Shown: piece by piece, positions 1-64,000 of the stretch
How positions within the stretch are numbered: position 1 is the first letter of the stretch
Layout of the letters: each line of letters starts with the position of its first letter
DNA from: Pseudomonadota bacterium
GTDB taxonomy: Bacteria > Bdellovibrionota_C > UBA2361
Reading direction: 5' to 3'
DNA length: 64,000 nucleotides
Assembly: GCA_046047875.1 (NCBI GenBank)
Contig: JBJOHD010000098.1
Location: 219 to 64,218, forward strand
Notes under the pieces: generated by a model
What the model was told of the DNA's origin: nothing
The model's input: the letters and a program-made list of their open reading frames with translations, nothing else
Database searches by the model: none
Translations under genes and position numbers: made by a program

Positions 1-64
1 GACGCGTTAAGGTAGATAACTCGATAGAGCCCCTTCGAGACCCACCGAGCCGTGTGATAATTCG

Positions 65-1627
65 ATGCTGTCCCGACGCCAAATATTCGGACTTCAAGAC
101 GTTATCGCCGTCTTTGCCGTTATATCTCTCACGGTCTATCAGATGGCAAACTTCGCCCTCGACCCCGGGGTGGGGTGGCATCTCGCCACCGGTGAATACA
201 TCCTCAAACACGAGTCGATACCCAGAGTCGACCCGTTCCTCGCCTCCACCACCCCCCGTCCGTGGGTGTCGGATCAATGGCTCGCCGATGTTGTTCTCTT
301 TATCGCGTACGCCGTCGGCTCCTGGCCGTTCGTCTACGGACTGCTCGCGGCGCTCTACCTCGCCGCATTCTATGCGATCCTCTATCCGTGTACCGTTCGC
401 CTCACCGGAGCACCGATCCTCGCTGCGACCCTCACCTTAATAGCATTTAAGCTCGGACAGCTTCACTTCATCCTGCGACCGGTCGTCTTCGGTTTTCTCT
501 GTTTCACTATCTTAATCGTCCTCGTGTGGCGCCACGACCTACCACCGCCGGGCCGCCGCGTTCAACGCCCCCTCCGGGGCCTCTTCGAAGCTGCGCTCTT
601 CGGCCTCTTCGTTGTATGGGCGAACCTTCATCCCTCGTGGGCCCTCGGACTCTGTGTTCTCGCGCTCCGTCCGCTCGCGGCGGTGCTCGACCGGGTCACG
701 AAGCGCACCTCTGGACCTGGCAACCGCACGATCGGGGGCGGTTTGCGGCAATTCGGATGCGCACTCGCGGGAACATGGGTAAACCCGAACGGCTTCGAAC
801 TCCATCGCTCTGTCGTGGCGCTCGGAAGCGATCCCTTCTTCATGCGCTTTCATGAAGAGTGGCTCCCCCCCGACCCCACAACCGGGATCGGTCTTGCCCT
901 CTTGATTCTCTGCCTCCTCGGCGCAGGCAGCTTCATCACCGAGCGCTCCCCCCGTTCGTTCGGCTCATTCGAGCTGCTCATCTGCGGGCTCTTCGCCGTC
1001 CTCGCCTTTCAGTCGATACGCATCGCCCCGTTCTTCGGCATCGCTGCGGTCGTTCCGTTCACCCGTTCTTTTGCAAACCATACCCTCATCGCGCCGAATA
1101 GCCGGGGTACTCTCGGGGCGCTCGGCAACGCCTGGGGCAGCCTTTCGGTCGCCGAGCTCAGCGGAGCCCGGGGGCTCGTGACCGTTTTTGCCCTTTGCAC
1201 CGCTCTGATCGTAGATCCCCTCGCCCGTGGCAGCGTCCTTGGATTCGCCGGCCCATTCGGCCCCTCGACCCGCCGCTTCCCCTACGAGGCGGTCAAATTT
1301 CTCGCCGACAAGGCGACCCCTCAGAAACCGATCACCCTGGTCGCCCCACCCGAATGGGGGGGGTTCATCACCTGGTTCGGTCGCGAGCTTGTTCGTCCGA
1401 TTATCGACGATCGCAATACGCTGCTCGGCGCCGATTTCTACCGCTCATTCGATGCCGCATTCAAACCGGACGGGCCCCTGTCAGCGTTTCTCGCTGTTCA
1501 CGGCAGCTCCACCGTCCTCGTTCCCCACAGAGCTCCTTTAAACGAGGCGCTTCGACGTACCCCCCAGTTCCAGGTGGTCTTTGAGGATAGGGTGGGTGTC
1601 GTATACGAATATTCGCCGTATCCTTGA
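65..1627 (+). CDS. Polytopic integral membrane protein of unknown function (possibly GT-C-like glycosyltransferase)
   Basis: 520 aa ORF with many hydrophobic segments and Pro/Arg-rich loops; no soluble-enzyme motifs. The start is uncertain near the window edge. Confidence 0.45.
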   Translation: MLSRRQIFGLQDVIAVFAVISLTVYQMANFALDPGVGWHLATGEYILKHESIPRVDPFLASTTPRPWVSDQWLADVVLFIAYAVGSWPFVYGLLAALYLAAFYAILYPCTVRLTGAPILAATLTLIAFKLGQLHFILRPVVFGFLCFTILIVLVWRHDLPPPGRRVQRPLRGLFEAALFGLFVVWANLHPSWALGLCVLALRPLAAVLDRVTKRTSGPGNRTIGGGLRQFGCALAGTWVNPNGFELHRSVVALGSDPFFMRFHEEWLPPDPTTGIGLALLILCLLGAGSFITERSPRSFGSFELLICGLFAVLAFQSIRIAPFFGIAAVVPFTRSFANHTLIAPNSRGTLGALGNAWGSLSVAELSGARGLVTVFALCTALIVDPLARGSVLGFAGPFGPSTRRFPYEAVKFLADKATPQKPITLVAPPEWGGFITWFGRELVRPIIDDRNTLLGADFYRSFDAAFKPDGPLSAFLAVHGSSTVLVPHRAPLNEALRRTPQFQVVFEDRVGVVYEYSPYP

Positions 1628-2982
1628 GCGTTGGAAGCGGGTTGCGTTATAGTGCGAGAGATCCTGAAGGAGTGCGTGTGGCATCGACATCGAGAGGAAA
1701 ATTAAGACTCATTGCGGCGCTCAGTCTGAGTGGAATCGGGCTATCCCTCTACTCGCTTTACCACCATATCGTTCTCGAGTATGGCGTTCAGACAGCTCCC
1801 TCGTTTTGCAACATCAACGCGACGTTTAACTGCGATGCGGTGAATGCGAGCCGCTGGTCAACTCTTTTGGGGATCCCGATCGCGAGTTACGGCCTTGCTT
1901 TCTACCTCTGCTTTTTTCTCTTCGCGATTTTCGGACCGGCGCGACTCTCCGCCGCAATCCTCCGGGGAGCCGCCACGGCGTTGAGCCTCGCTGCCGTACT
2001 ATTCTCGCTGTACCTCTTCTACGTATCGAAGCTACTCATCGGCACGATCTGTCTTATCTGTGTCGCACTCTACGTCATCAACATACTCCTCCTCGTTGTA
2101 AGCTACCTCCACGGTCGCCCCACATCGCTCCTCGCCCAAGCGTTGGAAGGAGGATGGGCGCTTCTCAACTGGCCGCTCCTCGCCTTCGGTCTCGGCAGAT
2201 GGAGTTCGAGCCAGCATAAGAATCAGGCGTGCGGGTGGTTGGGGCTCACCGCTATGGGGGCTCTATTCGCCCTTTTCGCGCCCCAACAGCTCATCGTTGC
2301 TAATCTTCGGGTGCCGCCGCTAGTGCCTCACGATGCAGCGGCGCTCGCTCGAGATCTGGTCGAACGGTGGAAGAACTCGACGCCGATCACGATTACAGAG
2401 AATCGCTCCCCCGGAGCCAAACACGACTTCTCCAAAGGCCCAGAGGATGCCCCGATTACCCTCGTTGAATTCTCCGACTTCGAATGCCCCGCCTGCCGCC
2501 GTTTTTACGGAGAGATTAAGGAGATACTTTCGGTGTACGGATCGAACGTGAGGGTTGTGCACCGCAACTTTCCGATCGATCAAACGTGCAACGTGCATAT
2601 TCCTCAAGTAGCCCATGTCAACGCCTGTCTTGGGGCGCTTTTTACCCGATGCGCCGGAGAACAGGGCAAGTTCTGGGAAGCGGTCGACTATGTGTTTACC
2701 TTGCCGTCGATCGATGCAGGCGAGCCCCCTGAGAAGGTCTCGGCCGACATCTCAGCGGGGGGTTCTGCATTAAATCTTGATACCGCCGCGATCGAAGAGT
2801 GCATGAATGCTGACCGTCAGCGCGCGCGCATAATCGAAGACATCGACGAGGCCATCGACCTCGGTCTCGCCGCAACCCCGGCGGTATGGATCAACGGTCG
2901 TGCGGTGCCCCAACCGACAAAAGCGTCGATAACTCCGATCCTCGATCATCTCCTCGCCGAGCGGAGCGCCTCTAACCCGTGA
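1624..2982 (+). CDS. VKOR (vitamin K epoxide reductase-like) fused to a periplasmic DsbA/thioredoxin-like domain
   Basis: The N-terminal multi-TM region carries a CLIC (CxxC) in a TM helix and a loop Cys pair (FCNINATFNC), typical of bacterial VKOR. The C-terminal domain has a thioredoxin CPAC motif (FSDFECPACRRFY). Confidence 0.7.
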   Translation: MSVGSGLRYSARDPEGVRVASTSRGKLRLIAALSLSGIGLSLYSLYHHIVLEYGVQTAPSFCNINATFNCDAVNASRWSTLLGIPIASYGLAFYLCFFLFAIFGPARLSAAILRGAATALSLAAVLFSLYLFYVSKLLIGTICLICVALYVINILLLVVSYLHGRPTSLLAQALEGGWALLNWPLLAFGLGRWSSSQHKNQACGWLGLTAMGALFALFAPQQLIVANLRVPPLVPHDAAALARDLVERWKNSTPITITENRSPGAKHDFSKGPEDAPITLVEFSDFECPACRRFYGEIKEILSVYGSNVRVVHRNFPIDQTCNVHIPQVAHVNACLGALFTRCAGEQGKFWEAVDYVFTLPSIDAGEPPEKVSADISAGGSALNLDTAAIEECMNADRQRARIIEDIDEAIDLGLAATPAVWINGRAVPQPTKASITPILDHLLAERSASNP

Positions 2983-3788
2983 AAAAGCTCCCGATCTTGG
3001 TAGGGGTCGTTAACGTAACCCCCGATAGCTTCTCTGACGGAGGGGAATATCTTTCCACCAGCGCAGGGTGCCGACACGCCGAAAATCTCATCGACCAAGG
3101 CGCCGATATCATCGAGATCGGGGGTGATTCAACCCGACCCGGCTCAGTTTGCTGCGGGCCCGAGGAGGAATGGCGCCGGATTGAGCCGATCGTAAGGGAG
3201 CTCGCCCCCCGCCTTCGTTTGTCGATCGACACGCATCACGCCGTGGTTGCGGAGAGAGCGCTCGATTGCGGCGCGGCCCTGATTAACGATGTCACAGCAG
3301 GAAGCGACCCCACAATGTTCGCGGTGGCAGCGCGCTATGAAGCTCCGATAGTTTGCATGTTCTCGCGGTGCTCCCCCCCACACCACTTTGGGGATAATCC
3401 TCCGAGAGATATCATTGCGTTCATCAATAATTATCTCGATGAGTGTTCAGAGCGCGCTCGTGCAGCCGGAATAAAGCCTCAGAACATCATCCGCGATACG
3501 GGCCTCGGCGCATTCGTTGATTCCGATCCAGAGAGATCGTGGACGATCATCGAACGCTACGACGAGGTTACTGCGGGCGGGGGAGGGCTGATGTTCGGAA
3601 GCTCGCGTAAGGGGTTCCTAAAACGTCCCGATGAAACCTCCCCCCACGACCGCGACCTCGCCTCAGCGCTCACCGGGATAGCTGCAACGAATCATCGGCA
3701 TAACAAGCCGGGACCGCTTTACATCCGTACCCACAACGTGGCGCTGCAACGGGAGCTGCTGCTGAATCTGACTGCCCTGTTGGATTAA
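2979..3788 (+). CDS. folP: Dihydropteroate synthase
   Basis: The N-terminus ILVGVVNVTPDSFSDGG is the canonical DHPS pterin-binding signature; 269 aa. Confidence 0.85.
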   Translation: MKKLPILVGVVNVTPDSFSDGGEYLSTSAGCRHAENLIDQGADIIEIGGDSTRPGSVCCGPEEEWRRIEPIVRELAPRLRLSIDTHHAVVAERALDCGAALINDVTAGSDPTMFAVAARYEAPIVCMFSRCSPPHHFGDNPPRDIIAFINNYLDECSERARAAGIKPQNIIRDTGLGAFVDSDPERSWTIIERYDEVTAGGGGLMFGSSRKGFLKRPDETSPHDRDLASALTGIAATNHRHNKPGPLYIRTHNVALQRELLLNLTALLD

Positions 3789-3904
3789 ACTCCAATAAAG
3801 TCATGCTATTACCCCAGACTTCGGCGATGTCTGCCGATTGAAAACACACCCCAAGTAGCTTATTCTCTCGCCACCCCTTGAGGCTTCTTTAAAGGTGATC
3901 CGCC

Positions 3905-5671
3905 ATGACATGCCAAAATAAAAACGTGCTTAACTGGATCGATGGCGTTGCTAAACGGCTTCAGCCCGACCGGATCGTCTGGATAAATGGCTCCGAGGAG
4001 GAAGGCCGAGAGATCTCGGATCGTCTCGTCTCCGACGGCACCTTCATCCCACTCAACGATAAAAAATATCCGAACTGTTTTCTCGCCCGCTCGAACCCAA
4101 ACGACGTGGCGCGGGTTGAGGATCGCACCTTTATCTGCTCACGCTCGAAAGACGACGCGGGACCAACTAATAACTGGCGCTCCCCGGCGGAGATGTATGC
4201 GACCCTCAACGAGCTCATGGAGGGGTGCATGAAGGGACGCACGATGTACGTCGTACCGTACCTTATGGGACCGGACGGCTCCCCGTTTGCTCGGATGGGA
4301 TTTGAGCTTACCGACTCGCTCTACGTGGTTGCGAATATGCGTATTATGGCTCGGGTAGGCGATGTTGCGCTGAAGAACCTCGCCGATCATTCCAATGCGT
4401 TCGTGCGCGGAGTTCACTCGATCGGTTCGCTCGATCCGGAGAAGCGATATATCTGCCATTTCCCCCAGGACAACACGATTATCAGCTTTAACTCGAACTA
4501 CGGCGGGAATGCACTCCAAGGGAAGAAATGCTTTGCGCTCCGGATCGCCTCAACGATCGCCCGCCAAGAGGGTTGGATGGCGGAGCACATGCTCATCCTC
4601 GGCATCACCAATCCCCAAGGAGAGAAGCACTACGTGTGCGGCGCATTCCCCTCCGCGTGCGGCAAAACGAACCTGGCGATGCTTATCCCTCCGAAGAGCT
4701 ATCTCGATGCAGGCTGGAAGGTGGAAACTATCGGCGACGACATCGCGTGGCTCAACTTCGGCTCGGACGGACGGCTCTATGCGATTAACCCGGAGGCTGG
4801 ATTCTTCGGTGTTGCTCCCGGCACATCAGCAAAAACAAACCCGAATGCGCTCGGGACGGTTCAAGCGAATACCATATTCACAAACGTCGCCCTCAACAAC
4901 GACGATATGACCCCGTGGTGGGAGGGGCTCAGTGAGCCGCCCGCAAACGTGACCGACTGGCTCGGCAAGCCGTGGACCCCAGCCTCGGGGCAAAAAGCAG
5001 CTCACGCAAACTCCCGCTTCACCGCCCCTGCGCGCCAATGCCCGAGCATCGCAGCTGAGTGGGAAGCACCCCAGGGTGTGCCGATATCCGCGATTATCTT
5101 TGGTGGTCGACGCTCAAAAGCTGCTCCGCTCGTCTACGAAGCGTACAACTGGCAGCACGGCACCTTTATCGGCGCCACGATGGCCTCGAATACGACTGCC
5201 GCAGCCGCTGGTAAAGTCGGCGAGCTCCGTCGGGACCCGATGGCGATGCTGCCCTTCATCGGCTACCACGCGGCCGATTATTTCCGCCACTGGCTTGCGA
5301 TGGGGATGCGCGGCGGATCGAAGATGCCCCGCGTCTATCACGTGAACTGGTTTCGGACGAACGATCAAGGCGAGTTCTTGTGGCCCGGCTTCGGTGACAA
5401 TATGCGGGTACTCGAATGGATCCACCGCCGATCGGGCAGCACCGTTGAGGCGATCGACACCCCACTCGGGCGTCAACCGCGCCCGGAGGATCTGAACCTC
5501 GCTGGGCTCAACATCGCCCCGGCAGCTCTTAAAGAGCTGATGTCGGTAAAACGCGAGGAGTGGCTCGACGATCTCGACTCCCAGTATCAGTTCTTAAGCT
5601 CGATGGGACCAAAGCTTCCAGCGGAGATCTGGGCGGAGCACGAGTACTTAAAGAAGCGGCTCTCTCAGTAA
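3905..5671 (+). CDS. pckG: Phosphoenolpyruvate carboxykinase (GTP)
   Basis: 588 aa with a kinase-1a P-loop FPSACGKTNLAML and overall GTP-PEPCK architecture. Confidence 0.9.
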   Translation: MTCQNKNVLNWIDGVAKRLQPDRIVWINGSEEEGREISDRLVSDGTFIPLNDKKYPNCFLARSNPNDVARVEDRTFICSRSKDDAGPTNNWRSPAEMYATLNELMEGCMKGRTMYVVPYLMGPDGSPFARMGFELTDSLYVVANMRIMARVGDVALKNLADHSNAFVRGVHSIGSLDPEKRYICHFPQDNTIISFNSNYGGNALQGKKCFALRIASTIARQEGWMAEHMLILGITNPQGEKHYVCGAFPSACGKTNLAMLIPPKSYLDAGWKVETIGDDIAWLNFGSDGRLYAINPEAGFFGVAPGTSAKTNPNALGTVQANTIFTNVALNNDDMTPWWEGLSEPPANVTDWLGKPWTPASGQKAAHANSRFTAPARQCPSIAAEWEAPQGVPISAIIFGGRRSKAAPLVYEAYNWQHGTFIGATMASNTTAAAAGKVGELRRDPMAMLPFIGYHAADYFRHWLAMGMRGGSKMPRVYHVNWFRTNDQGEFLWPGFGDNMRVLEWIHRRSGSTVEAIDTPLGRQPRPEDLNLAGLNIAPAALKELMSVKREEWLDDLDSQYQFLSSMGPKLPAEIWAEHEYLKKRLSQ

Positions 5672-5680
5672 GCGGGAGCG

Positions 5681-6769
5681 ATGACTCATCCCTCGGTTTT
5701 CGCCCATATCGTGACGTTTAACAACGCCGCCACGATCGGGCGATGTCTCGATGGTCTCTTCGCGCAATCCGGCTTCACCCCCGGCGAGAACCTCACGGTG
5801 CTCATTACCGACAACGCTTCGACTGATGGCACCGTCGACCGCATTCGAGCTCAATCTAATCTCCGGCTCACCCTCGACACCCTCTCCGAAAACACCGGAT
5901 TTTGTGCTGGACACAATCGGGGGGTGGCTCGATTTCTTGAGAGCGAGATGAAGTATCTCCTGATTCTTAATCCCGATCTTCGGCTCGAAGCGAGCGCGCT
6001 CGCTGAGCTCGTAGGAGCTCTTGAGGGGGACGCGAATGCAGGGATCGCCTGCCCCAAACTCTTGCGCGCCGATGAGCGGCTCGACCCTGTTCAGCCCCGC
6101 AGGCTCGACGGAGCGGGGATGCACCTTACCACCGCGCTCCGCCACTTCGACCGGGGCTCCGACGAGCTCGATACCGGCCAGTACGACCGCCCCGCGTATG
6201 TATTCGGCGGCTCAGGGGCGTGCCTGCTCCTACGGCGCGACGCGGTGAAGGCTCTCCTCGTTGACTCAGCGCCCGCCGACGAAACGCTCCACGGGATCTA
6301 CCCGTTTCTTCGTGCGCCAGGACGGGCTCCCCTCTTCGACGAGGCGTTTTTTGCCTACCGAGAGGACGCAGACCTCGCCTGGCGCGGGCAGACCCTCGGG
6401 ATACAGTGCCGCTATGTGCCCTTAGCCGCCGGCTATCACAAGCGGGTGGTAACTCCGGATCGGCGGGGAACGCTGCCAGCGCTCCTCAATCGCTTGAGCG
6501 TGCGCAATCGGTTTCTCTTGCAGGCGAATAACTTTGTCCCCACCGCTTCCCTCGCCGCATCTCTGAATGGAGCGGTCGTACGCAACCTCCTCGTCTTACT
6601 CGCGCTCCCCCTTCGCGAACGCGCTTCGATTCCCGGCGTCATCGAGGCGCTCCGCCTCTTTGGCCGCGCGCTCTATCGACGACGTATCATCTTCGAACGC
6701 GCGCGCGAGCCCGCCAAACGGGTAGCGCGGTGGTTTACTGTGTCGGAGGAACCGTGTCTTTTCAGTTAA
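5681..6769 (+). CDS. Family 2 glycosyltransferase
   Basis: The N-terminus HIVTFNNAATIGRCL...LTVLITDNASTDGT is a GT2 DxD-type fold signature. Confidence 0.7.
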   Translation: MTHPSVFAHIVTFNNAATIGRCLDGLFAQSGFTPGENLTVLITDNASTDGTVDRIRAQSNLRLTLDTLSENTGFCAGHNRGVARFLESEMKYLLILNPDLRLEASALAELVGALEGDANAGIACPKLLRADERLDPVQPRRLDGAGMHLTTALRHFDRGSDELDTGQYDRPAYVFGGSGACLLLRRDAVKALLVDSAPADETLHGIYPFLRAPGRAPLFDEAFFAYREDADLAWRGQTLGIQCRYVPLAAGYHKRVVTPDRRGTLPALLNRLSVRNRFLLQANNFVPTASLAASLNGAVVRNLLVLLALPLRERASIPGVIEALRLFGRALYRRRIIFERAREPAKRVARWFTVSEEPCLFS

Positions 6770-7572
6770 CCGGAAAAACCGCTCTCATTACCGGAGGCTC
6801 TGCAGGGATCGGAGCGGAGTTTGCTCGCCAGCTTCATGCTCGGGGGTGCCGCGTGTGGCTCGTGGCACGCCGCGCAGAGAATCTCCGCGCACTGTCTGAC
6901 GAGTTGAACCGAGTTCGCCCCGAGTCAGCTGTATGGGATGCTGTGGACCTCGCGAAGCATTCCGGAGAACTCGATCGCCTCCGTGCGCTCATTCCGACGC
7001 GCACCGTCGATATTCTTATCAATAACGCCGGCAGGGGAACCTTCGGGTCATTTGAGGAGATCGACGGAGCCGCTGAAGAGGAGATGATCCTCACGAACGT
7101 ACTCGCTTCTACTCTCATCGCACGCGCAGTCATCCCTCAGATGAAGGCTCGAAGAAGCGGTGCTATCGTCTCGGTCTCGTCGGTGGCAGGATTTCAGCCC
7201 CTCCCCTATATGGCGAGCTACTCCGGTACCAAAGCTTTTAACGTTGTTCAGGCGTTGGCGCTTCGCCACGAGCTCAAGCCCTTCGGTATCCAGGTCGTGA
7301 CCCTCTGCCCCGGCCCCACCCAGACAGAGTTCGCCGGTGTCGCCCGGATCGAGGGACACATCACCGGCTCAAAGCGCGATCCGGTCGAGTTTGTGGTCGC
7401 CGAAGCTCTCCGCGCCCTCGAACGCAATCGTGCCTTCGTTGTACCGGGACTCCGCTCCGCGCTCATGAGTCTGGGGAGCAGGCTCTTGCCCAAAGATTTT
7501 ACCACCTGGGTGTGTGAGAAGATGCTCCGGGGGGCGCTGCCCAAGGAATCGGGTCCCTCGAGACCGGTCTAG
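6730..7572 (+). CDS. Short-chain dehydrogenase/reductase (SDR)
   Basis: TGKTALITGGSAGIG Rossmann motif; NNAG; a YxxxK active site (YSGTK). The start may be the internal GTG at ~6754. Confidence 0.75.
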   Translation: MVYCVGGTVSFQLTGKTALITGGSAGIGAEFARQLHARGCRVWLVARRAENLRALSDELNRVRPESAVWDAVDLAKHSGELDRLRALIPTRTVDILINNAGRGTFGSFEEIDGAAEEEMILTNVLASTLIARAVIPQMKARRSGAIVSVSSVAGFQPLPYMASYSGTKAFNVVQALALRHELKPFGIQVVTLCPGPTQTEFAGVARIEGHITGSKRDPVEFVVAEALRALERNRAFVVPGLRSALMSLGSRLLPKDFTTWVCEKMLRGALPKESGPSRPV

Positions 7573-7598
7573 CCACCCCGATTCAGACATACCCCCGG

Positions 7599-8192
7599 TT
7601 ATTCGGGAATGGGGCACCAGAGCATAAAGCCTAACGGTTCGTAAACTACGGTCAACAGCGTTGTACGCCTTAGATCCTCAGTAGACTCACCGGCGTCGCC
7701 AACGGTTCGTATCGTAACTCCGAATCCGACACCATCAAGCGGGAACGGTGTATTGAAGAACGGATCCCGGATGGCGTAATAGGTATTCCAGCTGTCGATC
7801 GACCCGTATGAATCTCCCGCGAGCGAAGTCCCCGTATGTATAGTTCTCCACTTAGAGTCCTCCGAAACAGAGATATTGAGTGACTCGTCGATGTCGTTAG
7901 GATCGAAAGGCTCGCTTGGCTCATCCAACTTGCTTGACCCGCCTCCGCCGTACCCACCGAGCCCAAAACAAAGAGCAAACATCGAAATGCTCCCCGGCTC
8001 CGGCCGATTGAGGTCCTCCACGAGCTTGTTAAACCGCTCTTTATCACCTTCAGACAGGTCAAGATACGCCGGTCGCTCACCCCCAGCAGAGGAGACCCCT
8101 ACCGCCTGGGCCACACCTTCCCCCGGGGAAAGTATATGAAACAACGCCGCGAGAAAGGTAAGAAACACCGAGCTCTTGAGCTGCATAGTCAT
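7599..8192 (-). CDS. Secreted hypothetical protein
   Basis: N-terminal signal peptide (MTMQLKSSVFLTFLAALFHILSP) and a Gly-rich stretch; no recognisable domain. Confidence 0.4.
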   Translation of the reverse strand: MTMQLKSSVFLTFLAALFHILSPGEGVAQAVGVSSAGGERPAYLDLSEGDKERFNKLVEDLNRPEPGSISMFALCFGLGGYGGGGSSKLDEPSEPFDPNDIDESLNISVSEDSKWRTIHTGTSLAGDSYGSIDSWNTYYAIRDPFFNTPFPLDGVGFGVTIRTVGDAGESTEDLRRTTLLTVVYEPLGFMLWCPIPE

Positions 8193-8315
8193 AGAAGCCC
8201 TTCAAAAAACCACCCCAATAACCGAGGTATCTAATGTTATGGGTCTCTACCGAGGCAGCTCTCTCAAGGGGAACACTCGGCTGCCTCGAAAGAGAGAAGC
8301 GAGGCTGCCAAAATC

Positions 8316-8831
8316 TCACAAAGCCGCGAGAAGGTCCCGAACGCTGCGCTGTAAAACGGGGTGCCTCAGATCAGGGGCGATATCGGCGAGTGGGCGCAGG
8401 ACGAAATCCCGCTTGTGCATCTCCGGATGAGGTACCGTGAGTCCCGGCGCCTCAACGATTCGCTCTCCGATAAGGACTATATCGAGATCGATCACACGGG
8501 GGCCCCACCGAACGGTACGGCTCCGATCGCGCCCCAGCTCCCGCTCGATCGCGAGGAGCTCGGTGAGGACCTCGACCGGCGGTCGAGCGGAACGAAACGA
8601 GAATGCGGCGTTAAGAAACTCCGGCTGTGATGTCTCCTGAAGCTCCGGTGGATTGAGGGGAGCGGTGTGGTAGAGCTTTGAAACCCGCTCGACTACCCCC
8701 AGCCGTCTTTCCACTTCCTCAAGCGCACGGCGAAAGGTCGTCTCTTTGTCCCCGAGATTCGCCCCGAAGGCGATATAATATACCTCGTTTATCTCCATCG
8801 CGTGGGCGACCGTACCACACCCCGATTCCAT
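8316..8831 (-). CDS. folK: 2-amino-4-hydroxy-6-hydroxymethyldihydropteridine pyrophosphokinase (HPPK)
   Basis: INEVYYIAFGANLGD ... RWGPRVIDLDIVLIG are typical HPPK motifs; 171 aa. Confidence 0.8.
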   Translation of the reverse strand: MESGCGTVAHAMEINEVYYIAFGANLGDKETTFRRALEEVERRLGVVERVSKLYHTAPLNPPELQETSQPEFLNAAFSFRSARPPVEVLTELLAIERELGRDRSRTVRWGPRVIDLDIVLIGERIVEAPGLTVPHPEMHKRDFVLRPLADIAPDLRHPVLQRSVRDLLAAL

Positions 8832-8880
8832 TTGAAATTACCGCGCCTGTGGGTCATAAAAGGAGGGAGAGGATTGCACC

Positions 8881-9558
8881 ATGAAAGAGATCGTTGCGAA
8901 GGCGCTCGCGGAGCGGGTTAAAAACGGCGAGGTTATCGGGGTCGGTACCGGCTCTACGGTTGACGCGGCTCTTGTCGAGATAGGCCGCCGCGTCGCCGCC
9001 GAAAAAATGAATCTAAAGGTCGTTCCGACATCGCTGCAATCAGCGTGGAGGTGCCAAGAGATCGGTCTCGATGTGCTCTATCCTGGATTTCGCGGCGAAC
9101 TTGCGTGGGGATTCGACGGTGCGGATGAGGTGAACGACGACCTCTGGCTCATCAAAGGCAAGGGAGGAGCGCTCCTTCAAGAGAAGATTCTCGCCGCCCG
9201 CTGCAAAGAATTTCTCGTTATCGTCGACGAATCGAAGCTCGTGAAAAACCTCGGTGCAGCGTGCGCGGTTCCCCTCGAGGTCATCCCGGAGGCGATAGCG
9301 GTCGTTGAAAGGAAGTTAAAAGATCTCTCTCCCCGCGATATCGTTATCCGGGAGGGTTCGGGGAAAAAAGGTCCGGTGATTACCGAGGCGGGTAATATCA
9401 TCGTCGATGTGCTCCTTCCCTCGATCGAGCGTTCAACCGAGAACAGACTCAAATCGATTGTAGGCGTCGTGGAGACCGGACTTTTTATCGACTATGCGAG
9501 CGAGGTAATCGTGGGATCCTCGGGCGGCACCCGCACCCTCCAAAAGATCCGTAACTAG
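8881..9558 (+). CDS. rpiA: Ribose-5-phosphate isomerase A
   Basis: GVGTGSTV phosphate-binding motif; 225 aa; LIKGKGGALLQEKI region. Confidence 0.8.
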   Translation: MKEIVAKALAERVKNGEVIGVGTGSTVDAALVEIGRRVAAEKMNLKVVPTSLQSAWRCQEIGLDVLYPGFRGELAWGFDGADEVNDDLWLIKGKGGALLQEKILAARCKEFLVIVDESKLVKNLGAACAVPLEVIPEAIAVVERKLKDLSPRDIVIREGSGKKGPVITEAGNIIVDVLLPSIERSTENRLKSIVGVVETGLFIDYASEVIVGSSGGTRTLQKIRN

Positions 9559-10391
9559 CTTCCCGGCAAAAAGCCCTTGAGCTTTCCCCACAACCCTCGG
9601 GGCGCGGGGGCTTCTCGGGCGAAAAAAGGCTCCGCTCGGCTAAATAAGGTGAGCGCAAAGTTATTGGTCTCCTTGCCGCCTACCAGAACCCGAGCGGAAT
9701 CACCCCCGATAAGACCCCGGGCAGCTTCCGCCTCGATCTCTCCCTTTATTCGATCAAGCACCCGACGCTCGCTCGAAAAACATTCGACCCCGATCAAGAC
9801 GATGGGAGCACGGCTCTCTCCCCCGTCCTCTCGTAAGATAAAGAGCCGCGCGATCTCTTTCTCGTTCTCGGCGACGTTCGAGAGTCCCCGTTGGAGCTCC
9901 CCGTACTCGCCCTCTTTCGGCGCACGAATCTGCACAGTGGGCGCGGCGTTCTCTGCGTTGAACTCCTCGATTAACTCATCGATGACCCCAGTTCCCCCTT
10001 TGAGAAGACCGAGCTCCCATGGAGATATCTCTTTTTCGACCTCGGCTCCCGGATTCAGACATACCCACCATTCGTCGGGCAAAATCTTCAAAAGCTCCGG
10101 AAAGCCGATCGTGCGATGGCGAAGCGACACCCCGCACCACGCCTCAATAAGTTCGCTCCGAGTAAAGACCGGAACGATCACCCGACCTGGAGCCTTAATT
10201 CCGAGCACGTTTAAAAGATCGTTCGGATAGACCGGACTATCGCTTAACACCCGATCTTGATGGCGCTCCGGAACAAAGAATTTTGACTCAAGCAGACGCT
10301 CGAAAAAAAGTCGAGCCGCACGACCATCCCCTTCAAGGGCGTCGAACATAGCACGCTCGAGTTCGGTGAGAACGGGGGTCGCGGCGGTCAT
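9555..10391 (-). CDS. Hypothetical protein (SseB-like?)
   Basis: 278 aa with no clear catalytic motif; weak resemblance to the SseB family. The call is tentative. Confidence 0.4.
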   Translation of the reverse strand: MTAATPVLTELERAMFDALEGDGRAARLFFERLLESKFFVPERHQDRVLSDSPVYPNDLLNVLGIKAPGRVIVPVFTRSELIEAWCGVSLRHRTIGFPELLKILPDEWWVCLNPGAEVEKEISPWELGLLKGGTGVIDELIEEFNAENAAPTVQIRAPKEGEYGELQRGLSNVAENEKEIARLFILREDGGESRAPIVLIGVECFSSERRVLDRIKGEIEAEAARGLIGGDSARVLVGGKETNNFALTLFSRAEPFFAREAPAPRGLWGKLKGFLPGS

Positions 10392-11048
10392 TTACTTGCT
10401 GACATCGGCGATAATAGCCGGGGTGATATCCGCTGTCTTGCTGCCGAAAAGAACGGGGCCCCGAGCCTGCTCGCTCTTATCGAGAACCAGGTCGATCTGG
10501 TTAGCCTCGGCGTACTTCTTAATCGCGGCCAGCGCTCGTTCGGTGAGGTCCTTGTTAACCTTCAAGAACTCCCGCTTCATATCTTCTTCCGCGTCTTTGA
10601 CGAAACGGGCGAAGGCTCGGGCATCGTCGCGAAAAGCCTCAGCCTCACGCGAATCCTCGGCGACCTTCGCCGCCTTTAATTTCTCCTCGGTGGCTTTGAG
10701 CGAGTTACGCTTGGTCTCGATCTCTTTCTTTGCCTTCAGCGACATATCATCGAGCTTCTTACGCATCTCTTTGGAGCCTTTCGACTCGTTCAGCACCCGG
10801 CCGACATCAACGGTCGCAACCTTGAATTCAGCGTGAGCGGTCGCACACGAAAAAGCCACGACACACGCGGCCAGAGCTCCAGCCACACCTGCGATTCGAC
10901 GAGCCATACACCTACCACTTGAAATAAGCCGAACCGTCCCCGTGCAGACTGCACCTGAACGGCCTACCGCTTGACCGAGGTACGTTAGACTATCCGAAAT
11001 AGGGAGGCAATCGGCTGCGCCGTCTGCGATCGAGCCGCGCAGAATCAA
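10392..11048 (-). CDS. OmpH/Skp-like periplasmic chaperone
   Basis: Signal peptide followed by a long Lys/Glu/Ala-rich coiled-coil, ~200 aa, characteristic of Skp/OmpH. Confidence 0.6.
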   Translation of the reverse strand: MILRGSIADGAADCLPISDSLTYLGQAVGRSGAVCTGTVRLISSGRCMARRIAGVAGALAACVVAFSCATAHAEFKVATVDVGRVLNESKGSKEMRKKLDDMSLKAKKEIETKRNSLKATEEKLKAAKVAEDSREAEAFRDDARAFARFVKDAEEDMKREFLKVNKDLTERALAAIKKYAEANQIDLVLDKSEQARGPVLFGSKTADITPAIIADVSK

Positions 11049-11086
11049 GATGTTAGAGGCTTAGGGACCTCAACTCGTAGTCTGAC

Positions 11087-12775
11087 CTAGACCGATACCT
11101 CGATCGGGATACCCCCTGGTATCGACGGGAGCCGCTGATTGAGCACGTCCACCACCGAGCGGAAGATCCGTCGGGCTTCGAACGAGAGCGTGGCTGAATT
11201 CCCGCAATCGGCGTAGAGCGCCACCGGCGTATCGTGATCGGCATCGATCGGAGAAAGCGCGAACGCTTTACTCCCAAACGGAGAGACAGGACTCTCCTTG
11301 TTTCCGAACGACTGCACCTTTGAGAAGCACTGCGCCAGAGGAGATAACGGATCGTCGAGACTCAGCTTTTGGCCGTTTCCGATATTCGGGCCACGTGCCG
11401 CCACCACCACCGCTGATTTCCGGTCCTTAGAAACAACGATAAGCGCCGACTTCTCGAACGGCCCTTTGTCCACGAGCGATTGCAAAAGCTGCGAGAGCAG
11501 CTCCTCGCTTCGGGTCGCTTGTTCGAATTGCCCGGTTATGGCCGAGACGATCGTCGTCCCGTTCGTGGTATGGATTACCGGCGGCTCTACGAAAACAACC
11601 TCGGTTGATCGTGCAACCTCCTTTCGATGGGCCTTCGCATCGCTCAAACCGAACTGGTCGATCTGATTCCGGGCATCCTCCAACACCTTAACGGTATCGG
11701 CGATACCGCTCCGCACATTTGAAACAACCGGAGAAGGTTCACCGGAAACTTGCAAAGCCGGGATAGTTTGCACCACGGTGTTCGAAGACGAATCTGACCG
11801 AACGAGGGCACCGATCTCAGAGTTTAATTCGACTTGACCTCGCTCGTCCGACGCGGGCGGTATGCTCGATGGGCGCCCACCCTCTTTCCGCATGTCCTCA
11901 ATCACCTTCGCCGAAAACAGATACTCCGAGGCCCGTTCATAGATCTTCAGGTACTGAGCCTCAGCGATCTGAAGCATCCGCGTGGGGCTCTTGGGCGGTA
12001 ACTGTTTCCCAGGGGCTAGTTTCTCCCACCGCTTCGAATCAAAAGCGTCGCACATCTCGACCGCGGCTTGGCACAGCGGACGTAGAATCGCCCGCTCAGG
12101 AACCCGCGACGCCGCCTCGCGATCGATCGCGAACAGAATCGCCTCCGGCACACCGTTGCGACGAAGATACATGACCCCCATCTTCTCACAGTCGAACTTA
12201 CACTCCTGGACAAGTCGATAATTCATCGTGGAGCGGGAATTCCCCTCGGCGAGTGCGAGGTATTTTCGCTTGAGATACGCCACCGCCAATATCTCCCCCA
12301 TCGGGGCAAAAAGAGCAGCGGTCTGGGCATCCTCGGTGAGATTTCGCGCCAACGCCTCCGCAAGAATACTCGATAGTATTGAGATACGCTTCGCCCGCTG
12401 CCGATGCTCTTCGACAAAGGCGACAACTCTTGGATCTTCAAAATCTTGCCGCTCCCCGATCTTATTCAGGGTATCGAGTACAACATCGGAGCCAAGTCTA
12501 ATAATGGCGCTCTTCGCCGAGGTTATCGGAGAGCGGCCCCCGGAGAAGAACATCGCGTTGGCTATCCGCAGCAGCTCCATGACGAGCACCGGATCTTGGG
12601 CAGCGCAGATCGCGAGATCCTCCACCCTGATATTTTTATTGCCAACGAGGCGACGCGCCTCAGCCCACACCGCTCGATCGGGGGGTAATTGCAGAGAAAG
12701 CGCCGCTCCCGAGGAACGGGTGGAGTCTCCACCGGCGGAGCCCTTTTCGTCCTCTATGAACTTGTCTTTCGTCAT
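11087..12775 (-). CDS. HDOD domain-containing signalling protein with a long C-terminal region of unknown function
   Basis: RVEDLAICAAQDPVLVMELLRIANAMFF matches the HDOD signature; the remaining ~350 aa has no recognisable domain. Confidence 0.5.
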   Translation of the reverse strand: MTKDKFIEDEKGSAGGDSTRSSGAALSLQLPPDRAVWAEARRLVGNKNIRVEDLAICAAQDPVLVMELLRIANAMFFSGGRSPITSAKSAIIRLGSDVVLDTLNKIGERQDFEDPRVVAFVEEHRQRAKRISILSSILAEALARNLTEDAQTAALFAPMGEILAVAYLKRKYLALAEGNSRSTMNYRLVQECKFDCEKMGVMYLRRNGVPEAILFAIDREAASRVPERAILRPLCQAAVEMCDAFDSKRWEKLAPGKQLPPKSPTRMLQIAEAQYLKIYERASEYLFSAKVIEDMRKEGGRPSSIPPASDERGQVELNSEIGALVRSDSSSNTVVQTIPALQVSGEPSPVVSNVRSGIADTVKVLEDARNQIDQFGLSDAKAHRKEVARSTEVVFVEPPVIHTTNGTTIVSAITGQFEQATRSEELLSQLLQSLVDKGPFEKSALIVVSKDRKSAVVVAARGPNIGNGQKLSLDDPLSPLAQCFSKVQSFGNKESPVSPFGSKAFALSPIDADHDTPVALYADCGNSATLSFEARRIFRSVVDVLNQRLPSIPGGIPIEVSV

Positions 12776-13159
12776 GACTTTCGGAGCGGCAAAATCTCGT
12801 AGAAGGAGATCGTCATTTTTCCGGGGGAACTTAACGGGAACTATTACTGGGAGTGCTCCGACTGAACAGAGCTATACAATTGAAAAAAATGAAGTTCTTA
12901 ATATACCGGCGTTATCAGAGGAGCGGTTTCAACGACCCAGACCTCAGACCCCTCCCAAGCGCTCCGAGAGATGACTTAAAGAGCTCGAGGGGAAGACCGC
13001 TTTAACCTGGTCGAATGGAGAAATAGGGGGCGGCTTTCGAAGCGACTCCGTCTCGCGAGCGCGGGACCTCCTCGGCCCGAAGCTCAAACCGGATATCGCC
13101 CCCTCAAAGAATCCCGAGCGGAGCTCGAGGACCTCCGACGCCGCACCACATGATCTCAC

Positions 13160-13840
13160 TTACTCGCTGCGAGAGAGGATCTCAGGGCAGTCGGCGGCGA
13201 TCGCACCGAGGTCGAATGAAAACGGAATCGGCTCACTTTTTCGCGGTGCGACCTTAATTTCTAAGACCTTGCCACCATACAGACGTTTTATAAGCCCCGG
13301 GGCGTTCGGAGGGATCACACTGTTCCGATCGGGGGCTACGCTCCAGAGCTCTTTAACGACCTCCTCTCGGTCAACGCGGCTATTTACCGCGACTTTTCCA
13401 GCTGGGAGCTTTAATCCCACGCTGACGGTAGCAGCGCGATCGACCCCACAGGCGAGTTTAATTTCGGGACGCAGCACCGCGCCGCTCTTCATCCGCACCT
13501 CGCGCCGTGACCGTAACCTCGCCTGGGTTTGCTTCGCAGATTCCTTCGATTTCGGCTTCTCTACTTCGATCGAATTCGCCGAGCCGAGCCGCGGTGCCGC
13601 AGCTCGCGGTGTGCTTTGAATAAGACGCTCAGCGAGAGCGTCGTAACACTCGAGCCGTTGGAAGTTCGAATCTCGCTCGCTGCACTCAAGCATCGCCCCT
13701 TCGAGCGAACGGGTCGTCTGGGCGGCGATATTCGGTGTTGGAAAGCCGATAATAGCAGCGGCGAGGATGAGTGCCACGCTGCCGAGGGGGCGCTGGTGAG
13801 GATTCGGTGGGGCAACGCCCTTCTTTTTAAAACTAAACAT
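13160..13840 (-). CDS. Secreted hypothetical protein
   Basis: Signal peptide (LGSVALILAAAIIGF) and a Cys pair; no domain recognised. Confidence 0.4.
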   Translation of the reverse strand: MFSFKKKGVAPPNPHQRPLGSVALILAAAIIGFPTPNIAAQTTRSLEGAMLECSERDSNFQRLECYDALAERLIQSTPRAAAPRLGSANSIEVEKPKSKESAKQTQARLRSRREVRMKSGAVLRPEIKLACGVDRAATVSVGLKLPAGKVAVNSRVDREEVVKELWSVAPDRNSVIPPNAPGLIKRLYGGKVLEIKVAPRKSEPIPFSFDLGAIAADCPEILSRSE

Positions 13841-14084
13841 CGTTCATCTCCGTGCCGATAACCTCTATTGAGCGCTGAAATGTACGCCCAAGATTTCTTG
13901 TGAGGGCAGCATGATGAGTAAAATTAAAGAGATAGCCGACACCATACGTTCGGCGGTGGAATCTCTTAAATGGCACCTTTTTGGTCGCCCAGTTCCGGTT
14001 CGAGTCCGTTCAAACGGTCGAAAACGTTAAGGAAGCATCCTTTCACCCTCTTACCCTCATGAGCGTTATGGTACCTTTTCGGGT

Positions 14085-14675
14085 ATGGCTATCAGAACTT
14101 CTGGGCTAAACGACGGGGTTCATCCCTACGGACGAAGCGCTAAAATCGTTGGAGACTACCGCACCATCGGGACCGAGCTCCTTCGCTACGAGGCGGGGAC
14201 TCGCAGCTACGGCTACCAGTCGTTTTCGGCATTTACTGGATTTCGCGAGGGGGTCTCGTTCATCGGCGTGGAGGTACTTGAAAGCTACCTCGAGGATCTC
14301 CTCGATCTCGATATCTCAGACGATGCCTTATTTATCCGATTAAAGGGATTCCGTGTTCGCTCCACCCATTGGGCGCTGGTTGGACTCATTGGGGCTGTCA
14401 CTGTTGGGCTCTACGCCGCCTCATCGGGAGCCTCCCTCCCCCTCTCACTCGGACTAACGGTGGCTCTCGCCTTTCCGTTTGCGATCGTTTGGCACTTTGC
14501 ACCCCGCGATGGACTTACCCGAAGGGTTGGTTTTGCGCAGATACTCTCCCACGAGATCGCACGGCGTCGGGGCGGGGAGGATGGGCGGCCCAAAACCCTC
14601 ACCCCTGCAGCGCTCCTCGAAAAGTTAGTGGCTCACCGCAACCCGAGCTCTGCGCGAGTTGGGTTCGATGCGTAG
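14085..14675 (+). CDS. Hypothetical membrane protein
   Basis: 196 aa with two central hydrophobic helices; no motif. Confidence 0.35.
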   Translation: MAIRTSGLNDGVHPYGRSAKIVGDYRTIGTELLRYEAGTRSYGYQSFSAFTGFREGVSFIGVEVLESYLEDLLDLDISDDALFIRLKGFRVRSTHWALVGLIGAVTVGLYAASSGASLPLSLGLTVALAFPFAIVWHFAPRDGLTRRVGFAQILSHEIARRRGGEDGRPKTLTPAALLEKLVAHRNPSSARVGFDA

Positions 14676-14686
14676 CGAATCTCAGA

Positions 14687-16102
14687 TCATCCCTTTTTCT
14701 TGCTTTTCGGCTTTTCTGGCGCGGGCGTGGGCTGCGGCCACAGCTTTCGGGGATCGAAGTTCGCTGGGAGGAGACCCTCATGGGGGGTACGACACATCAC
14801 AAATCGATTGTAGTCGATCGTATTAATCTCGTTCCGAAGATGGTCGATGACTACCTGAGCACTCGCATACGGACGTTTCACCTTACGATCCGCGGTCACA
14901 CCGAGCCCAAAGACGCCGATCACCGTTTTCCACAGATGCCCGGAGCGATCGTACACAAATTTGTACACCGGCAGCATACTCACCTTGTCGACGTACAAAA
15001 CCTGTCGGCCGTAATGGCTGTAGGGATCGCTTGAGGTAAGCTCGACTCGCCACAGCCGGCGGGGCACAAAGACCGCATCTCCCAGCACCTCGGGCCCGCC
15101 CGCGAGTGCTGGTGATACCTTAGACGGCGATCCCTCCTCACCGAGCTCACGCTGGGTTACTCCGAAGCACCCTTCACCGTGAGGGGCAAGCTGTCCGAGC
15201 TCGGTGTCGGCGAACGGAGCAAAGCCCACCGCCGAGCGATCCGCTACGGCCTCGATGAGCTCAGCTTTCCCCGACCAGACGAGGAGGTCATCGACTGCGG
15301 TCGCTCCCCGAGCGAGGACGTCGGAGCGATTCGACCCCGTCAACTGTCGCGCCTTCTGCAGCGCCGGGGAGTAAAACCACACGACATCCTCATCCCCGCC
15401 GCGGAAGCGGAACGTTAACCACGCGAGTCTCTTAAGCGGCTCGGGGGTCGTTAGGGTGAGTAGTTCACGAAATAGCTGGGAACCTCCCTCGATACCGAGG
15501 GTTGCGGGATACGCCCGCACGATCTGCCCCCGCAATATCCGAGTCGGCCGCCCCTCTTTTATCCACGTAAGATCGAAGTCGCTTTCAACGCTCCCCTGTC
15601 CCCACCACACACTTTGGGCGTTCCACACGATGCGTGCCCCGAGAAGGCTCGGATCGCTCTCTTTAAGCATCTCCGGCTCAGCACCGAAAGGATAACCACC
15701 GTTGACCCCGATATCCGCTCGAAGGGTCGTGCTCCCGCTGACAAGCGCGAGCTTATTAGCTGCGGCGTTGCGATAACTCGCCCCCTCCCACTCATCGTCG
15801 ATCCGCCAGAAATAACCGAGCTCTCTCCGAGCCGAGATCGAGAGATCGCCGTTCTTCACCGCGGAGAGCAGTTCGGGGACTACCAGGGCCTTCCAGGCGT
15901 TGAGATTCGTGGCGCTAACAACTATCGGGGATCCCTTTGAGCTCTCGGGGAGCAGCGGCACACCCTCCGGAAGCTCAACCTTGCTTCCTTCAGCTCGGGG
16001 ATCCTCCGCGCTGGCAGCTTGATAGCCGATGCCGAGGATCGCGACGATCCACGCGACGAAAAACCGCGCTCCTCGATTACCCCACCTCATAGTAGCGCTC
16101 AC
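14687..16102 (-). CDS. Secreted hypothetical protein (DUF1329/LolA-like?)
   Basis: 471 aa with an N-terminal signal peptide (FVAWIVAILGIGYQAASA); the size and composition are reminiscent of DUF1329 outer-membrane-associated proteins. Confidence 0.45.
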   Translation of the reverse strand: MSATMRWGNRGARFFVAWIVAILGIGYQAASAEDPRAEGSKVELPEGVPLLPESSKGSPIVVSATNLNAWKALVVPELLSAVKNGDLSISARRELGYFWRIDDEWEGASYRNAAANKLALVSGSTTLRADIGVNGGYPFGAEPEMLKESDPSLLGARIVWNAQSVWWGQGSVESDFDLTWIKEGRPTRILRGQIVRAYPATLGIEGGSQLFRELLTLTTPEPLKRLAWLTFRFRGGDEDVVWFYSPALQKARQLTGSNRSDVLARGATAVDDLLVWSGKAELIEAVADRSAVGFAPFADTELGQLAPHGEGCFGVTQRELGEEGSPSKVSPALAGGPEVLGDAVFVPRRLWRVELTSSDPYSHYGRQVLYVDKVSMLPVYKFVYDRSGHLWKTVIGVFGLGVTADRKVKRPYASAQVVIDHLRNEINTIDYNRFVMCRTPHEGLLPANFDPRKLWPQPTPAPEKPKSKKKG

Positions 16103-16128
16103 CTGTTGGGGGATTTAGACCGGAAGAA

Positions 16129-16716
16129 TCACTTAAACGGGTGCTTCTCAAGATCCTGCATCTTCTTCATGTGGGCCTCAAACATCGCCTCAGGACCTAC
16201 ATCTTCCAGCACACGTGAGCGCTCCATGAGCGTCTCTTTATCCTCGATAAACATCCGCGGATCGGGGGGGTAAACCTCGGGGTGTATCCCGGTATCCATC
16301 CGGATCGCATCGACCGGGCATGCCTCGACGCAGTATCCGCAGTAGATGCAGAGGAGTGTATCGATCTCATAGCGGTGGGGGAACTTTTCGACGCTTTTAT
16401 CCTCGTGCTCAGCCGCTTCGATGTAGATGCACTTCGCCGGGCACGCGGTCGCACACAGAAAGCACGAGGTGCACTTGATGTCTCCGTTTGGATTGAGCGT
16501 CAAGCGATGCCGACCACGATAGCGCGCCGGGTATGGCCGCCGCTCATTCGGGTACTGAATACTCGCAGCCGCTGCGATCTCTTTTTTAAGCCCCACCACG
16601 TGCATGATGTGGAGGGTAAGATTACGAATCAGCCGTCCAAACGTCAGGACCACACCCTTAACCACCTCGACGACATAGATCCGCTCGAGGAAGGTCATCT
16701 CTTCTCGTCGCTTCAT
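16129..16716 (-). CDS. nuoI: NADH-quinone oxidoreductase subunit I-like 2x[4Fe-4S] ferredoxin
   Basis: Two CxxCxxCxxxCP motifs (CTSCFLCATACP, CIYCGYCVEACP); 195 aa, NuoI-like length. No other nuo genes are adjacent. Confidence 0.75.
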   Translation of the reverse strand: MKRREEMTFLERIYVVEVVKGVVLTFGRLIRNLTLHIMHVVGLKKEIAAAASIQYPNERRPYPARYRGRHRLTLNPNGDIKCTSCFLCATACPAKCIYIEAAEHEDKSVEKFPHRYEIDTLLCIYCGYCVEACPVDAIRMDTGIHPEVYPPDPRMFIEDKETLMERSRVLEDVGPEAMFEAHMKKMQDLEKHPFK

Positions 16717-16766
16717 AGCTCGACCTGTGCAAACGAACTCAAAAAGTTGCGCGCCTGTGCGCGCGG

Positions 16767-17672
16767 TTAGCCGCGCGATTTTATGAACGTGGCCAACTCG
16801 TTGGCCAACCTTATCGCAAGTTTCGGGGTGGCACCACTTACCACATGGAATCCGGCGACGAACGGCGCATTTAGCTCAGCCAGATGCAAACAATGGTGCA
16901 CCGAAAAATCGGCTAAGTCACGCTCCGGGTCGGCCTTCACAAGCGACTCTATCGCCTCCGATACCCTTACCCCCGGTACTTTGGCTAACCCCGCCACCGA
17001 GCGAGCCGACTTAAGAGGCATCAACCCCATGAGGATCGGTATTCCCACCCCCTGAGCCTCCTTGAAGAACTCCACCGAACTCACCTCATCGAAGACCGGC
17101 TGGCTTAACGCATAACGGGCCCCCGCATCGAGCTTCCTTTTAAGGCGCTTCAGCTCAGCACCCCGATTGCGCGCGTTCGGATTTACCACCACCCCCGGGA
17201 AATACTCAGGGGTCCCGGTAAGGGGATTCCCAACAAGATCCCGCCCCTCATTCAAAGTCTGGATGGCCCCAAGTAGCCCTATCGAGTTAACCTCGAACAC
17301 ACCTTTCCTCTCCGGAGAGTCCCCGATGGTCACCGCATCGCCGGTCAGGGCGATAACCGAGCGAATGCCAAGCGCCCACCCACCGAGAAGGTCAGCCTGA
17401 ATGGCGATAAGGTTCCTGTCCCGACACGAAAAATTGACGAGCGGTTCAATTCCAAAACGACTTTTTAAAATAGCTGCGAACGGAACGGCGGCGAGCCTCA
17501 TCTTGGCGAGAGCGCAATCGGTTACGTTAAAGAAGTCGATCCCCCCGACCTGCCCCTCGAGCCGGGCCAAGACATCCCCAACATCTACCCCCCGGGGAGG
17601 ATTCACCTCTAGACAGAGGAGGGGCCTCGATTTACCCCCCTTCAAAACCTCCCTTAAAAGCTCGAGCGCCAT
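16767..17672 (-). CDS. metF: 5,10-methylenetetrahydrofolate reductase
   Basis: 301 aa with the LLCLEVNPPRG...FFNVTDC TIM-barrel MTHFR signature. Confidence 0.8.
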   Translation of the reverse strand: MALELLREVLKGGKSRPLLCLEVNPPRGVDVGDVLARLEGQVGGIDFFNVTDCALAKMRLAAVPFAAILKSRFGIEPLVNFSCRDRNLIAIQADLLGGWALGIRSVIALTGDAVTIGDSPERKGVFEVNSIGLLGAIQTLNEGRDLVGNPLTGTPEYFPGVVVNPNARNRGAELKRLKRKLDAGARYALSQPVFDEVSSVEFFKEAQGVGIPILMGLMPLKSARSVAGLAKVPGVRVSEAIESLVKADPERDLADFSVHHCLHLAELNAPFVAGFHVVSGATPKLAIRLANELATFIKSRG

Positions 17673-18000
17673 CCGTATCCCCGCGACCTAAAAGGGCTAA
17701 TTTACCCCTAGGAAACCCTTTAATTCTTGCAATTACCGTTAAATATTACTAGCCTAATGAAGTTTTAGGGCTTTTGGAACGTCTGCTGGGTATATTTATT
17801 TACATCCGCCGGACCGACCTACCACTTCCGGTTCCTTGTTTTTCGCAGCGTGCTTAGCAGCGTTGTCTTGCGGCAACGTTTTTGAACCGCTCAAACAGAT
17901 CGGGAGGAGCCCGTATATCCCGATATCGCGGGGGCACCCCCATCGATAAGGGGTTAAGTAGGTGGCATCGTCTCGGTAGGAACACTCGGTCCGTACCTGG

Positions 18001-18663
18001 GTGGTTCCGCCGTATGTGATGTGTCTAGTACAAACGTTCGCCGATATGACTGTAAGCATTGAAGTCTTTTACTCTTTTCAAAGCCCGTATTCCTATCTCG
18101 CCATCGAGTCGATCTACGAAATCGAGAGCAAGTACGACGTCGAGCTTTTGTGGCAGCCGTTCTCGGCGAAGGCTTCTGGGCAACAGATGACCCCGTCACC
18201 GATCGTCCCCGATAAGCTCTCCTACCTCTTTGAGGATACGAAGCGTTTCGCTGGTGAACGGAATATCCCGCTCGTGTTCCCCGAGGGGTGGCCGGAGAAC
18301 GAGTTCGACCCAGGCCGGGTTACCCGGGGTGCGGTCGTCGCCGGCGATCTCGGAATCCTCATGGAGTACAACTACAAGGTGTTCCATAAGTGGTGGGGGC
18401 TCGGCGAGAACCCGAACGATGAGAACTTCATGAACGAGCTGTGCGATGAGCTCGACATCGACCTCGGCGATTTCTTAAGCAAAGTCTCCTCCTCCGACAC
18501 CCGCGAGCGGGTAAAGGGGATCTATAAGCGGGGCCGGAAGATGGGGGTCTACGATACCCCAACCTTCGTTCTCGATAAGGAGCGGATCTTCGGGATCGAC
18601 AAGATCTCCTACCTCGCCGCTCGCCTCGACAAGATGGGCGCGATCCGGAAGAAAGAGCGGTAA
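18001..18663 (+). CDS. DsbA-like thioredoxin-fold protein, 2-hydroxychromene-2-carboxylate isomerase family
   Basis: IEVFYSFQSPYSYLA N-terminal motif (the SxxS/CxxC position) typical of the HCCA isomerase/DsbA-like family. Confidence 0.65.
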   Translation: MVPPYVMCLVQTFADMTVSIEVFYSFQSPYSYLAIESIYEIESKYDVELLWQPFSAKASGQQMTPSPIVPDKLSYLFEDTKRFAGERNIPLVFPEGWPENEFDPGRVTRGAVVAGDLGILMEYNYKVFHKWWGLGENPNDENFMNELCDELDIDLGDFLSKVSSSDTRERVKGIYKRGRKMGVYDTPTFVLDKERIFGIDKISYLAARLDKMGAIRKKER

Positions 18664-18679
18664 AGAGCCGGAATACCCC

Positions 18680-19459
18680 GTGTCGCAGGAGCGCCGCGTC
18701 TTCGTGAACGTTTCGAGCCTCTCGAAACGACCCGAGGACGGGGCGCTTCCGTTTTTGTGCCCCCTCGACGACGAGGCCTCGCACCACACCCGAGACGTTC
18801 TTCGTCTTCGGGCGGGCGACGCCGTGACCGCGATCGACACCGCCTCCCGACAACGCTACGGCGCGACGATCACCGATCTCTGGCCGGTTGTAGTGCTGCG
18901 ACTCGAGCGGGAGCTCCCGCACCCCGCCCGGGCGAGTCGGGTAAAAACCCTTATCTTCGCCCTGTGTAAGGGGGAGCGAAACGACGTCGTGTGCCAAAAG
19001 GGGTGCGAGCTTGGCGCTGACCGGATCCTCTTCTGGCAAGCGGCTCGAAGCATCGTGAGGATCGAATCCCCCCGAGATCGGGACAAGAAGCTCGAGCGGT
19101 GGAGTAAGATCGCACTCGCGGCGGCGCAGCAATCGAATCGAAGCGACGTGCCATCGGTTGGGCTCGCGCTATCTACTGAGGAGCTCCTCGCCGAACTTCG
19201 GGGAGGGAGCGCGACGGGGGACGCTCTCTTGGTCTGCTCCCTTGAAAGCGACGCACGAGAGTTTCGCCATATCTCCCCACCCTCCGGCGGGGTCCACCTC
19301 GCGATCGGACCGGAGGGTGACTTTACTCCGGCCGAATATGCAGCGCTCAAAGAGCTCGGGTTTCTCCCGGTTTCGCTCGGCCCCCGCGTCCTTCGCGCTG
19401 AAACCGCGGCTATCGCGGCGATAGCCGCGGTGAATGCGGTCTGGGGGTTCGAGAACTGA
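18680..19459 (+). CDS. rsmE: 16S rRNA (uracil1498-N3)-methyltransferase
   Basis: RsmE family C-terminal motif LAIGPEGDFTPAE; 259 aa. Confidence 0.75.
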   Translation: MSQERRVFVNVSSLSKRPEDGALPFLCPLDDEASHHTRDVLRLRAGDAVTAIDTASRQRYGATITDLWPVVVLRLERELPHPARASRVKTLIFALCKGERNDVVCQKGCELGADRILFWQAARSIVRIESPRDRDKKLERWSKIALAAAQQSNRSDVPSVGLALSTEELLAELRGGSATGDALLVCSLESDAREFRHISPPSGGVHLAIGPEGDFTPAEYAALKELGFLPVSLGPRVLRAETAAIAAIAAVNAVWGFEN

Positions 19460-19548
19460 CCCGCCAAACACTCACTGCGCGCCACAGCAGGTTTTTTGCG
19501 ACGAGCGGGACTCTGTTCTCGTATCGTTTTACTGAAACGCGGTAATTC

Positions 19549-19995
19549 TTGGAGAAAGTTCGCTATAAAAAGTCTCTCGAAGGTTCTCGCCCCCCCCTCT
19601 TTCAAAGAGAGCATCGGACCGAGGAAGACACCGCGCTGCTGGATAGCCTCTTGAGTGACGGCCCCCCGACGAGCCGACCGCCGACGCGGCGCTGCTCTCC
19701 GACATCGGTCGGATCGACGGAGACTTCACGGCAGAGGAGCGTGCGTCGGCCGAAAAGGCGCTTGGCGCACCATTTCCAAACTCACCGATCGAACCGACTC
19801 AGCTCATCCGGAACGCCGCGGAAATTCTCAACTCGTTCCGAGGAGCTGAAACCTACCTGACAAAGATAAAGGCGAAGTATTCAACAGAGGAGCGACAAAG
19901 GATCTTTGAGGCGGTGGCGGCGGTTATCAAAGCCAACGGAGCCGAGAGCGGCGACGAGTCGTACCTCGAGAAGAAACTGAAGTTAATCCCCTAGA
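19549..19995 (+). pseudogene. TerB-like (tellurite resistance TerB/DUF533-type) gene interrupted by a frameshift at a C6 homopolymer
   Basis: Frame 1 (MEKVRYKK...LLDSLLSDG) runs into the C-tract at ~19667-19672. A second frame continues ...ADAALLSDIGRIDGDFTAEERASAEKALGA...TEERQRIFEAVAAVIKANGAESGDESYLEKKLKLIP*. This frame has no start codon of its own. The DG(D/E)..EE repeat composition is TerB-like. Confidence 0.4.
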
Positions 19996-20178
19996 AGACA
20001 CCGTCAGAAATCGAACCGCCTGACCCGACAAGGCGGACTTCATCCTGATGACTCAACCTCCTCTACCCCGAACGGCGCTCATCTCGAGATATCGTTGACC
20101 TATTCAACGAGCGCAACAAGCCGTGCGGCGAGATGATACGAGCGGCTCGAATCGATTAGGGATTTAAGAGCTGCCCGA

Positions 20179-20208
20179 TTGGACTTAGCCCCCCCCGATC
20201 GCTATTAT
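20179..20208 (+). promoter_or_regulatory. Sigma70-like promoter (TTGGAC-18-TATTAT) upstream of small peptide ORF A
   Basis: -35 TTGGAC at 20179-20184 and -10 TATTAT at 20203-20208 with an 18 nt spacer, ~60 nt upstream of the ATG at 20269. Confidence 0.35.
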
Positions 20209-20268
20209 AGTGGCGGAAGAGGTCAACTCGCTTTCCCATAGGTTTTTTCAATTTCATCGGAGGTTTCT

Positions 20269-20361
20269 ATGGTATTCGTAGTTGCGGCGATCCTGGCGTT
20301 TGGGGTGGGGCTCGTATGTTTCCTCATCGTCCATCTCCTCTGGCGTGAGAGTGAGCACTAG
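20269..20361 (+). CDS. Small hydrophobic peptide (30 aa) MVFVVAAILAFGVGLVCFLIVHLLWRESEH
   Basis: GGAGG Shine-Dalgarno 7 nt upstream (cggaggtttctATG); a single TM helix then a charged tail. A paralogous cassette lies at 25238-25351. It falls below the ORF-track size cut-off. Confidence 0.35.
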   Translation: MVFVVAAILAFGVGLVCFLIVHLLWRESEH

Positions 20362-20430
20362 CCCCCCTCAACGGAAGATCTGCCCCCTCTCGATGTCCCT
20401 AAAAAGGCATACAAGCGGTTGCACCTCTTC

Positions 20431-20479
20431 CCTCAATTCATTACTGCCCCTCAATTCATTACTGCCCCTCAATTCATCG
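20431..20479. repeat. Tandem direct repeat, 18 bp unit cctcaattcattactgcc x2 plus a diverged third copy
   Basis: Two exact units at 20431-20448 and 20449-20466, then the partial unit cctcaattcatcgc. It is intergenic, upstream of the MBOAT gene. Confidence 0.7.
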
Positions 20480-20654
20480 CAGGGGCTCGCCGGAACGGGA
20501 TCGACTACCGTTCCGAGCTAAGTCAAGTCTCATTCGCCTCACTGACGCCAACGCGCTGGACAGCGGCCTGCCACGATGCTGTGCGGCACTAGGTGAGTCT
20601 TCTCCGGCTGTGGCTCCCCTCGCCTTTCCTCTGGTATAGTCCCCCTCGCGCGGT

Positions 20655-22082
20655 ATGGTATTTAGCTCGTTCATCTTTCTCTTCTACTTCCTCCCGATAG
20701 TTTTCGGAGCGTACCTCCTCTGCCCTCGACCGCTTAAAAACCTGCTGCTCATCGGGGCGAGCCTCTTTTTTTACTCGTGGGGAGAGCCTCGCTTTATCGG
20801 CACCCTCCTTCTTCTCTGTGCGATCGAGTTCGTCTTAGCGCTCCTTATCGAGCGCAGTTCCCCCCGCGGAGCACGGGCGCCCCTCACCCTCTCCCTTATC
20901 ATCAACGTCGGAGCTCTGGGGTACTTCAAGTACGCTAACTTCTTTATGGGTGAGGTGAGCCGGGTAAGCGGCTGGCTTGGCCATGCACCGATCGAGTGGC
21001 AGAAGGTCATTCTCCCCATCGGGATCTCTTTCTTCACTTTCCATAAGATCAGTTACGTTGTCGACGTCTATCGGCGGATCCGCCCCGCATCGCGAAACCC
21101 GATCGACTTTCTCCTTTATATCCTTTTCTTTCCGCAGCTCATCGCTGGGCCGATCGTGCGCTATCACGAGATCGAAGATCAGCTCCGCTCCCGCCCCTTC
21201 AGCCTCGACGATATCTATCAGGGGCTCTCGCTTTTCTGCATCGGCCTCGCCAAGAAGGTGCTTGTTGCCGACGTGGTCGGCCATACCGCCGATCAGATAT
21301 TCGCCCTCAAGGCGAACGCACTCTCCCCTGAGCTTGCGTGGCTAGGGGTAATCGCCTACACCGCGCAGATCTACTACGACTTCTCCGGGTACTCCGACAT
21401 GGCGATCGGACTTGCACGGATGTTTGGGTTCCGATTTCCGCAGAACTTCGACCGCCCGTACCTCGCGACAAGCTTCACCGATTTCTGGCGGCGGTGGCAC
21501 ATGTCGTTTGGGCGGTGGATGCGAGAGTATCTGTACTATCCGCTCGGTGGTGCGCGGGTCGGTGTCGCTCGGCAGTATTTCAACCTCTGGGTAGTCTTCC
21601 TCTTCTCTGGACTGTGGCACGGCGCTCAGTGGACCTTCGTCCTTTGGGGGGTGTGGCACGGGATCTTCATGACCCTTGAGAAACTCTTCCTCGGGGACTA
21701 TCTCAAGAAGATCCCCCACGCGTTCCAAGTTCTCACGACCCTCTTTTTTGTCATGCTCTCCCGGGTGCTCTTCCGCGCCGAAGATCTCCATCATGCAGGG
21801 TATTACTTCAACCGTCTGGTCGACGGGAGCGGGGTAACCAAAGCTCCCCCGCTCGGCTCGGTGACCTCGGGGTACGAGATCTTTATGGTGGCGGTGGCAT
21901 ATCTTCTCTGCCTCTATCCGATCATCCCGGGGGTCTCAAAAGCGCTTGAGAGGATTCGTAACCTCTCCTCCCCGTTTGTTCGTGAGAGTGTATGGGCGAC
22001 TCAAGCTATCGTCCTCCTGGCTCTCTCAGCGGCGGCGATGGCGGGCACCGATTTTTCTCCGTTTATCTACTTTCAGTTTTGA
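20655..22082 (+). CDS. MBOAT family membrane-bound O-acyltransferase (AlgI/DltB/PatA-like)
   Basis: 475 aa polytopic protein; a conserved His within the ...WRRWHMSFGRWMREYLYYPLGG block is typical of AlgI/DltB. Confidence 0.8.
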   Translation: MVFSSFIFLFYFLPIVFGAYLLCPRPLKNLLLIGASLFFYSWGEPRFIGTLLLLCAIEFVLALLIERSSPRGARAPLTLSLIINVGALGYFKYANFFMGEVSRVSGWLGHAPIEWQKVILPIGISFFTFHKISYVVDVYRRIRPASRNPIDFLLYILFFPQLIAGPIVRYHEIEDQLRSRPFSLDDIYQGLSLFCIGLAKKVLVADVVGHTADQIFALKANALSPELAWLGVIAYTAQIYYDFSGYSDMAIGLARMFGFRFPQNFDRPYLATSFTDFWRRWHMSFGRWMREYLYYPLGGARVGVARQYFNLWVVFLFSGLWHGAQWTFVLWGVWHGIFMTLEKLFLGDYLKKIPHAFQVLTTLFFVMLSRVLFRAEDLHHAGYYFNRLVDGSGVTKAPPLGSVTSGYEIFMVAVAYLLCLYPIIPGVSKALERIRNLSSPFVRESVWATQAIVLLALSAAAMAGTDFSPFIYFQF

Positions 22083-22085
22083 TCG

Positions 22086-23261
22086 ATGGAGAAGCGCACG
22101 TTTACATACCGGTCACTCAAGGTAGCTTTCCTCTCCATCGTGGGGGCTTTCCTCTTTTTCCCCCTCGGAAACGATCTGCTCAACCTCGTGCCTGAAGATC
22201 CCCCCCACGGAATGGCGGGAGCGGCCCCTCCTCGTCCCTTCTCAATCGAGGGATTCTACAAACGGACGTGGCAGCGGAGCCTCGAACCCCGCGCGAAAAG
22301 GGACTCAGGACTTTGGACACCCCTGACTTTAATCGCTAACGACCTCTACTCCCGCCTCTTCGGCCAGATCGCCGCATTTCCGAACGGCAACGTCATGCAG
22401 GGAAACGCCCGGCACCTCATCCAAGGCGCCCATCTTCCCGCGATGAATCGGCGGAAGCCCAAAAAACTAAAAGAGCTCCCAGCTCGGATCGAACGGCTTA
22501 AGGAGCTTCAAGATCGGCTCAAAGCACGTGGGAAAAATCTCATCGTGCTTGTCAGCCCGAACGTTACCGAGATCTACCCTGAGGTAGTGCCGGAGATCTA
22601 TCTAGATCCAACTCGACATACCCGCCCACATCCTTTTGAGCGATTGAAGGTGCTCCTCGACAAGCACGGCATCACCTACATCGATACGGCTGAGACCCTT
22701 CGGCAGGCGAAAGCTGCGGGAGCGCCGAAACTTTTTCCCCCTTCGGGCTCCCACTGGAACGACCTCGGTTCGTGTTTGGCGCTAAAAGCAGCTAACGAGA
22801 AGCTGAAGTCGGTCGGCGGGCCAGCGCTCCGAGGATTTACCTGCGATGATGTGCGCTTTGAATCTCCCCCCCGCGATAAGGACCGGGATCTGGTGAAGAT
22901 CGCGAACGTCCTCACGCCGGAGCGTTTTGAGGAGCCGACGCCCTACGTTAATATCAGCTACACCGAACCTCCCCCCCCAGTTCAACCGACTGCGCTCCTT
23001 GTCGGCACGAGCTATCTCTTTGCGCTCGTCGACCATCTCTATGAGTGGGATCTGGCTAAAGATTCCCGGCTCTACTTTTACTTCAAACAGTGGCGGAAGG
23101 GGGGCGAGCGAAAGTTCTACATCGTGCGCCCCGAGAGGCTCGATTGGAGCGAGCTTCTTAGTCGCGACATCATCGTGGTCAACGTCGGTATCGGAAAACC
23201 CACCGCGATAGGCTACGGCTTTATCGAAGCAGCTCTTCAGTGGCTCCGAAGTAATCCCTAA
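22086..23261 (+). CDS. AlgJ/AlgX-like (DHHW/SGNH-like) O-acetyltransferase partner protein
   Basis: Immediately downstream of and co-oriented with the MBOAT gene; N-terminal TM anchor; FPPSGSHWNDLG motif resembling the AlgJ SHW catalytic region. Confidence 0.55.
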   Translation: MEKRTFTYRSLKVAFLSIVGAFLFFPLGNDLLNLVPEDPPHGMAGAAPPRPFSIEGFYKRTWQRSLEPRAKRDSGLWTPLTLIANDLYSRLFGQIAAFPNGNVMQGNARHLIQGAHLPAMNRRKPKKLKELPARIERLKELQDRLKARGKNLIVLVSPNVTEIYPEVVPEIYLDPTRHTRPHPFERLKVLLDKHGITYIDTAETLRQAKAAGAPKLFPPSGSHWNDLGSCLALKAANEKLKSVGGPALRGFTCDDVRFESPPRDKDRDLVKIANVLTPERFEEPTPYVNISYTEPPPPVQPTALLVGTSYLFALVDHLYEWDLAKDSRLYFYFKQWRKGGERKFYIVRPERLDWSELLSRDIIVVNVGIGKPTAIGYGFIEAALQWLRSNP

Positions 23262-23395
23262 TCTTTTGGGGGCGGCGCCGCCCGATCTCTAAAAAATAAA
23301 TCTGCATACTTTCAGCCTTCTAGAGCGGGTTAATGCTCCCGGTGGAGCACCGTTTCCGTAGGTGACTCATAACATCGGCGGGGTGGTCTAACGGG

Positions 23396-24235
23396 GTGGT
23401 CTCGCGCGCCCCAGGGGGTTACATGAGGTTATCTTGGCTCCGTTCAACGCTAGCATCACTTATCATCGCTCTGAGCTCGACCGCTCACGCCGAGTTCTCA
23501 TTCCCAGGAACAAGCCCCACAGGAGACCCGCCGAGCCTCGATCCTCGGTGCGAGGTCCTATCAGTGGAGGGTCCGTCTTTTGAATATTGGGTCAGCTACT
23601 CCGGCCCCTACGTTGGACCAGGCATCCCGTTCGATTTCTTTGCCTGTCCTTTTGGTCGAACTATCCTCCATCCGATCTTTTGTCTCGATGTAACGATGAT
23701 ATGCCCCAAGGCCGAGGCCCCGCACACCGAGCGACTCTGCTTTCACGCCGGCGGCAGCCCCGACGGAAGCCTCCAGATCTTTCCGAGTGATTATAGAAAG
23801 CCGAAGAGTGATCGAGGGACATTCTCTGTGCCTGGAGCTCCGAGTGGGATAAGCGTCGAGGGTTTCCTCCACTTCTGGGAATGGTACACCGCGAGAAGCC
23901 AGGACTCATTCGGGGGACGAAACTACTGCGCGTGGGGATCTGGAGACAACGACTCCCTGAACTGCGGGAGCTATTTTCTCCTCCTCGTAGCTAAGCTCTT
24001 CGGAAAAACCCCAGCAGAGATCCGCGCAATGATTCCACAACTCGGGCCATGTACCCATTTTTCGTGGGATCTATACGAGCCGCAATTCATCGAGGATCTC
24101 ACGCCGTTGCTCCTCATGCCGAATCCGAGTGGTCCTCCTGGGCCCGTCGTCACCCCCGCCGAATGCCTGGCTATCACCGAGCTCTCAACGGCGCAGATCT
24201 TTTCGACCCTCGATAGCGGACTTAAACTGAGATAA
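23396..24235 (+). CDS. Secreted hypothetical protein
   Basis: Signal peptide (LASLIIALSSTAHA), several Cys residues, no recognisable domain; follows the MBOAT/AlgJ-like pair. Confidence 0.45.
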   Translation: MVSRAPGGYMRLSWLRSTLASLIIALSSTAHAEFSFPGTSPTGDPPSLDPRCEVLSVEGPSFEYWVSYSGPYVGPGIPFDFFACPFGRTILHPIFCLDVTMICPKAEAPHTERLCFHAGGSPDGSLQIFPSDYRKPKSDRGTFSVPGAPSGISVEGFLHFWEWYTARSQDSFGGRNYCAWGSGDNDSLNCGSYFLLLVAKLFGKTPAEIRAMIPQLGPCTHFSWDLYEPQFIEDLTPLLLMPNPSGPPGPVVTPAECLAITELSTAQIFSTLDSGLKLR

Positions 24236-24246
24236 CTCGACCGATC

Positions 24247-24960
24247 TCAGGAAGCTTTACGCCGTTTTGCGTCGAAGCGCATCTGGAGAAGCTCGATCAT
24301 GAGCGCAAACCCCATCGGGAGGTAGATATATCCCTTCGGGATCTTCGCCCCAAGCCCCTCAGCGAAGAGCGTAACGCCTATCGACACGAGGAACGCGAGC
24401 GCCAGAATCTTCAGCGAGGGTCGGGCTTGCACGAAATCGGAGATGCTCTTCGAGAAGAGGAGTACCGCAACAAACGAAACCAATACCGAGGCGTAAATCA
24501 CGAGGAGATGCTCGGTGAGGCCCACCGCAGTGATCACCGAGTCGATCGAGAACACCATATCGAGGAGGACGATCTGCACGAGCACCGCTCCAACAGTTGT
24601 GGCGGCAACTCCAGCTTCGCTATGCTCCTCAATGCCGTACTTCTCAACGACATAGTGCATCTCTTTAACCGCTTTATAGAGTAGGAAAAGTCCGCCGAGG
24701 ATCAGCACCAGCTCTTTACCGGTGAGCCCCCACACCAACGGATTTTGAAGCTTCTGAATCCACGCCGCTCCGAAGAGAAAGAGAAGTCGAAACCCGAGCG
24801 CCGCAAAGAGACCGAGCTTTCGGGCATATTCCCGCTTTTCGACCGGGAGCCGTCCCACGAGGATCGAAATTAAAAGGATATTGTCGATGCCGAGAACGAG
24901 TTCAAGGCCGATAAGGAGGAAGAATGTCGCCCAAATATTCGGATCGGAGAGTAGTTCCAC
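24247..24960 (-). CDS. TerC family integral membrane protein
   Basis: 237 aa; repeated GIDNILLISILV-type TerC motifs (LGIDNILLISILVGRLP). Confidence 0.75.
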   Translation of the reverse strand: MELLSDPNIWATFFLLIGLELVLGIDNILLISILVGRLPVEKREYARKLGLFAALGFRLLFLFGAAWIQKLQNPLVWGLTGKELVLILGGLFLLYKAVKEMHYVVEKYGIEEHSEAGVAATTVGAVLVQIVLLDMVFSIDSVITAVGLTEHLLVIYASVLVSFVAVLLFSKSISDFVQARPSLKILALAFLVSIGVTLFAEGLGAKIPKGYIYLPMGFALMIELLQMRFDAKRRKAS

Positions 24961-25143
24961 AGATGCTCGCGTGAAGGAAAAAACAGCTCGCCGAGAATAA
25001 ATCAGCTCGCTCCTCCGGGCTATACCCTCAGTCTCAACACGAGGTAGTGGGCCACTTCACACGGGTTCGAATGAAGGTCTTTGCGGTGCCGCTATCACGG
25101 TTATTGAGGGAAAATTTTAGCGGAATTATGAGGTGCCGCCAAA

Positions 25144-25172
25144 TTGGCTTGGGCCACCCGACTCGCTATCAT
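25144..25172 (+). promoter_or_regulatory. Sigma70-like promoter (TTGGCT-17-TATCAT) upstream of small peptide ORF B
   Basis: -35 at 25144-25149 and -10 at 25167-25172; same architecture (cgcTATNAT) as the promoter at 20179-20208. Confidence 0.3.
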
Positions 25173-25237
25173 CGAGGCACGCAGAGGTGTTGTTCGGACG
25201 AGAAAGGTTTCCTTAATCGTATTCTACGGAGGTTTCG

Positions 25238-25351
25238 ATGGCTTTGCTGACACCGTTCATTTTTTTGAGCTTCATTGCGCTCTTTATTCTCTGTGTTTAC
25301 CTCCTCTGGGTGGTAGACCGGTTCCCGGAGCACAAGGACTCAGACGACTAG
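25238..25351 (+). CDS. Small hydrophobic peptide (37 aa) MALLTPFIFLSFIALFILCVYLLWVVDRFPEHKDSDD
   Basis: GGAGG SD (cggaggtttcgATG), nearly identical to the leader of the peptide at 20269; one TM helix plus an acidic tail; shared LLW motif. Confidence 0.35.
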   Translation: MALLTPFIFLSFIALFILCVYLLWVVDRFPEHKDSDD

Positions 25352-25971
25352 CGCGGAGAGCCCCGAGGCGATAGCAACACAAGCTTCGGGGCTCCGCGTA
25401 GCGACACAGGTGATTCAGCTTAGATTCCTTTTTAACAAGGTATGACAACCGATCCACCTCTGCCGCTCTTCACTTTGCCGGTGTATTTTCGCGGTTAGCC
25501 CCTCTCCCAGCACCCGGCAGCCAATCCGTCCCCCCTCCCCTTCGAGCTATTTTCAGTCACGTAAGCCGAGTCGGATGTATTTAGACGGCCGTAGCCGGGT
25601 GTGAGGGGATCACTTCACGATCAAACACCGACTCGAGCGATGTTGGGGCGCACCTACCAGGGGCAGCGGACCACCCAGGGTTAGGGATCAGAGGAGATCA
25701 CACCAAGGTCTAAGACGATAACCTCACCTTGAGCCGAAGGGCGTATCGGTGATGGTCGAGCGATTAGATTCCCCGCGTAACGAGACCTTGGAGGCCCCCC
25801 CGACTATCCCACCCCCGCTCTATCACCCGTCCCTCTACTCAATCGTGCGATCTGCGGCCCCGGATTTCGACACCACTACGTGTAGGACTCGGAGGGTATC
25901 GGCATTTGACCCGCCATCATTCGAGGCATACCTTACCGAAGAAGGGTTAATTCTTAATCGAAAGGTACCGC

Positions 25972-26208
25972 ATGGCTCCTCGAAGTAAAACGAAAGACCG
26001 CGACGTTACCCGAACGGTCACCCGCAAAACTTTTATTCGACAGCTTCGTCGCCTCGCTAACCGTCTTGAACGCGGGGAACGCTTCGCCGTGACGATAGGG
26101 AAGGAGCGCATCGCTCTGCCACGTGAGGTCGAATTTAGCATCGAACACGAGCGTGAGGCGGGAGCTACGGAAGAGCTCGAATTTCAGGTGCGGTGGCGGG
26201 GAAGATAG
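25972..26208 (+). CDS. Small protein resembling the amphi-Trp domain family
   Basis: 78 aa: basic N-terminus, then ERGERFAVTIGKERIALP...EFSIEHERE...EELEFQVRW, matching the characteristic amphi-Trp pattern (ERGE, IE.E, E.E..KW). GAAAGG RBS 7 nt upstream. Confidence 0.45.
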   Translation: MAPRSKTKDRDVTRTVTRKTFIRQLRRLANRLERGERFAVTIGKERIALPREVEFSIEHEREAGATEELEFQVRWRGR

Positions 26209-26251
26209 TCGAAGCAGGCCAGAGACCCTCCCGACTCCGCCACACTCCCAG

Positions 26252-28138
26252 TCAAGGCTCAGATGCAGCGGGCGGAGGGGGCGAGAGAAGCTCGACGACC
26301 CCGCCCGTCACCCGGATTAGATGACTCGCTGCTCCATCGAAGCGTTTACTGTGCGTCGCAAAGATAACGGTGGAGCCCTGCGCACAATATCCCTTGAGAA
26401 GCTCACCCACTGTCTGCACGAAATCGTCGCTCTGATTTGAGGTAACCTCGTCGAGGAAAACGACCTGCGGGCGGGGGATAAGCGCCGCTGCAAGGAGGAG
26501 GCGATGCTGCTCCCCAGTTGAAAATCCTCGCCCCCGTTCGAGTCCGTCTCCCACCCGGGTATCAAGCCCGTGATGCCTCATCAGTTCAGCGATGAGGTCC
26601 CGAATCAGCGGGTGGCTCGCGCGAGCCTCAAGATACTCATCGTTTCCGTCGCTTCCGCGGAGGATATCCCGCACCGAACGCCCCTCAAGAAGCGCGAGCC
26701 GCGCTCCGCAGTATACGATTCGGGAACGCCATTCGGAGAAGCGCACCTCGCTGAGCGGAACTCCACCCACCGTGACCGAGCCCGCTGTGGGTGCCGCGGC
26801 AAAGGCGAGATGCTCCAAAAAAGTCGTCTTCCCTGCGCCGCTTCCGCCGTGAACAACGGCGAAGCTGCCCGCTGGAATGCTGAGATTAGGGACCGAGAGC
26901 TGAAAATCCCCCCGTTGAAAGGTCGCGCGGTCAAGGTCGAGACGGTGGGAGTCGGGGAAATCGCGGTGCCCGGACATCGGTGTCGGCTCAACGAAGCGAT
27001 AGAATCGACGCGCCTCATCCCAGACCCGCCGGAAAGCATGGTAGGTTTCCCCGTGATTTGAAAGCTCCTCCCCGAGCTCTTTTAGTTGAAGAGACATGAA
27101 TGCAAACGTGCCGATCTCGATCGCCCCGACGGAATACTGATTATAGAGCATCGCGAGCCCCCCGAACATCGCCCCGTAGTACCCGACATAGGTGCCAAGA
27201 AGTTGAAGATTCTGCCGCCGTTCGTGTTGATCGCGCTCACCATCGAGCGCCGCTTGAAGATGCGAAAGCGTCCGAGCAAGAGACCCACTGAGCCCCCCTA
27301 AAACCATGCGGCTCGCCCCATCGGTACGATAGATCTCGTTTTCAATCCGGGCACCGATCTGCCCCTCTTTGCGCTGACGCCCCTCAAGGTCGACATCCGC
27401 ACTGACCTGTTTCGCTCGAAGGATAATCCCCGGCGCAACAGCGATGGCGACAAGAGCACCGATCCGCCAATCGACCGCAAGAAGTGCTCCGGCGCTGAGG
27501 GCGATCTTCGTTCCGTACGCCGGCAGCGCTGCCGAATGCTCGATGACGTGTGCCACGCTCGCCGCCCGGTCCGATTGAAGCTCGAGATCGGAGCGCCGCT
27601 CCTCGTCGTTAAGATCACGAAGGGTCGAGCGCCCGAGCGTATCGAGGAGCCGCTCTTTCAACCGTCGTAAGTACGACCGACCAAGTGTGTCGGTCGCGGT
27701 CTTGCCGGTACTATCGAGGTGATCAGCGAAGAGATAACACCCGCAAAAGACCGCCATGAAACCGAAAGCGATCGGTTGACGCTCAAGAGTGGCCTCAAGC
27801 GCCAAAACGGTCAGTGAGTAGAGTCCGGCCCACCGGAGCGCCTCGGAGGAGCAGCTGCGAAGCCCCTCAGCGAGGAGTCTTCCACGAGTAATACCCGCCG
27901 CGGCGAGGTCCTCGACGATCGTCGTCACAAGCGAACGGCGCGGCAGAGCGTCGAGCGACGGAAGGGTACCATCGATCGAAGGCGGCACATCAGCAGCGAG
28001 CCGCTTTGGCCCCTGAATCGCGGCTAAAGGGGAGTTAATCGGTGAGGGAACGCTCCCGTCTCTCGATCGTTCTCTGTCGTCGTTCGGCGAGGGTGCAAGC
28101 ATCGCTGCTATTGTGCCGACGAGCGGGGCAAAACTCAA
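26252..28138 (-). CDS. ABC transporter, fused permease/ATP-binding protein (exporter type)
   Basis: N-terminal 6-TM domain; Walker A GGSGAGKTTFLEHL; signature-like FSTGEQ; Walker B VVFLDEVTS. Confidence 0.75.
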   Translation of the reverse strand: MSFAPLVGTIAAMLAPSPNDDRERSRDGSVPSPINSPLAAIQGPKRLAADVPPSIDGTLPSLDALPRRSLVTTIVEDLAAAGITRGRLLAEGLRSCSSEALRWAGLYSLTVLALEATLERQPIAFGFMAVFCGCYLFADHLDSTGKTATDTLGRSYLRRLKERLLDTLGRSTLRDLNDEERRSDLELQSDRAASVAHVIEHSAALPAYGTKIALSAGALLAVDWRIGALVAIAVAPGIILRAKQVSADVDLEGRQRKEGQIGARIENEIYRTDGASRMVLGGLSGSLARTLSHLQAALDGERDQHERRQNLQLLGTYVGYYGAMFGGLAMLYNQYSVGAIEIGTFAFMSLQLKELGEELSNHGETYHAFRRVWDEARRFYRFVEPTPMSGHRDFPDSHRLDLDRATFQRGDFQLSVPNLSIPAGSFAVVHGGSGAGKTTFLEHLAFAAAPTAGSVTVGGVPLSEVRFSEWRSRIVYCGARLALLEGRSVRDILRGSDGNDEYLEARASHPLIRDLIAELMRHHGLDTRVGDGLERGRGFSTGEQHRLLLAAALIPRPQVVFLDEVTSNQSDDFVQTVGELLKGYCAQGSTVIFATHSKRFDGAASHLIRVTGGVVELLSPPPPAASEP

Positions 28139-28175
28139 TTACCACACCGACCGAACAGATTGCCTCAAAACCGAG

Positions 28176-29024
28176 CTATTTCATCAAAAGGAGGCTCAGT
28201 GCCATCACGAACATACCGGCACAGAGACCGAGGAGGCTATCGTGCCCCTTCCCGTAGGCGCGGCTCGTGGGCAAAAGTTCGTCAAGACTCACATACACCA
28301 TAATCCCCGCAACTCCCCCAAAAAGATATCCCATGATGTGCGATGGAATCCCCCCGTTATCACCACCAAGGAAAAATAGTATCCCCAGATATCCGAGCAG
28401 CGCCCCGAGCGGCTCAAAAAGCCCGCTCAGAAAGGAGTAGATAAACGCCTTACGGCGATTTCCGGTCGCGAAAAATATCGGCACCGAGACGCTCATTCCC
28501 TCTGGGATATTGTGAATGGCGATCGCGATGGCGATCGCTGCACCAACTTTTGGATCCTCAAGAGCGGAGAGAAACGTGGCCAGCCCCTCCGGAAAATTGT
28601 GGATGCCGATCGCGAGCGCTGTAAAAAGACCGACTCGAAAAAGTTTGTGATGATCGCCGTACGCAGGAGGAGCTTCTCCGTCTTTGTGGAGCGCCGCTGA
28701 GGCTGACTCGGACGGCATCTCGTGGGGGTTTTCAGCGGATGGAATAAGATTATCGATAAGAGCGATGAGCAGGAGTCCTCCGAAAAATGAGGCGACACCG
28801 ATCCAGGCTGACCAATAATCCCCATACTCCGCCCGAAGCGCGGCGGTCCCCTTCGGCATAATCTCCATAAACGAGACGTAAAGCATCACCCCGGCGGAGA
28901 AGCCTGTAGAGATCGAGAGAAATCGGTAACTCGAGCGCTTCGCGGCGAATGCGATAGCACTCCCGATCCCGGTCGCGAGTCCCGCAAAAAGGGTGAGGCC
29001 GAAGGCGAGAACGACGTTGCTCAT
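28176..29024 (-). CDS. ZIP family metal (zinc) transporter, ZupT-like
   Basis: HNFPEGLA and HNIPEGM motifs in TM helices; a His-rich central loop ([28 protein letters not shown]). Confidence 0.8.
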
Positions 29025-29220
29025 AACGGCTGTATTTTAAGGGGTACACTCCCCTGCCTGTCTACCCCTGATACCGCCAGGTTATTGCGGCACCGCCTCT
29101 GACAAAACGACGACTCTCCACCTTCTCCCGAGGCCCTCTCTGTCGTTTAAAGTCCGCCGGGTGCGCAAGGCGCTTACGGGTGCCGATCCTCCGCACAAGA
29201 TTTACGGTCATCGAAAGCCC

Positions 29221-29281
29221 CTAGTCCCTCGACAAATAAGTTTTTTCACTCCGGCGGAGTGAAAAACTAACTCACCACTAG
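29221..29281 (+). repeat. MITE-like structured repeat, copy 1 (internally truncated)
   Basis: ctagtccctcgacaaataagttttttcactccggcggagtgaaaaactaact then joins directly to ccactag; it shares the 5' half and the last 7 nt with copies 2 and 3. Confidence 0.7.
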
Positions 29282-29548
29282 CAGCTCTCCGTGGGTTCTC
29301 CCACTTCTTCGGATGTGGCGATATCAGACCCAACGCTCCGCTCGGTTGATGCTTCGCCCCCCTGCTCACACCCTCGATCGATTCGCCTGCTTTCAAGCAC
29401 TTAAAAGACCGTGCGTCTGCACCTCGAATCGCTTGCTCTGCGGCGGCGCCCGCAAACACCCCACTCAACGCCGACCGAAAAGTTGGGGGTCTCAGGTGGA
29501 GGAATATGCTAGCCTAGCGGGGGCAATTATTTTGGCTGTAGATCAATC

Positions 29549-29962
29549 ATGATGCTTGTTACCCGCGAGATCCACTTCAACGCTGCTCATCGGCTCCACA
29601 ATCCGGCGAAATCCGAAGAGTGGAACCGTCAGATGTACGGGCTCTGCAATTCTCCAAACTGGCACGGACATAACTATCGGCTCGAGGTGACCGTACGGGG
29701 CGATATCGACCCAGAGACCGGATACGTAATCGATCTCGGAGTTTTAAAGAGGATTTTAGAGGAGGAGATCGCTGTCGAATGCGATCACAAGAACCTCAAC
29801 CTTGATGTCCCGTTTCTCAGCGGTGTCATCCCGTCGACCGAGAATCTCGCTCTCATCTTTTGGGGGCGTCTCGAAGGGAAGCTCCCCCGCGGCAAACTAT
29901 TTTCCGTGAAGCTCTTTGAGACCGAGCGGAACTGGGTCGAATATCGGGGCCCGAACACATAA
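29549..29962 (+). CDS. queD: 6-carboxy-5,6,7,8-tetrahydropterin synthase / 6-pyruvoyl-tetrahydropterin synthase family
   Basis: 137 aa; Cx5HGH motif (CNSPNWHGHNY); N-terminal EIHFNAAHRL. Confidence 0.8.
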   Translation: MMLVTREIHFNAAHRLHNPAKSEEWNRQMYGLCNSPNWHGHNYRLEVTVRGDIDPETGYVIDLGVLKRILEEEIAVECDHKNLNLDVPFLSGVIPSTENLALIFWGRLEGKLPRGKLFSVKLFETERNWVEYRGPNT

Positions 29963-30070
29963 GAAAGATGCAAACGTGCCCCAGTGGGCCGGGGATACAC
30001 GCGTCAAACAACCTTGAATACGCGAAGGCTCCGCCGTTGTAGAAACCGGAGGATTCAGCGAAAATACACC

Positions 30071-30194
30071 GAGGACTAGTCCTTCAACAAATAAGTTTTT
30101 TCACTCCTGCGGAGTGAAAAACTAACTGAGGACTAGTGGTGAGCATAAATTCTAGTACCTTGCAGGTGAATGAATTTAATGGTCGAACCACTAG
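30071..30194 (+). repeat. MITE-like structured repeat, copy 2 (full length, ~124 bp)
   Basis: Imperfect terminal inverted repeats (ACTAGTCCTTCAAC ... GGTCGAACCACTAG); an internal perfect 11 bp hairpin TTTTTCACTCC-tgc-GGAGTGAAAAA; a second inverted pair ATAAATTC...GAATTTAAT. Confidence 0.8.
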
Positions 30195-30210
30195 AGAGCG
30201 CAAAGTTTAT

Positions 30211-31221
30211 ATGCCGCAAAAGAAAAAATCAGCTACCACGAAAAAAGCCCGAGATCCGGAGCTCTACCTCCACCATCACAACGGAGGAAAGAAGCCGAAG
30301 CTCGACCGCTCGTTCGACGCTGAGTTTCGTCCATCGAAAAAATATTACGCGTCGCTTCCCGACATGATGCTCGCTGAGCACGCGATTCAAGGGGCGAACG
30401 TCCCGATTCATCAAGTTGGTGTCTCAAATTTCAAACTCCCGCTCTCTTTTGCGCGCCGACACGGCCGGGCGTGGCTTCTTGAGGCGGCGGTCACCGGTTC
30501 GGTTTCGCTCCAGGCGAATATCAAAGGGATCAATATGTCCCGTATCGTTCGGAGTTTTTACGATCATCGCGCGGAGACGTTTTCCCTCGATACTCTCACA
30601 GCTATACTCGAGACGTACCGAAAGAAGGTTGGGAGCCTCGATGCCCGCCTCAAAGTGCAGTTTTCGTATCCGATTCTGCAAACGAGTCTCCGGAGCAATC
30701 TGAAGGGATATCAGTTCTACCGTTCGATCTACGAAGCGACGATCGATCGGAGGAACCGGGTGCGCCGTTTCATTACCTTTGACTTCGTCTATTCGTCGGC
30801 GTGTCCGTGCTCAGCCGAGCTCACCGAGCATGCGCGGGATACCCGGGGCCGCTACGGCATCCCCCACTCCCAACGGAGCAAGGCGCGCATTCGTCTCGAG
30901 ATCGCTCCAGGAAAAAAATTATGGATAGAAGACCTACAGGAGCTGTGTCTCGAGGCGCTTAAAACCGAGACACAGGTCATGGTCAAGCGCGAGGATGAGC
31001 AGGCTTTTGCAGAGATGAACGGCGCTTACATAAAGTTCGTAGAGGATGCGAGTCGGCTCCTCTTCGGTGTCCTCAACCGCGATAAGCGGATTCGTGATTT
31101 CGAGATAGCATGCTCCCATCTTGAATCGCTTCACTCCCACGATGCGGTAGCGGCGATCTGCAAGGGTATCCCCGGGGGCTTCACCGCCGACTTCACCGAC
31201 TTTAACGGGCTCGTCTGCTAG
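30211..31221 (+). CDS. folE2: GTP cyclohydrolase FolE2/MptA (GTP cyclohydrolase IB)
   Basis: [30 protein letters not shown] fits the FolE2 N-terminal region; a Cys-containing SSACPCSAE motif. The ATG at 30211 is preferred because the longer ORF start (30136) lies inside repeat copy 2. Confidence 0.6.
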
Positions 31222-31230
31222 GGGAAAACG

Positions 31231-31938
31231 ATGCGAAGTAAAGTTGCGCTCGTAACGGGAGCAGGCCGGGGGATCGGGAGAGCTGTGGCGCTCGCCCTCG
31301 CAGAAGACGGGTATCGGGTAGCGCTCGTCGCCCGGTCGGGTACCGAGCTCGAGCAGGTGGCGCGAGAGATCTCGCCAGCGCTTGAGACATCACGGGTGCG
31401 CCTTTTCCCCGGCGACGTATCGGAGGCGGCGCTCGCGCCGAGGATAGTGGACGAACTCGTCGCCGCATGGGGGGGAGTGGACATCCTCTTTAACAACGCA
31501 GGGGTCAATCCGAAAGGGAGCTTAGAGCTCTCAGTAAACGATTTTGAACAGATGCTCGCGGTAAACGTGACGGGAGCTTTCTCGTTCGCAAAAGCGGTCG
31601 TTCCGATCTTTAAACAGCAAAGCCGCGGTTATCTCTTCAATATCTCCTCGGTGTGCGGTAAACACGGATTCCCCGGTGTCGGGGGGTATACCGCCTCTAA
31701 ATTCGCGGTCCTAGGGCTCTCTGAATGTCTTTACCGCGAGCTTCTTCCTCTGGGAATCTCAGTCACCGCGATCTGTCCGAATTGGGTCGATACCGCGATG
31801 GCGCACCATTCGCCGGTAGCGCCCGGAGATCGCATCCAAACCGACGACCTGGTTAAAACGGTGCGGTACCTCTTGAGTCTCGGAAAGGGTGCCACGGTGC
31901 GGGAGATCGTCGTGGACTGCCGGTACGACCCGCTGTAA
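31231..31938 (+). CDS. SDR family oxidoreductase (possible pteridine/sepiapterin-type reductase)
   Basis: VALVTGAGRGIG; NNAG; S...YxxxK (YTASK). It sits immediately downstream of folE2 and queD/PTPS. Confidence 0.7.
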   Translation: MRSKVALVTGAGRGIGRAVALALAEDGYRVALVARSGTELEQVAREISPALETSRVRLFPGDVSEAALAPRIVDELVAAWGGVDILFNNAGVNPKGSLELSVNDFEQMLAVNVTGAFSFAKAVVPIFKQQSRGYLFNISSVCGKHGFPGVGGYTASKFAVLGLSECLYRELLPLGISVTAICPNWVDTAMAHHSPVAPGDRIQTDDLVKTVRYLLSLGKGATVREIVVDCRYDPL

Positions 31939-32073
31939 TAGAGTTCGCTTCGGGGCTCGAACGCGGGCTCGTGCCAGAGAAAAAACCGGCAACGAAGCCT
32001 TTTGTTCACTGACCGCCATCACTGCGAAAACCGCCGTGTGAGATAAACTAAGCCCCGTGCCGTTTTACGGAGG

Positions 32074-33132
32074 GTGCGGTCGGTGCTTAGGGGGGCGTTT
32101 TACCTTCTTCTTGCGGGAGTCCTCTTTCTCTGTGGCTGTACGCCGCGCTCGACTAAAGTACAAGTGGGCGATCCCCCTTCGCGAGCTGAGCTTGAATCGC
32201 TCGCTGCGCCGATCGCCCTCTACCCCGACCCCTTGCTCCAACGGGTCCTCACCGCTGCCACATTCCCCGATCAGATCCTCGATGCAGCGCTCTTTATCGA
32301 GCGGGGGGGTGAACCGAGCGAGATCGCTCGAAAGCCGTGGGAGCGATCGGTGAAGTACGTGGCAAACTATCCGACCATCCTCACCTCACTCGCCGACGAT
32401 ATCGACCGCACCGTTCGACTCGGAGCGGCGTTTACCGAAAGCCCTGACGAGCTCCGAGATTGTATTCAGACCCTCCGTCGGCGCGCGGTCGAGCACGGAA
32501 ACCTTAAAAGCTCGGCGTATCAGACCGTTCTTGCGAGCGGACCTACCGATGGCGGCGCGACAATTCTGATCGAACCGACCGACCCCGCGGTGCTTTACGT
32601 TCCAAGAAACACAACAACGCTCATCTACGAGCGACCTATCGCGGATCCGGCTGCGCTCTTCCTGCCCCTCGCCACGTTCGGGCTCGGTGTTGCGCTCGCT
32701 GCCACACTCGATCAAGACGACTTTTACTATTACGGCGGCCCGTTTTACGGCCCCGGATTTTGGTACGGTGGGCCGATCTATCGCCGCTGGTACACCTATC
32801 GCCACGATCGCTGGAGACACGATTACGATTACGGAAGAGGTCACTACAGAGATTGGGGGAAGCACCGCCACGAGCTTCACCAAAAGCACTCCGACTGGAG
32901 GCACCATCGGGCCGCTGGTGGAGGCTACCATCGAAGCCAGGGGCCACCCCCCGATAGCCGCGCCTCGTTTCGCCCCGCACCCCACCGCTCCGATCGCTCG
33001 ACCGGGGCCCCCTCTCACCGTGGCGGCGATCGAGGGGCACGCGGCAGCTCACCCCATCGGGGTGGTCACGCCCACACCGGGAGCTCGAGCGGGCGGGGAT
33101 TCGGGGGGCATCGGGGTGGAGGAAGACACTAG
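32074..33132 (+). CDS. DUF3300-like lipoprotein with a His/Arg/Gly/Tyr-rich C-terminal tail
   Basis: Lipobox LFLCGC; LESLAAPIALYPDPLLQRVLTAATFPDQIL matches the DUF3300 N-terminal motif. The C-terminal ~130 aa is low-complexity (HRGG, YRHDRWRHDYDYGRGHY). Confidence 0.55.
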   Translation: MRSVLRGAFYLLLAGVLFLCGCTPRSTKVQVGDPPSRAELESLAAPIALYPDPLLQRVLTAATFPDQILDAALFIERGGEPSEIARKPWERSVKYVANYPTILTSLADDIDRTVRLGAAFTESPDELRDCIQTLRRRAVEHGNLKSSAYQTVLASGPTDGGATILIEPTDPAVLYVPRNTTTLIYERPIADPAALFLPLATFGLGVALAATLDQDDFYYYGGPFYGPGFWYGGPIYRRWYTYRHDRWRHDYDYGRGHYRDWGKHRHELHQKHSDWRHHRAAGGGYHRSQGPPPDSRASFRPAPHRSDRSTGAPSHRGGDRGARGSSPHRGGHAHTGSSSGRGFGGHRGGGRH

Positions 33133-33248
33133 TCCTTCGACAAACGAGTTTTTTCACTCCCGCGGAGTGAAAAACTAACTCAGGACTAGTGGTGAGCATA
33201 AATTCTATTACCTTGCAGGTGAAAGAATTTAATGGTCGAACCACTAGT
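33125..33248 (+). repeat. MITE-like structured repeat, copy 3 (full length)
   Basis: Near-identical to copy 2, with hairpin loop cgc; it ends ...GGTCGAACCACTAGT. Confidence 0.8.
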
Positions 33249-33380
33249 TAGCGTCTCGAGCCCGCCCCAGGAAGCGCCGGGGTGGCGCTTCTATCGGATC
33301 GAAATCAAGGATTCCAACGCCCACCAGCATCAGGTCCTCCGATGCGAGCGGGCCCCATCTTAATGAGGAGACGAACACGG

Positions 33381-33872
33381 TTAGGCTCCGCGGCGCACAG
33401 CGAACATCACTTTGATTCCAAGGAGGAAGCTCCACCAAAAAACGCTCTGCGCACCGGTCCAGAGCCATCCCCACCACCGATGCACAAGCGAATCGAGTTG
33501 GAGCGTGACGGTGGTTGTGCCGTTTTTCTCCTCGAGCCAGAACTGGAGCCGGGTCGGGCGAATCATCCTCAGAGTAATGATAGAACTACCGTAGAGGTAA
33601 TCCATCGAGCGGTACTCCGGTGCCCGCACCTCAGTGATAATCGAGGGGAGGTTCATGAACGGTCCGTGGTGGTTCGTGTATACACCGGGGGTAAAATCAG
33701 CGGGGCCCCCTTCCGTTACCGGGAGGAACTCGACCCGCCACGGGGGAAGGTTCCCTTTTGTAAACGTGTCGGGATTACAGAGCCACCCCCACACCTTCTC
33801 GCGAGGAGCGCTCACGGTGACTGAACGCTTTACGACGTGGGGGGAAAAGCCTGGGGGGATCGGTTGGTTCAT
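33381..33872 (-). CDS. SRPBCC (START/Bet v1-like) superfamily protein
   Basis: RSVTVSAPREKVWGWLCNPDTF resembles the N-terminal motif of polyketide cyclase/SRPBCC proteins; 163 aa. Confidence 0.45.
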   Translation of the reverse strand: MNQPIPPGFSPHVVKRSVTVSAPREKVWGWLCNPDTFTKGNLPPWRVEFLPVTEGGPADFTPGVYTNHHGPFMNLPSIITEVRAPEYRSMDYLYGSSIITLRMIRPTRLQFWLEEKNGTTTVTLQLDSLVHRWWGWLWTGAQSVFWWSFLLGIKVMFAVRRGA

Positions 33873-34015
33873 AGAGTTTTAAACTAACAAACAGGCGATC
33901 GCCCCGGAAGGCTTCGCCCCTTCCCTTGTAATCACCGTTGGTTATGTGATAACACAATCACCTGCATCCGGCGCTTTTTAATAACCCATTGGAAAGATTG
34001 CTGGTTTACGCAGAT

Positions 34016-34088
34016 GCCCAGGTAGCTCAGTCGGTAGAGCAGTAGACTGAAAATCTACGTGTCGGTGGTTCGATTCCGCCCCTGGGCA
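34016..34088 (+). tRNA. tRNA-Phe (anticodon GAA)
   Basis: GCCCAGGTAGCTCAGTCGGTAGAGCAGTAGACTGAAAATCTAC...GGTTCGATTCCGCCCCTGGGCA: a 7 bp acceptor stem, D-loop AGCTCAGTCGGTAGAGC, anticodon loop CTGAAAA, and a T-loop GGTTCGATTCC. Confidence 0.9.
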
Positions 34089-34170
34089 CATATCTTTCCC
34101 CCCCAAAAAAATCTCCCCCCCCCCAAGTTTTTCCCCCCAAATCTCCCCCCCCCAAGAACTTCCCTATCCT
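34089..34170. repeat. Homopolymeric poly-C/poly-A tract region with an 18 bp direct repeat immediately 3' of tRNA-Phe
   Basis: cccccccaaaaaaatctcccccccccaag...ccccccaaatctcccccccccaag: C7, A7, C9, C6 and C9 runs; aaatctcccccccccaag occurs twice. Confidence 0.7.
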
Positions 34171-34253
34171 TTTTCGCTGGTTGGATTGGGAGTCGTACCG
34201 CCAAGTCTCTGAGACTGTGCGGTGAAACCTCGTTATTTGATAGCGCTCGGGAT

Positions 34254-35273
34254 ATGCTCTCCCCGATGGCGCAGACCGACCCTGTAAAGCTCGTTCAAGA
34301 ACTCGCCGCACTCCCCGAGTGCGCCCCCGCGGTGATGGTCGTGTGCCCCGACGGGGTACGCCGGGAGCGGGTGGTCGAAACGCTCTTAAAACCGTTCACG
34401 AACACACGCGATCCCCTCGCGGTAAAAAGGCTTCGCGGGGAAGATCTCTCCCCCCGTGCTCTCGAGGAGCTGAAAAACGATCTCCTCTCGGTTTCCCTGT
34501 TTTCACCGAAACGGTTCTTCGTTATCCGCGATATCGAGAGAGCGACCGCCGCCGCCGCCAAAGAGCTCGCCGCGATTATCGAGACGATCCCTCCAGGCTC
34601 GCACGTCGTTCTCACCGCAGCCGAGCTCAAGACTACGAATCCGCTCCACAAAGTTTTTTCCAAAGCGAAACGACTCGTTGAATTCCCCCCTCTCGAGGGG
34701 CTCGATCTTAAGCGGTGGGTGCAAAAAGAGTTAAAAGCAGCGGGGCTCACCGAGATCGGCAGCGGCGTCGTTGAAACGATCATCGACGTGGGAGGGGACT
34801 CCGCCGAAACGATCAGTACCGTCATCGAGCGAACGGCGCTCTACCTCGACGGAGGGAAGATCGAGGTAAAAGATGTACGGTCCCTCTTTACCGCCGCCCC
34901 CGACCCGAACGAGTTTGCGCTTATCGATGCTATCGCGGCTAAAAACCCCGCGGGGGTCGAGGTACTGCTCCACGAACTCTTCGAGGAGGGGAAGAATCCG
35001 TTCCTACTCCTCTCGCTCCTCGGCCGAACGTACTCCAATTTTCTGGTGATAAAGCGGCTCCTCGATTCGGGGCGCTCGCCTGCGGATGTACGCCAGCTCA
35101 TGGGGATGACCCAATGGGTCTTCGACAAGCAGCTTCAAGGACTCCGCCGCTACTCGACCCCGCAGCTCGCGAAAGCGCTCGGCGCCATCGTGCGCGCGGA
35201 CTCGAAGCTGAAAAACAGATCGCTCGGCACCGATGAGGTAATCGGTAGTCTGTGTGCTGAACTGCGTCCGTAA
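34254..35273 (+). CDS. holA: DNA polymerase III subunit delta
   Basis: ~340 aa from the ATG at 34254 (the longer ORF start at 34059 overlaps the tRNA and the poly-C tract); length and composition fit HolA. The call is tentative. Confidence 0.55.
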   Translation: MLSPMAQTDPVKLVQELAALPECAPAVMVVCPDGVRRERVVETLLKPFTNTRDPLAVKRLRGEDLSPRALEELKNDLLSVSLFSPKRFFVIRDIERATAAAAKELAAIIETIPPGSHVVLTAAELKTTNPLHKVFSKAKRLVEFPPLEGLDLKRWVQKELKAAGLTEIGSGVVETIIDVGGDSAETISTVIERTALYLDGGKIEVKDVRSLFTAAPDPNEFALIDAIAAKNPAGVEVLLHELFEEGKNPFLLLSLLGRTYSNFLVIKRLLDSGRSPADVRQLMGMTQWVFDKQLQGLRRYSTPQLAKALGAIVRADSKLKNRSLGTDEVIGSLCAELRP

Positions 35274-35795
35274 CACTGACGCTCGCTTCTCTCGAGACTT
35301 TCAAATCGACTTCGCCGACAAGACGCGCGGTGTATTGCTTAATGCATAAGCGACCCCGCCGCTCTCAAACGGACCAGAGAGGTCCGGTTCCCCCGTAAGT
35401 CGAGCGCCCCCGAAGGGATAACCCGCCCGGTAAGAGCAGAAAGAGGGTCGCTGAGGATCGGAGGGCTTACCGACCCCAACGACGGACGATATCCCCCGCA
35501 CGGCTTTCGTACATGAACTATGGCGGCGCTCTCCAAACGAAACTGAGCGCAGGGCTTCACCGGTACGACCTCCCCCCTCTTCACACCGGGCCATAAGGTT
35601 GCGGCACCCCGCAGATTCCGAGCCCAGCTTTGGAGAGGACCCGTTAAATCACAATCGGTTCAGTACCTTAGGACTTCCCCTCCGCGCCCTAACGTGAAAT
35701 AGTTTTCCCCGCGGCGCGGCGTTTAAAACCGATGAAAAAACCAGCCGGTTTAGCCGATATAACCCCCGAACGTATAGCGTAGCTTTCACTTCTCG

Positions 35796-36830
35796 ATGGC
35801 CTCGACCAGATATCTTCTTCTCTCGCTCGCCCTTGCATTCTGCGCTATCGATGCGGCCGGTGAGATGCCGACACCCCCTATCTTTACCCCAACCGGAACG
35901 GTCGATGATTCCGCTAAGCCGGTGAACCTCACCCCACTTCCGAGCTCCGCATTCCGGGGGTGGGACTACCTCGTACAAAAACTCCGCGCAGATGGGGTGA
36001 ATGAAGAGACCCTTCGGTCGATCTACGCCGACCCCCGGATGCCGTTTTTCGGTCAGGTCCGTTTCGGACTGAAACCCCGCGAGTCGAAACAGATGTACGC
36101 GCCCCTTCTAAAACCGGAGAAACTCGAGCTCGGGCGTGAGTTCTTAAAGCTCCACGAAGAGAGCTTCGCCGCCGCTGAGAAAGAGCTTAAAGTGCACCGC
36201 ACCGTCATCGCGGCGATACTCCTCGTCGAGACCCATTACGGGAAAAACACCGGACGGGAGCTCGTTATCAATCGGCTCTCTCGAGTCGCTTCGGTTCGTG
36301 AACCCACCAATCTAATCCTGAATCACCGCCGTCATCTTAAAGATGATCCCTCGATAACCTTCGCTCAGGTGGATGCCCGAGCGGAGTACCTTGAGCGCAC
36401 GTTTTACCCGGAGGTGAAGGCGCTGCTCCAGATCATCGACGAGCAAAAGCTCGATCCGTTCGAACTCAAAGGATCCTCGGCAGGGGCGTTCGGTCTGCCC
36501 CAGTTCCTCCCCACATCGTTTCAGCGGTTCGGCTACGACGGCAACAAAGATGGCGCGATCTCGCTCTTTGACCCAACCGACGCCATCTGGTCTACAGCTA
36601 ACTTTCTCGCTCAAAGCGGCTGGAAGGACTCGGATACCCACGAGAACCACCGCGAGGTAATCTGGAAATATAACAAGAGCGACCCATATATCGACACGGT
36701 TCTCGCCATAGCGAAGTCGCTTCGCCGCCCCCCGCCGAAGAAACGGGGAAAGCCTGCGCCACCCCCCCGGGCTGCAGCCCCCGGGGCTGAACTCGCCTCT
36801 TTAAACCCCTCCCCATCTAATCCGCTTTAA
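35796..36830 (+). CDS. Lytic murein transglycosylase (MltB-like)
   Basis: Signal peptide; ...AAILLVETHYGKNTG... and ...AGAFGLPQFLPTSF... are characteristic of the MltB family. Confidence 0.7.
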   Translation: MASTRYLLLSLALAFCAIDAAGEMPTPPIFTPTGTVDDSAKPVNLTPLPSSAFRGWDYLVQKLRADGVNEETLRSIYADPRMPFFGQVRFGLKPRESKQMYAPLLKPEKLELGREFLKLHEESFAAAEKELKVHRTVIAAILLVETHYGKNTGRELVINRLSRVASVREPTNLILNHRRHLKDDPSITFAQVDARAEYLERTFYPEVKALLQIIDEQKLDPFELKGSSAGAFGLPQFLPTSFQRFGYDGNKDGAISLFDPTDAIWSTANFLAQSGWKDSDTHENHREVIWKYNKSDPYIDTVLAIAKSLRRPPPKKRGKPAPPPRAAAPGAELASLNPSPSNPL

Positions 36831-36860
36831 CATATCGATCTGGAGTGGTACGGTACCCCC

Positions 36861-37235
36861 ATGAACGCCGCCAAGAAGAAGATACTCGTAGTTGAGGACG
36901 ATAACGACAGCCGAAACGCGCTGTGCGCGATGCTCGATGCGCTCGGATTTAGCTACATCGGCTTCGCCTCCGGCAAAGAGGCTCTCGAAAAGATTAAAGG
37001 CCAGAAGATCGACTTGGCGCTCCTCGATATCATGATGCCGGAGATGAACGGGTACGAGGTCTTAAAAGCACTCAAGGCGATCCCGGAATTCAAAGAGATC
37101 CCGATCATCATGGTGACCGCGAAAGATCAAGACAACGAGATCCTCGAGGGGTACCAGAGCGGCGCCGACTACTACATAACGAAACCGTTTACCGCGAAGC
37201 AGCTCGACTACGGTATTCGTATCTTTCTTGCGTAA
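36861..37235 (+). CDS. Single-domain response regulator (CheY-like receiver)
   Basis: KILVVEDDNDSRNAL...LDIMMPEMNGYEVLKAL...TAKD: a REC domain with the phospho-Asp; 124 aa. Confidence 0.75.
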   Translation: MNAAKKKILVVEDDNDSRNALCAMLDALGFSYIGFASGKEALEKIKGQKIDLALLDIMMPEMNGYEVLKALKAIPEFKEIPIIMVTAKDQDNEILEGYQSGADYYITKPFTAKQLDYGIRIFLA

Positions 37236-37935
37236 AAACCCGCGGAGCACCTTCATGCGGATCGATCCCGCTCATTATAACTTTCCAAATCCCACCGGAT
37301 TCATCGTCCTTGAGGGGGTGAACGGGGCGGGAAAAACAACGCTCCAGCAAAAGATCGGAACGTTCGTTGCCGAAAGGGGGATTGAGGTCGTTACCACCAG
37401 GGAGCCGGGCGCTCCAGCGGTGGGGAACGAGATCCGCACGATCCTCCTTACCCCGCGCGGAGAGAAGCTCGCGCCGACCACCGAGCTGCTGCTCTTCGCC
37501 GCGGACCGCGCCGAGCATGTCGCCAAGCTTATACGCCCTGCGATCGCGCGGGGAGCTGCGGTGATCTCAGACCGCTATTACTATTCAACGATCGCCTTTC
37601 AAGGGTACGGTCGGGGACTGAACCGCGCCACCATCGACACGCTCAACACCGTGGCGATAGCGGGGACGAAGCCGGACCTCACCATCCTTCTCGATCTCGA
37701 CGCCGCCACAGGCCTTACTCGCACCCGTGGGCGGGGAGCCGCGGGAGAGCCGGACGCCCTTGAACACGAGGCGATAGATTTTCACAACCGGATCCGGAAC
37801 GGATTTTTAGAGCTCGCGGACAACCTTCCCGAGCCGTTTGTCGTTCTCGATGCTCGGAGATCCCCCGACGAGATATTTCAAGCGGTTGTCCCCGCGCTTG
37901 AGCGGTGGCTCTACAACTGGAAGGGGCGCGCCTAG
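37228..37935 (+). CDS. tmk: Thymidylate kinase
   Basis: P-loop VLEGVNGAGKTT; DRY motif (ISDRYYYS). Confidence 0.85.
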   Translation: MRKNPRSTFMRIDPAHYNFPNPTGFIVLEGVNGAGKTTLQQKIGTFVAERGIEVVTTREPGAPAVGNEIRTILLTPRGEKLAPTTELLLFAADRAEHVAKLIRPAIARGAAVISDRYYYSTIAFQGYGRGLNRATIDTLNTVAIAGTKPDLTILLDLDAATGLTRTRGRGAAGEPDALEHEAIDFHNRIRNGFLELADNLPEPFVVLDARRSPDEIFQAVVPALERWLYNWKGRA

Positions 37936-38008
37936 CTCCCGCTTTGCCGCGCAAATATTGACTCACCCCCCGCTCTCCCTGAAGATAATCGAAAAACACC
38001 TTGTGCGT

Positions 38009-38554
38009 ATGGGACCACACAGAAGATCAGAGGATCGACTTCTTGAGGGGCGGGAGCTTCCCGCGGAACTCGCTGAAAGATTTAAGGCGTGGGGTATCTC
38101 CCGGCAGGAGAGCGACTCGTTTCGTGATCGACTGTGGGGGACCTGCCCGACCGGCGCTGAACTTACCGCGCTCGCTGAAGCGAAAAATCCGTGGGCCGAA
38201 CTCGCATACTTAGAGGATCGCCCCCATCCCCCCCGACATCTGCAGGCCCGTCCATTTAAATCCTCTACCCCCAGCGAGGATGAACCGCTCACCCGATCGG
38301 CCCCCACCCAGGACGGAAAGCCCGAGGGAGATAGGCTCCTCCAGGAATCAAAGCTCCCCCCACCCCCCACCGAGAACCCCTCTGCGCTCGCTATCCGTGC
38401 GATGGGCGACCGAGACCTCCTCTCGTTCTATGAGGATTTTCGAAAGGCGTATCATCTCGATAGCCCGTTCGCGAACCCCACGCTCACGCTCGACAGCTCT
38501 AAACTTGAGATCTACGAGGCCTTAACGAACGAGGTTAAAATACGCCGGGGATAG
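38009..38554 (+). CDS. Hypothetical Pro-rich protein between tmk and holB
   Basis: ORF in frame from an internal Met; low-complexity and disordered; no motif. Coding status is uncertain. Confidence 0.3.
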   Translation: MGPHRRSEDRLLEGRELPAELAERFKAWGISRQESDSFRDRLWGTCPTGAELTALAEAKNPWAELAYLEDRPHPPRHLQARPFKSSTPSEDEPLTRSAPTQDGKPEGDRLLQESKLPPPPTENPSALAIRAMGDRDLLSFYEDFRKAYHLDSPFANPTLTLDSSKLEIYEALTNEVKIRRG

Positions 38555-38632
38555 GACGCCGTGAGCCCTTAACGATTCGATCCTCCTTATCGCTCCCATT
38601 TCGAGCGTTTTCGGTATAAGATCGCTGTTCTT

Positions 38633-39622
38633 ATGACGAACCTCGTCGGGCATACATCACAGCTCGCCTCGCTCCGCCGGCTTTACGAATCGGGGCGGCT
38701 GCCCACAACCACGATGTTCGCGGGCCCCGCTGGCATCGGCAAACGTTTAGTCGCTCGAACCGTTGCCCGCTCCCTCCTCTGCGAAAAAAGCACCTTTGGG
38801 GGATGCAGCTCCTGCCATAGCTGCCGCCTCGTGGAAAGCTCGAATCACCCCGACATTAAAATCGTCGAATGCGCCGACACCGACACATCGAACGTGGGAG
38901 CGATTCGGGAGCTCCTCTACTCGCTTAACCTCAAATCGTTCTCCGGCGCAAAACGGGTAGTGCTTTTTAACGACGCTGAGACGATGTCGGTTCAAACAGC
39001 GAATACCCTCTTAAAGCAATTCGAGGAGCCCCGACCCGATACCTATTTTATCTTGATCTCGGCGAACCCGGCGGAGCTTCCCCCCACCCTCCTCTCGAGG
39101 TGTCAGGTGTGGTTCTTCGACCGACTCACCGACGACGCGGTGACGAGCTACATCGAACGTCATCCGGAGATCGCCGACACCGACGGTGAGCGGCTCAATA
39201 CCGCTGAGCTCGTTGCCCTCGCCGACGGCTCGCTCTCTAATATCGAACTTTTACGGGATCACCTCCCCCTCTGGCGTGAGATGCGAGACAAGCTCAGCCG
39301 GATCAGGAGCGGGGACACCTATCTCGCTCACGAGCTGTCCCAGACGCTCGGCAAGAAGAAGGAGAACCTCCCCCCAGCGCTCCTCTTAATGCGTATCTTC
39401 GCCCGGCAGGAGCTTCACCGCGCTGCACACGACCAGGATCGCGCTGCGTGGGCGACCTTTCTCACCAATATCCTCTCCGCTGACACCGCGATCAATGATC
39501 GGAATTTAAGCCCCACGTATGTGCTTCATTTCGCTCTGCTCCACCTCGCGGGGCGACCTGAGCTCGGTTCGTTTACGACCCTTACAAACGGTGGTACCCT
39601 CCTCTCCTCGGTCGTCGTTTAA
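38633..39622 (+). CDS. holB: DNA polymerase III subunit delta' (AAA+ clamp-loader)
   Basis: Follows tmk as in many bacteria; P-loop-like FAGPAGIGKRL; a Zn-module CxxC (CSSCHSC). Confidence 0.7.
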   Translation: MTNLVGHTSQLASLRRLYESGRLPTTTMFAGPAGIGKRLVARTVARSLLCEKSTFGGCSSCHSCRLVESSNHPDIKIVECADTDTSNVGAIRELLYSLNLKSFSGAKRVVLFNDAETMSVQTANTLLKQFEEPRPDTYFILISANPAELPPTLLSRCQVWFFDRLTDDAVTSYIERHPEIADTDGERLNTAELVALADGSLSNIELLRDHLPLWREMRDKLSRIRSGDTYLAHELSQTLGKKKENLPPALLLMRIFARQELHRAAHDQDRAAWATFLTNILSADTAINDRNLSPTYVLHFALLHLAGRPELGSFTTLTNGGTLLSSVVV

Positions 39623-39631
39623 GCTAAAATC

Positions 39632-40069
39632 TTGAGTTTACCTATGGAAGAGACGAAACCCTTCAGCGAGCCCACTCCGGTTATCCCCGCCGTATCCCCA
39701 ACCCCACCGGACCAACCCGCCCCAGCCGCACCGGTTGAGGAGCTTATCTCGATCGATGATTTCATGAAGGTGAAGCTCCGGGTCGCCCGGATCGAGAGCG
39801 CCGAGGCGGTGCCGAAATCCTCCAAGATGTTAAAGCTCCAGCTCGACCTTGGCCCTCTCGGCAAACGTCAGATCCTCTCGGGCATTGCGAAATTCTACAC
39901 CCCTGAGTCCCTTATTGGGAAACACATCGTTGTCGTTGCCAACCTCAAGCCGGCGAAGCTCATGGGTCTTGAGAGCGAGGGCATGTTGTTAGCGGCCTCG
40001 AGCGACGACGGCAGCCAGCTCGTTGTCCTTGAGCCCGGAACCGTTCCGCCCGGCTCGGTGGTGAGATAA
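39632..40069 (+). CDS. Standalone tRNA-binding protein (CsaA/Trbp111-like, MetG C-terminal-domain homolog)
   Basis: 145 aa; IDDFMKVKLRVARIESAEAVPKSSKMLKLQLDLG is the OB-fold tRNA-binding (EMAP-type) domain signature. Confidence 0.7.
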   Translation: MSLPMEETKPFSEPTPVIPAVSPTPPDQPAPAAPVEELISIDDFMKVKLRVARIESAEAVPKSSKMLKLQLDLGPLGKRQILSGIAKFYTPESLIGKHIVVVANLKPAKLMGLESEGMLLAASSDDGSQLVVLEPGTVPPGSVVR

Positions 40070-40078
40070 GCGCTCGCC

Positions 40079-40939
40079 GTGGAGCTCTTCGACACCCACA
40101 TCCACCTCGATAGCGCGGTGTTCGATGCCGACCGCGCTGAGATCCTGGCGCGCGCTCAAGCCGCCGGGGTCACCCGGTTCGTCTCGATCGGTGCGGGGGC
40201 GGGGCCTGCGGCTCCAGTAGCGGGCGATACCGGCGCTCCAAGCGGCGCCGACATGAATCCCCTTCGCACCCCGCTCGCCTCCGCACCCCAAGCGTTAAAG
40301 CTCGCAGAAACCTATCCCTTTATCTGGGCCTCGGTCGGAGTTCATCCCCACGACTCTACCATCGAGTCGGAGGGGCGGTTCTCCCAACACCTCGCTGAGC
40401 TTCGCACCCTTGCTACCCATCCCCGTGCGGTGGCGATAGGTGAAACTGGGCTCGACTACTTCTACGATTTTAGCCCCAAAGAGCACCAAGCCCGGTGGTT
40501 TAAGGCTCAGATAGCGCTCGCGTGCGAGGTAAAAAAGCCGCTGGTCATTCATTCCCGCAACGCTGGAGAGGAGTGCCTCGAGATCCTCACCACATGCGGC
40601 GCACGGGAGGTGGGCGGTGTGTTTCACTGCTACTCCGAATCCGCCGAATTCGCCGCCCGACTCCGCGGGATAAATTTTATGATCTCGATTCCCGGGATCG
40701 TTACCTTTAAAAAGTCCCAGAACATCCGCGATGCGGTCGCGGGAACTCCGCTTGACCAGATCATGCTTGAGACCGACGCACCGTACCTCGCTCCCGAGCC
40801 GTTTCGGGGGAAGCGATGCGAGTCGAGCTATATGGTGAAGACCGCGGAGATGGTGGCAGAGGTAAAAGGCGTCTCGGTTGAGGAGGTCGCTCAGATCACG
40901 ACCGCGAACGCGCTCCGCTTTTTTAAAGTTAAGGGGTAG
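40079..40939 (+). CDS. tatD: TatD family metal-dependent hydrolase (DNase)
   Basis: N-terminal FDTHIHLD; internal GETGLDY; 286 aa. Confidence 0.8.
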   Translation: MELFDTHIHLDSAVFDADRAEILARAQAAGVTRFVSIGAGAGPAAPVAGDTGAPSGADMNPLRTPLASAPQALKLAETYPFIWASVGVHPHDSTIESEGRFSQHLAELRTLATHPRAVAIGETGLDYFYDFSPKEHQARWFKAQIALACEVKKPLVIHSRNAGEECLEILTTCGAREVGGVFHCYSESAEFAARLRGINFMISIPGIVTFKKSQNIRDAVAGTPLDQIMLETDAPYLAPEPFRGKRCESSYMVKTAEMVAEVKGVSVEEVAQITTANALRFFKVKG

Positions 40940-40941
40940 CG

Positions 40942-41778
40942 ATGCTCGCATTCGGACGGTTTAAGGTTGCGCTCGTCGACTTCGGTACTTTTCGGCTCGA
41001 CGGCGGATCGATGTTCGGCTCGGTGCCGAAGAATCTATGGACGAAGAAGATCCCCGCCGATAACGAAAACTGCATCCCGCTCGCCCTTCGTTCGCTTAAG
41101 ATCGAGGTCGATGACCGCGTTTTCTTGGTTGATGTCGGTATCGGGGAGAAGTGGAACGAGAAGCAACGGGCGATCTTTGGGATAAAAAACGCGCCGGTGG
41201 AGTCGCTCGGTTTTAATCCTCAAAGCATCACCGATATCGTACTTACCCACCTTCACTTCGATCATGCGGGGGGAATCTCTCGCTACAAAGCGGGATCACC
41301 TGAAGAGGTTGAGCTCACCTACCCCCAAGCGACGGTGCATGTCCAGCGGGCTAACCTCGAAAACGCTCAGAGCCCGAACCCTAAGGAGCGGGCGAGCTAC
41401 CTCAAGGAAAACTACGCGATCCTCACCACCGGGAAACTTAATCTCCTCGAGGGCGAGACCGAGATAATCCCAGGATTCGTGGTTCGTACGTTTAACGGAC
41501 ACACTCGAGGCCAGCAGACGGTAGAGCTTATAAACGGCGATACCTCGCTCGTATTCCCGACCGACCTTATCCCCACCTCACACCACCTGCCGGTTCCGTT
41601 TCATATGGGGTACGACATCTGCGCTGAGACGATTCTTAGGGAAAAGGAGAGGTTTCTTACCCGCTGCGTCGAGCGAAACTCGATCGTCGTCTTTCAACAC
41701 GATCCGGTTGTGGCGGCGGGCCGGGTGGTTCGTGATGAGCGGGGGCAGTTCACTCTCGGCGAGCGGGTCGACATCTAA
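40942..41778 (+). CDS. MBL-fold metallo-hydrolase
   Basis: THLHFDHAGG (HxHxDH motif). Confidence 0.7.
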   Translation: MLAFGRFKVALVDFGTFRLDGGSMFGSVPKNLWTKKIPADNENCIPLALRSLKIEVDDRVFLVDVGIGEKWNEKQRAIFGIKNAPVESLGFNPQSITDIVLTHLHFDHAGGISRYKAGSPEEVELTYPQATVHVQRANLENAQSPNPKERASYLKENYAILTTGKLNLLEGETEIIPGFVVRTFNGHTRGQQTVELINGDTSLVFPTDLIPTSHHLPVPFHMGYDICAETILREKERFLTRCVERNSIVVFQHDPVVAAGRVVRDERGQFTLGERVDI

Positions 41779-41822
41779 CGCTCCCCGATGCACCGCTCGC
41801 CGGAGGCTTCAGATCGGTGTCC

Positions 41823-42260
41823 TCATCGGGTGTCACTCTCGGGAGAACCCTCCCCCCGCATATGGAGAAGAACCGAGAGCATCCCGAGCACCCCCAAAAC
41901 CACCACCGGCCAGATCGCACGGGTGGTATAGGTCACCACAAATCCGAGCAGCACACCGACCTCGGTGATGACGTTCCGAAAGAGCGCGGCACGGAAATAA
42001 CCGGGAATCCGCCGCGCTATCCCCGGCGCAAGGAGGATACAGAGCCCCCCCAGTCCGACGAACAAGAATTCCCCGTTTGGGGGAAGGGGTGGAGCGGAGG
42101 AGGCACCGGGGGTTCGCGCCTGAAGCACCCCGAACCCGATAAGGATGATAAAGGTGATCAAAAATGCGAAGTCCAGAAAGAGGACGACGCTCTTTGAGTT
42201 GGCTGAATTTTCGCCGGACATGAAGCAGATCCTCCCCGAACCCCAATCTATCAAACACAA
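41823..42260 (-). CDS. Hypothetical small membrane protein
   Basis: 145 aa with three or four hydrophobic helices. An alternative frame (41833-42273) also exists, so the reading frame is uncertain. Confidence 0.3.
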   Translation of the reverse strand: MCLIDWGSGRICFMSGENSANSKSVVLFLDFAFLITFIILIGFGVLQARTPGASSAPPLPPNGEFLFVGLGGLCILLAPGIARRIPGYFRAALFRNVITEVGVLLGFVVTYTTRAIWPVVVLGVLGMLSVLLHMRGEGSPESDTR

Positions 42261-42345
42261 TCTTTAAAGGCACCGGAGAAACCGCCTTGAAATCGGGAGT
42301 AATACGGGGAACAATCGGCTTCTCCCTTTAATATACGAGCACACA

Positions 42346-43317
42346 ATGGTCGTCTTCCTCTGGATCGGTTTTATAGCGTTCGTGCTCTTCATGCTCGCCC
42401 TCGATCTCGGGGCATTCCATAAAGGCCCCCGGGTCATCTCCGCCCGTGAGGCGCTCCGCTGGACCGGAGTATGCGTCGTCCTAGCGCTCCTTTTTAATCT
42501 TCTTCTGTGGTGGATGTACTCGGAGCAGCTCTTCGGCCTCGGCACCGATCCGAACTACCCCCTAACCGGAAAGGAAGCAGCGCTCCAGTTTTTTACCGGC
42601 TGGCTCATCGAGCAGAGCTTGAGCCTCGACAACGTCTTCGTCATCGCCCTTATCTTTTCGTACTTTAAAATCCCGCTCCAGTTCCAACACCGCGTCCTCT
42701 TCTGGGGCATTCTGGGTGCCCTCATTATGCGGGGGATTATGATCGCCCTCGGGGTAGCGCTTATCCGGCACGTCTCGTGGATTCACTACGTCTTCGGCGC
42801 GCTCCTCATCTACGCCGCGGTTAAGATAATGCTCTCAAAGGAGGACGACTTAAACCCCGAACACAACATCCTCTTTAGGCTCGCCAAACGATTCTATCCG
42901 GTCACCCCAACTCTTCATGGGGAGAGGTTCTTCACCGAGCTCGATGGCCGCCGGGCGATGACCCCCCTGTTCCTCGTTCTCCTTATCATCGAGAGCACCG
43001 ATGTGCTCTTTGCGGTCGACTCGATACCCGCCGTATTCGCTATTACCCAAGACCCCTTCATCGTCTTTACCTCAAACATCTTCGCGATTTTAAACCTACG
43101 CTCCCTCTACTTCGCCCTCGCAGCGTTTATGGATCGGGTGCGGTACCTAAAAGCGAGCCTCGTGGCGGTCCTCTTCTTTGTCGGGATGAAGATGACCCTT
43201 ACCGGACACCTCCATATCTCCCCCGAGCTCTCACTCGTCGTTATCGGGGGGCTCCTCGGGCTCGGCGTGCTCGCCTCGGTTGCAGCGGAGCGGCGTGGGA
43301 GAAATGCCACACCCTAG
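42346..43317 (+). CDS. TerC family integral membrane protein (Alx-like)
   Basis: 323 aa; LSLDNVFVIALIF and ESTDVLFAVDSIPAVFAIT are TerC repeats. Confidence 0.75.
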   Translation: MVVFLWIGFIAFVLFMLALDLGAFHKGPRVISAREALRWTGVCVVLALLFNLLLWWMYSEQLFGLGTDPNYPLTGKEAALQFFTGWLIEQSLSLDNVFVIALIFSYFKIPLQFQHRVLFWGILGALIMRGIMIALGVALIRHVSWIHYVFGALLIYAAVKIMLSKEDDLNPEHNILFRLAKRFYPVTPTLHGERFFTELDGRRAMTPLFLVLLIIESTDVLFAVDSIPAVFAITQDPFIVFTSNIFAILNLRSLYFALAAFMDRVRYLKASLVAVLFFVGMKMTLTGHLHISPELSLVVIGGLLGLGVLASVAAERRGRNATP

Positions 43318-43416
43318 GGGTTTACGGAGGAGCTTCCTTAGCACCCCCTTCCCCTCCTCAAACCGCCCCCTTACACCCTAGCTCAGCGGGGGGTAACCCC
43401 CCTGGAATTATTGCTT

Positions 43417-43446
43417 TTGACAATTAAAACCCCCCGTTTCTATAAT
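43417..43446 (+). promoter_or_regulatory. Consensus sigma70 promoter (TTGACA-18-TATAAT) for nuoB
   Basis: Perfect -35 TTGACA (43417-43422) and perfect -10 TATAAT (43441-43446) with an 18 nt spacer, 45 nt upstream of the nuoB ATG. Confidence 0.55.
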
Positions 43447-43491
43447 TCAGGGGATGGGCGTCGTCGCCCGGTTTAGCGAAAGATATCGACC

Positions 43492-44049
43492 ATGTCACCA
43501 CGCGCAGACGAGTCACCGTTCCTCCTTACCACCCTTGAGTCCGCTATCGGCTGGGCGAGGAAATACTCCCTCTTTTCGTATCCGTTTGTGACCGCGTGCT
43601 GCGGCATGGAGTTCATGGCGGTGAGCTGCTCGCACTACGACACCGATCGTTTCGGTGCGGCGCTCCCCCGCTTCACCCCCCGGCAGTCCGACCTCCTGTT
43701 CGTGGTCGGCACGATCACTCACAAGCTCGCTCCGGTGCTCCTCCGGGTGTACGAGCAGATGGCGGAGCCGAAGTGGGTAGTGGCGTTTGGCGCGTGCGCC
43801 TCCTCGGGTGGATTCTACGATAACTACACCACCGTCGCCGGTATCGATAAGATTATCCCGGTCGACATGTATATCCCCGGCTGCCCACCACGGCCCGAGA
43901 CGGTGCTCGATGCGCTGATGCACCTCCAACGGAATATCCACCGCTCCCGGCAGCAGTTCGCCGCTGAACACGGCGGGGCACAGCCCCACCCTGAGCTCCC
44001 TGAGCTTCTGGGGGATACCATCGATACGGGTTTACATAAACCGATCTAG
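43492..44049 (+). CDS. nuoB: NADH-quinone oxidoreductase subunit B-like (NuoB/hydrogenase small-subunit fold)
   Basis: CCGMEFMA ... GACASSGG ... PGCPP: the four Cys ligands of cluster N2. It is solitary, with no neighbouring nuo genes. Confidence 0.85.
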   Translation: MSPRADESPFLLTTLESAIGWARKYSLFSYPFVTACCGMEFMAVSCSHYDTDRFGAALPRFTPRQSDLLFVVGTITHKLAPVLLRVYEQMAEPKWVVAFGACASSGGFYDNYTTVAGIDKIIPVDMYIPGCPPRPETVLDALMHLQRNIHRSRQQFAAEHGGAQPHPELPELLGDTIDTGLHKPI

Positions 44050-44343
44050 CGGTTGCTTCAAAAACCACTCATAGGTGCGCCAGGGATGACCCGGTCAACG
44101 CGAAGCCCTCGATCCATGCGGTGAATGTGGATTTTAGGGGTCCCCGGCGAGCCTTAAGCGACTCCAAAATTAGCGGGCTTTGTCGATGATTTCGGCGAGC
44201 TCAGCCGAACGGAGCCCATTTTTAAAAACACTAGCAGTGATTAGTTCGACCTAGAGAGCGCAACCTAACGCCACTTCGACTCTTCGTGGCGAAGTCGAAG
44301 TTTTCAGGACTTTTCAGGTCAAACTAGAGTAGTAAAAAAGAAA

Positions 44344-44374
44344 GGGATCGTTGACCGCTTCGATCAACGATCCC
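44344..44374. terminator. Stem-loop between convergent genes (nuoB and the secreted Cys-rich protein)
   Basis: gggatcgttga-ccgcttcga-tcaacgatccc: an 11 bp perfect stem, preceded by an A-rich run on the + strand (aaaaaagaaa); it lies between convergent gene ends. Confidence 0.45.
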
Positions 44375-44396
44375 TTCCTGTTCGAACGAAGGCCCC

Positions 44397-44915
44397 TTAA
44401 AGGACTCGGCCGTCACATAGATCGCGTACCTTCACGTTGTAGCACTTCCCGGCGTTCGGCACGTTGACACAGAGATTCGAGCTCACCTTCACAAAAGCGC
44501 CACCGTTACTCGTCGCCCGACGAATCTTCGAGGTCGAGCAATTAAATTTATAGCGGCTGAGACACTCGCCGCGGGTGACTGAACATCCAAGACGGGGAGC
44601 GCTGGTACAAATAGCCTTCCCGTTCTTGTCATAGATCTTGGCTCTGGAGTTCTTAAAGGCACGCTTCCCTTGCGTTTCGATGATCGTAGGATTTCGCTTA
44701 AAGAAAGTTATTGGGGTGCCGACGCCGCCCGTACGCTGCACCTGGTTATTCTTATACTGAACGAGAACTCCGAGACTCTTCCTATCATTGATCGACTTAA
44801 CCGTAGGGCAAACTTGTGAAAGCTGCGCCTCGGCGACACCAGCGACTCCCAACACTACAACGAGACCAAAAAAGACCTTGAAGAATCCTCTCATACTGAC
44901 ACCTATCCCTTTCAA
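44397..44915 (-). CDS. Secreted basic Cys/Lys-rich protein, compositionally atypical (low GC)
   Basis: Signal peptide FFKVFFGLVVVLGVAGVAEA; 9 Cys; Lys/Asn-rich. The gene's GC content is clearly below the window average. Confidence 0.5.
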   Translation of the reverse strand: MKGIGVSMRGFFKVFFGLVVVLGVAGVAEAQLSQVCPTVKSINDRKSLGVLVQYKNNQVQRTGGVGTPITFFKRNPTIIETQGKRAFKNSRAKIYDKNGKAICTSAPRLGCSVTRGECLSRYKFNCSTSKIRRATSNGGAFVKVSSNLCVNVPNAGKCYNVKVRDLCDGRVL

Positions 44916-45011
44916 ATATTCTCCCCCCCGGGGACCCCTTGAAAAGCACCCTGGGTCGGGGTGAAACTAAATTCTTTAGCGTAGACCCCTATACTCGCTG
45001 TTCACCTCGAT

Positions 45012-45875
45012 ATGCGCAAGAGACCAGGAATAGTTGATCTAATTCGGAATCTTCTCGGAGACTGCGGACATCAAAAAGGCCCTGCGGCGGTCGCCGTGGC
45101 GATCACGATCTTCTCCCTCCTTCTTACCGGTTGCGGCGATAGCGCGCCTCCAAAGCCACCAACCCTCTCCGAATTGTGCGAGGACTCCGCCATGCAGGCG
45201 AAAATCATTAACGGTCGTTCGTGCACCCCCTTTTCTACAACGGTTGTAAAACTCGACCTCTTCGATGACGAAGATAATCGGGTACGCTGTACCGCTATCC
45301 TCATCTCACCAACCCGCATCCTGACAGCGGCCCACTGCTTCGAGGAGTACATCGCTCGGGCGACCGTTACCGTGGGAGATCAATCCCGCGAGGTTATCGG
45401 GGTCGAGTTTCATCCCGATATACGAATGAACGGGATGCTTACAGAGAACGATGTCGCTCTTGCGACCCTCGATGGTGCAGTTCCACCACCACCGCGATCC
45501 CCCCGAATCGGGCCTGCCCCGGAAGTGGGCTCAACTTTGTACATATTTGGTTACGGTCGAACTACTCCCGGAGAGGAACGAACGATTACCGAGAGCGACC
45601 TCTTAGCAGGTACGATGACCTCCTCCGTGGTCTCTTCGATGTTTATCGAGGCAAATTACATCGGAATTGACTCGAACACCTGTCGAGGGGACTCAGGGGG
45701 CCCGGCTTACGTCTTTGATCCGGAGAGCGGGGATCTCGTGTTAGCTGGCATCCTCACCTCCGGCACGCTCCCTTCGTGCGATGTAGGCGATACCTCGGTA
45801 TTCTCAAACCTCACCGCTCCCTCCATCAGGGAGTTTCTCGCACGAGAGGCTCCTGAGATCGAGCAGATCGAGTGA
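45012..45875 (+). CDS. Trypsin-like serine protease (S1 family), lipoprotein-type signal
   Basis: TAAHC (His), GDSGGP (Ser), Asp in DVAL; an N-terminal hydrophobic region with LTGCGD lipobox. Confidence 0.75.
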   Translation: MRKRPGIVDLIRNLLGDCGHQKGPAAVAVAITIFSLLLTGCGDSAPPKPPTLSELCEDSAMQAKIINGRSCTPFSTTVVKLDLFDDEDNRVRCTAILISPTRILTAAHCFEEYIARATVTVGDQSREVIGVEFHPDIRMNGMLTENDVALATLDGAVPPPPRSPRIGPAPEVGSTLYIFGYGRTTPGEERTITESDLLAGTMTSSVVSSMFIEANYIGIDSNTCRGDSGGPAYVFDPESGDLVLAGILTSGTLPSCDVGDTSVFSNLTAPSIREFLAREAPEIEQIE

Positions 45876-45899
45876 TCTGTTGGGAGAAGCAGCTTCAGC

Positions 45900-47807
45900 T
45901 CACTCTCCTCTCCCGGCCCACTCGTCGGTACGGACTGAGGGTGGGTCACTTTTCAGGCACCCTTCACGGTGAAGGGTGCAGGCAAACTTCTCAACATCGA
46001 TCGGCTTCTGAAAAATACCGCTCACCTGAGCAACAAGGCATCTCTCGATATCACCCTCTCCCGAGACCGCATAGATAGGGACACCCCGATCCTTCGCGCG
46101 AATATACTCAACGAGCTTTCGCCCCCCACCGAGGGGCATGCCGAGATCGGTCACAACAATATCGGGCGCGGCGAAGTTAAAGATGCCGATAGCCTCGGGA
46201 ACCGAGGTGGCGATGACGGTCTCAACCGGGTAACGGGAGAGCGCCCGAGCGAGGCTCCGACACGAATCGGGATCGTCGTCGACGAGGAGGATGGTGGGGG
46301 GGTGAACACGCCGGTCACCGCAGGGTAGGCTGCCTTTCTGAATTGAAGCACACTCCACAGAGCGCTGCTCCGTGAGCGGGAAGGTAACGGTAAATAAAGT
46401 TCCTACGTGAGGGGTCGAGGAAACCTCGATCGACCCACCGTTCGCCTCAACAAGCGCTCGTGCAACGACCAGTCCGAGACCGATCCCCTCGATCGAGCGA
46501 TCACCAAAGCGCTGAAATGGGGTAAAGAGCTGCTCGACCTCAGATGCTGTCATACCGACCCCGGAATCTCTGATAGCTATCGAACACCGAGCCTCATCGC
46601 TCTCAACACGAACTCCGATTGACCCCCGCTGGGTGTACTTCACCGCATTTCCAACGAGGTTTGCGACGATTCGGCGGAGGTGTCGGCGATCGATCGAGAT
46701 ATCGACCGGGGCATCGACCTCTGCACTGAGGATCGTCACCCCTTTTTTACTCGCTGTTAGGGCGAAGCTTTGCAGCACCTCCCCTAGTACTGTCGGCACA
46801 CACACCCTCTCCCGCCGCACCGGTAAGCGGCCCTCCCTAAACCGGGTAAAATCAAGGATATCATCGACAAGCTCTCCCGCAGCCTCGCAGTTACGCGCCG
46901 CGATATCGATGAGCTCAGACGCCCCATCACCCTCGGTCTCGCTGCGTAATAAGGAGAGGACTGCGTGAACGTTGTGGAGCGGCGATCGTATATCGTGCGA
47001 GATATGTGCGAGGAACTCCGACTTCCTATCGCTTGAGCGCTCGGCGTCGTCAGCTCGAGCTGACGCTTCGCGAACCGCCTCTAGCAGCCGGAGATCCTCC
47101 TCGATCCGTCGCACGCTGTCTCGGAGCTGGCCCGCCTCGGTGTCGGTCGGAGGGTAATGGTGGGGGAATCCGAGCCAAGCTACCCCGCGGCGAGATAGAC
47201 CCCCGCGGCAAAAGCTAAATGGGTATGCGCCGATATACCTATATCCAAGCTCTGCGAACTCACCGAACACACCACGATGAAGTGATCCATCCCGTATCCC
47301 CCCGGGAGCTCCCGCCCCGGTTCTGAGATAATCTCCGTAGAGCCGCGCCGCCACCGCTCTCAATCGGGTCGAATCGCTAAGAGGTCCCTCGAGGACAACA
47401 CCGCTCGCCGGATCGTGGAGCACGATCGCTGCGCCGCTCGCTCCTGAAACGGCAGAAAGCTCCCTCAAGGACCGTCCCCATACCTCCGCCTCGGTCGTCG
47501 GACACCCTAAGCGATAGGTCGTAGGCTCCCGCTCGACCGCATCGCTCGAAGGGGTAAATCCCACCCGAAATTTAAGGTAATCTACCACGCTTACGATCGA
47601 GTCGACCCGCTCCTTAAGGGACGTTGGCCACGCCCGGAGGAGCACCCCAGGGGACTCTTCGTTGAGCGCCCGCTCCATCCGCTGAAGATAGCTACCGAAG
47701 AGGAACCTCCCCCCAAGGAGACCACCAACGACTCCAACCGCAAACGCCAGGGAAGCGTCCCCGAAGCTACTGAGTGTAAACCAGCGCTCCACCATCACTC
47801 CGAGCAT
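45900..47807 (-). CDS. Hybrid sensor histidine kinase/response regulator
   Basis: HisKA H-box (FLAHISHDIRSPL), HATPase (N-box LVGNAVKYT, G-boxes DSGVGM, GIGLGL), and a C-terminal REC (ILLVDDDPD...DLGMPLGGG). Confidence 0.8.
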   Translation of the reverse strand: MLGVMVERWFTLSSFGDASLAFAVGVVGGLLGGRFLFGSYLQRMERALNEESPGVLLRAWPTSLKERVDSIVSVVDYLKFRVGFTPSSDAVEREPTTYRLGCPTTEAEVWGRSLRELSAVSGASGAAIVLHDPASGVVLEGPLSDSTRLRAVAARLYGDYLRTGAGAPGGIRDGSLHRGVFGEFAELGYRYIGAYPFSFCRGGLSRRGVAWLGFPHHYPPTDTEAGQLRDSVRRIEEDLRLLEAVREASARADDAERSSDRKSEFLAHISHDIRSPLHNVHAVLSLLRSETEGDGASELIDIAARNCEAAGELVDDILDFTRFREGRLPVRRERVCVPTVLGEVLQSFALTASKKGVTILSAEVDAPVDISIDRRHLRRIVANLVGNAVKYTQRGSIGVRVESDEARCSIAIRDSGVGMTASEVEQLFTPFQRFGDRSIEGIGLGLVVARALVEANGGSIEVSSTPHVGTLFTVTFPLTEQRSVECASIQKGSLPCGDRRVHPPTILLVDDDPDSCRSLARALSRYPVETVIATSVPEAIGIFNFAAPDIVVTDLGMPLGGGRKLVEYIRAKDRGVPIYAVSGEGDIERCLVAQVSGIFQKPIDVEKFACTLHREGCLKSDPPSVRTDEWAGRGE

Positions 47808-49072
47808 CGGGGCTCCGATCGAGAACGCTCCTCACACAATCGCTCCACATGAGCGCAGAGTATCCGAGGGTCGGCGCCTTTCGATACGAACGCAGCAACC
47901 CCCGCTTCGATAAGCTCTATCTCCACGTCAACGTCAGAGGCTGAGGTAAGCGCTACAAGCGGTACACCCCTGCCCGCTGAGGTGGCGCGAAGACGTCGAA
48001 TGAAATCGTATCCACTCATCCCCGGCATATGCACATCACAGATGATAAGGTCGAGCTCCGCGCCATCCTGAAGCGCTTGCCACGCTTCGTCGGCCGATGA
48101 GAACGGCTGCACCGAAAAGCGGTGGCGCTCAAGAAACCGGCGTAATACATCGCGGAAAGTCGGGTCATCGTCGATGACAAAGATCGAGCCCCGCGTCGTA
48201 TCGGGAGCTCGGTGCGGGAGCGGGGAGGAACCTTGCCGAGTCGGCGAAGCTCCCCCTAAGGAGCGCCGCGCCTCGGGCCACCCAAGGATGTAACGCTCGT
48301 CCCCACTCTCGCGCTCAATCGTCACGGCGCACGGAGAGCCGTCAGGAAGAACGAGAGCGACTCGCGGCTCCCGCACTACCTCCGCAATCCCCGGCCGCAG
48401 CATTCCGTGCAGGTACCCCCGAACCTCTGCGGTGCCCCCCTCAAACGGCGCATAGCTTAGATCCTCCCCACTGAGATCGAGCAGCAATCGGGTGCTCCCG
48501 CACCCCGAGACCTCATGCACGATGATACCAAGAACCGCCTCGGTGGTCTCGCGAAGACGCCCGAGTGAATCACGCAGTGCAGCAGTCTTAATCTCAGCCA
48601 GCACCCGCTCAGATTCGTGCAGATGCCGTTTAATCTCAGACCACGGCGCTAGAGCGCGGGGGGTCGTGCCGAGTTTTTCTACTAGATGATCGACCCGGTC
48701 GATATCGGCGCACACAACGCAAACCACCGTACCCCGTTCGGTGATTACGGTCGCTCCGCTTGCATCGAGGAGAGCCGTGCTTACTCCGCTTGGAAGGCAG
48801 GTAAAATCAGCGGCGGGAATCCTCTCAAAATACGGAACACCCCGCTCTTTCGCCCACACCCGAACTATCTCGCTGGATGTCATACACCGAGCTTCGGCTA
48901 TCGCATCGATCAAAAGACGTCGATCCGGGGTGAGCCCGATGATCCGCTGCAGATCCTCGATCGATACGTAGCGACCGAGGAGCTCGCTCAGCCCTAAACT
49001 CCCCCGCTGAGATCCCCCTCGCCACGGATAAAGGCGCCTTAGCCACGTGCTGATCACGGCCACGCCGCTCAT
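47795..49072 (-). CDS. Response regulator with an N-terminal GspE-N/MshEN-like domain and a C-terminal receiver
   Basis: C-terminal REC (IFVIDDDPTFRDVL...DLIICDVHMPGMSGYDFIRRL). The N-terminal SLGLSELLGRYVSIEDLQRIIGL resembles the T2SS-E N-terminal (MshEN-type) fold. Its stop overlaps the hybrid HK start. Confidence 0.55.
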   Translation of the reverse strand: MSGVAVISTWLRRLYPWRGGSQRGSLGLSELLGRYVSIEDLQRIIGLTPDRRLLIDAIAEARCMTSSEIVRVWAKERGVPYFERIPAADFTCLPSGVSTALLDASGATVITERGTVVCVVCADIDRVDHLVEKLGTTPRALAPWSEIKRHLHESERVLAEIKTAALRDSLGRLRETTEAVLGIIVHEVSGCGSTRLLLDLSGEDLSYAPFEGGTAEVRGYLHGMLRPGIAEVVREPRVALVLPDGSPCAVTIERESGDERYILGWPEARRSLGGASPTRQGSSPLPHRAPDTTRGSIFVIDDDPTFRDVLRRFLERHRFSVQPFSSADEAWQALQDGAELDLIICDVHMPGMSGYDFIRRLRATSAGRGVPLVALTSASDVDVEIELIEAGVAAFVSKGADPRILCAHVERLCEERSRSEPRCSE

Positions 49073-49761
49073 AAAAACACCTCCGTTCGAACCGCCACAG
49101 CATGAGCGGCGGAGACGAAATGAGGCAGCCCGATCTGTGCGAGCACCTCCTTCAAAAATCCATCGTCGATCGTTTTAAATAGCCGCACCCCGAGCACAGC
49201 GGCAGATCGAAGGTACCGACCATCACCTCCAGGGGATTCCCGAGCAAGAAGCCCCTGAACCTCGTCCCTCGATCTCAGCTCTGCAAGCTCTCTGGCCATC
49301 GCGTGAATATCGATGCGCTCGAGCTCCCCGTTCGGAACTACCATTGAGATAGCGCTGCGATCGATGAAATGAATGTCGTGAAGCCGCGGCTCGCCGGTGA
49401 CCTCATCGACACCGATAATCCCGAGCGTTGCATCGATGCGGTATTCGATCGAGTTGAGGGGAGAGCCCTCTCGGTAGAGATCAACGGCCACGCTGCCGAT
49501 TAACTCTTCAAGCGCTGTATCGATCTCATCGTAGCGGACCACGACCTCGGCTTCGCCCATCGCACCCGAGCGAAGGGTGAACGGCATTACGCGCTCTTCG
49601 TTCAGCGATTTAACGACGATGCGCTCAAGCTCTGCAGAGGCTTCAAGGAATTTAACGACGGCCAACGCTGTGATGATGAATGGAATAGCAACCACCCCAA
49701 GAATAGCCATCTCCAAAAGGGCGATACCCCGGCTTCTCTGCAGCTTGCGGCGTTCTCTCAT
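49069..49761 (-). CDS. TadE/TadG-like pseudopilin/pilus assembly protein
   Basis: N-terminal RGIALLEMAILGVVAIPFIITALAVVKF matches the TadE-like motif. Confidence 0.55.
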   Translation of the reverse strand: MRERRKLQRSRGIALLEMAILGVVAIPFIITALAVVKFLEASAELERIVVKSLNEERVMPFTLRSGAMGEAEVVVRYDEIDTALEELIGSVAVDLYREGSPLNSIEYRIDATLGIIGVDEVTGEPRLHDIHFIDRSAISMVVPNGELERIDIHAMARELAELRSRDEVQGLLARESPGGDGRYLRSAAVLGVRLFKTIDDGFLKEVLAQIGLPHFVSAAHAVAVRTEVFL

Positions 49762-51920
49762 CGGGCGATACCTCCACCGCTTCGGTCGAGTAGGATCATC
49801 GGGAGAACCGAATCGAGTACACCCGCCCCCTCCGACGCGAAAATCGGAGTAATCTGAAACGCCGCCTCAGCGGTATCGACTCGATAACTCCCGAGGAGCT
49901 CGGTAAGGAGCATACGCTCGTCAGGCTCTACCGTCGTATCAAGCCCCGGAAGTATGACGAGATAGATCGCTATCCGCGCCCGACGATCGATGAGAAGCTC
50001 CCGATAGAGAGATAGAACGGCATGGAGCTTCTCCTGGACGGGGGGGCTCGGAAATCGTTCACCCTGACTCCACGGGAGGTCTCCTGAAAATATTATTCCG
50101 AGCCGCCGCGCATGCGGGGCGAAACCACCCCGTTCGCCCACATCCGGCGCTCCAAGCAAGGTGGTAAATATCCCCTCGATAACAGCACCGATCTCCCCTA
50201 TCCCGGAGGTTATCGGAGTTTGTGCTCGTACCGGACTCATCCAGACCGCTCGGCCAACCGAGGGGGACGGCTCCCCTGTGCCGCTCATCGAGCCCGCGAA
50301 GCGATTCACCGGGAATCGGTAATGGGAATACCATTCCTCTTCGAGCGCCGCGTCCGCGCAATCGGCAGCAGTAATCATCTCATCGACGTACCGCGGCTCA
50401 ACGACGCGCACCAGCTCGCTCCCCCCAAACGATCGCACAAGCTCGAACTCGACCCCGTCGCCGGGAAAGATCCCTACGCCTATCCGGCTATCGCCGAAAG
50501 CGCTGAGGTAGTTATGGGCGCGGATCGCCCCGAGCTTGAGCGCCGAGACTATCGGATTAAAACACCGTGCCGTTAGCCTCCGGGGATCCCGAGGGGGGGT
50601 ATACCGGCCACTCAGCTCATCGAAGTACCGGGCCGCACCCCACTCCCCGATATCCCCCCAATCGCTCCCCCCAGAGGAAGCTGGTGCAAGGTAGCGGCTT
50701 AGATCGAGGGCGATTACCCCATCCACCGGACGGGATCTCGCTCGGGCGTAGAGGGTATACGATACATCTCCTGCCACACCGAGAAGTCGCGGGAAGAAGA
50801 GGGTGTTTACACCACGATACATTACCTCGACTGAGTTTCCGGTGGCTTCTACTTCCGCCCCAGACGCAAGGTCGAATCGCTCAAGGTATCGAAGGGTCTG
50901 CTCTCTTGCCTCCTCGGCGCGAGGTAGGTCGCGGACCCCCAAGAGCACGGCATCATCGAGCCGCTGCTGGCGCACCGCGTTGTCGAAAGTTGCCGCTCTT
51001 AGATCCAGTGCAAGGGTTGCTAGAAGGAAGCAGACCGGGAGAATGATAAAAGCGAGGAATAGCGTCAACACGCCACGGTCATCGACGAGTGGAGGAGCCT
51101 TGCTGCTCGAGACCGCACCCTTCGTCATCGAACTCACTTGTAGGAGGGGAACGGTAATAAAGCAGATGACGAGCCCGGTGAAAGTACAAATGAGCGGTGC
51201 TGTGGCTTTAACCGGAAGCTTTGCGATCTCCTCTTCGACGCTCTCTTGAAAGAAAAGCTGGGTTGAATTTCCCAATTCACGGAGTGGCTTAATAAGCTCC
51301 CCTCCCTCGCGGTGAGCGAGCGCGAGGTGAAGAAAGGCGTGACGAATCGAAATCACCTTACTCTCGGCCGCAACCTCCCGTAGGGTATCCTCAAGACCGC
51401 CTCCCCGGTCAACCCGATCAAGAACCTGCCGAAGAAGCTCCGTAACTGAATCCTCGGTGGCTGCTCCATGAACAGCTGCAGGGGTCTCGACGACCCGCCG
51501 GATAGCTCCGAGAACATCGGCGCCCGCTTCGACCGCCATCACGATCCCCTCCATAACGAGGGGGAGATGAAAATTGCATCTCCGTTCAACGGCTTCGAGG
51601 AGACGACGCCGACGTCCCTCATTCCAAAGATAGGCGCTCCCCAAACCGACCGCGAGAAACGAGAAAAGGGGAAGCATCGACAACCCACCGATCGTTCCAT
51701 ACAGCAGAGCACCCAGTATAATAAAAACAACTCCGCCGATAACGGGTCGCTCGAACCGCCTCCCCCTGCTCGGCGCACGCGAGCTCCCCACACCCATTTC
51801 CTGCATCTCCGTGAGGTCGTCTGCAACATCGCGAGGTGAGCGCGCGGTACCGCGCACCAAATGGTAGGCGCTTCCAAGAACGAGCGCGACACACACCAGG
51901 ATCTCCGTCTGGAACGTCAT
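49758..51920 (-). CDS. TadC-like (T2SS-F family) membrane protein fused to a ~400 aa C-terminal extension (possibly degenerate vWA/TadG-like)
   Basis: The N-terminal ~300 aa has the GspF-type TM organisation expected after tadB. The C-terminal extension contains a vWA-like motif VDGVIALDLSRY. 720 aa in total. Confidence 0.5.
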   Translation of the reverse strand: MTFQTEILVCVALVLGSAYHLVRGTARSPRDVADDLTEMQEMGVGSSRAPSRGRRFERPVIGGVVFIILGALLYGTIGGLSMLPLFSFLAVGLGSAYLWNEGRRRRLLEAVERRCNFHLPLVMEGIVMAVEAGADVLGAIRRVVETPAAVHGAATEDSVTELLRQVLDRVDRGGGLEDTLREVAAESKVISIRHAFLHLALAHREGGELIKPLRELGNSTQLFFQESVEEEIAKLPVKATAPLICTFTGLVICFITVPLLQVSSMTKGAVSSSKAPPLVDDRGVLTLFLAFIILPVCFLLATLALDLRAATFDNAVRQQRLDDAVLLGVRDLPRAEEAREQTLRYLERFDLASGAEVEATGNSVEVMYRGVNTLFFPRLLGVAGDVSYTLYARARSRPVDGVIALDLSRYLAPASSGGSDWGDIGEWGAARYFDELSGRYTPPRDPRRLTARCFNPIVSALKLGAIRAHNYLSAFGDSRIGVGIFPGDGVEFELVRSFGGSELVRVVEPRYVDEMITAADCADAALEEEWYSHYRFPVNRFAGSMSGTGEPSPSVGRAVWMSPVRAQTPITSGIGEIGAVIEGIFTTLLGAPDVGERGGFAPHARRLGIIFSGDLPWSQGERFPSPPVQEKLHAVLSLYRELLIDRRARIAIYLVILPGLDTTVEPDERMLLTELLGSYRVDTAEAAFQITPIFASEGAGVLDSVLPMILLDRSGGGIAR

Positions 51921-51923
51921 CTT

Positions 51924-52712
51924 CTAAATCCGCGCACGTACGAGATAGGCCATCCATCCCAGGCCTACCACCATAAGGGCACCGCCAGCGCTCAGCGCTG
52001 CAACACCACGGGGATCTCCCAGGGCCACACCGACTCCGTGGGGATTGGATAACCACTGAAAAACACCGATACAGACCGCACACCCCGCGATTCCGATCGC
52101 GGAGAGACGCTGCATCGCGACCGCCCCCCGAATCTTTCGCCGAAACGATTGACGTTGGCGGGTTACTCGCGCGAGGCGATGCAGGCACTCGCCGAGCGAG
52201 CCACCCTCCCGGCGGGCTATGAGGTAGGCGTTTTGAAGCAGGCGAACATCGGGGTGCCCGCTCGATCTTCCGAAAAGCCGGATAGCGGCCTCTTCCTCAA
52301 CTCCTGATTCGATCGCCCGAGTAAACACCTCAAGTTCCCGGCGCAAAAGTGAACCCTCTGGGAAAAGGGTTGCGGCTGAGGTCAGCGCGACCAGCGGATC
52401 GAGCCCCGCGCGCACCGAGGAGGCGAGCGCCACCAGCAGCGTCGGATAGTCCCGCTCGAACCCTTCGATTCGTTCGAAGCGTTGCCGACTGCGGCGGAGC
52501 ACCGCTCCGACTCCACCGATCGCGCAGACACCCAGTGCGATGAGGCCCCCGAGCCATATAAAAGCGACGAGCAGCACCAGGAATAAAAGAGCCCGCACGC
52601 CCATCGGTGCGGTGGGGAGTTCGGAGTGCGAGGGGAGCTCCTCTTCGGGCTGGTCTGTTCCCCAAGCGAGGAATCGGGCCCGTCGCAGGTCCCGTGTTCG
52701 TAACCCGATCAC
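51924..52712 (-). CDS. tadB: Flp pilus assembly protein TadB-like (type II secretion system F family)
   Basis: 262 aa with an N-terminal TM pair plus a C-terminal TM, positioned directly after cpaF. Confidence 0.6.
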   Translation of the reverse strand: MIGLRTRDLRRARFLAWGTDQPEEELPSHSELPTAPMGVRALLFLVLLVAFIWLGGLIALGVCAIGGVGAVLRRSRQRFERIEGFERDYPTLLVALASSVRAGLDPLVALTSAATLFPEGSLLRRELEVFTRAIESGVEEEAAIRLFGRSSGHPDVRLLQNAYLIARREGGSLGECLHRLARVTRQRQSFRRKIRGAVAMQRLSAIGIAGCAVCIGVFQWLSNPHGVGVALGDPRGVAALSAGGALMVVGLGWMAYLVRARI

Positions 52713-54058
52713 GCAGCCTCCGATCGATCGATGCGCAAAAATGTGGGGAGGGCGCTCAGTACTACCCCATCTGTCGCCCCCTCGAGAAGCTCCCGATGGG
52801 CGCTCAGCCGGGAATGCACCCGCCAGATCGGCTCACCGTTGTCGAACTCGTATCTGAAGATCTCGCGCTGCCGAACAACACCATCCGCCACCGGTCCGAT
52901 CTCACGGATATCCTTGATACGTCGTTCGCCCGTATCACGGCAGACATCGACGAATGCTATTATCTGGACCGCGGTAACAATCTGCTCCGTTAGCACACCC
53001 CGCTGGGCCCCCCGCTGCGCCCGCGCAAGAAAGAGCTCAAGTCGAGAGATCGCTTCGAGCGCACTGCGTGCGTGGAGAGTTGAAAGCCCCGGATGGCCGG
53101 AAGCACAAACATCGACAAAAGCCTCTGCAGCTTCAGCATCTCGGATCTCTCCGAAGATGATCCGATTCATCGCCATACGCATCCCTGCGCGAATACATTC
53201 ACTTGGTGTGATACGCCCCGCCCCCTCCGCGTTTGCCTCACGGGTCGACACATACCGAACGTGAGGATGCTCGAGCCTGATCTCCGGGGTATCTTCGATA
53301 ACCAAAATCGACTCATCGACCGGAACACTCGCAGCGAGAGCTCGGGTGAGGGTCGTTTTCCCGGTTCCGACCTCCCCCACGATGAGCACGGTTCGCCCCC
53401 TCCGAACTAAAATCCGCAGGTAATCGAATACCGTTCGGGGGGCGAAGCCGCGGCGCTCAAGATCTCTGAGTTTGACCGAAGCGAATCGGTTCAGCCGAAT
53501 AGTCAGATACGGCCCCGATTCACACAGCGAGCGATGCACCGCATGAATTCGGGCAAAATCGTCGATCATCCCATCCGCGATCGGTTTTTTGGTGGAGTAG
53601 CTCGACCCTGCGCGATGAAGCAGCCGCTCAACAAAAGCCTCGTATGCCTGGGCAGACGTGAAGCGCAGATCGGTGCCGACCGTTGAGCGCCCTTGTTGGA
53701 CAGCGATCCGAGTAAAGTTGGTGACGATGATATCGGAGACACTCGGGTCATCGACAAGCGGCTGGAGTACACCAAACGGTCTCCGTTCCCGCTCGAGGTG
53801 AGCCTTGATCTCAACTAACTCAAACGGAGATAGTTCGAAGCCGAGCGCGCATGCGGCTTCTCGGATAATCCGATCAAGCTCCCGCTCCGGTAGTGCTTCG
53901 CCCCCCGCCTCATTGCTCCCCAGGGATCGGCGAACGCGCTCGAGGATATGAACGATAGTCGGTGTAGGATGCGCTCCGTAGCGGGGAGAGGACCCTGACA
54001 CAACGCAGGGGATGGTATCAACCCCGTCCTCTATCGGCACCCGGACTGGCTGCTGCAT
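52709..54058 (-). CDS. cpaF: CpaF/TadA pilus assembly ATPase (VirB11/GspE superfamily)
   Basis: Walker A VGEVGTGKTTLTRALA; Asp box; Walker B LIVIEDTPEI; His box. The start is trimmed to the Met at 54058 to avoid a 118 nt overlap with cpaB. Confidence 0.85.
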   Translation of the reverse strand: MQQPVRVPIEDGVDTIPCVVSGSSPRYGAHPTPTIVHILERVRRSLGSNEAGGEALPERELDRIIREAACALGFELSPFELVEIKAHLERERRPFGVLQPLVDDPSVSDIIVTNFTRIAVQQGRSTVGTDLRFTSAQAYEAFVERLLHRAGSSYSTKKPIADGMIDDFARIHAVHRSLCESGPYLTIRLNRFASVKLRDLERRGFAPRTVFDYLRILVRRGRTVLIVGEVGTGKTTLTRALAASVPVDESILVIEDTPEIRLEHPHVRYVSTREANAEGAGRITPSECIRAGMRMAMNRIIFGEIRDAEAAEAFVDVCASGHPGLSTLHARSALEAISRLELFLARAQRGAQRGVLTEQIVTAVQIIAFVDVCRDTGERRIKDIREIGPVADGVVRQREIFRYEFDNGEPIWRVHSRLSAHRELLEGATDGVVLSALPTFLRIDRSEAA

Positions 54059-54059
54059 C

Positions 54060-54968
54060 TTAGCCCCCTCCCCCACGAGCTCTCTCCGAGGAGGAGCCGA
54101 CCGCAAAGCCCTCGGGGATCGTTTCCGCACGAACCCATCTCCCGTTCGCGAGGGCGTAGGCTTTCTGCCCCGCGCCACCCCTACTCAGCGCATAGCCGGA
54201 GATCGACGCCCGCTCCTCAGCGATCACCGCTCCCCCTTTCAATTGCTCGGCGGTAAAGATCGGATCTCCCCAAACATCTTCATCGCTCCCGCTCCGGAGG
54301 GCGAATGCGATCCGGCCCCGAGGTATCGCCGTATTTATAGCGAGGCACTGCTCTTGAGAGACCAGCAGCGTGACGGTGCTCGGAACCAACGGGGTCCCGC
54401 CGCTATCCACCGGAGATACAGAGCGCTCTGCGGAGAGCACCCTCACCTTCTCCGCAACGACCGTCGTGCGATCTTTCTCAACCAAGAGTACATCAACTAC
54501 AGTCCCAGATCCTGCCCATCCCTCAACCGCCGCCGTCGCATCGACCTTTAGGGTCATCGCCCGCATCCCCTGTGGTATCCGCTCCGTAACCGGATTTCCC
54601 CGCGCGGTAAGGGAGATGTTCTGACGAAAGAGGGGCAGGTTCGCGGGAAGGGGGGCAACGGTTACCCCCTCAAGCACCGGTGCAATGTCGGTCAGAGCCC
54701 CCTCCGGGATCTGGTGCCGTGGATAACTCACTTTTTTAAAGCGTATCGCACTGACTCGGGTACCGCTCGCTACCGGAGCAGCCGGCACGGGGAGAAGTAC
54801 TGTATCATGGGCTGCGACGATAGCCGGCGGCCGTTCGGTAACGGTGTTGACTTTCCCACCCCGCACGATCACCGCTGCGGTAACGATAGCCGCGGCGAGA
54901 AGCGACAGACCGATGAGGTTATGTCGCCCCCGCCGAGGATGGGGACGCTCAGCAGACCGAACAGCCAT
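54060..54968 (-). CDS. cpaB: Flp pilus assembly protein CpaB (SAF domain)
   Basis: N-terminal TM anchor; a QIPEGALTDI-type SAF region; position between flp and cpaF. Confidence 0.55.
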   Translation of the reverse strand: MAVRSAERPHPRRGRHNLIGLSLLAAAIVTAAVIVRGGKVNTVTERPPAIVAAHDTVLLPVPAAPVASGTRVSAIRFKKVSYPRHQIPEGALTDIAPVLEGVTVAPLPANLPLFRQNISLTARGNPVTERIPQGMRAMTLKVDATAAVEGWAGSGTVVDVLLVEKDRTTVVAEKVRVLSAERSVSPVDSGGTPLVPSTVTLLVSQEQCLAINTAIPRGRIAFALRSGSDEDVWGDPIFTAEQLKGGAVIAEERASISGYALSRGGAGQKAYALANGRWVRAETIPEGFAVGSSSERARGGGG

Positions 54969-54979
54969 ACACCACCCCG

Positions 54980-55180
54980 CTACTGCGCCAACTCGGAGCC
55001 CCTCGCCTGCGCCCAGGAACCGAGATTCCCCAAAAAGCCTGCCATATCGTTTCCGAAACTGGTGAGCGCGGTAAAAACAATTCCCCCGATAATCGCTGCT
55101 CCCGCCACATATTCGAGGAGCGTGTACCCCCGCTCCTCCCGACGCACGATCCGCACTGCGTATGTTAGCCCTTTTTTCAT
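54980..55180 (-). CDS. flp: Flp/Fap family type IVb pilin
   Basis: 66 aa; LLEYVAGAAIIGGIVFTALT includes the Flp motif (G/XXXXEY) and a hydrophobic helix. Confidence 0.7.
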   Translation of the reverse strand: MKKGLTYAVRIVRREERGYTLLEYVAGAAIIGGIVFTALTSFGNDMAGFLGNLGSWAQARGSELAQ

Positions 55181-56587
55181 TTAACTCTCCGTTACAGTTG
55201 CTAGACGTTTATCCAAACCGGATACCAAGGAGCGGGGATCGATCCCCGTCACCCCCTCGAAAAGCGGGATCTCGAGAGGTGTTTCTCGGTGCGACGCGGG
55301 GAGATTCAGCGTATCGTCGCCGTATGGTGCCGTGGGAGACAGGAGCGGCTCTCTTCGCACCAGCCGTCGCATGCCCCGCTTTAAAAGCGCGCCGAACCCC
55401 TGGCGAGCTGCTGTCGCGGGCGGCGAGGAGGGCTCTACCTCCCCCCACACCCGATCAAGTGCCCGACGAATCTTCCGCCCGCCGCACCGATACAGGGTCT
55501 CACCCGAGCCAGGCCAGAGAGCTCCACGCTTCGAGTGCGGAACACAGACACTTACCGCTTCCTTACTGCCCAGCGCCGCCGCCCGTCCGATCTCCCCCCG
55601 CACGAATCGACCCGCGAGCCCCCCACACGGCGACTGATTCTCTACGATAACTATCCGCGACTGAGCACCGAGGTATCCGCGCACCCGTCTTGCCCATTCG
55701 ACCGAGGGGTAAAGCGCCGCAGGATCGGAGGAGGCAACGAGAATCGCGACATCAGCGGAACGATGGAATACCTCGAGAAATGCACCGCGGGCGCTTCCGA
55801 GATCAACAACAGTGACATCGAACATCTGGTCGAGGATTTCGAGGAGCGTCATAAGAGTGCGTGAACGATCTATCCCCCCAGACCCCACCGAACGTAAACC
55901 GAGACACGGCGGCATCACTTTGAAGGCACCCCCACTCTCGTCGATAGACACGCAGCACTGCTCAACGAACTCAGCAGTGAGGGGGGTCTTCTCCTCAAAA
56001 ATCGACTCAAGCATCTCATTCACAAATGGACGAGCTCGAAGAAATCGTGCCGCGTCCTGGGTCTCAATATCGAAGTCGACTAACACCACCCGCTTCGCGG
56101 CACAGCCAGCGATATCCGCAACCGCTGCCGCTATCGAGGTGACCCCCACACCCCCTTTTCCTGCCCCGACAACAACGAGCTTGCCCCGACTCCCGCTCGC
56201 GCGTTTTCGCCCGAGGAGCACGATCTTCTGCAGGAGCTGTGCGGCGCTCCACCCCGGCGGCAGAACGTCATCAACCCCTGACCGGGCGAGGTGCTCGATA
56301 AGATGGAGGCTCGGATTCGGGGAACGAAGTTGGGCGATTAATATACCGGTCGGAATAAGGCGACGGAGCTCGGCGCATTCGCCGGTGGTATCCTCAGCGA
56401 GTTCCGGACCAACGACACAGATATCGGGAGGCGTGTGAAATCTTACCTCCTGCGGGGACCGTGGAACGATACTGAATCGGGGTATAAACGCGAGATCGGT
56501 CGTTGCAGCGCCTATAGTCTGCTGAAAAGCGTCCACCAACCGATGGCGCGACTCTGCTGAATGATCGACGACGACAAGCTTCAACAT
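55181..56587 (-). CDS. cpaE: CpaE/TadZ pilus-localisation ATPase (MinD/ParA family) with an N-terminal receiver-like domain
   Basis: Deviant Walker A VVGAGKGGVGVTSIAAAVA; an N-terminal ~120 aa REC-like region; first gene of the tad operon. Confidence 0.7.
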   Translation of the reverse strand: MLKLVVVDHSAESRHRLVDAFQQTIGAATTDLAFIPRFSIVPRSPQEVRFHTPPDICVVGPELAEDTTGECAELRRLIPTGILIAQLRSPNPSLHLIEHLARSGVDDVLPPGWSAAQLLQKIVLLGRKRASGSRGKLVVVGAGKGGVGVTSIAAAVADIAGCAAKRVVLVDFDIETQDAARFLRARPFVNEMLESIFEEKTPLTAEFVEQCCVSIDESGGAFKVMPPCLGLRSVGSGGIDRSRTLMTLLEILDQMFDVTVVDLGSARGAFLEVFHRSADVAILVASSDPAALYPSVEWARRVRGYLGAQSRIVIVENQSPCGGLAGRFVRGEIGRAAALGSKEAVSVCVPHSKRGALWPGSGETLYRCGGRKIRRALDRVWGEVEPSSPPATAARQGFGALLKRGMRRLVRREPLLSPTAPYGDDTLNLPASHRETPLEIPLFEGVTGIDPRSLVSGLDKRLATVTES

Positions 56588-56996
56588 CCGCAGTCACCTC
56601 GAAGAAACGATTCGCCCCGAAGAAACCACCTGACTTAGAAACCGCACCGACCCCAGAAAGGGGGATCGAGAACCGCTGCCTCAGCGCCGACGAGCGGCGA
56701 AGGACGAAAGCTAAAAACCGCACCCGATAATCGGAACTCTCAGCGAAGCGTTTCACACCTCGCTAAAAAAATGCGGTGTTGGCCTGAGCTACGAAGGCCC
56801 AGCTCCCCTTAACGGCGGGGGACTCTAGCAGTGAGTCCAAAAGGATTGAAAGAAAAATCGACCTGCTGTTTAGACTTTTACTATTAGCGACCGATACCGT
56901 CCGATCGCTATCGTTAATACGGAAGGATCGTGCTAGACCTATAACGGAGACCCTTGAGGAGGAACGGCACGATCCTCCTCAACGATAACCAAGCGT

Positions 56997-57704
56997 ATGC
57001 ACGGCTCGATCACCTTCTCCCGCACCCTCATACCCTGGGGCTTTACCGCCCGAATCGAGCTTCTTATCCCGACGCCGCGCGGGGGGCTCGGCGATCTCTA
57101 CACCGAGATCGTGCGCGAGCTTCTTCCGCCCGGGGCGCTCATCGGCGAAACGATCACTGATCGCAAGGGACGAGCTGCGAGCGTGGTTCTCGATCAAGCA
57201 ACACCCGCAAGCGCTCTCCCCCGAGGAGAGGAGATCCTCTTCGTCGCCGGACGTACCCCGACCCCTGACGAGGAACTCCCGGAGATCACCCCTGAGAATC
57301 TGAGCGAGCCGTTTGACCTCTCAATTGTGAGCTCCTTTGAGCAATTTGTTGGCGATCACCACATCGCGCACCGCACCACGGTCGAGCGGCGGGGCGCGTT
57401 CGCAGAGATCCTCGATATCCCCGCGATCGGGCGTTTATGGCCCCTTGTGATCGACCGGCTCCGCTTCGGAATCGAGTACTTTCGGAGTCATCGAAGCGGG
57501 ATCTTCGGTTATACACCCACGGTCGAGCGTACCCTCCTCATCGATGCGGACGGGGCCGATATCCGGGTTGTCTTTGAACACGAACGGCTCACGGCACGAT
57601 CCCCCGAGCAGCTGCTTGCTGATGATGCGGTGCAGGCGCTGACCACCGTAATCGCTCGCGGGACTGGAGCGAACCTCGACGCCTTTATCCGCTCCGCTCG
57701 GTAG
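56997..57704 (+). CDS. Hypothetical protein
   Basis: 235 aa, no motif recognised. Confidence 0.4.
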   Translation: MHGSITFSRTLIPWGFTARIELLIPTPRGGLGDLYTEIVRELLPPGALIGETITDRKGRAASVVLDQATPASALPRGEEILFVAGRTPTPDEELPEITPENLSEPFDLSIVSSFEQFVGDHHIAHRTTVERRGAFAEILDIPAIGRLWPLVIDRLRFGIEYFRSHRSGIFGYTPTVERTLLIDADGADIRVVFEHERLTARSPEQLLADDAVQALTTVIARGTGANLDAFIRSAR

Positions 57705-57711
57705 ACCCGAC

Positions 57712-59139
57712 TCAGCCGCTCACCCGCTGATATACCAGCAGGTTGGTTCCGGACGGGAGCCTCCGTCGAAAAACTTTTTTGAGCTCAAACCGCCGATCTC
57801 CCATCATCACGACCTCATGATCCAACTCTTCGGAGAGCCGATCGAGCTTCACCAGATACCACTCCGCACCGCCCGCGGCAGGTTCGCTCTTGGCTAGGTA
57901 GACCAGCGGCTTCGAGAGCTTTAAGCGAGGTATGTAGTAACTCACCAGCAGCTCATTCCCGATATCGTCATCCCCCGCGATAACGACCCCCTCCTCCTCG
58001 GAGTTTTCCGCCATATATTCAAACGCCCGTCGTACCTTTCCCCGACCGATGCCGAAGGCCTCATCCAGCTGGGAGATGCTTCCGTAGCAGCACACCCCGA
58101 GGAGCCCGAGAGCCACCGCCCGGCCCACGAGCCCCGTCGAAAGAAGGCGTGTAAGCAAGCTGCCGAGCACCCCGTAGAGAAGAACCGTCGGTAGAAGAAA
58201 ATAAGCGACCGAGTTGGTACGAACGAGGGGGGAAAGATACCAAAGGTAGGGCGCGACGAAACAACCACCAAGGTACAGCATCCAGTAGCGCGCTCCCCCG
58301 ATGACCATCAGGTAGAGCTCGATGAGAACGAGGATCGCTGCTATCCCAGCTATGAGACGGGCGAGTGAAATCTGCTCGGGGGACACCACCACGTACTCTG
58401 GCCCTCCAACCGCGAGGCTCACCGCAGAGATCGCCGAGTCGAGAAACGGAGTCAGAGCACCGATACTTTCGGGGGGCACCCCGTGGTAAAAATTGAGATA
58501 AATGAGAACGCACGCCGCCACCGGTGCCAGATGACACTTCCCCACGATGTCGACCATTCGCGTGAACCGAGCGCTAAAATGCAGGGAAAGCGACCAGACG
58601 ATCATCGCTGAGAAGAGGAGAACGAAGGTCGGGTGGGAAAGAAAGGCGAGGATGCAAGCGACCCAATAGACGAGTATCCACCGCCAATCCTCCTCACGAA
58701 GATTTGCGTCGAGCGCGGTAAGCGCGATCAGAGCAAAAAAGACGAGGAATCCGAAACCGCGCGCCTCGGTACTGAATGCAATCACCGGGACCGATATTCC
58801 GAAGAGGAGTGCCGCACCAAAGGCATAGACCCCCATCTGTCGCTGGGCGAACCCCCAGAAGAGTGGGATCGCGGCGAGCGCTGCGGTAACCGCGGGGATT
58901 CGATAGAAGAGGTCGCTCTCCTGCGGGGGGATAAGGGTCAAAACAAACGAGTTGAGAAGATGATTGGTGTGGTGCCGATATATCGTGAGGAGCTGTCCGA
59001 GAGAATCGAGGCGCTGCACCGCCTCGATGGCCCACGCTTCATCGAACCAGATATCACCCCGCATGCCGGTGACGCGCAATAAGAGACCGACGAACGACAC
59101 GAAGAGAACGATAACGAGTATAGCGAGACGGTCACTCAC
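57712..59139 (-). CDS. GT-C fold membrane glycosyltransferase (ArnT/PMT-like)
   Basis: 475 aa with >10 TM helices; a DE-type motif in the first extracytoplasmic loop (GDIWFDEAWA). Confidence 0.5.
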   Translation of the reverse strand: MSDRLAILVIVLFVSFVGLLLRVTGMRGDIWFDEAWAIEAVQRLDSLGQLLTIYRHHTNHLLNSFVLTLIPPQESDLFYRIPAVTAALAAIPLFWGFAQRQMGVYAFGAALLFGISVPVIAFSTEARGFGFLVFFALIALTALDANLREEDWRWILVYWVACILAFLSHPTFVLLFSAMIVWSLSLHFSARFTRMVDIVGKCHLAPVAACVLIYLNFYHGVPPESIGALTPFLDSAISAVSLAVGGPEYVVVSPEQISLARLIAGIAAILVLIELYLMVIGGARYWMLYLGGCFVAPYLWYLSPLVRTNSVAYFLLPTVLLYGVLGSLLTRLLSTGLVGRAVALGLLGVCCYGSISQLDEAFGIGRGKVRRAFEYMAENSEEEGVVIAGDDDIGNELLVSYYIPRLKLSKPLVYLAKSEPAAGGAEWYLVKLDRLSEELDHEVVMMGDRRFELKKVFRRRLPSGTNLLVYQRVSG

Positions 59140-59190
59140 CCTGACATTGTACTTGAGGTGTACGAGCCGCAGAAGGGCTAAAGAAAAGCT

Positions 59191-59736
59191 TTAGGCCGGA
59201 AGAAGACCCTCTAACTCCGCCCGATAAAACGCCGCGATCGATTTTGCGTCGTTCAATTCCCCGCTTTTTATCGCTGCGTGCACCGCTCCCACCGACAACG
59301 GCACGACCTCGATGATTTCATCCTCGTCTTGGGGGGCGGATGCGGGAGAGAGCTCGGTCGCCACAAACAGGAACTGCTTCTCATCACAAAATCCAGGAGC
59401 GGGGTAGAGAATCCCAAGCTCTCGCATCGCACCGGCCTGGTGGCCGACCTCTTCAACGATCTCGCGTCGAGCGCACTCAAGGGGGGCTTCCCCCATCTCA
59501 AGTGTTCCGGCGGGGAACTCGAGTATCGCAGCACCGAGGGCGGGTCGAAACTGGCGAATCATTAGGAGCTCGCCGCTCGGACTTACGGGGAGAATCACGA
59601 CCGCACCGGGATGGCGCACCGCTTCAAAGAGGGTGGTGGAGCCCGGCTCAAGCTCAAGCACGCTCTTCTCCACGGTAAATTTCTTTCCGGAGTAGACCTC
59701 CGAGCGCTCAAGGACCCGTGGCTGCAATTTCATCAC
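59191..59736 (-). CDS. NUDIX hydrolase (ADP-ribose pyrophosphatase-like)
   Basis: Nudix box GTLEMGEAPLECARREIVEEVG (Gx5Ex7REUxEExGU). Confidence 0.8.
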   Translation of the reverse strand: MMKLQPRVLERSEVYSGKKFTVEKSVLELEPGSTTLFEAVRHPGAVVILPVSPSGELLMIRQFRPALGAAILEFPAGTLEMGEAPLECARREIVEEVGHQAGAMRELGILYPAPGFCDEKQFLFVATELSPASAPQDEDEIIEVVPLSVGAVHAAIKSGELNDAKSIAAFYRAELEGLLPA

Positions 59737-60806
59737 CCGTCCTGCGCGGTTTTAAAATTGTACAACCGGAGTCCAAGAACGACGGCAAGCGCCAAGGTCA
59801 ACGCCCCGAAGAGCACGTGCAAGCTGGTCAAAAACGGCTCCCGACGGCTCATCACTGCGACAATACCGAGGGTGAACTGCACAGCGACGACCGCGCTCAG
59901 AACGAGCGCCGCACGGGACACCCGCGGACCAGCCTCGCTCCACCGTCGAAGCTTGTAACCGAACGATAAAATTACGGCGGCGACAACGATACCCCACAAA
60001 CGGTGAAATAGGTGGAGTGATATCTGCACCGAATCAACCGGAGCAAATCCGAAGCCCCGGCGCACCTCGTTTATCCCGGCGATCCAGTCCGCCGCAAAAG
60101 AGGGCCACCATACCCCACCCATCGTCGGGAAATCTGGAATCGCGAGTCCCGCCCCCGCATGGCGCATCACCGCGCCGACGATAAGCTGAATATAGATCAC
60201 GGTGAGGACGAGGAGACTCCCTCGAAAATAACGGGACGATGAAACGGCGGGAGCCTCCCCTTGCCGCACAAACCACTCCTTCGATTGACTGTACGCCAAG
60301 ATGATAGTGACGATAAAAAACGTTTGCCCGAGAACTCCGTGGGCCGCGGAGATGGCGGTCGGCAGTTGATAAATCACCGTGAGTCCCCCGAGCACCCCTT
60401 GAAGGATCACCATCCCGAGCGCCGCCGCGGCGAGCCACCGCACCCATCGGCGCCCCTCAACAAACCAGATCCACGCGGCCAATATAACGGTCAACAGACC
60501 AACGAACGAGGCTAAGAGACGGTGTACATGTTCGAAAAATATCGGGCCGATCCAGAGACTCGGGGGAAAGAGAAACATATTCTCCCCGTACGAGGTCGGC
60601 CAGTCGGGGACCGAGAGCCCCGCGTCGTGGCTTGTGACCAGCGCACCCTTGTAGATGAGGAGCGCCACCCACACGGCGACGAAGAGGGTATAACGGGCCA
60701 GACCACGCCGAAACCGGATCGCCCGGCGGGGATTTGCCGTAGAGGGAGCAGCGGATATTGCGTCGTGAAGGGTGTTCATAGCGCCCAAAGTATCGAAAGA
60801 GAGCAC
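59733..60806 (-). CDS. ctaA: Heme A synthase (COX15/CtaA family)
   Basis: 357 aa, 8 TM helices, His residues in TM2/TM6-equivalent positions, typical CtaA length. Confidence 0.65.
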   Translation of the reverse strand: MLSFDTLGAMNTLHDAISAAPSTANPRRAIRFRRGLARYTLFVAVWVALLIYKGALVTSHDAGLSVPDWPTSYGENMFLFPPSLWIGPIFFEHVHRLLASFVGLLTVILAAWIWFVEGRRWVRWLAAAALGMVILQGVLGGLTVIYQLPTAISAAHGVLGQTFFIVTIILAYSQSKEWFVRQGEAPAVSSSRYFRGSLLVLTVIYIQLIVGAVMRHAGAGLAIPDFPTMGGVWWPSFAADWIAGINEVRRGFGFAPVDSVQISLHLFHRLWGIVVAAVILSFGYKLRRWSEAGPRVSRAALVLSAVVAVQFTLGIVAVMSRREPFLTSLHVLFGALTLALAVVLGLRLYNFKTAQDG

Positions 60807-60957
60807 CGGTTATGTCAACGTCCCGCCCCACGATCGGACCGACTTGACCGCCAAAAGCTCCCCGGAAAGCGGTAACTTAGCTAACTGATTCCGCGATGAG
60901 GCACGCCGTGACCCGGCAGCGGGGTCCGCGTGTTGCCTTAAACCCGCAATTCATTTA

Positions 60958-61518
60958 ATGTGCTTTCTACCCATTTCGGGGTCGGACGGGTCCCGGGCGA
61001 GCTTCCCCCCAGAAGGCGCGCTGCAGACCCGCCGATTTTTTTCTTGGGAGAGTCCGACAGTGCCATCACTCCAACACGTTATCGTTGCCGTCTATAGTTT
61101 CGCCCTCACACTCGCGGTTCAGCCGGCCCACGCGGATACCTGTGCCGAGATATGTGCTGGTCTCGAAATTCAAATCGCTCGCGCAATGCACCGCCGCTCC
61201 GGCTTTGAAGTTCGGGGGCAGCTCGCGAACCGCACCCTCACCCGCCGGTTAAATCGCGATATCGCCATCATCGAAAGGCGAATCACCGCGACCAAGCGCC
61301 TCGTCGCTCGTGCGAGTGGAACGACGTACGAGGCCCGTGCCGAACGGCGACTTGAGGATCTATTGCTGCGGCGACAAGCGATCCTCGTCACCGCACGGCG
61401 TCGGGCGAACCGGCTAGCGACCGGTCTACAGTCGGCACTCCACCGAATCGACGCACGTATCGCTGCCTTCCACCAAGACGCCGCTACGCATGGGTGTCCG
61501 GTTGAACCGTCCGCATAG
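60958..61518 (+). CDS. Hypothetical secreted helical protein
   Basis: An internal signal-like segment VIVAVYSFALTLAVQPAHA suggests a later start; Arg/Ala-rich helical. Confidence 0.35.
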   Translation: MCFLPISGSDGSRASFPPEGALQTRRFFSWESPTVPSLQHVIVAVYSFALTLAVQPAHADTCAEICAGLEIQIARAMHRRSGFEVRGQLANRTLTRRLNRDIAIIERRITATKRLVARASGTTYEARAERRLEDLLLRRQAILVTARRRANRLATGLQSALHRIDARIAAFHQDAATHGCPVEPSA

Positions 61519-61561
61519 GTGAGCGACCGTACCTACGGAAAATCTCCCGATATCGGGTAAG

Positions 61562-61679
61562 TAGTGGTTCGACCATTAAATTCTTTCACCGGCAAGGTAA
61601 TAGAATTTATGCTCACCACTAGTCCTGAGTTAGTTTTTCACTCCGCGGGGGTGAAAAAACCTATTTGTCGAAGGGCTAG
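61562..61679 (-). repeat. MITE-like structured repeat, copy 4 (inverted orientation)
   Basis: The reverse complement aligns over ~118 bp with copy 3, including the hairpin (one G-T mismatch) and the TIR-like ends; 65 nt upstream of hldD. Confidence 0.8.
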
Positions 61680-61746
61680 CCCCGCCTCTGCCGTTTCGTC
61701 GCTCGTTGTGGTATAACGCATCCGGTATCCGTCTAAGGGAGATGCC

Positions 61747-62721
61747 GTGATTATCGTAACCGGCGGAGCCGGCTTCATCGGAAGCGCGGTCATCGCTCAA
61801 TTAAACAAAGAGGGGATCCGCGATATCCTCGTCGTCGATTCGCTCGGCGGGGGGGATAAGTGGAAGAATCTTCGGAACCTCTCGTTTATCGACCTTATCC
61901 ATAAAGATCGATTCCATCAGCTCGTGCACGCAAACGAAGCTCCGGTCGCCCGCGCGGTTATCCACATGGGCGCCTGCTCGTCGACAACCGAGACGAACTG
62001 CGACTATCTCCTGACGAATAACTTTCATTACACCCGCGATCTTGCTGAGTGGGCGTTAAAACATCGCTCGCGCTTCATCTATGCGAGCAGTGCAGCCACG
62101 TACGGCGACGGTGCGCTGGGATACGACGACGATCTTCTGGTCATCCCTCAGCTCAAGCCGCTCAATATGTACGGGTATTCCAAGCAACTCTTCGATCTCT
62201 GGGCGCTCGGCGGGGGGCATTTTAAGGAGATCGTTGGGCTTAAGTTTTTCAACGTTTTTGGGCCAAACGAGTACCACAAAGGGGCGATGCGCAGCGTCGT
62301 CCACAAGGCGTTCGGCGAGATCTCCGAAACCGGAAAGATGCGCCTCTTTAAGTCGAACGAGTCACGCTTCCCCGACGGGGGGCAGATGCGCGATTTCGTG
62401 TATGTGAAGGATTGCACCGCGATTATCTCGTGGTTGCTCCACAATCCGAAGGTCAACGGCCTTTTCAATCTCGGCACTGGGATGGCACGCACCTGGAACG
62501 ACCTCGCGAAAGCGGTGTTCGCAGCGATGGGGAAGCCCGCCCAGATCGAATACATCCCGATGCCCCCGCAGCTGGCACGGCAGTATCAGAACTTTACCGA
62601 GGCGACGATGGCGCGACTTATCGCCGCGGGATGCCCAACGCAGTTCCACTCCCTCGAGAACTCGGTGCTGGACTACGTAAAAAACCATCTTCAGGGGAGA
62701 AATCCTTACATCGCCCCGTAA
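61747..62721 (+). CDS. hldD: ADP-L-glycero-D-manno-heptose-6-epimerase
   Basis: IIVTGGAGFIGS Rossmann; YGYSKQLFD (YxxxK); 324 aa. Confidence 0.8.
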   Translation: MIIVTGGAGFIGSAVIAQLNKEGIRDILVVDSLGGGDKWKNLRNLSFIDLIHKDRFHQLVHANEAPVARAVIHMGACSSTTETNCDYLLTNNFHYTRDLAEWALKHRSRFIYASSAATYGDGALGYDDDLLVIPQLKPLNMYGYSKQLFDLWALGGGHFKEIVGLKFFNVFGPNEYHKGAMRSVVHKAFGEISETGKMRLFKSNESRFPDGGQMRDFVYVKDCTAIISWLLHNPKVNGLFNLGTGMARTWNDLAKAVFAAMGKPAQIEYIPMPPQLARQYQNFTEATMARLIAAGCPTQFHSLENSVLDYVKNHLQGRNPYIAP

Positions 62722-62846
62722 AAACTCCCCTGACGGTCGGTTTTTCCGGAGGCCACCAAAGGCCAGGCTGGCCCTAACATATTGTAATCCCTATACATTC
62801 GCGCAAGTCAGCGATCTGAGGGCGCTGGGAACAGGTGGCCACGGAT

Positions 62847-62875
62847 TTGATTTAGGCGTTGAAAACATCTATAAA
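62847..62875 (+). promoter_or_regulatory. Putative sigma70 promoter (TTGATT-17-TATAAA) for rpmH
   Basis: -35 at 62847-62852 and -10 at 62870-62875, 40 nt upstream of the rpmH ATG. Confidence 0.35.
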
Positions 62876-62914
62876 ACCCCACCGACATTAAGTTAATTCG
62901 CCGAAGGCTGTACC

Positions 62915-63076
62915 ATGAAGCGCACATATCAACCGAGCAGAAAAAGCAGAAAGACCACCCACGGCTTTCGGAAGAGAATGTCCACCGCAGGAGGACGGAA
63001 GGTGTTGAACGCCCGCCGTGCTCGCGGCCGCAAGCGGATCTCGGTGACCGCGCCCCGCAAGGGTCACTATCGGTAG
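62915..63076 (+). CDS. rpmH: 50S ribosomal protein L34
   Basis: [44 protein letters not shown]: canonical L34. Below the ORF-track size cut-off; found by reading the sequence. Confidence 0.85.
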
Positions 63077-63233
63077 TTGGGGAGGCGCTGAGGCTATTCT
63101 CAGCGCCCCGCTTCCTTAAAGCGCCGCACCGCTCTGGGGATGTTTGGTAACGGCGCCGATCGAGTTTTGAGCAACTGAAGGGTTCCCGAGAAACGGATCT
63201 CTTCATGAGCCCGTTCGAGAGTCCGCCCACCGC

Positions 63234-63620
63234 ATGCGCCACGTTCTCCGACTCGCTCCCCAAAATCGAATAAAAAAGAAACGCGACTTCGCCCGTCTTC
63301 AAAGCGGGGGGGGCAAGATCTATTCAAAACACTTTCTCTTTATAATCGGACCGAGCGCTTCAGGGGAAAGCCGGCTGGGGCTTACCGTGACCCGCAAGAT
63401 CGATCCCCGCGCGGTTTACCGCAATCGATTAAAACGACGGCTCCGCGAGGTCTTTCGTCAAGCCCGTCCAGGCCTCGCGGCCCCCCTCGATATCGTCGTG
63501 GTGGCTCGCCAGAGCTCCGGCGAGCTCTCAAGCCGCGATATCGACGCTGAATTTAAAACCGCCCTCAAAGCCCATAAGCTGTGGAAAGAGCCCCCCTCAC
63601 CTTTAACCCCAACCCCCTGA
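63234..63620 (+). CDS. rnpA: Ribonuclease P protein component
   Basis: Follows rpmH; basic; KKRDFARLQSGGGKIYSKHFLF...RNRLKRRLRE is the RnpA RNR motif. Confidence 0.75.
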   Translation: MRHVLRLAPQNRIKKKRDFARLQSGGGKIYSKHFLFIIGPSASGESRLGLTVTRKIDPRAVYRNRLKRRLREVFRQARPGLAAPLDIVVVARQSSGELSSRDIDAEFKTALKAHKLWKEPPSPLTPTP

Positions 63621-63643
63621 GTGCTATAGATATCCAGATAGTC

Positions 63644-63910
63644 ATGGGTCACCGACGAGGTATCGCGTTCGTACACACGCTCCACCGCTGGTATCGGGCG
63701 ATCGTCCCGCCGATCATCGGCGAGGTATGCCGCTTCGAACCGAGCTGCAGTTTCTATGCGGTTGAGGCGATTGAGCGCTACGGGTATCTCCGGGGCAGTG
63801 CGCTCACCGTGCGGCGGCTTATGCGGTGTAATCCGTGGTGCCGCGGAGGACACGATCCGGTCCCCCCGAGAGAAGACGGGGTTGAAAACCGGAGCGTTGC
63901 GAAGAACTGA
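63644..63910 (+). CDS. yidD: Membrane protein insertion efficiency factor
   Basis: YRAIVPPIIGEVCRFEPSCSFYAVEAIERYGYLRGSALTVRRLMRCNPW: the YidD signature with the conserved Cys. The start is set at the internal Met. Confidence 0.8.
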   Translation: MGHRRGIAFVHTLHRWYRAIVPPIIGEVCRFEPSCSFYAVEAIERYGYLRGSALTVRRLMRCNPWCRGGHDPVPPREDGVENRSVAKN

Positions 63911-63934
63911 TAGGAAAGAACTAAGAGTCACGAC

Positions 63935-64000
63935 ATGGAAGATAAACGGACAGCGTTCGCGGTATTCCTCTGCATCATCATCGTGATGTTCTATTCCGAG
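63935..64000 (+). CDS. yidC: Membrane protein insertase YidC (N-terminal fragment; continues past the window)
   Basis: MEDKRTAFAVFLCIIIVMFYSE is a typical YidC N-terminal TM; the position after yidD is conserved. Confidence 0.5.
   Translation, partial: MEDKRTAFAVFLCIIIVMFYSE

What the first reader, a model, noticed from the sequence alone, without database searches (positions are those of the whole stretch)
20179..20361. Unannotated small hydrophobic peptide gene (30 aa) with its own promoter and strong SD; one of two paralogous cassettes
A ~1.2 kb region without long ORFs contains TTGGAC-18-TATTAT, a ~55 nt leader, GGAGG, and ATG encoding MVFVVAAILAFGVGLVCFLIVHLLWRESEH. This is a single TM helix with a charged tail. 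The leader and SD (tcatCGGAGGTTTCtATGG) match the second cassette at 25144-25351 (tctaCGGAGGTTTCgATGG) at 17 of 19 positions, and the peptides share an LLW motif. Such peptides can be type I toxin-like proteins, small regulatory subunits of membrane complexes, or signal peptides. Both are invisible to a 60 aa ORF cut-off.
Basis: seen in the sequence. Interest (0 to 1): 0.65.

Follow-up and report, generated by a model that had tools for sequence, protein, structure and literature searches.

The report
Tiny membrane-peptide gene with end-paired mRNA
This is a real, stand-alone 30-codon gene for a one-helix membrane peptide, one of two copies in this genome, carried on a ~220-base mRNA whose two ends base-pair with each other; that layout is best known from bacterial type I toxin genes, but the function here is untested.

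Summary
The sequence features are all present: TTGGAC-18-TATTAT (20179-20208), GGAGG (20259-63) and ATG 20269..TAG 20361, encoding MVFVVAAILAFGVGLVCFLIVHLLWRESEH. A second cassette lies at 25144-25463.

Both ORFs are already called "hypothetical protein" in GenBank and IMG, so "unannotated" is not accurate.

The unit is larger than reported. The predicted 5' end of the mRNA (20215-27) pairs with a 3' element (20418-31), closing the transcript around the ORF. All four distinct cassettes found have this helix: two in the window and two terC-adjacent orthologues in relatives. It carries compensatory and G·U changes.

In 95%-identical relatives, the stretch from promoter to 3' arm diverges 1.5-2.4%, against 6-22% in the flanks.

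The peptide sequences evolve very fast. They keep only a hydrophobic helix and a short, net-acidic tail (codon-position identity 0.46/0.73/0.35).

There are no Pfam, NCBIfam or Rfam matches and no homologue among 1.84 billion representative proteins. It is not a leader of the MBOAT operon.

The best reading is a new, lineage-restricted family of small membrane-peptide genes with a hok/AapA1-like (type I toxin-like) mRNA architecture. No antisense antitoxin promoter was found, and the acidic tails are atypical for such toxins. A benign small membrane protein, possibly linked to TerC, remains a serious rival.

The parts
20179..20208 (+). Cassette 1 promoter: -35 TTGGAC (20179-84), 18-nt spacer containing an 8-C run, -10 TATTAT (20203-08)
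   Evidence: It aligns with the promoters of the other cassettes. There is one substitution against the 95% relative.
20215..20227 (+). 5' arm of the closing helix (GGAAGAGGTCAAC), starting at the predicted transcription start, 7 nt after the -10
   Evidence: It is compensatory to cassette 2 (A-U here, C-G there). The C20224T change in L084 keeps a G·U pair.
20238..20248 (+). Conserved leader motif ATAGGTTTTTT (A[A/T]AGGTTT core in all four cassettes), about 30 nt before the ATG; role unexplained
   Evidence: No consistent pairing partner was found.
20259..20263 (+). Shine-Dalgarno GGAGG, 5 nt before the ATG
   Evidence: Strong SDs are uncommon upstream of the other ORFs in the window.
20269..20361 (+). 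30-codon ORF MVFVVAAILAFGVGLVCFLIVHLLWRESEH: one hydrophobic helix plus the tail RESEH
   Evidence: Against L084 there are two synonymous changes and one conservative change. No Pfam or NCBIfam family matches.
20383..20395 (+). Candidate anti-SD CCCCCTCTCGATG, which pairs with CATCGGAGG (20255-63) in the minimum-free-energy fold of cassette 1 only
   Evidence: It is not reproduced in the other cassettes, so it remains an inference.
20397..20407 (+). A-rich 3'-UTR motif CCCTAAAAAGG, the counterpart of the CCTTTTTAAAAAGG-type palindrome in the other cassettes
   Evidence: 3'-module alignment.
20418..20431 (+). 3' arm of the closing helix (GTTGCACCTCTTCC): 13 bp with one bulged C against 20215-27
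   Evidence: Sequence divergence from the 95% relative rises sharply after this point.
25144..25172 (+). Cassette 2 promoter TTGGCT-17-TATCAT, back-to-back with a terC promoter-like site on the minus strand (25142-25114)
25181..25197 (+). Cassette 2 5' arms: GCAGAGGTG (25181-89) and TCGG (25194-97)
25238..25351 (+). Cassette 2 ORF, 37 aa: MALLTPFIFLSFIALFILCVYLLWVVDRFPEHKDSDD
   Evidence: Positional orthologues of 32 aa and 30 aa sit next to terC in L086 and L139. Codon-position conservation is 0.46/0.73/0.35.
25425..25463 (+). Cassette 2 3' module: palindrome-like TTCCTTTTTAACAAGG (25425-40) and 3' arms CCGA..CACCTCTGC (25449-63)
   Evidence: Divergence from L085 is 1.6% up to here and 10.8% beyond.

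Best explanation
The finding is one of two copies of a self-contained transcription unit, 20179-20431.

Shown:
- A sigma-70-type promoter sits upstream of an RNA predicted to be about 217 nt.
- The first 13 nt of that RNA base-pair with its last 14 nt. This closes the RNA around a strongly SD-driven 30-codon ORF.
- The ORF encodes a single-helix membrane peptide with a short charged tail.
- The closing helix, the promoter, two short leader and 3'-UTR motifs and the hydrophobic coding capacity are conserved across four diverged cassettes. The amino-acid sequence is not.

Inferred:
- The unit works like a hok/AapA1-type type I toxin mRNA. The end-to-end pairing buries the 5' terminus, stabilises the message and holds it in a compact, poorly translated fold.
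- The peptide is made only when the fold is opened or the 3' end is trimmed.
- The peptide then inserts into the inner membrane and perturbs it.

Whether an RNA antitoxin exists is unknown.
For: Gene reality:
- Promoter, SD and ATG are present.
- Gene callers found the ORF in three independent assemblies.
- Four distinct cassettes all keep a 30-37-codon ORF for a hydrophobic helix plus a short, net-acidic tail.
- Comparing cassette 2 with L086, second codon positions are 73% identical against 35% for third positions. dN/dS is about 0.3 over the helix.
- Against a 95%-identical relative, cassette 2 diverges 1.5-1.8% from leader to 3' arm, the same as the terC coding sequence (1.7%). The flanking intergenic DNA diverges 6-11%.
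- Cassette 1 shows 6 substitutions in 254 nt, against about 22% upstream.

Closing helix:
- It appears in the minimum-free-energy fold of every cassette folded on its own.
- RNAalifold recovers it, with C-G changing to A-U in helix 1 and three pair types in helix 2.
- 91% of cells are paired, against 32-52% for slid controls. 0 of 500 shuffles reach the covariation score.
- The fold z-score is -4.55.
- It is the only long-range pairing shared by all four cassettes.
- Two G·U pairs (L086 helix 1; L084 C20224T) fit the + strand RNA and would be A·C mismatches on the other strand.
- The 5' arm begins at the predicted transcription start in both window copies.

Toxin-like traits:
- 5'-3' long-distance interactions together with SD/anti-SD elements are the descriptors used to recognise type I toxin mRNAs (PMC8594479).
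- AapA1 is likewise a 30-aa peptide controlled by mRNA folding (PMC5416894).
- The cassette is stand-alone, duplicated, and absent from the syntenic site in L086.
- It is deleted, with its 3' module left behind, in L095.
- A strong SD is uncommon among the ORFs of this window.
Against: - No antisense promoter shared between cassettes was found by consensus scans on the opposite strand.
- SD sequestration is predicted for cassette 1 but is not consistent across cassettes.
- There is no intrinsic terminator after the 3' arm.
- The C-terminal tails are net acidic (RESEH, DRFPEHKDSDD, TVEDEE, ELIDADR). From general knowledge, most characterised type I toxins end in basic residues.
- No known toxin family matches in Pfam, NCBIfam or Rfam.
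- Only four distinct sequences support the covariation.
- No expression or toxicity data exist.
Confidence: 0.45

Rival explanations
1. A benign small membrane protein, a modulator or accessory subunit in the manner of MgtS, CydX, KdpF or AcrZ. It may act on the adjacent TerC-family transporter (cassette 2) or within a TerB/TerC-related membrane stress context. Under this reading the 5'-3' helix only stabilises a short mRNA.
For: - Cassette 2 lies divergently next to terC in the window, in L085, in L086-88 and in L139/140/145. In L095 a remnant sits at the same place.
- Cassette 1 lies directly downstream of a TerB-domain gene.
- The acidic C-terminal tails resemble those of MgtS and CydX (recalled from general knowledge, not tested here).
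- No antitoxin was found.
Against: - Where TerC is 95% identical (L139), the peptide is essentially unalignable with cassette 2. This is hard to reconcile with a sequence-specific partner.
- terC homologues at 78-86% identity in other genomic contexts lack the cassette.
- The cassette is dispensable in L095.
- It is never co-transcribed with terC.
- No small-protein family HMM matches.
- A conserved, covarying end-to-end helix is not a described feature of such genes, to my knowledge.
Confidence: 0.33
2. A structured non-coding RNA whose ORF is incidental.
For: The RNA modules (5' arm, leader motif, 3' module) are better conserved at the nucleotide level (about 50-63%) than the ORF (33-45%).
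Against: - All four diverged cassettes keep an ATG behind a strong SD, an open frame of 30-37 codons, a 20-25-residue hydrophobic run and a short, net-acidic tail.
- Conservation follows codon position, in the order 2nd > 1st > 3rd.
- In L084 a repeat element inserted exactly at the stop codon and regenerated it.
Confidence: 0.07
3. The inverted ends are DNA-level terminal repeats of a small mobile or recombining element that carries the ORF, not an RNA helix.
For: - There are two copies within 5 kb, one of them inside a variable island between rsmE and terC.
- The minus strand folds almost as well as the plus strand, z = -4.44.
Against: - The arms differ between copies but stay complementary within each copy. 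This is not how transposase-bound ends behave.
- The wobble changes fit only the + strand as RNA.
- The promoter lies outside the repeat, and the 5' arm starts at the predicted transcription start.
- Cassette 2 is at the same locus in three lineages.
- No further copies were found in 64 kb plus about 150 kb of related loci.
Confidence: 0.05
4. A leader peptide, 5' UTR or riboswitch controlling the downstream MBOAT/AlgX operon.
For: It is on the same strand, 294 nt upstream of the MBOAT start.
Against: - Relatives L086-88 carry the same MBOAT-AlgX genes without the cassette. A 60-aa hydrophilic ORF occupies the site instead.
- MBOAT has its own extended -10, TGGTATAGT, ending 14 nt before its ATG. 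A similar TATAGT is present in L086.
- Conservation collapses after 20431, and a copy-number-variable 18-nt repeat follows.
- The paralogue and its orthologues have no co-oriented downstream operon.
- No Rfam match was found.
Confidence: 0.03

Closest known systems
hok/Sok-type type I toxin-antitoxin loci (Enterobacteria)
   Same: - The small hydrophobic peptide gene is a stand-alone unit with a strong promoter.
- The full-length mRNA is closed by pairing of its 5' end with a 3'-terminal element (general knowledge; LDI as a family descriptor in PMC8594479).
- The loci are multi-copy and patchily distributed.
   Different: - No sequence or HMM similarity.
- No overlapping leader ORF of the mok type.
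- No antisense promoter detected.
- The peptide is shorter and has an acidic tail.
- A refolding switch after 3' trimming is not demonstrated.
aapA1/IsoA1 of Helicobacter pylori
   Same: A 30-aa peptide whose synthesis is governed by mRNA folding, including a 5'-3' long-distance interaction (PMC5416894 and PMC6733600, listed).
   Different: - AapA1 is lysine-rich and basic (general knowledge), whereas these peptides are acidic-tailed.
- IsoA1 is a clear cis-antisense RNA to the 5' UTR. No equivalent promoter was found here.
- The lineage is unrelated and there is no sequence similarity.
tisB/IstR-1 (ribosome standby site)
   Same: The leader carries extra SD-like elements upstream of the true SD (AGAGGT at the 5' end, AAGGTTT in mid-leader). 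These could act as standby sites. This is an inference from sequence only.
   Different: - No LexA box and no divergent sRNA was identified.
- A standby function is untested.
Small membrane-protein modulators (MgtS, CydX, KdpF, AcrZ)
   Same: They are 30-50 aa with a single helix, and several have acidic C-termini (recalled from general knowledge). Cassette 2 is conserved beside a transporter-family gene (terC).
   Different: - No HMM match.
- The cassette is not in an operon with its presumed partner.
- The peptide sequence is not conserved even where TerC is 95% identical.
- It has an elaborate conserved mRNA architecture.

Membership tests
Type I toxin-antitoxin system | Small (<60 aa) hydrophobic peptide with a predicted transmembrane helix | tested here: met
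   Peptides of 30, 37, 32 and 30 aa, each a hydrophobic run of 20-25 residues plus a short tail.
Type I toxin-antitoxin system | Toxin mRNA folded by a 5'-3' long-distance interaction or another cis element that restrains translation | tested here: met
   The closing helix appears in all four minimum-free-energy folds and carries covariation. Its effect on translation is not shown.
Type I toxin-antitoxin system | Shine-Dalgarno sequence sequestered by an anti-SD in the primary transcript | tested here: inconclusive
   Pairing probability of the SD is 0.86 in cassette 1 and 0.35-0.80 in the others, with a different partner in each. No shared pairing was found.
Type I toxin-antitoxin system | Antisense or trans-acting RNA antitoxin with its own promoter | tested here: inconclusive
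   No shared sigma-70-like promoter on the opposite strand. A single weak site occurs in cassette 2 only. A consensus scan cannot exclude an RNA.
Type I toxin-antitoxin system | Toxicity of the peptide on expression | not testable with these tools
   Needs an experiment.
Known type I toxin families (Hok, Ldr, TisB, Fst, Ibs and others) and their Rfam RNAs | Significant match to the family HMM or covariance model | tested here: not met
   Pfam and NCBIfam give nothing relevant at E<=10. Rfam gives nothing.
Small membrane-protein regulators or subunits (CydX, KdpF, MgtS, AcrZ) | Match to the family model | tested here: not met
Small membrane-protein regulators or subunits (CydX, KdpF, MgtS, AcrZ) | Conserved linkage or co-transcription with the partner complex | tested here: inconclusive
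   Cassette 2 is adjacent to terC but divergent from it in three lineages. Cassette 1 is not adjacent to terC, and terC occurs without the cassette elsewhere.
Leader peptide or riboswitch of the MBOAT operon | Element conserved together with the operon and continuous with it | tested here: not met
   The same operon in L086-88 lacks the element. MBOAT has its own -10 before its start, and conservation breaks after 20431.
Sec signal peptide | Hydrophobic segment followed by a cleavage site and a mature domain | tested here: not met
   The ORF ends 5-13 residues after the helix.

The most novel reading that the evidence does not exclude
These cassettes are a previously undescribed family of self-restrained toxin mRNAs in an uncultured lineage. 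A 5'-terminal SD-like sequence (AGAGGUG) is masked by a 3' element that resembles the 16S anti-SD (CACCUCUGC). The message would therefore be silent without any antisense antitoxin, and would be activated by 3' trimming or stress to release an acidic-tailed membrane peptide. Its conserved placement beside terC, and for the paralogue beside terB, may tie it to metal or membrane stress.
Probability: 0.2. Interest if true: 0.7.

Novelty: new member of a known kind. Interest (0 to 1): 0.5.

Why it matters
Small membrane peptides are systematically under-annotated, and type I toxin-like modules are known almost only from cultured Proteobacteria, Firmicutes and Helicobacter. This finding provides several things:
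- A sequence-orphan family from an uncultured lineage, with no homologue among 1.84 billion representative proteins.
- A clean natural covariation record for an end-to-end mRNA helix.
- A case in which RNA modules are conserved while the peptide keeps only its physical character.
- A natural deletion and a natural insertion that delimit the unit.

If the peptide is toxic, this extends the hok/AapA1 design principle to a new lineage and to acidic peptides. If it is benign, it shows that this mRNA architecture is not diagnostic of toxins. That matters for automated type I TA prediction, which relies on this feature.

Tried and rejected
- Genome scan anchored on the MBOAT protein.
- Direct peptide search.
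- Fused 67-aa query made of both peptides. It returned only cassette 2 itself; cassette 1 does not score significantly even against itself.
- Exhaustive phmmer search with the 37-aa peptide. It returned itself plus two spurious repetitive long proteins.
- Metagenome DNA pattern AGAGGT..AGGTTT..GGAGGTTNNNATG. It gave 43 hits, none followed by a comparable small hydrophobic ORF, so they are judged chance matches.
- Viral contig pattern. Two chance hits inside coding regions.
- blastn against plasmids and phages. No match.
- Rfam at gathering and permissive thresholds. Nothing relevant.
- Pfam and NCBIfam scans of all four peptides. Nothing relevant.
- Search for further copies with nhmmer profiles of the 5' and 3' modules in the window and 21 related loci. 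None found.
- Search for a conserved SD/anti-SD pairing or any other shared pairing beyond the closing helix. None found.
- Search for conserved antisense promoters or intrinsic terminators. None found.
- Looser leader motif regex. One extra hit in the window (40313-40267, minus strand), with a non-hydrophobic product, judged chance.

Full report
OBSERVATION

- TTGGAC at 20179-20184, an 18-nt spacer and TATTAT at 20203-20208.
- GGAGG at 20259-20263.
- ATG at 20269 and TAG ending at 20361.

The ORF encodes MVFVVAAILAFGVGLVCFLIVHLLWRESEH. The consensus scan finds this as the only sigma-70-like promoter on either strand of 20000-20700.

The second cassette is equally real. It has TTGGCT-17-TATCAT at 25144-25172, GGAGG at 25228-32, and an ORF at 25238-25351 encoding MALLTPFIFLSFIALFILCVYLLWVVDRFPEHKDSDD.

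The resemblance between the two is not limited to the SD:
- The two align from about 25 nt upstream of the -35 through the start codon.
- The shared promoter 30-mer matches only these two sites in the window, with none in 100 shuffles. The pattern was derived from these sites, so this shows specificity rather than independent significance.
- A profile of the promoter plus leader hits only these two places in the window.

- The 19-mer identity is 16/19, not 17/19.
- The "empty" 1.2 kb contains a frameshifted TerB-domain gene at 19549-19994. It is intact at 142 aa in a relative.
- The ORFs are not unannotated in public data. They are GenBank MFM1847386.1 and MFM1847391.1, "hypothetical protein RL417_860/_865", from a MAG labelled Pseudomonadota bacterium. 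They were also called in IMG and Logan assemblies.

RELATED SEQUENCES

No close relative of the neighbouring MBOAT gene exists among 185,579 species-representative genomes; the best hit is 47% identical. I therefore anchored on two other neighbours, RsmE and TerC, and fetched their contigs. This gave four groups:

1. A 95%-identical strain carrying both cassettes (L084, L085).
2. A group with RsmE 80% and TerC 87% identical (L086-L090). It has the same rsmE-MBOAT-AlgX-terC synteny. A cassette sits next to terC and encodes MAVLLPILYVGVFILFALMAYLICCITVEDEE. There is no cassette upstream of MBOAT; a 60-aa hydrophilic ORF lies there instead.
3. A group with TerC 95% identical (L139, L140, L145). 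A pectate-lyase-like gene replaces the MBOAT genes. A cassette next to terC encodes MWGIVVFLVFALLLGFFILSVIIELIDADR.
4. L095, with TerC 93% identical. The promoter, leader and ORF are deleted but the 3' part of the cassette remains.

More distant terC homologues (78-86% identical) sit in other genomic contexts and lack the cassette.

So the terC-adjacent cassette 2 is the ancestral, positionally conserved copy. The reported cassette 1 is a diverged paralogue. It is present only in the window lineage, inside a variable island between rsmE and terC.

THE UNIT IS BIGGER THAN THE ORF

Comparing the four distinct cassettes shows four conserved pieces:
- The promoter.
- A 9-nt element immediately after the -10: GCAGAGGTG, or GAAGAGGT in cassette 1.
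- An A(A/T)AGGTTT motif about 30 nt before the ATG.
- A 3' module about 60-110 nt past the stop codon. It is a CCTTTTTAAAAAGG-like palindrome followed by CACCTCTGC, or ACCTCTTC in cassette 1.

The last element is the reverse complement of the first.

In cassette 1, 20215-20227 (GGAAGAGGTCAAC) pairs with 20418-20431 (GTTGCACCTCTTCC), giving 13 bp with one bulge. In cassette 2, 25181-89 plus 25194-97 pair with 25449-63.

Evidence that this helix is real:
- Each RNA folded on its own puts this helix in its minimum-free-energy structure.
- The cassette 1 RNA folds at -85 kcal/mol, z = -4.55 against dinucleotide shuffles.
- RNAalifold recovers the helix.
- Helix 1 shows C-G changing to A-U between cassettes 2 and 1.
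- The short second helix uses different sequences in each cassette: CAAC/GTTG, TCGG/CCGA, TCAGC/GCTGA and ACAGC/GCTGT.
- On the MAFFT alignment, 91% of cells are paired against 32-52% when the partners are slid. 0 of 500 shuffles reach the covariation score. With only four sequences this is supportive, not conclusive.
- Two wobble changes keep pairing only if the + strand is read as RNA. These are G·U in L086 helix 1, and C20224T in L084, which gives U·G.
- The 5' arm starts at the predicted transcription start, 7-9 nt after the -10, in both window copies.

It is the only long-range pairing shared by all four RNAs.

SELECTION

Between the window and its 95% relative, cassette 2 shows the following divergence:

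| Segment | Divergence |
|---|---|
| Leader | 1.5% |
| ORF | 1.8% |
| 3' UTR up to the 3' arm | 1.6% |
| terC coding sequence | 1.7% |
| terC-proximal intergenic region | 6.0% |
| Sequence just after the 3' arm | 10.8% |

Cassette 1 has 6 substitutions in 254 nt from promoter to 3' arm, against about 22% in the intergenic DNA upstream. Within its ORF there are two synonymous changes and one conservative V2A change.

In L084 a 109-nt repeat element has inserted exactly at the stop codon. The CACTAG duplication leaves the ORF and both helix arms intact.

Across the deeper comparisons the ORF nucleotides are nearly saturated at 33-45% identity, while the leader and 3' module keep 50-63%. The ORF is still clearly coding:
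- Every version keeps SD-ATG, an open frame of 30-37 codons, a hydrophobic run of 20-25 residues and a short, net-acidic tail.
- Comparing cassette 2 with L086, codon-position identity is 0.46/0.73/0.35, with dN/dS about 0.3.

WHAT IT IS NOT

It is not a leader or riboswitch of the MBOAT operon:
- The same operon exists without it in L086-88.
- MBOAT has its own extended -10, TGGTATAGT at 20632-40, ending 14 nt before its ATG.
- Conservation ends at 20431, where a copy-number-variable 18-nt repeat begins.
- The paralogue and its orthologues have no co-oriented downstream operon.

It is not a signal peptide, because there is no mature domain.

It matches no Pfam, NCBIfam or Rfam family. It has no homologue among 5.8 billion clusters by word search or among 1.84 billion representatives by exhaustive phmmer. 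Nothing similar was found in plasmids, phages or viral contigs.

MECHANISM

Shown: this is a stand-alone small gene whose predicted mRNA is closed by a covarying 5'-3' helix, and it encodes a fast-evolving single-helix peptide.

Inferred: the closest known design is the type I toxin mRNA of the hok and aapA1 kind. 5'-3' long-distance interactions and SD/anti-SD elements are the structural descriptors used to recognise such mRNAs (PMC8594479). AapA1 is also a 30-aa peptide controlled by mRNA folding (PMC5416894).

Features that fit this reading:
- Duplication, absence from syntenic sites and decay in close relatives.
- Rapid peptide divergence.
- A long, conserved UTR architecture.
- A perfect SD, where strong SDs are uncommon among the ORFs of this window and many appear to start a few bases after a TATA-like -10.

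Features against membership:
- I found no antisense promoter shared by the cassettes.
- SD sequestration is predicted for cassette 1, where CATCGGAGG pairs with CCCCCTCTCGATG at 20383-95. It is not consistent across cassettes.
- There is no intrinsic terminator.
- The tails are acidic rather than basic.

I therefore say it works like a type I toxin mRNA with confidence of about 0.45, and I do not file it as a type I TA system.

The main rival, at about 0.33, is a benign small membrane protein. That reading is suggested by the conserved position of cassette 2 beside terC and of cassette 1 beside a TerB-domain gene. It is weakened because the peptide is unalignable even where TerC is 95% identical, and because L095 has lost the cassette.

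NOVELTY

This is a new, lineage-restricted member of a known kind: small hydrophobic-peptide genes on structured mRNAs.

Two conserved single-stranded motifs remain unexplained: AGGUUUUU in the leader and the A-rich palindrome in the 3' UTR.

Noticed in passing
window 19549-19994: A TerB-domain gene is interrupted by a frameshift at a C-run near 19655-19662. In the 95% relative L084 it is intact (142 aa, Pfam TerB, E = 7e-11). The same frameshift is present in three assemblies that are identical to the window.
   Followed up: partly
window 30080-30188, 33133-33241, 61567-61674 (minus strand), partial copy 29225-29281; L084 4453-4561: A 109-nt, strongly folding repeat element resembling a MITE, 93-96% identical between copies and flanked by (C)ACTAG. 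In L084 a copy has inserted exactly at the stop codon of the 30-aa ORF and regenerated the stop.
   Followed up: partly
window 20430-20477: A perfect 18-nt tandem repeat (CCCTCAATTCATTACTGC, 2.7 copies) starts at the last bases of the 3' helix arm. The relative L084 has one unit fewer.
   Followed up: partly
window 20632-20657 and many other gene starts (for example 28176-29024 minus, 35796, 38633, 42346, 45012): Many ORFs have a TATA-like -10 only about 10-15 nt before the ATG and no Shine-Dalgarno. This suggests widespread leaderless or very short-leader mRNAs in this organism. GGAGG-type SDs are uncommon. The analysis used longest-ORF starts, so it is approximate.
   Followed up: no
window 19460-24246 compared with L086, L095, L139, L145: The interval between rsmE and terC is a variable island. 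It holds TerB(fs)-cassette-MBOAT-AlgX-279aa in the window, 60aa-MBOAT-AlgX-292aa in L086, one pectate-lyase-like gene in L139/L145, and nothing in L095.
   Followed up: partly
window 20190-20197, 19586-19593, 20364-20369: Long poly-C runs occur, including 8 C inside the 18-nt spacer of the cassette 1 promoter. Run lengths differ between the window and L084. Slippage could change promoter spacing or reading frames (phase variation). This is untested.
   Followed up: no
window 25114-25172: The terC promoter-like site (minus strand, TTGGCG-17-TAAAAT) and the cassette 2 promoter are back-to-back. Their -35 boxes form the palindrome GCCAAATTGGC (25138-25148).
   Followed up: no
window 25476-26250: About 0.8 kb downstream of cassette 2 has only weak gene calls (78, 64 and 39 aa; no Pfam hit for the 78-aa ORF at 25752-25988). 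It diverges 6-11% from the 95% relative, faster than the neighbouring genes.
   Followed up: partly
window 20238-20248, 25203-25212, 20397-20407, 25425-25440: The conserved leader motif A(A/T)AGGTTT and the 3'-UTR palindrome CCTTTTTAAAAAGG-like element have no consistent predicted pairing partner. With AGAGGT at the 5' end, the leader carries three SD-like elements, which could be standby or protein-binding sites.
   Followed up: partly
L086 10949-11131: At the position of cassette 1, relatives carry a 60-aa highly charged, Q/E/R-rich ORF (MSSFGDPSWQEWQERQEAERR...). It has no Pfam hit and is preceded by a similar AAGGTTTTT motif about 30 nt before its ATG.
   Followed up: no

Follow-up and report, generated by a model that had tools for sequence, protein, structure and literature searches.

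The small gene lying between the TerC and Amphi-Trp genes (cassette B), together with its paralogue in the same window (cassette A; the window is the whole stretch of DNA analysed, 64,000 nucleotides long), is bounded by a conserved, covarying helix which joins the 5′ end of the predicted transcript to its 3′ untranslated region (UTR). This 5′–3′ clamp is a new finding, and was not visible to the earlier reader of the sequence, whose initial annotation had described a promoter, a leader and a short open reading frame (ORF). On the best reading of the data, cassettes B and A are self-contained small genes belonging to a lineage-restricted family in uncultured freshwater Bdellovibrionota, so far seen in a few of them. 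By analogy with characterized systems we further propose, at slightly under even chance, that they represent a new lineage-restricted family of small membrane peptides with a self-clamped mRNA, probably toxin-like. Annotation of small membrane peptides is very incomplete, and sequence seldom reveals what they do; here the comparative data turn a bare ORF into a testable hypothesis, a promoter-to-clamp module of about 220–290 nt whose two ends are paired, with compensatory changes between paralogues and between species. The coordinates of all the elements are collected in Table 1.

Table 1. Elements of cassettes B and A and of the adjoining TerC promoter, in window coordinates.
Feature	Position	Strand	Basis or remark
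TerC promoter-like site, TTGGCG-17-TAAAAT	25114–25142	−	Promoter scan; back to back with the cassette B promoter, outside the cassette
Cassette B promoter, TTGGCT-17-TATCAT	25144–25172	+	Sequence reading, generic promoter scan; −35 TTGGCT 25144–25149, 17-nt spacer, −10 TATCAT 25167–25172
Cassette B clamp helix 1, 5′ arm, GCAGAGGTG	25181–25189	+	Predicted transcript start; first 9 nt
Cassette B helix 2, 5′ strand, TCGG	25194–25197	+	Pairs with CCGA 25449–25452
Cassette B 5′ UTR motif, AAGGTTTCCTT	25204–25214	+	Small hairpin; AGGTTT core kept in all copies
Cassette B Shine-Dalgarno (SD), GGAGG	25228–25232	+	5 nt upstream of ATG at 25238
Cassette B ORF, 37 aa, MALLTPFIFLSFIALFILCVYLLWVVDRFPEHKDSDD	25238–25351	+	One hydrophobic helix and acidic tail; NCBI MFM1847391.1, hypothetical protein
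Cassette B post-stop hairpin, CGCGGAGAGCCCCGAGG...CTTCGGGGCTCCGCG	25352–25398	+	MFE fold; strong, directly past the stop codon, no U tract
Cassette B 3′ UTR AT-rich palindrome, CCTTTTTAACAAGG	25427–25440	+	Equivalents in copies C (CCTTTTTAAAAAGG), S, A and E
Cassette B helix 2 3′ strand CCGA and helix 1 3′ arm CACCTCTGC (25455–25463)	25449–25463	+	Pairing, RNAalifold
Cassette A promoter, TTGGAC-18-TATTAT (or TGGACT-17-TATTAT)	20179–20208	+	Sequence reading, promoter scan
Cassette A 5′ arm, GGAAGAGGT-CAAC-t-CGCTT	20215–20233	+	Pairs with AAGCG-GTTG-c-ACCTCTTCC at 20413–20431
Cassette A SD, GGAGG	20259–20263	+	Predicted pairing with CCTCTCGATG 20386–20395, unpaired probability 0.02
Cassette A ORF, 30 aa, MVFVVAAILAFGVGLVCFLIVHLLWRESEH	20269–20361	+	NCBI MFM1847386.1, hypothetical protein
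Cassette A candidate anti-SD, CCTCTCGATG	20386–20395	+	Structure prediction; this copy only
Cassette A 3′ arm	20413–20431	+	Pairs with cassette A 5′ arm

Cassette B is held in a gap that the initial annotation gave as 1.0 kb and that measures 1011 bp, between TerC (24247–24960, minus strand, PF03741) and the Amphi-Trp gene (25972–26208, weak match to PF20068). These Pfam assignments were taken from a JGI contig 100% identical to the window, which is likewise 100% identical to one Logan contig. In the NCBI assembly itself, a MAG labelled Pseudomonadota (locus tags RL417_), the small ORFs of both cassettes have already been called, as hypothetical proteins. Every element earlier described at 25144–25351, i.e., the TTGGCT-17-TATCAT promoter, the leader (ending in ctacGGAGGtttcgATG) and the 37-residue ORF, is present where it had been placed. 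A generic promoter scan of the window detects this site together with the equivalent site of cassette A, and the same promoter geometry (−35 box, 17–18 nt, TAnnnT, 7–8 nt and then the 5′ arm of the clamp) is common to B, A and four of the related copies introduced below (S, S2, C, and D). The unit reaches about 110 nt past the stop codon of cassette B, as far as a 3′ element complementary to the 5′ end of the transcript, which the initial annotation had missed; cassette B is larger than originally flagged, spanning about 25144–25463, with cassette A spanning 20179–20431.

The duplication of the regulatory architecture at 20179–20361, proposed from the sequence at the outset, is real but modest. 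The leader of A (20170–20275) is 61% identical to that of B over 111 aligned columns, and when the B leader was used as single query in nhmmer, the A leader was the top non-self match in the window, aligned nearly end to end (E = 0.0066); no other leader of the window is similar. The 15-mer CGGAGGTTTCNATGG occurs exactly twice in the window, at cassettes A and B only, a coincidence that is not significant alone when judged by a chance control permitting two mismatches. When the 64-kb window was scanned for short hydrophobic ORFs whose start codon follows GGAGG at 4–10 nt, the ORFs of A and B were the only ones retrieved. A resemblance between the leader of the Amphi-Trp gene and the cassette leader (a shared cttaatcg, seen by eye) went undetected by nhmmer and was dropped. 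Cassette A is situated 4 kb from TerC, between an RsmE-type methyltransferase gene and an MBOAT gene; in the sister species the gap between these two genes holds a different, hydrophilic 60-aa ORF in its place, and A is therefore regarded as a lineage-specific paralogue.

Syntenic loci were fetched through the orthologues of TerC, and the nearest genomes by this gene are those of uncultured freshwater Bdellovibrionota. An intact small ORF is found at the orthologous place, divergent from TerC, in three lineages: copy S (loci L126 and L003; TerC 92% identical in protein sequence to that of the window), encoding MAVLLPILYVGVFILFALMAYLICCITVEDEE; copy S2 (L147; 93%), whose peptide is identical to that of S and whose 5′ UTR is different; and copy C (L135 and L136; 95–96%), encoding MWGIVVFLVFALLLGFFILSVIIELIDADR. 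All three display the promoter geometry of B, a strong SD and a peptide composed of a hydrophobic helix and an acidic tail. Two further loci have no intact peptide: in copy D (L141; 94%) the start codon is out of the hydrophobic frame (…VFLIFMIERVDEEG) and the 5′ arm has decayed, and in copy E (L146; 93%) the 3′ UTR palindrome and the 3′ arm are all that is left. The family is extremely narrow, with four peptide clusters in 5.8 billion: a word-indexed search of that collection with a four-peptide profile gave the four known clusters only, when the two peptides were run as a profile against 1.84 billion protein representatives, the queries alone were recovered, and scans of the peptides against Pfam, NCBIfam and PADLOC at E-values up to 10 revealed no relevant family. 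The exact composite leader CGCTATNAT-N(40–65)-CGGAGGTTTCNATGG had 0 matches in the GTDB representative genomes, and neither there nor in the window was the leader motif encountered at random non-genic places; its frequent occurrence at such places is among the outcomes that the initial annotation had named as speaking against it. The pattern AGAGGT...AGGTTT...GGAGGTTNNNATG had 43 matches in JGI metagenome contigs (a collection without the source metagenome), none of them followed by a comparable hydrophobic ORF.

The claim that these are members of a real, selected small-gene family and not chance ORFs is supported by the intact orthologous ORFs in three further lineages and by their coding periodicity. 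The peptides of the five intact copies are 30–37 aa long, each with a hydrophobic stretch of 22–26 residues and an acidic tail, and their Kyte-Doolittle maxima over 15–18 residues reach 2.7–3.2. Almost no residues are common to them, and basic residues are nearly absent; what is kept is an SD-supported ATG, the length, the hydrophobic helix and the acidic tail. The spacing of 5 nt between SD and start is also kept, copy C having 8 nt after an AAGG core. Over codons 2–23, T occupies 68–77% of second codon positions vs. 18–36% of first and third positions (68% vs. 36% in the ORF of cassette B alone), and the identity between B and S at codon positions 1, 2 and 3 is 0.50, 0.75, and 0.38, respectively. 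The T-rich second position, together with this pattern of identity, is a mark of selection for a translated hydrophobic peptide. We consider that the cassettes very probably form a real, translated gene family, whose peptide would be inserted into the membrane.

The helix that closes the message is made of two segments. In helix 1 (9 bp), the 5′ arm GCAGAGGTG of cassette B is the exact complement of CACCTCTGC, which lies about 100 nt beyond the stop codon, and GCAGAGGTG has two occurrences only in the 64-kb window, as the two arms of B (the second as reverse complement). The 5′ arm follows the −10 box by 7–8 nt in every intact copy, being GCAGAGGTG in B, S, S2, and C and GGAAGAGGT in A, and the 3′ arm is found approximately 60–105 nt past the stop codon (CACCTCTGC in B and C, CATCTCTGC in S and S2, giving one G.U pair, and ACCTCTTCC in A). 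Between B and A (GGAAGAGGT/ACCTCTTCC) a C-G pair is replaced by A-U. Helix 2 follows after a short internal loop and measures 4–5 bp (9 bp in A); its sequence varies between copies while complementarity is kept, the pairs being TCGG/CCGA in B, TCAGC/GCTGA in S, ACAGC/GCTGT in C, and CAAC/GTTG plus CGCTT/AAGCG in A. An extension of the helix in S, AATGAG/CTCATT, is not conserved in S2 and is consequently treated as coincidental.

In the ungapped alignment of the arms 92.9% of the cells are paired, a value reached by 0 of 500 shuffles, and the covariation score of 0.264 was reached by 1 of 500; these covariation statistics are weak, since they rest on five intact copies from four lineages related by descent. 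Sliding the arm registers by 1–3 columns lowers the paired fraction to 30–50%. The duplex energies of the arms, from −25 to −30 kcal/mol, belong to the best 0.07–2.6% of random windows; that of cassette A (−29.8 kcal/mol) was matched by 2 of 3000 background windows, and copy D, having lost its 5′ arm, gives −12.3 kcal/mol. The ensemble probability of helix 1 is 0.90–1.00 in predicted transcripts clipped at the arms and 0.62–1.00 with 30 nt of extra 3′ flank, and with 60 nt the single-sequence ensembles of S and C no longer contain the helix; RNAalifold on MAFFT alignments recovered the terminal helix either clipped or with flanks of 40 nt (5′) and 60 nt (3′). When the window, the GTDB loci and the loci of the TerC orthologues were scanned more loosely for an SD followed by a small transmembrane ORF, seven distinct ORFs emerged, and complementary arms of at least 8 nt accompany family members only. 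No intrinsic terminator was found after the 3′ arm. The helix is likely to work as a functional RNA clamp.

Beyond the clamp, three elements are conserved among the copies: the AGGTTT(T) motif of the 5′ UTR, the AT-rich palindrome of the 3′ UTR and, in the consensus fold, a hairpin at the SD. The RNAalifold consensus pairs the CGGAG of the SD with codons 4–6 in most copies as a local hairpin, and the predicted accessibility of the SD is 0.02 in A and 0.14–0.66 elsewhere. The 3′ arm of the hairpin that follows the stop codon of cassette B, CTCCGCGTAG, reads as complementary to the SD region CTACGGAG and could be taken as a putative anti-SD. The anti-SD candidates of A and B are inconsistent across copies and are accordingly treated as leads only. 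The AT-rich palindrome of the 3′ UTR has the family form CCTTTTTAAnAAGG, and that of B pairs with the AAAGG of the 5′ UTR in duplex prediction. When full-length transcripts were compared with 3′-truncated ones, there was no systematic opening of the SD and no consistent hok- or aapA1-like behaviour, for which reason sequestration of the SD by the clamp is not claimed. A search of the window with Rfam 15 at the gathering threshold yielded tRNA only, with no yybP-ykoY-type element upstream of TerC, and in E-value mode both cassettes gave chance-level matches only.

Taken together, the cassettes would operate as follows. A sigma-70-type promoter would drive a transcript of approximately 220–290 nt, comprising some 57 nt of 5′ UTR with a strong SD, an ORF of 30–37 codons and some 100 nt of 3′ UTR. 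The product, a single hydrophobic helix of 22–26 residues with a short acidic tail, would be translated and inserted into the inner membrane. Helices 1 and 2, through which the very 5′ end would pair with the element in the 3′ UTR, would close the whole message into a stem-bounded molecule and, by analogy with hok and aapA1, maintain a stable and poorly translated mRNA store. The output of the peptide, membrane-active and potentially toxic, might then be set post-transcriptionally, through 3′ trimming, refolding around the SD, or a further RNA. Transcript ends, membrane insertion, translational repression and toxicity are here what we infer from the architecture. Type I systems have been described with mRNAs of 150–400 nt and peptides of 20–60 aa (PMC8594479); the hydrophobic peptides of 30–37 aa fall within the second range, and a transcript of 217–283 nt, as predicted from the promoter and the distance between the arms, would fall within the first. 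Other traits of the cassettes are also toxin-like, namely more than one copy in the genome, patchy presence and pseudogenes: A is absent from the sister species, D is frameshifted, and E is a 3′ remnant only. Promoter scans detected no conserved antisense sigma-70-like promoter in any copy, and within the 500-nt flanks there are no direct repeats giving a divergent or convergent complementary RNA; RNAduplex with long flanks returned meaningless whole-length duplexes, which were discarded. An antitoxin RNA may be produced from another type of promoter or from a distant trans locus. All in all, we propose a toxin-like biology tentatively, as an analogy.

Nearly as likely is a harmless product, for instance a small membrane protein that serves a larger one, possibly TerC, as modulator or accessory subunit; the 5′–3′ helix would then only stabilize the mRNA or define its ends. 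AcrZ, KdpF, CydX, and MgtS are examples of small single-pass proteins whose partners are commonly transporters or oxidases; they comprise 30–50 aa, with a single transmembrane helix plus a short polar tail, and their genes are usually in the operon of the partner or co-regulated with it, and are widely conserved. Cassette B similarly adjoins the gene of a membrane transporter, and the back-to-back divergent arrangement with TerC is seen in B, S, S2, and C, with relics in D and E. Most copies have a strong SD that is predicted to be partly accessible, and the lack of any antitoxin in the antisense-promoter and flank-repeat searches also fits a harmless product. Adjacency to TerC among close relatives is, however, expected from common descent alone, and several observations dissociate the two genes: the paralogue A is separated from TerC by 4 kb and does not occur in the sister species, D and E retain TerC after loss of the peptide, and TerC orthologues at 78–87% identity were found in other contexts, without the cassette or any such neighbour. 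Unlike the genes of the small partner proteins, the cassette is divergently transcribed and not in an operon with TerC, occurs in few lineages, has been repeatedly lost and has a paralogue elsewhere; HMMs of CydX, KdpF, AcrZ, and other small membrane proteins gave no match. The very fast turnover of the peptide, with composition alone being kept, would moreover be unusual for a specific partner. Should the peptide prove harmless, the family would still represent a clean case in which a small membrane protein evolves fast and the architecture of its mRNA is better conserved than the protein itself.

That the 5′ UTR, the arms and the motifs of the 3′ UTR are conserved better than the peptide sequence could also be expected from a structured non-coding or dual-function small RNA, in which the terminal helix would be the main element and the ORF incidental or secondary; a closed, stem-bounded fold is typical of stable small RNAs. 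We deem this improbable, as start codon, SD, frame, length of 30–37 codons, hydrophobic helix and acidic tail have all been kept in five copies despite the turnover of the sequence, the codon-position periodicity is strong and Rfam provides no match. More doubtful still is a leader peptide or attenuator for the downstream gene (Amphi-Trp for B, the MBOAT/AlgX pair for A). In the window, each ORF does precede the next gene on the same strand, but the downstream neighbour varies among copies (a convergent HEAT-repeat gene in S and S2, a convergent 84-aa gene in C), between B and the Amphi-Trp gene there are 620 bp and a strong hairpin, and for MBOAT a promoter-like TGnTATAGT of its own can be seen, in the window as well as in the sister species lacking cassette A. 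Least probable of all are chance ORFs within a small mobile or repeated element whose arms would be terminal inverted repeats at the DNA level, for although inverted 9-nt arms do surround a unit of ~220–280 bp that is found twice in this genome and is missing or decayed in relatives, A and B resemble each other beyond the 5′ arm as well, upstream into the promoter, neither target-site duplications nor additional copies were observed, the G.U pair of S is tolerated only in sense-strand RNA, and the coding periodicity counters a chance ORF.

The toxin-like reading invites comparison with the type I toxin–antitoxin systems, of which 5′–3′ long-distance interactions and SD/anti-SD elements are key determinants (PMC8594479). 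No homology to Hok, Fst/Ldr, TisB, Ibs, ShoB, AapA, or other known type I toxins was found with Pfam, NCBIfam, PADLOC and the profile search of 1.84 billion representatives, and Bdellovibrionota are not mentioned in the paper describing the type I toxin database (PMC8594479). Regarding the peptides, most type I toxins carry basic residues, unlike those of the present family; on the other hand, acidic C-terminal domains are known in Fst and HokB (PMC8309996). In the Fst (par RNA I/RNA II) and Fst/Ldr group, a transmembrane helix is followed by a disordered acidic C-terminal tail, and the short structured mRNA has its SD masked by a local hairpin (PMC8309996), as is predicted in the cassettes. 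The family peptides differ from this group in having neither the APxxxGxxx motif nor N-terminal charged residues, and the cassettes in having no convergent RNA II-like gene, direct repeats or HMM match.

In hok/Sok, 5′–3′ pairing yields an inert and stable full-length mRNA that is activated by 3′ trimming (summarized in PMC5416894). What the cassettes share with it is a small membrane peptide and, as predicted, pairing between the two ends of the mRNA, HokB also possessing a negatively charged C-terminal domain (PMC8309996), whereas they have no overlapping mok-like frame, Sok-like antisense gene or Rfam/Pfam match, and their peptide is shorter. In aapA1/IsoA1 of Helicobacter pylori, 3′ processing activates the full-length AapA1 mRNA, which measures 253 nt and has its 5′ UTR paired to its 3′ end (PMC5416894). 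The likeness here extends to a one-helix peptide of about 30 aa and, on the predictions for the cassettes, to an mRNA of about 250 nt with an own promoter and to the long-distance closure of the 5′ UTR on the 3′ end (PMC5416894). Nonetheless, the long-distance interaction of AapA1 sequesters the SD, while the clamp of the cassettes excludes it and its masking is inconsistent among copies; IsoA1 antisense RNA overlaps the AapA1 5′ UTR, while no antisense promoter was found at the cassettes; and there is no sequence homology, the tail of the cassette peptide is acidic and the phylum is another one. A bolder and rather unlikely extension of the toxin-like reading is that of a hitherto unrecognised family of self-clamped toxin-type mRNAs in which a membrane-active peptide would be locked mainly by the conserved pairing of the two mRNA ends and not by a cis-antisense RNA, i.e., a type I-like system without a dedicated antitoxin gene or with a trans-acting one, which would be the first such candidate in Bdellovibrionota. 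If the clamp governs stability or translation, the mRNA self-repression known from hok and aapA1 would be extended to an uncultured phylum of predatory bacteria, and its signature (a 5′ arm at the transcript start, a small transmembrane ORF and a 3′ arm) could serve for gene finding where peptide homology fails.

Cassette B, a small membrane-peptide gene divergent from TerC, is present as an intact copy in the sister species (S) and as a further intact copy, S2, both compared over the regions listed in the Table. The ORF and the 3′ UTR are identical between S2 and S. Many positions differ in the 5′ UTR and the promoter spacer, and the corresponding TerC proteins share only 95% identity; this pattern suggests that recombination had a breakpoint close to the start codon, or that the assembly is chimeric. 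The S peptide appears in the JGI call as 54 aa, read from an upstream start without an SD. In lineage E, which keeps TerC, the lost ORF is replaced by a long hairpin (GAGCGTCTGAACGAGT…ACTCGTTCAG…AGACGCTC), with the palindrome and the 3′ arm (the 3′ UTR element complementary to the predicted transcript 5′ end) both still present downstream of it. In the window, TerC and cassette B are read from divergent promoter sites whose -35 boxes together make up an almost perfect palindrome, GCCAA-A-TTGGC. S retains it only in part, and C, another intact copy, lacks it.

Coordinates of the features described in the text
Feature	Locus	Positions	Strand or orientation
Copy S, compared region	L126	9968-10310	
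Copy S2, compared region	L147	1358-1640	minus
Lineage E long hairpin	L146	1700-1580	minus
-35 palindrome	window	25137-25149	
Cassette A 30-aa peptide	window	20269-20361	
Cassette A 3′ arm	window	20423-20431	
18-nt tandem repeat	window	20430-20477	
Sister-species 60-aa ORF	L126	3929-4111	
Interrupted gene	window	19549-19994	
First frame	window	19549-19860	
C6 run	window	19662-19667	
Second frame (open)	window	19656-19994	
~125-nt repeat	window	29215-29281	
~125-nt repeat	window	30070-30200	
~125-nt repeat	window	33123-33253	
~125-nt repeat	window	61558-61682	inverted
50-nt-spacing element	freshwater metagenome contigs L087, L094, L095, L107, L114, L115, L125		

Regarding the paralogous cassette A, a perfect tandem repeat (2.7 copies of the 18-nt unit CCCTCAATTCATTACTGC) starts at the last two bases of its 3′ arm. 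The gap between RsmE and MBOAT is occupied in the sister species not by this cassette but by a 60-aa ORF, hydrophilic, Trp-flanked and rich in Gln/Glu/Arg (MSSFGDPSWQEWQERQEAERRAEEARRR…NNGWSW), whose leader also contains AGGTTTTT. The 30-aa peptide of cassette A is annotated in one JGI record as “uncharacterized membrane protein YdcZ (DUF606 family)”, a label that looks spurious because no Pfam match supports it. Upstream of cassette A, a gene is apparently interrupted: its first frame meets a C6 run, and the second, open without a start codon before 19914, is protein-like in sequence (including …AEILNSFRGAETYLTKIKAKYSTEERQRIFEAVAAVIKANG…). Either the gene is a pseudogene with a frameshift, or the homopolymer was misread in sequencing; the sister species lacks a counterpart.

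The pattern scan of metagenomes repeatedly matched one conserved element that is unrelated to the cassette. Its spacing is 50 nt in every case, and a short ORF encoding a basic peptide (MRSLLRSRRHASVNWLVG or a variant of it) lies after it.

A distinct family of intergenic repeats (~125 nt, 82–94% identity) is also found in the window. Its first ~67 nt, with ACTAGTCC…GGACTAG as boundaries, enclose a hairpin (TTTTTTCACTCC…GGAGTGAAAAA) resembling a terminator that works in both directions. The repeat may represent a miniature mobile element, or a regulatory/terminator module near Zip, PTPS and FolE2-type genes.

Follow-up and report, generated by a model that had tools for sequence, protein, structure and literature searches.

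We find that positions 29507 to 31938 on the plus strand of the 64,000-nucleotide stretch of DNA analyzed here (the window) probably form, as read from the sequence, a three-gene operon for the synthesis of a tetrahydrobiopterin-type pterin cofactor. Its genes code, in order, for a 137-aa PTPS-family enzyme of class PTPS-II (29549 to 29962; PF01242, with a Cx5HGH motif), a 336-aa GTP cyclohydrolase IB (FolE2; 30211 to 31221; NF010200 and PF02649), and a 235-aa classical NADP-type SDR (31231 to 31938; PF00106). Upstream, on the minus strand and divergent from the PTPS gene, lies the gene for a ZupT-type ZIP metal importer (28176 to 29024; NF003243); downstream, on the plus strand, lies that for a DUF3300 lipoprotein whose C-terminal tail is rich in His, Arg, and Gly (32074 to 33132; PF11737). 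Profile matches place all five genes where the first-pass annotation had seen them, but its headline reading of the five as a zinc-limitation module is not supported by the comparative evidence given below: what the region holds is a pathway operon of an ordinary kind rather than a module for zinc starvation. It was the secondary idea of that annotation, a biopterin-type pathway, that gained ground, through the conservation of the PTPS-FolE2-SDR operon, a canonical PTPS-II, and an SDR in the related Opitutae operons that is a Chlorobium-type sepiapterin reductase. In the proposed pathway, FolE2 would convert GTP to 7,8-dihydroneopterin triphosphate, PTPS-II would convert this to 6-pyruvoyl-tetrahydropterin, and the SDR would use NADPH to reduce the diketo side chain in the manner of a sepiapterin reductase; what the SDR acts on, which product is made (down to stereochemistry and any later glycosylation), and which enzyme consumes the cofactor are here matters of prediction.

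The class of the PTPS, which the first-pass annotation had left to an alignment of active-site residues, comes out as PTPS-II both by its motif and by its alignment to rat PTPS. The protein matches PF01242 (5.9e-35) and aligns without gaps over 130 residues with the rat enzyme (PDB code 1b66; E=6e-41, 143 bits). Its Zn ligands H14, H39, and H41 align with rat H23, H48, and H50, and its catalytic C33, D79-H80, and E124 align with rat C42, D88-H89, and E133. Thus, every Zn ligand is kept, as are the Cys-Asp-His triad and the Glu; unlike the mammalian protein, the window PTPS belongs to a bacterial operon. PTPS-II is a zinc enzyme, with its catalytic Zn held by three His, as established from the rat enzyme. 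The motif of the window protein, LCNSPNWHGH, is of the Cx5HGH form, and its position -3 is Pro instead of Glu and its position -4 Ser. Cx5HGH is the defining motif of PTPS-II (PMC5041015), and each of the 37 PTPS domains, single or C-terminal, that lie beside this FolE2 subfamily has it; L001, a duplicate of the window itself, and three near-identical loci are counted in this set. On these grounds we class the window PTPS as a canonical PTPS-II.

Two other roles for this protein were weighed against its motif and its gene context. In the first, raised as an alternative in the first-pass annotation, it would act like PTPS-III, the FolB bypass of Plasmodium and diverse bacteria, which has the same fold and the same substrate as the window PTPS; it would convert dihydroneopterin triphosphate to 6-hydroxymethyl-dihydropterin, replacing an absent FolB and feeding FolK and FolP. 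The underlying observation holds among the Pfam-scanned ORFs of the window, in that FolB was not found despite the presence of folP (2979 to 3788), folK (8316 to 8831), and an MTHFR gene (16767 to 17672); moreover, the PTPS of one relative (L088), 72% identical to that of the window, carries CNSENYHGH, i.e., both the Cx5HGH and the ExxHGH signatures. The window PTPS, however, with its Pro at position -3, lacks the ExxHGH Glu and fails the motif test for such a bypass. Cys-only PTPS proteins reportedly failed to complement an Escherichia coli folB mutant. Furthermore, folK and folP lie 21 kb and 26 kb away, respectively, rather than clustered with the PTPS gene, the conserved partner is an SDR that would be superfluous for a FolB bypass, and the lack of folB in 64 kb is silent on the rest of the genome. 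We therefore consider the folate bypass highly improbable. In the second, the protein would serve queuosine synthesis as a plain QueD or as a low-zinc QueD2. QueD and the window PTPS do belong to one Pfam family, and QueD2 paralogues can be Zur-regulated (PMC9894224). Plain QueD was rejected because Cx3HGH is absent and the score against the QueD model TIGR03367 (65 bits) is below its cutoff of 89. Likewise, the E. coli QueD structures are matched at 37 bits, as opposed to 143 bits for rat PTPS; at 137 aa the protein is shorter than the cluster-5 QueD2 proteins (190 to 200 aa; PMC9894224); and queC, queE, and queF are missing among the scanned window ORFs. A role in queuosine synthesis is thus extremely unlikely.

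FolE2 passes the cutoff of the NF010200 equivalog model (272 bits; cutoff, 215), matches PF02649 (2.5e-67), and aligns with the FolE2 structures 2r5r, 8g6c, and 3d2o, including the CPCS, HSQRS, and ESLHSHDA motifs; in addition, its N terminus is extended by about 50 aa that are rich in Lys and His. A longer ORF, opening with GTG at 30136, begins within a repeat copy (see below). The true start is taken to be the ATG at 30211, given the 336-aa JGI call and the onset of homology to the closest relative (L002) at that point. To place the gene in context, we drew on a sample of 80 genome loci with this FolE2 subfamily, 23 of which extend more than 2 kb upstream of the PTPS gene. PTPS is directly upstream of FolE2 in 31 of the 80 loci and an SDR directly downstream in 21, and both flank it in 18; the triplet also recurs in the relatives L085 to L088. 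Where PTPS is lacking, FolE2 stands alone beside housekeeping genes and is followed in 11 loci by a Nudix hydrolase gene, as would suit an enzyme that serves generally as GTP cyclohydrolase I. In these lineages FolE2 has the look of the resident cyclohydrolase I, to which PTPS and SDR are attached in some genomes, and not that of a spare copy kept to save zinc. In L002, whose FolE2 is 90% identical to that of the window, homology to the 64-kb window is confined to positions 29506 to 31942. The window's FolE2-PTPS-II pair is shared with Opitutae at 60 to 69% identity. The nearest MAGs of this uncultured freshwater lineage carry the label Bdellovibrionota. Only PTPS-FolE2-SDR acts as a conserved unit.

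Physical clustering is a criterion for assigning PTPS-II to BH4 synthesis (PMC5041015; SEED "PTPS paralogs" subsystem contexts), and the locus combines a GTP cyclohydrolase I gene (of type IB), the PTPS-II signature residues, and conserved clustering of three genes. The BH4 pathway of Chlorobium tepidum (GTP cyclohydrolase I, PTPS-II, and the sepiapterin reductase CT-SR; PDB code 2bd0) offers the same three activities as those predicted here, together with Cx5HGH and clustered genes. It differs in that the cyclohydrolase of the window is FolE2 (type IB) rather than FolE and that the reductase comes from another SDR subfamily, 31% identical to CT-SR, whereas the related Opitutae operons have a reductase of the CT-SR type. 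As for users of the cofactor, a pterin-dependent enzyme (PF00351), a carbinolamine dehydratase (PF01329), and a pterin glycosyltransferase were all missing among the scanned window ORFs, and none of them adjoins the operon in the relatives either. A photolyase gene lies 1.3 to 2 kb downstream of the SDR in close relatives and is one possible pterin consumer.

The window SDR matches PF00106 (2e-53), has 3nyw as its best PDB match, and does not have 2bd0 among its best 60 PDB matches; it is thus not a recognizable sepiapterin reductase of either the mammalian or the Chlorobium type. In contrast, the Opitutae SDR in the same operon slot has C. tepidum 2bd0 as its best PDB match (3e-43), ahead of the next by ten orders of magnitude. 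This leaves room for a reading in which PTPS and FolE2 make 6-pyruvoyl-tetrahydropterin but the window SDR acts on an unrelated substrate, with other side-chain reductases or a different pterin completing the picture. It would be in keeping with the generic subfamily of this SDR, the homologues of which at about 50% identity occur in unrelated contexts (beside TonB receptors, MFS transporters, and similar genes), and with the lack of an adjacent SDR in 13 of the 31 PTPS-FolE2 loci. Against it, the slot is held across several phyla by SDRs of two subfamilies, one of which is the Chlorobium sepiapterin reductase type; the SDR gene begins 9 nt after FolE2, a gap implying translational or transcriptional coupling; and those homologues at least 55% identical whose context was examined are all inside the operon. 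An unrelated substrate is thus unlikely, and we infer from operon position that the window SDR is the side-chain (sepiapterin-type) reductase; it lies outside that sepiapterin reductase family but may do the same job.

The ZupT homologue matches NF003243 over residues 1 to 282 with 370 bits (cutoff, 252), as a full-length equivalog. The DUF3300 protein matches PF11737 (7e-35), and the 119 residues of its tail (234 to 352) include 22 Arg, 22 Gly, and 17 His. With the DUF3300 family (PF11737; E. coli YacH-type) it has in common a signal/lipobox and a C-terminal tail of low complexity that ends in GGGRR; compared with the wider family, the tail of its clade (P0121 to P0127) is rich in His, Arg, Trp, and Tyr, and the orthologues retain canonical lipoboxes along with the tail. 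In a Zur-type module, the five genes would be co-induced at low zinc, FolE2 would replace a zinc-dependent FolE, and the lipoprotein tail would capture metal. Several observations agree with this: Zur controls folE2 in Bacillus, Pseudomonas, Xanthomonas, and cyanobacteria, as it does zupT in Francisella and Cupriavidus (PMC6103462), the ZupT and PTPS genes diverge from a 524-bp intergenic region, and the tail is 14% His and is kept in orthologues. The linkage, however, is not conserved. A ZIP or DUF3300 gene was found in none of the 80 FolE2 loci, including the 23 that run over 2 kb past PTPS on its upstream side; a ZupT homologue is also absent from L085 to L088; and L002, L085 to L087, and L088 have other genes at the operon flanks. 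The recurrent families flanking 34 PTPS-FolE2 loci include no metal genes. Conversely, at the one DUF3300 orthologue locus examined (P0125/L089), the neighbors are MsrA, a GT2 glycosyltransferase, a histidine kinase, and MgtE, with no pterin or ZIP gene nearby. Our gene-family search of the window was a Pfam scan of ORFs of at least 70 aa that took in all but a few recognizable ones and several small candidates (70 to 110 aa); among the ORFs scanned, we found no Fur/Zur, FolE-IA, COG0523, ZnuABC, or ribosomal-paralogue gene. PTPS-II, binding Zn via three conserved His, would itself be an odd member of a zinc-starvation regulon.

Inverted repeats in the three intergenic regions were limited to palindromes of 6 to 9 nt and the hairpin of a repeat element, and no recognizable Zur-like palindrome was found there. 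The upstream regions of PTPS in eight relatives have no common motif besides a -10-like element. In the window, its counterpart is TGCTAGCCT (29507 to 29515, plus strand), which precedes the PTPS start codon by 33 nt. All eight relatives have the pattern TGnTAnnnT no more than about 120 nt ahead of PTPS, mostly at 25 to 50 nt and at 102 nt in L019, in the variants TGCTATCCT (L002 and L088), TGCTAGACT (L003), TGCTATTCT (L024), TGGTAGGAT (L085 and L087), and TGACTATAAT (L019). A generic sigma-70 scan made no call at TGCTAGCCT; the recurrence suggests that it is a candidate extended -10 promoter element. Relative to the Zur-regulated folE2 genes of Bacillus subtilis (yciA), Pseudomonas, Xanthomonas, and cyanobacteria, then, the window shares the enzyme family, GTP cyclohydrolase IB, but not a Zur box, zur, COG0523, or ZnuABC in what was scanned, nor a conserved ZIP neighbor. 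A Zur-type module is thus very unlikely, and ZupT and the DUF3300 lipoprotein are chance, independent neighbors of the operon.

The repeat elements pointed out in the first-pass annotation proved real, with their hairpin core giving eight strand-matches at four sites, where chance would give none. All of the copies described here are on the plus strand. Partial copy A (29215 to 29281) is in the ZupT-PTPS intergenic region; copy B (30073 to 30200), of about 125 nt and with two hairpins, is inserted between PTPS and FolE2; and copy C (33123 to 33253) overlaps the DUF3300 stop codon. Copy B is 93% identical to the copy at 33128 to 33253, and folding gives z = -4.3 for copy B and z = -6.7 for copy C. 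PTPS and FolE2 are 248 nt apart in the window, whereas the spacer is 15 nt long in L088 and about 120 nt in L002. On the plus strand, the hairpin of copy B lacks a T-run behind it, and a terminator-like call was made only on the minus strand; the hairpin insertion could uncouple PTPS and FolE2 transcription in this genome. A local rearrangement would have put ZupT and DUF3300 beside the operon, in a region peppered with this genome-specific 125-nt hairpin repeat. A bolder scenario, in which this freshwater lineage, having the FolE2-PTPS-II pair, swapped the Chlorobium-type sepiapterin reductase for an unrelated SDR and, in this one genome, placed the operon under joint metal control with the divergent ZupT and a His-rich periplasmic DUF3300 lipoprotein, seems to us very improbable; if true, it would tie the zinc supply for PTPS to pterin synthesis.

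The operon reading adds to the evidence that many uncultured Opitutae, Armatimonadota, and Bdellovibrionota-like bacteria share a widespread FolE2-based BH4-type synthesis, groups in which the operon is so far without a linked pterin-dependent enzyme. The occupation of one operon slot by two SDR subfamilies is a caution against annotating SDRs and PTPS paralogues by homology only. Finally, separating the conserved PTPS-II/FolE2/SDR unit from two neighbors that had only seemed to belong with it averts a false "zinc regulon" annotation.

The five genes that the first-pass annotation had joined into a zinc-limitation module were all recovered by an ORF map and family scans. These are a ZupT transporter gene on the reverse strand (28176-29024; NCBIfam equivalog NF003243, 370 bits, cutoff 252) and, on the forward strand, genes for a PTPS-family protein (29549-29962; PF01242, 5.9e-35), FolE2 (NF010200, 272 bits, cutoff 215), a classical SDR (31231-31938), and a DUF3300 protein (32074-33132; PF11737, 7e-35). 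The longest FolE2 ORF opens at GTG 30136, within repeat sequence (see below); the true start is ATG 30211, on which the 336-aa call on the identical JGI metagenome contig and the onset of similarity to the closest relative agree.

To determine which of these genes belong together, we used the proteins of the window to search 80 genome loci in which this FolE2 subfamily occurs. PTPS lies immediately upstream of FolE2 in 31 of these loci and an SDR immediately downstream in 21, with both flanking FolE2 in 18. A ZupT or DUF3300 homolog was found at none of the 80, of which 23 extend beyond 2 kb upstream of PTPS. The closest relative, L002 (FolE2 and PTPS 90% identical, SDR 80%), shares nothing with the entire 64-kb window outside positions 29506 to 31942, the sequence on either side being unrelated; the triplet is kept in still other contexts in the further relatives L085-L087 (FolE2 90%, SDR 79%) and L088 (SDR 59%). 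In a Pfam census of 111 ORFs flanking 34 PTPS-FolE2 loci, the recurrent neighbors were limited to MBL-fold hydrolases and pyruvate kinase, with no metal-related or pterin-use genes among them. Because the gene order is kept among relatives while the ZupT/DUF3300 linkage is absent, the functional unit is PTPS-FolE2-SDR, and ZupT and DUF3300 adjoin it in this genome only.

The nearest genomes are MAGs from freshwater-lake bins labeled Bdellovibrionota or Bdellovibrionales, whose isolate names point to a Lake Mendota time series. At 56 to 69% identity, the FolE2 sequences that rank next are mainly of Opitutae (Verrucomicrobiota), Kiritimatiellae, and Armatimonadota origin; Deinococcales, Longimicrobiales, and Burkholderiales contribute a few. 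We also observed, in 35 of the 80 loci (e.g., L006, L052, and L067), a divergent MBL-fold metallo-hydrolase beside FolE2 or PTPS-FolE2 with pyruvate kinase behind it. The G+C content over the FolE2 gene (30001-31000) is 0.525, among the lowest in the window, against about 0.58, and FolE2 and PTPS are 60 to 69% identical to Opitutae genes while the host MAGs are labeled Bdellovibrionota; horizontal transfer of PTPS and FolE2 as a pair would fit both features.

The first-pass annotation had asked whether the PTPS-family enzyme belongs to type I or III. The subfamilies have been defined by their motifs (PMC5041015): PTPS-II (biopterin) carries CxxxxxHGH, PTPS-III (FolB bypass) carries ExxHGH, and PTPS-I/QueD carries CxxxHGH. 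The Cx5HGH motif noticed earlier is present as C-NSPNW-HGH; because position -3 is Pro and position -4 is Ser, the protein classes as PTPS-II only. It aligns without gaps over 130 residues to rat 6-pyruvoyltetrahydropterin synthase (PDB code 1b66; E = 6e-41) and reaches only about 37 bits with E. coli QueD structures. In the rat enzyme, residue roles are established from its structures; the alignment places the zinc ligands His23, His48, and His50 at H14, H39, and H41 and the catalytic Cys42, Asp88, and His89, together with Glu133, at C33, D79, H80, and E124. The same Cx5HGH occurs in 37 of 37 single or C-terminal PTPS domains adjoining this FolE2 subfamily, a set that includes the duplicate of the window (L001) and three near-identical loci. 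A plain queuosine QueD is disfavored by a score of 65 bits against the QueD model, below its cutoff of 89, and by the lack of QueC, QueE, or QueF among the scanned ORFs of the window.

The alternative that this PTPS bypasses dihydroneopterin aldolase in folate synthesis had been raised on the grounds that folP (2979-3788), folK (8316-8831), and an MTHFR gene (16767-17672) are present without folB. These observations were borne out: FolB is absent, as are type IA FolE, Fur/Zur, aromatic amino acid hydroxylase, and pterin carbinolamine dehydratase, among the window ORFs of at least 70 aa scanned with Pfam, a set exclusive of ORFs recognized by sequence or JGI annotation (PEPCK, RpiA, MBOAT/AlgX, histidine kinase, Tad pilus, and a GT39-like membrane protein) and of a few small candidates of 70 to 110 aa. 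The bypass itself finds no backing, as the ExxHGH signature is missing, with Pro in place at -3. Pribat et al. in 2009 are said to have found that Cys-only PTPS proteins do not complement folB. Two variants were seen elsewhere. The L088 PTPS (7382-7804; 72% identical to that of the window) reads CNSENYHGH, combining the PTPS-II Cys with a PTPS-III-type Glu at -3, and may be a dual-function variant. In Armatimonadota (L011, L016, L018, L022, L025, L026, L031, L035, and L037), the gene just upstream of FolE2 encodes two PTPS domains fused into one protein of about 283 aa, with an N-terminal domain devoid of the catalytic Cys (W/F-x5-HGH) and a normal Cx5HGH PTPS-II domain at the C terminus.

By sequence, the SDR is a generic classical member of its family. 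Its best solved relative is the uncharacterized 3nyw (1.5e-51), and homologs about 50% identical are found in unrelated contexts. It shows 31% identity over 196 residues to the Chlorobium tepidum sepiapterin reductase (2bd0), which does not appear in its top 60 PDB matches. Opitutae SDRs at the same operon position reach 34 to 37.5% full-length identity with 2bd0, and the one tested (L006) has 2bd0 as its top PDB match (3e-43), ten orders of magnitude before the next. Since the L006 SDR best matches 2bd0 and the window SDR does not, one set of lineages has a bona fide Chlorobium-type sepiapterin reductase at the third position of the operon, and the lineage of the window (L002, L003, L019, L024, and L085-L088) has another SDR subfamily there. 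The position shared with the Opitutae reductases, along with the 9-nt spacing between FolE2 and SDR, supports an analogous reductase role for the window SDR, a role read from position and not from family membership. A FolM- or PTR1-like SDR seems unlikely, as the window protein has the classical TGxxxGxG and not TGx3RxG, the FolM motif.

Zinc-responsive, Zur-type control of the region has a sound premise, in that Zur controls folE2 in several phyla and also controls zupT in Francisella and Cupriavidus (PMC6103462), and the metal requirement of FolE2 is relaxed (PMC9894224). Nevertheless, we consider such regulation very improbable here: ZupT and DUF3300 are linked to FolE2 in none of the 80 loci, PTPS-II is itself a zinc enzyme, and the scanned window ORFs include neither a zur gene nor any gene typical of a Zur regulon. 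The scan for a Zur-box palindrome proposed earlier recovered from three intergenic regions just 6- to 9-nt palindromes and the hairpin of a repeat, with the proviso that the Zur motif of the host lineage may differ from known ones. Eight PTPS upstream regions share no motif beyond a -10-like TGnTAnnnT (29507-29515 in the window). Promoter-like sites in a sigma-70 scan were no more numerous than in shuffled sequence, and an Rfam search of 28900-33500 returned no riboswitch or known RNA, only a single chance-level match.

As described initially, the DUF3300 protein has a His/Arg/Gly-rich tail (residues 234-352; 22 Arg, 22 Gly, and 17 His per 119 residues), and its orthologs have canonical lipoboxes. 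In the one ortholog locus examined (L089), the gene for P0125 (62% identical) lies amid genes for MsrA, a glycosyltransferase, a histidine kinase, and MgtE. A His/Arg/Trp/Tyr-rich tail is kept in a small ortholog clade (P0122-P0127); tails of the wider family are Q/N/S/R rich and end in GGGGRRR. The same genome encodes a second paralog, P0138 (RL417_684; 43% identical). The NCBI annotation includes the DUF3300 gene of the window (RL417_873), and the JGI call on the identical contig missed it, placing an antisense 181-aa ORF (32386-32931, reverse strand) over the GC-rich low-complexity tail instead. On the other side, a CydD/CydC-like ABC exporter gene (26252-28138, reverse strand) begins 37 nt past zupT in the same orientation, and the two may form one operon.

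The region is further marked by a genome-specific element of about 125 nt with two strong stem-loops (CTAGTCC...TTTTTCACTCC-nGC-GGAGTGAAAAA...GGACTAG and then CTAGTGGT...ACCACTAG), whose predicted folding gives z values of -4.3 and -6.7. Of the four copies, three are clustered in 4 kb around the pterin operon: a partial one at 29215-29281, copy B at 30073-30200 in the PTPS-FolE2 spacer, and one at 33123-33253; the fourth is at about 61559-61685 on the reverse strand. It has no Rfam match (the whole-window search gave tRNA-Phe only) and was found in none of the 88 related loci fetched; a metagenome scan with its core returned no copy, in a collection that also failed to return the identical JGI contig. 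Copy B is an insertion into this spacer, which measures 248 nt in the window; in L002 the spacer is about 120 nt long, and in L088 it is 15 nt. As no T-run follows copy B on the sense strand, transcriptional read-through is plausible. The repeats mark a rearranged region; the suggestion that they carry regulatory sites finds no support, as no such site is recognizable in them. They could be MITE/REP-like elements or small structured RNAs.

Elsewhere in the window, the tRNA-Phe(GAA) gene (34016-34089, forward strand) overlaps the 5' end of a long ORF (34059-35273) for holA (DNA polymerase III delta), so that translation of holA must in truth begin at a later codon. A VKOR-thioredoxin/DsbA fusion protein (1624-2982, forward strand) adjoins folP. 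At about 49.7 to 56.6 kb (within 45900-56587, reverse strand) is a putative Tad/Flp-type pilus cluster, assigned by reading the sequences and not by Pfam, with putative CpaF-like ATPase, TadB/C-like, and CpaB-like genes; the ORF at 47795-49072 contains a response-regulator domain (PF00072), and a putative histidine kinase adjoins it.

The biopterin-type pathway suggested from the cyclohydrolase, PTPS, and SDR combination holds, given the PTPS-II motif and the conserved triplet. FolE2 would yield dihydroneopterin triphosphate, PTPS-II would convert this to 6-pyruvoyl-tetrahydropterin, and side-chain reduction by the SDR would then produce a cofactor of the tetrahydrobiopterin type. A scheme with these three steps was described previously, as was the assignment of PTPS-II to it by gene clustering, with FolE2 listed in the legend abbreviations of the pathway-and-context figure (PMC5041015); our literature search on BH4 in Verrucomicrobia or Bdellovibrio gave nothing relevant. 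A DNA photolyase/cryptochrome (PF00875 and PF03441) lies 1.3 to 2 kb downstream of the SDR in three near-identical loci only (L085:8010-8981, L086:5132-6103, and L087:3987-5504; FolE2 90%) and is missing from the window; this could be either chance or a hint of light-related pterin use.

In loci without PTPS, FolE2 adjoins housekeeping genes, and in 11 marine Puniceicoccaceae-type loci it is directly followed by a Nudix hydrolase that may be a dihydroneopterin-triphosphate pyrophosphatase. From these placements, FolE2 would seem to serve these lineages as their resident cyclohydrolase I rather than as a spare. The small novelties of the operon are its FolE2-based first step and the non-orthologous SDR at the reductase position.
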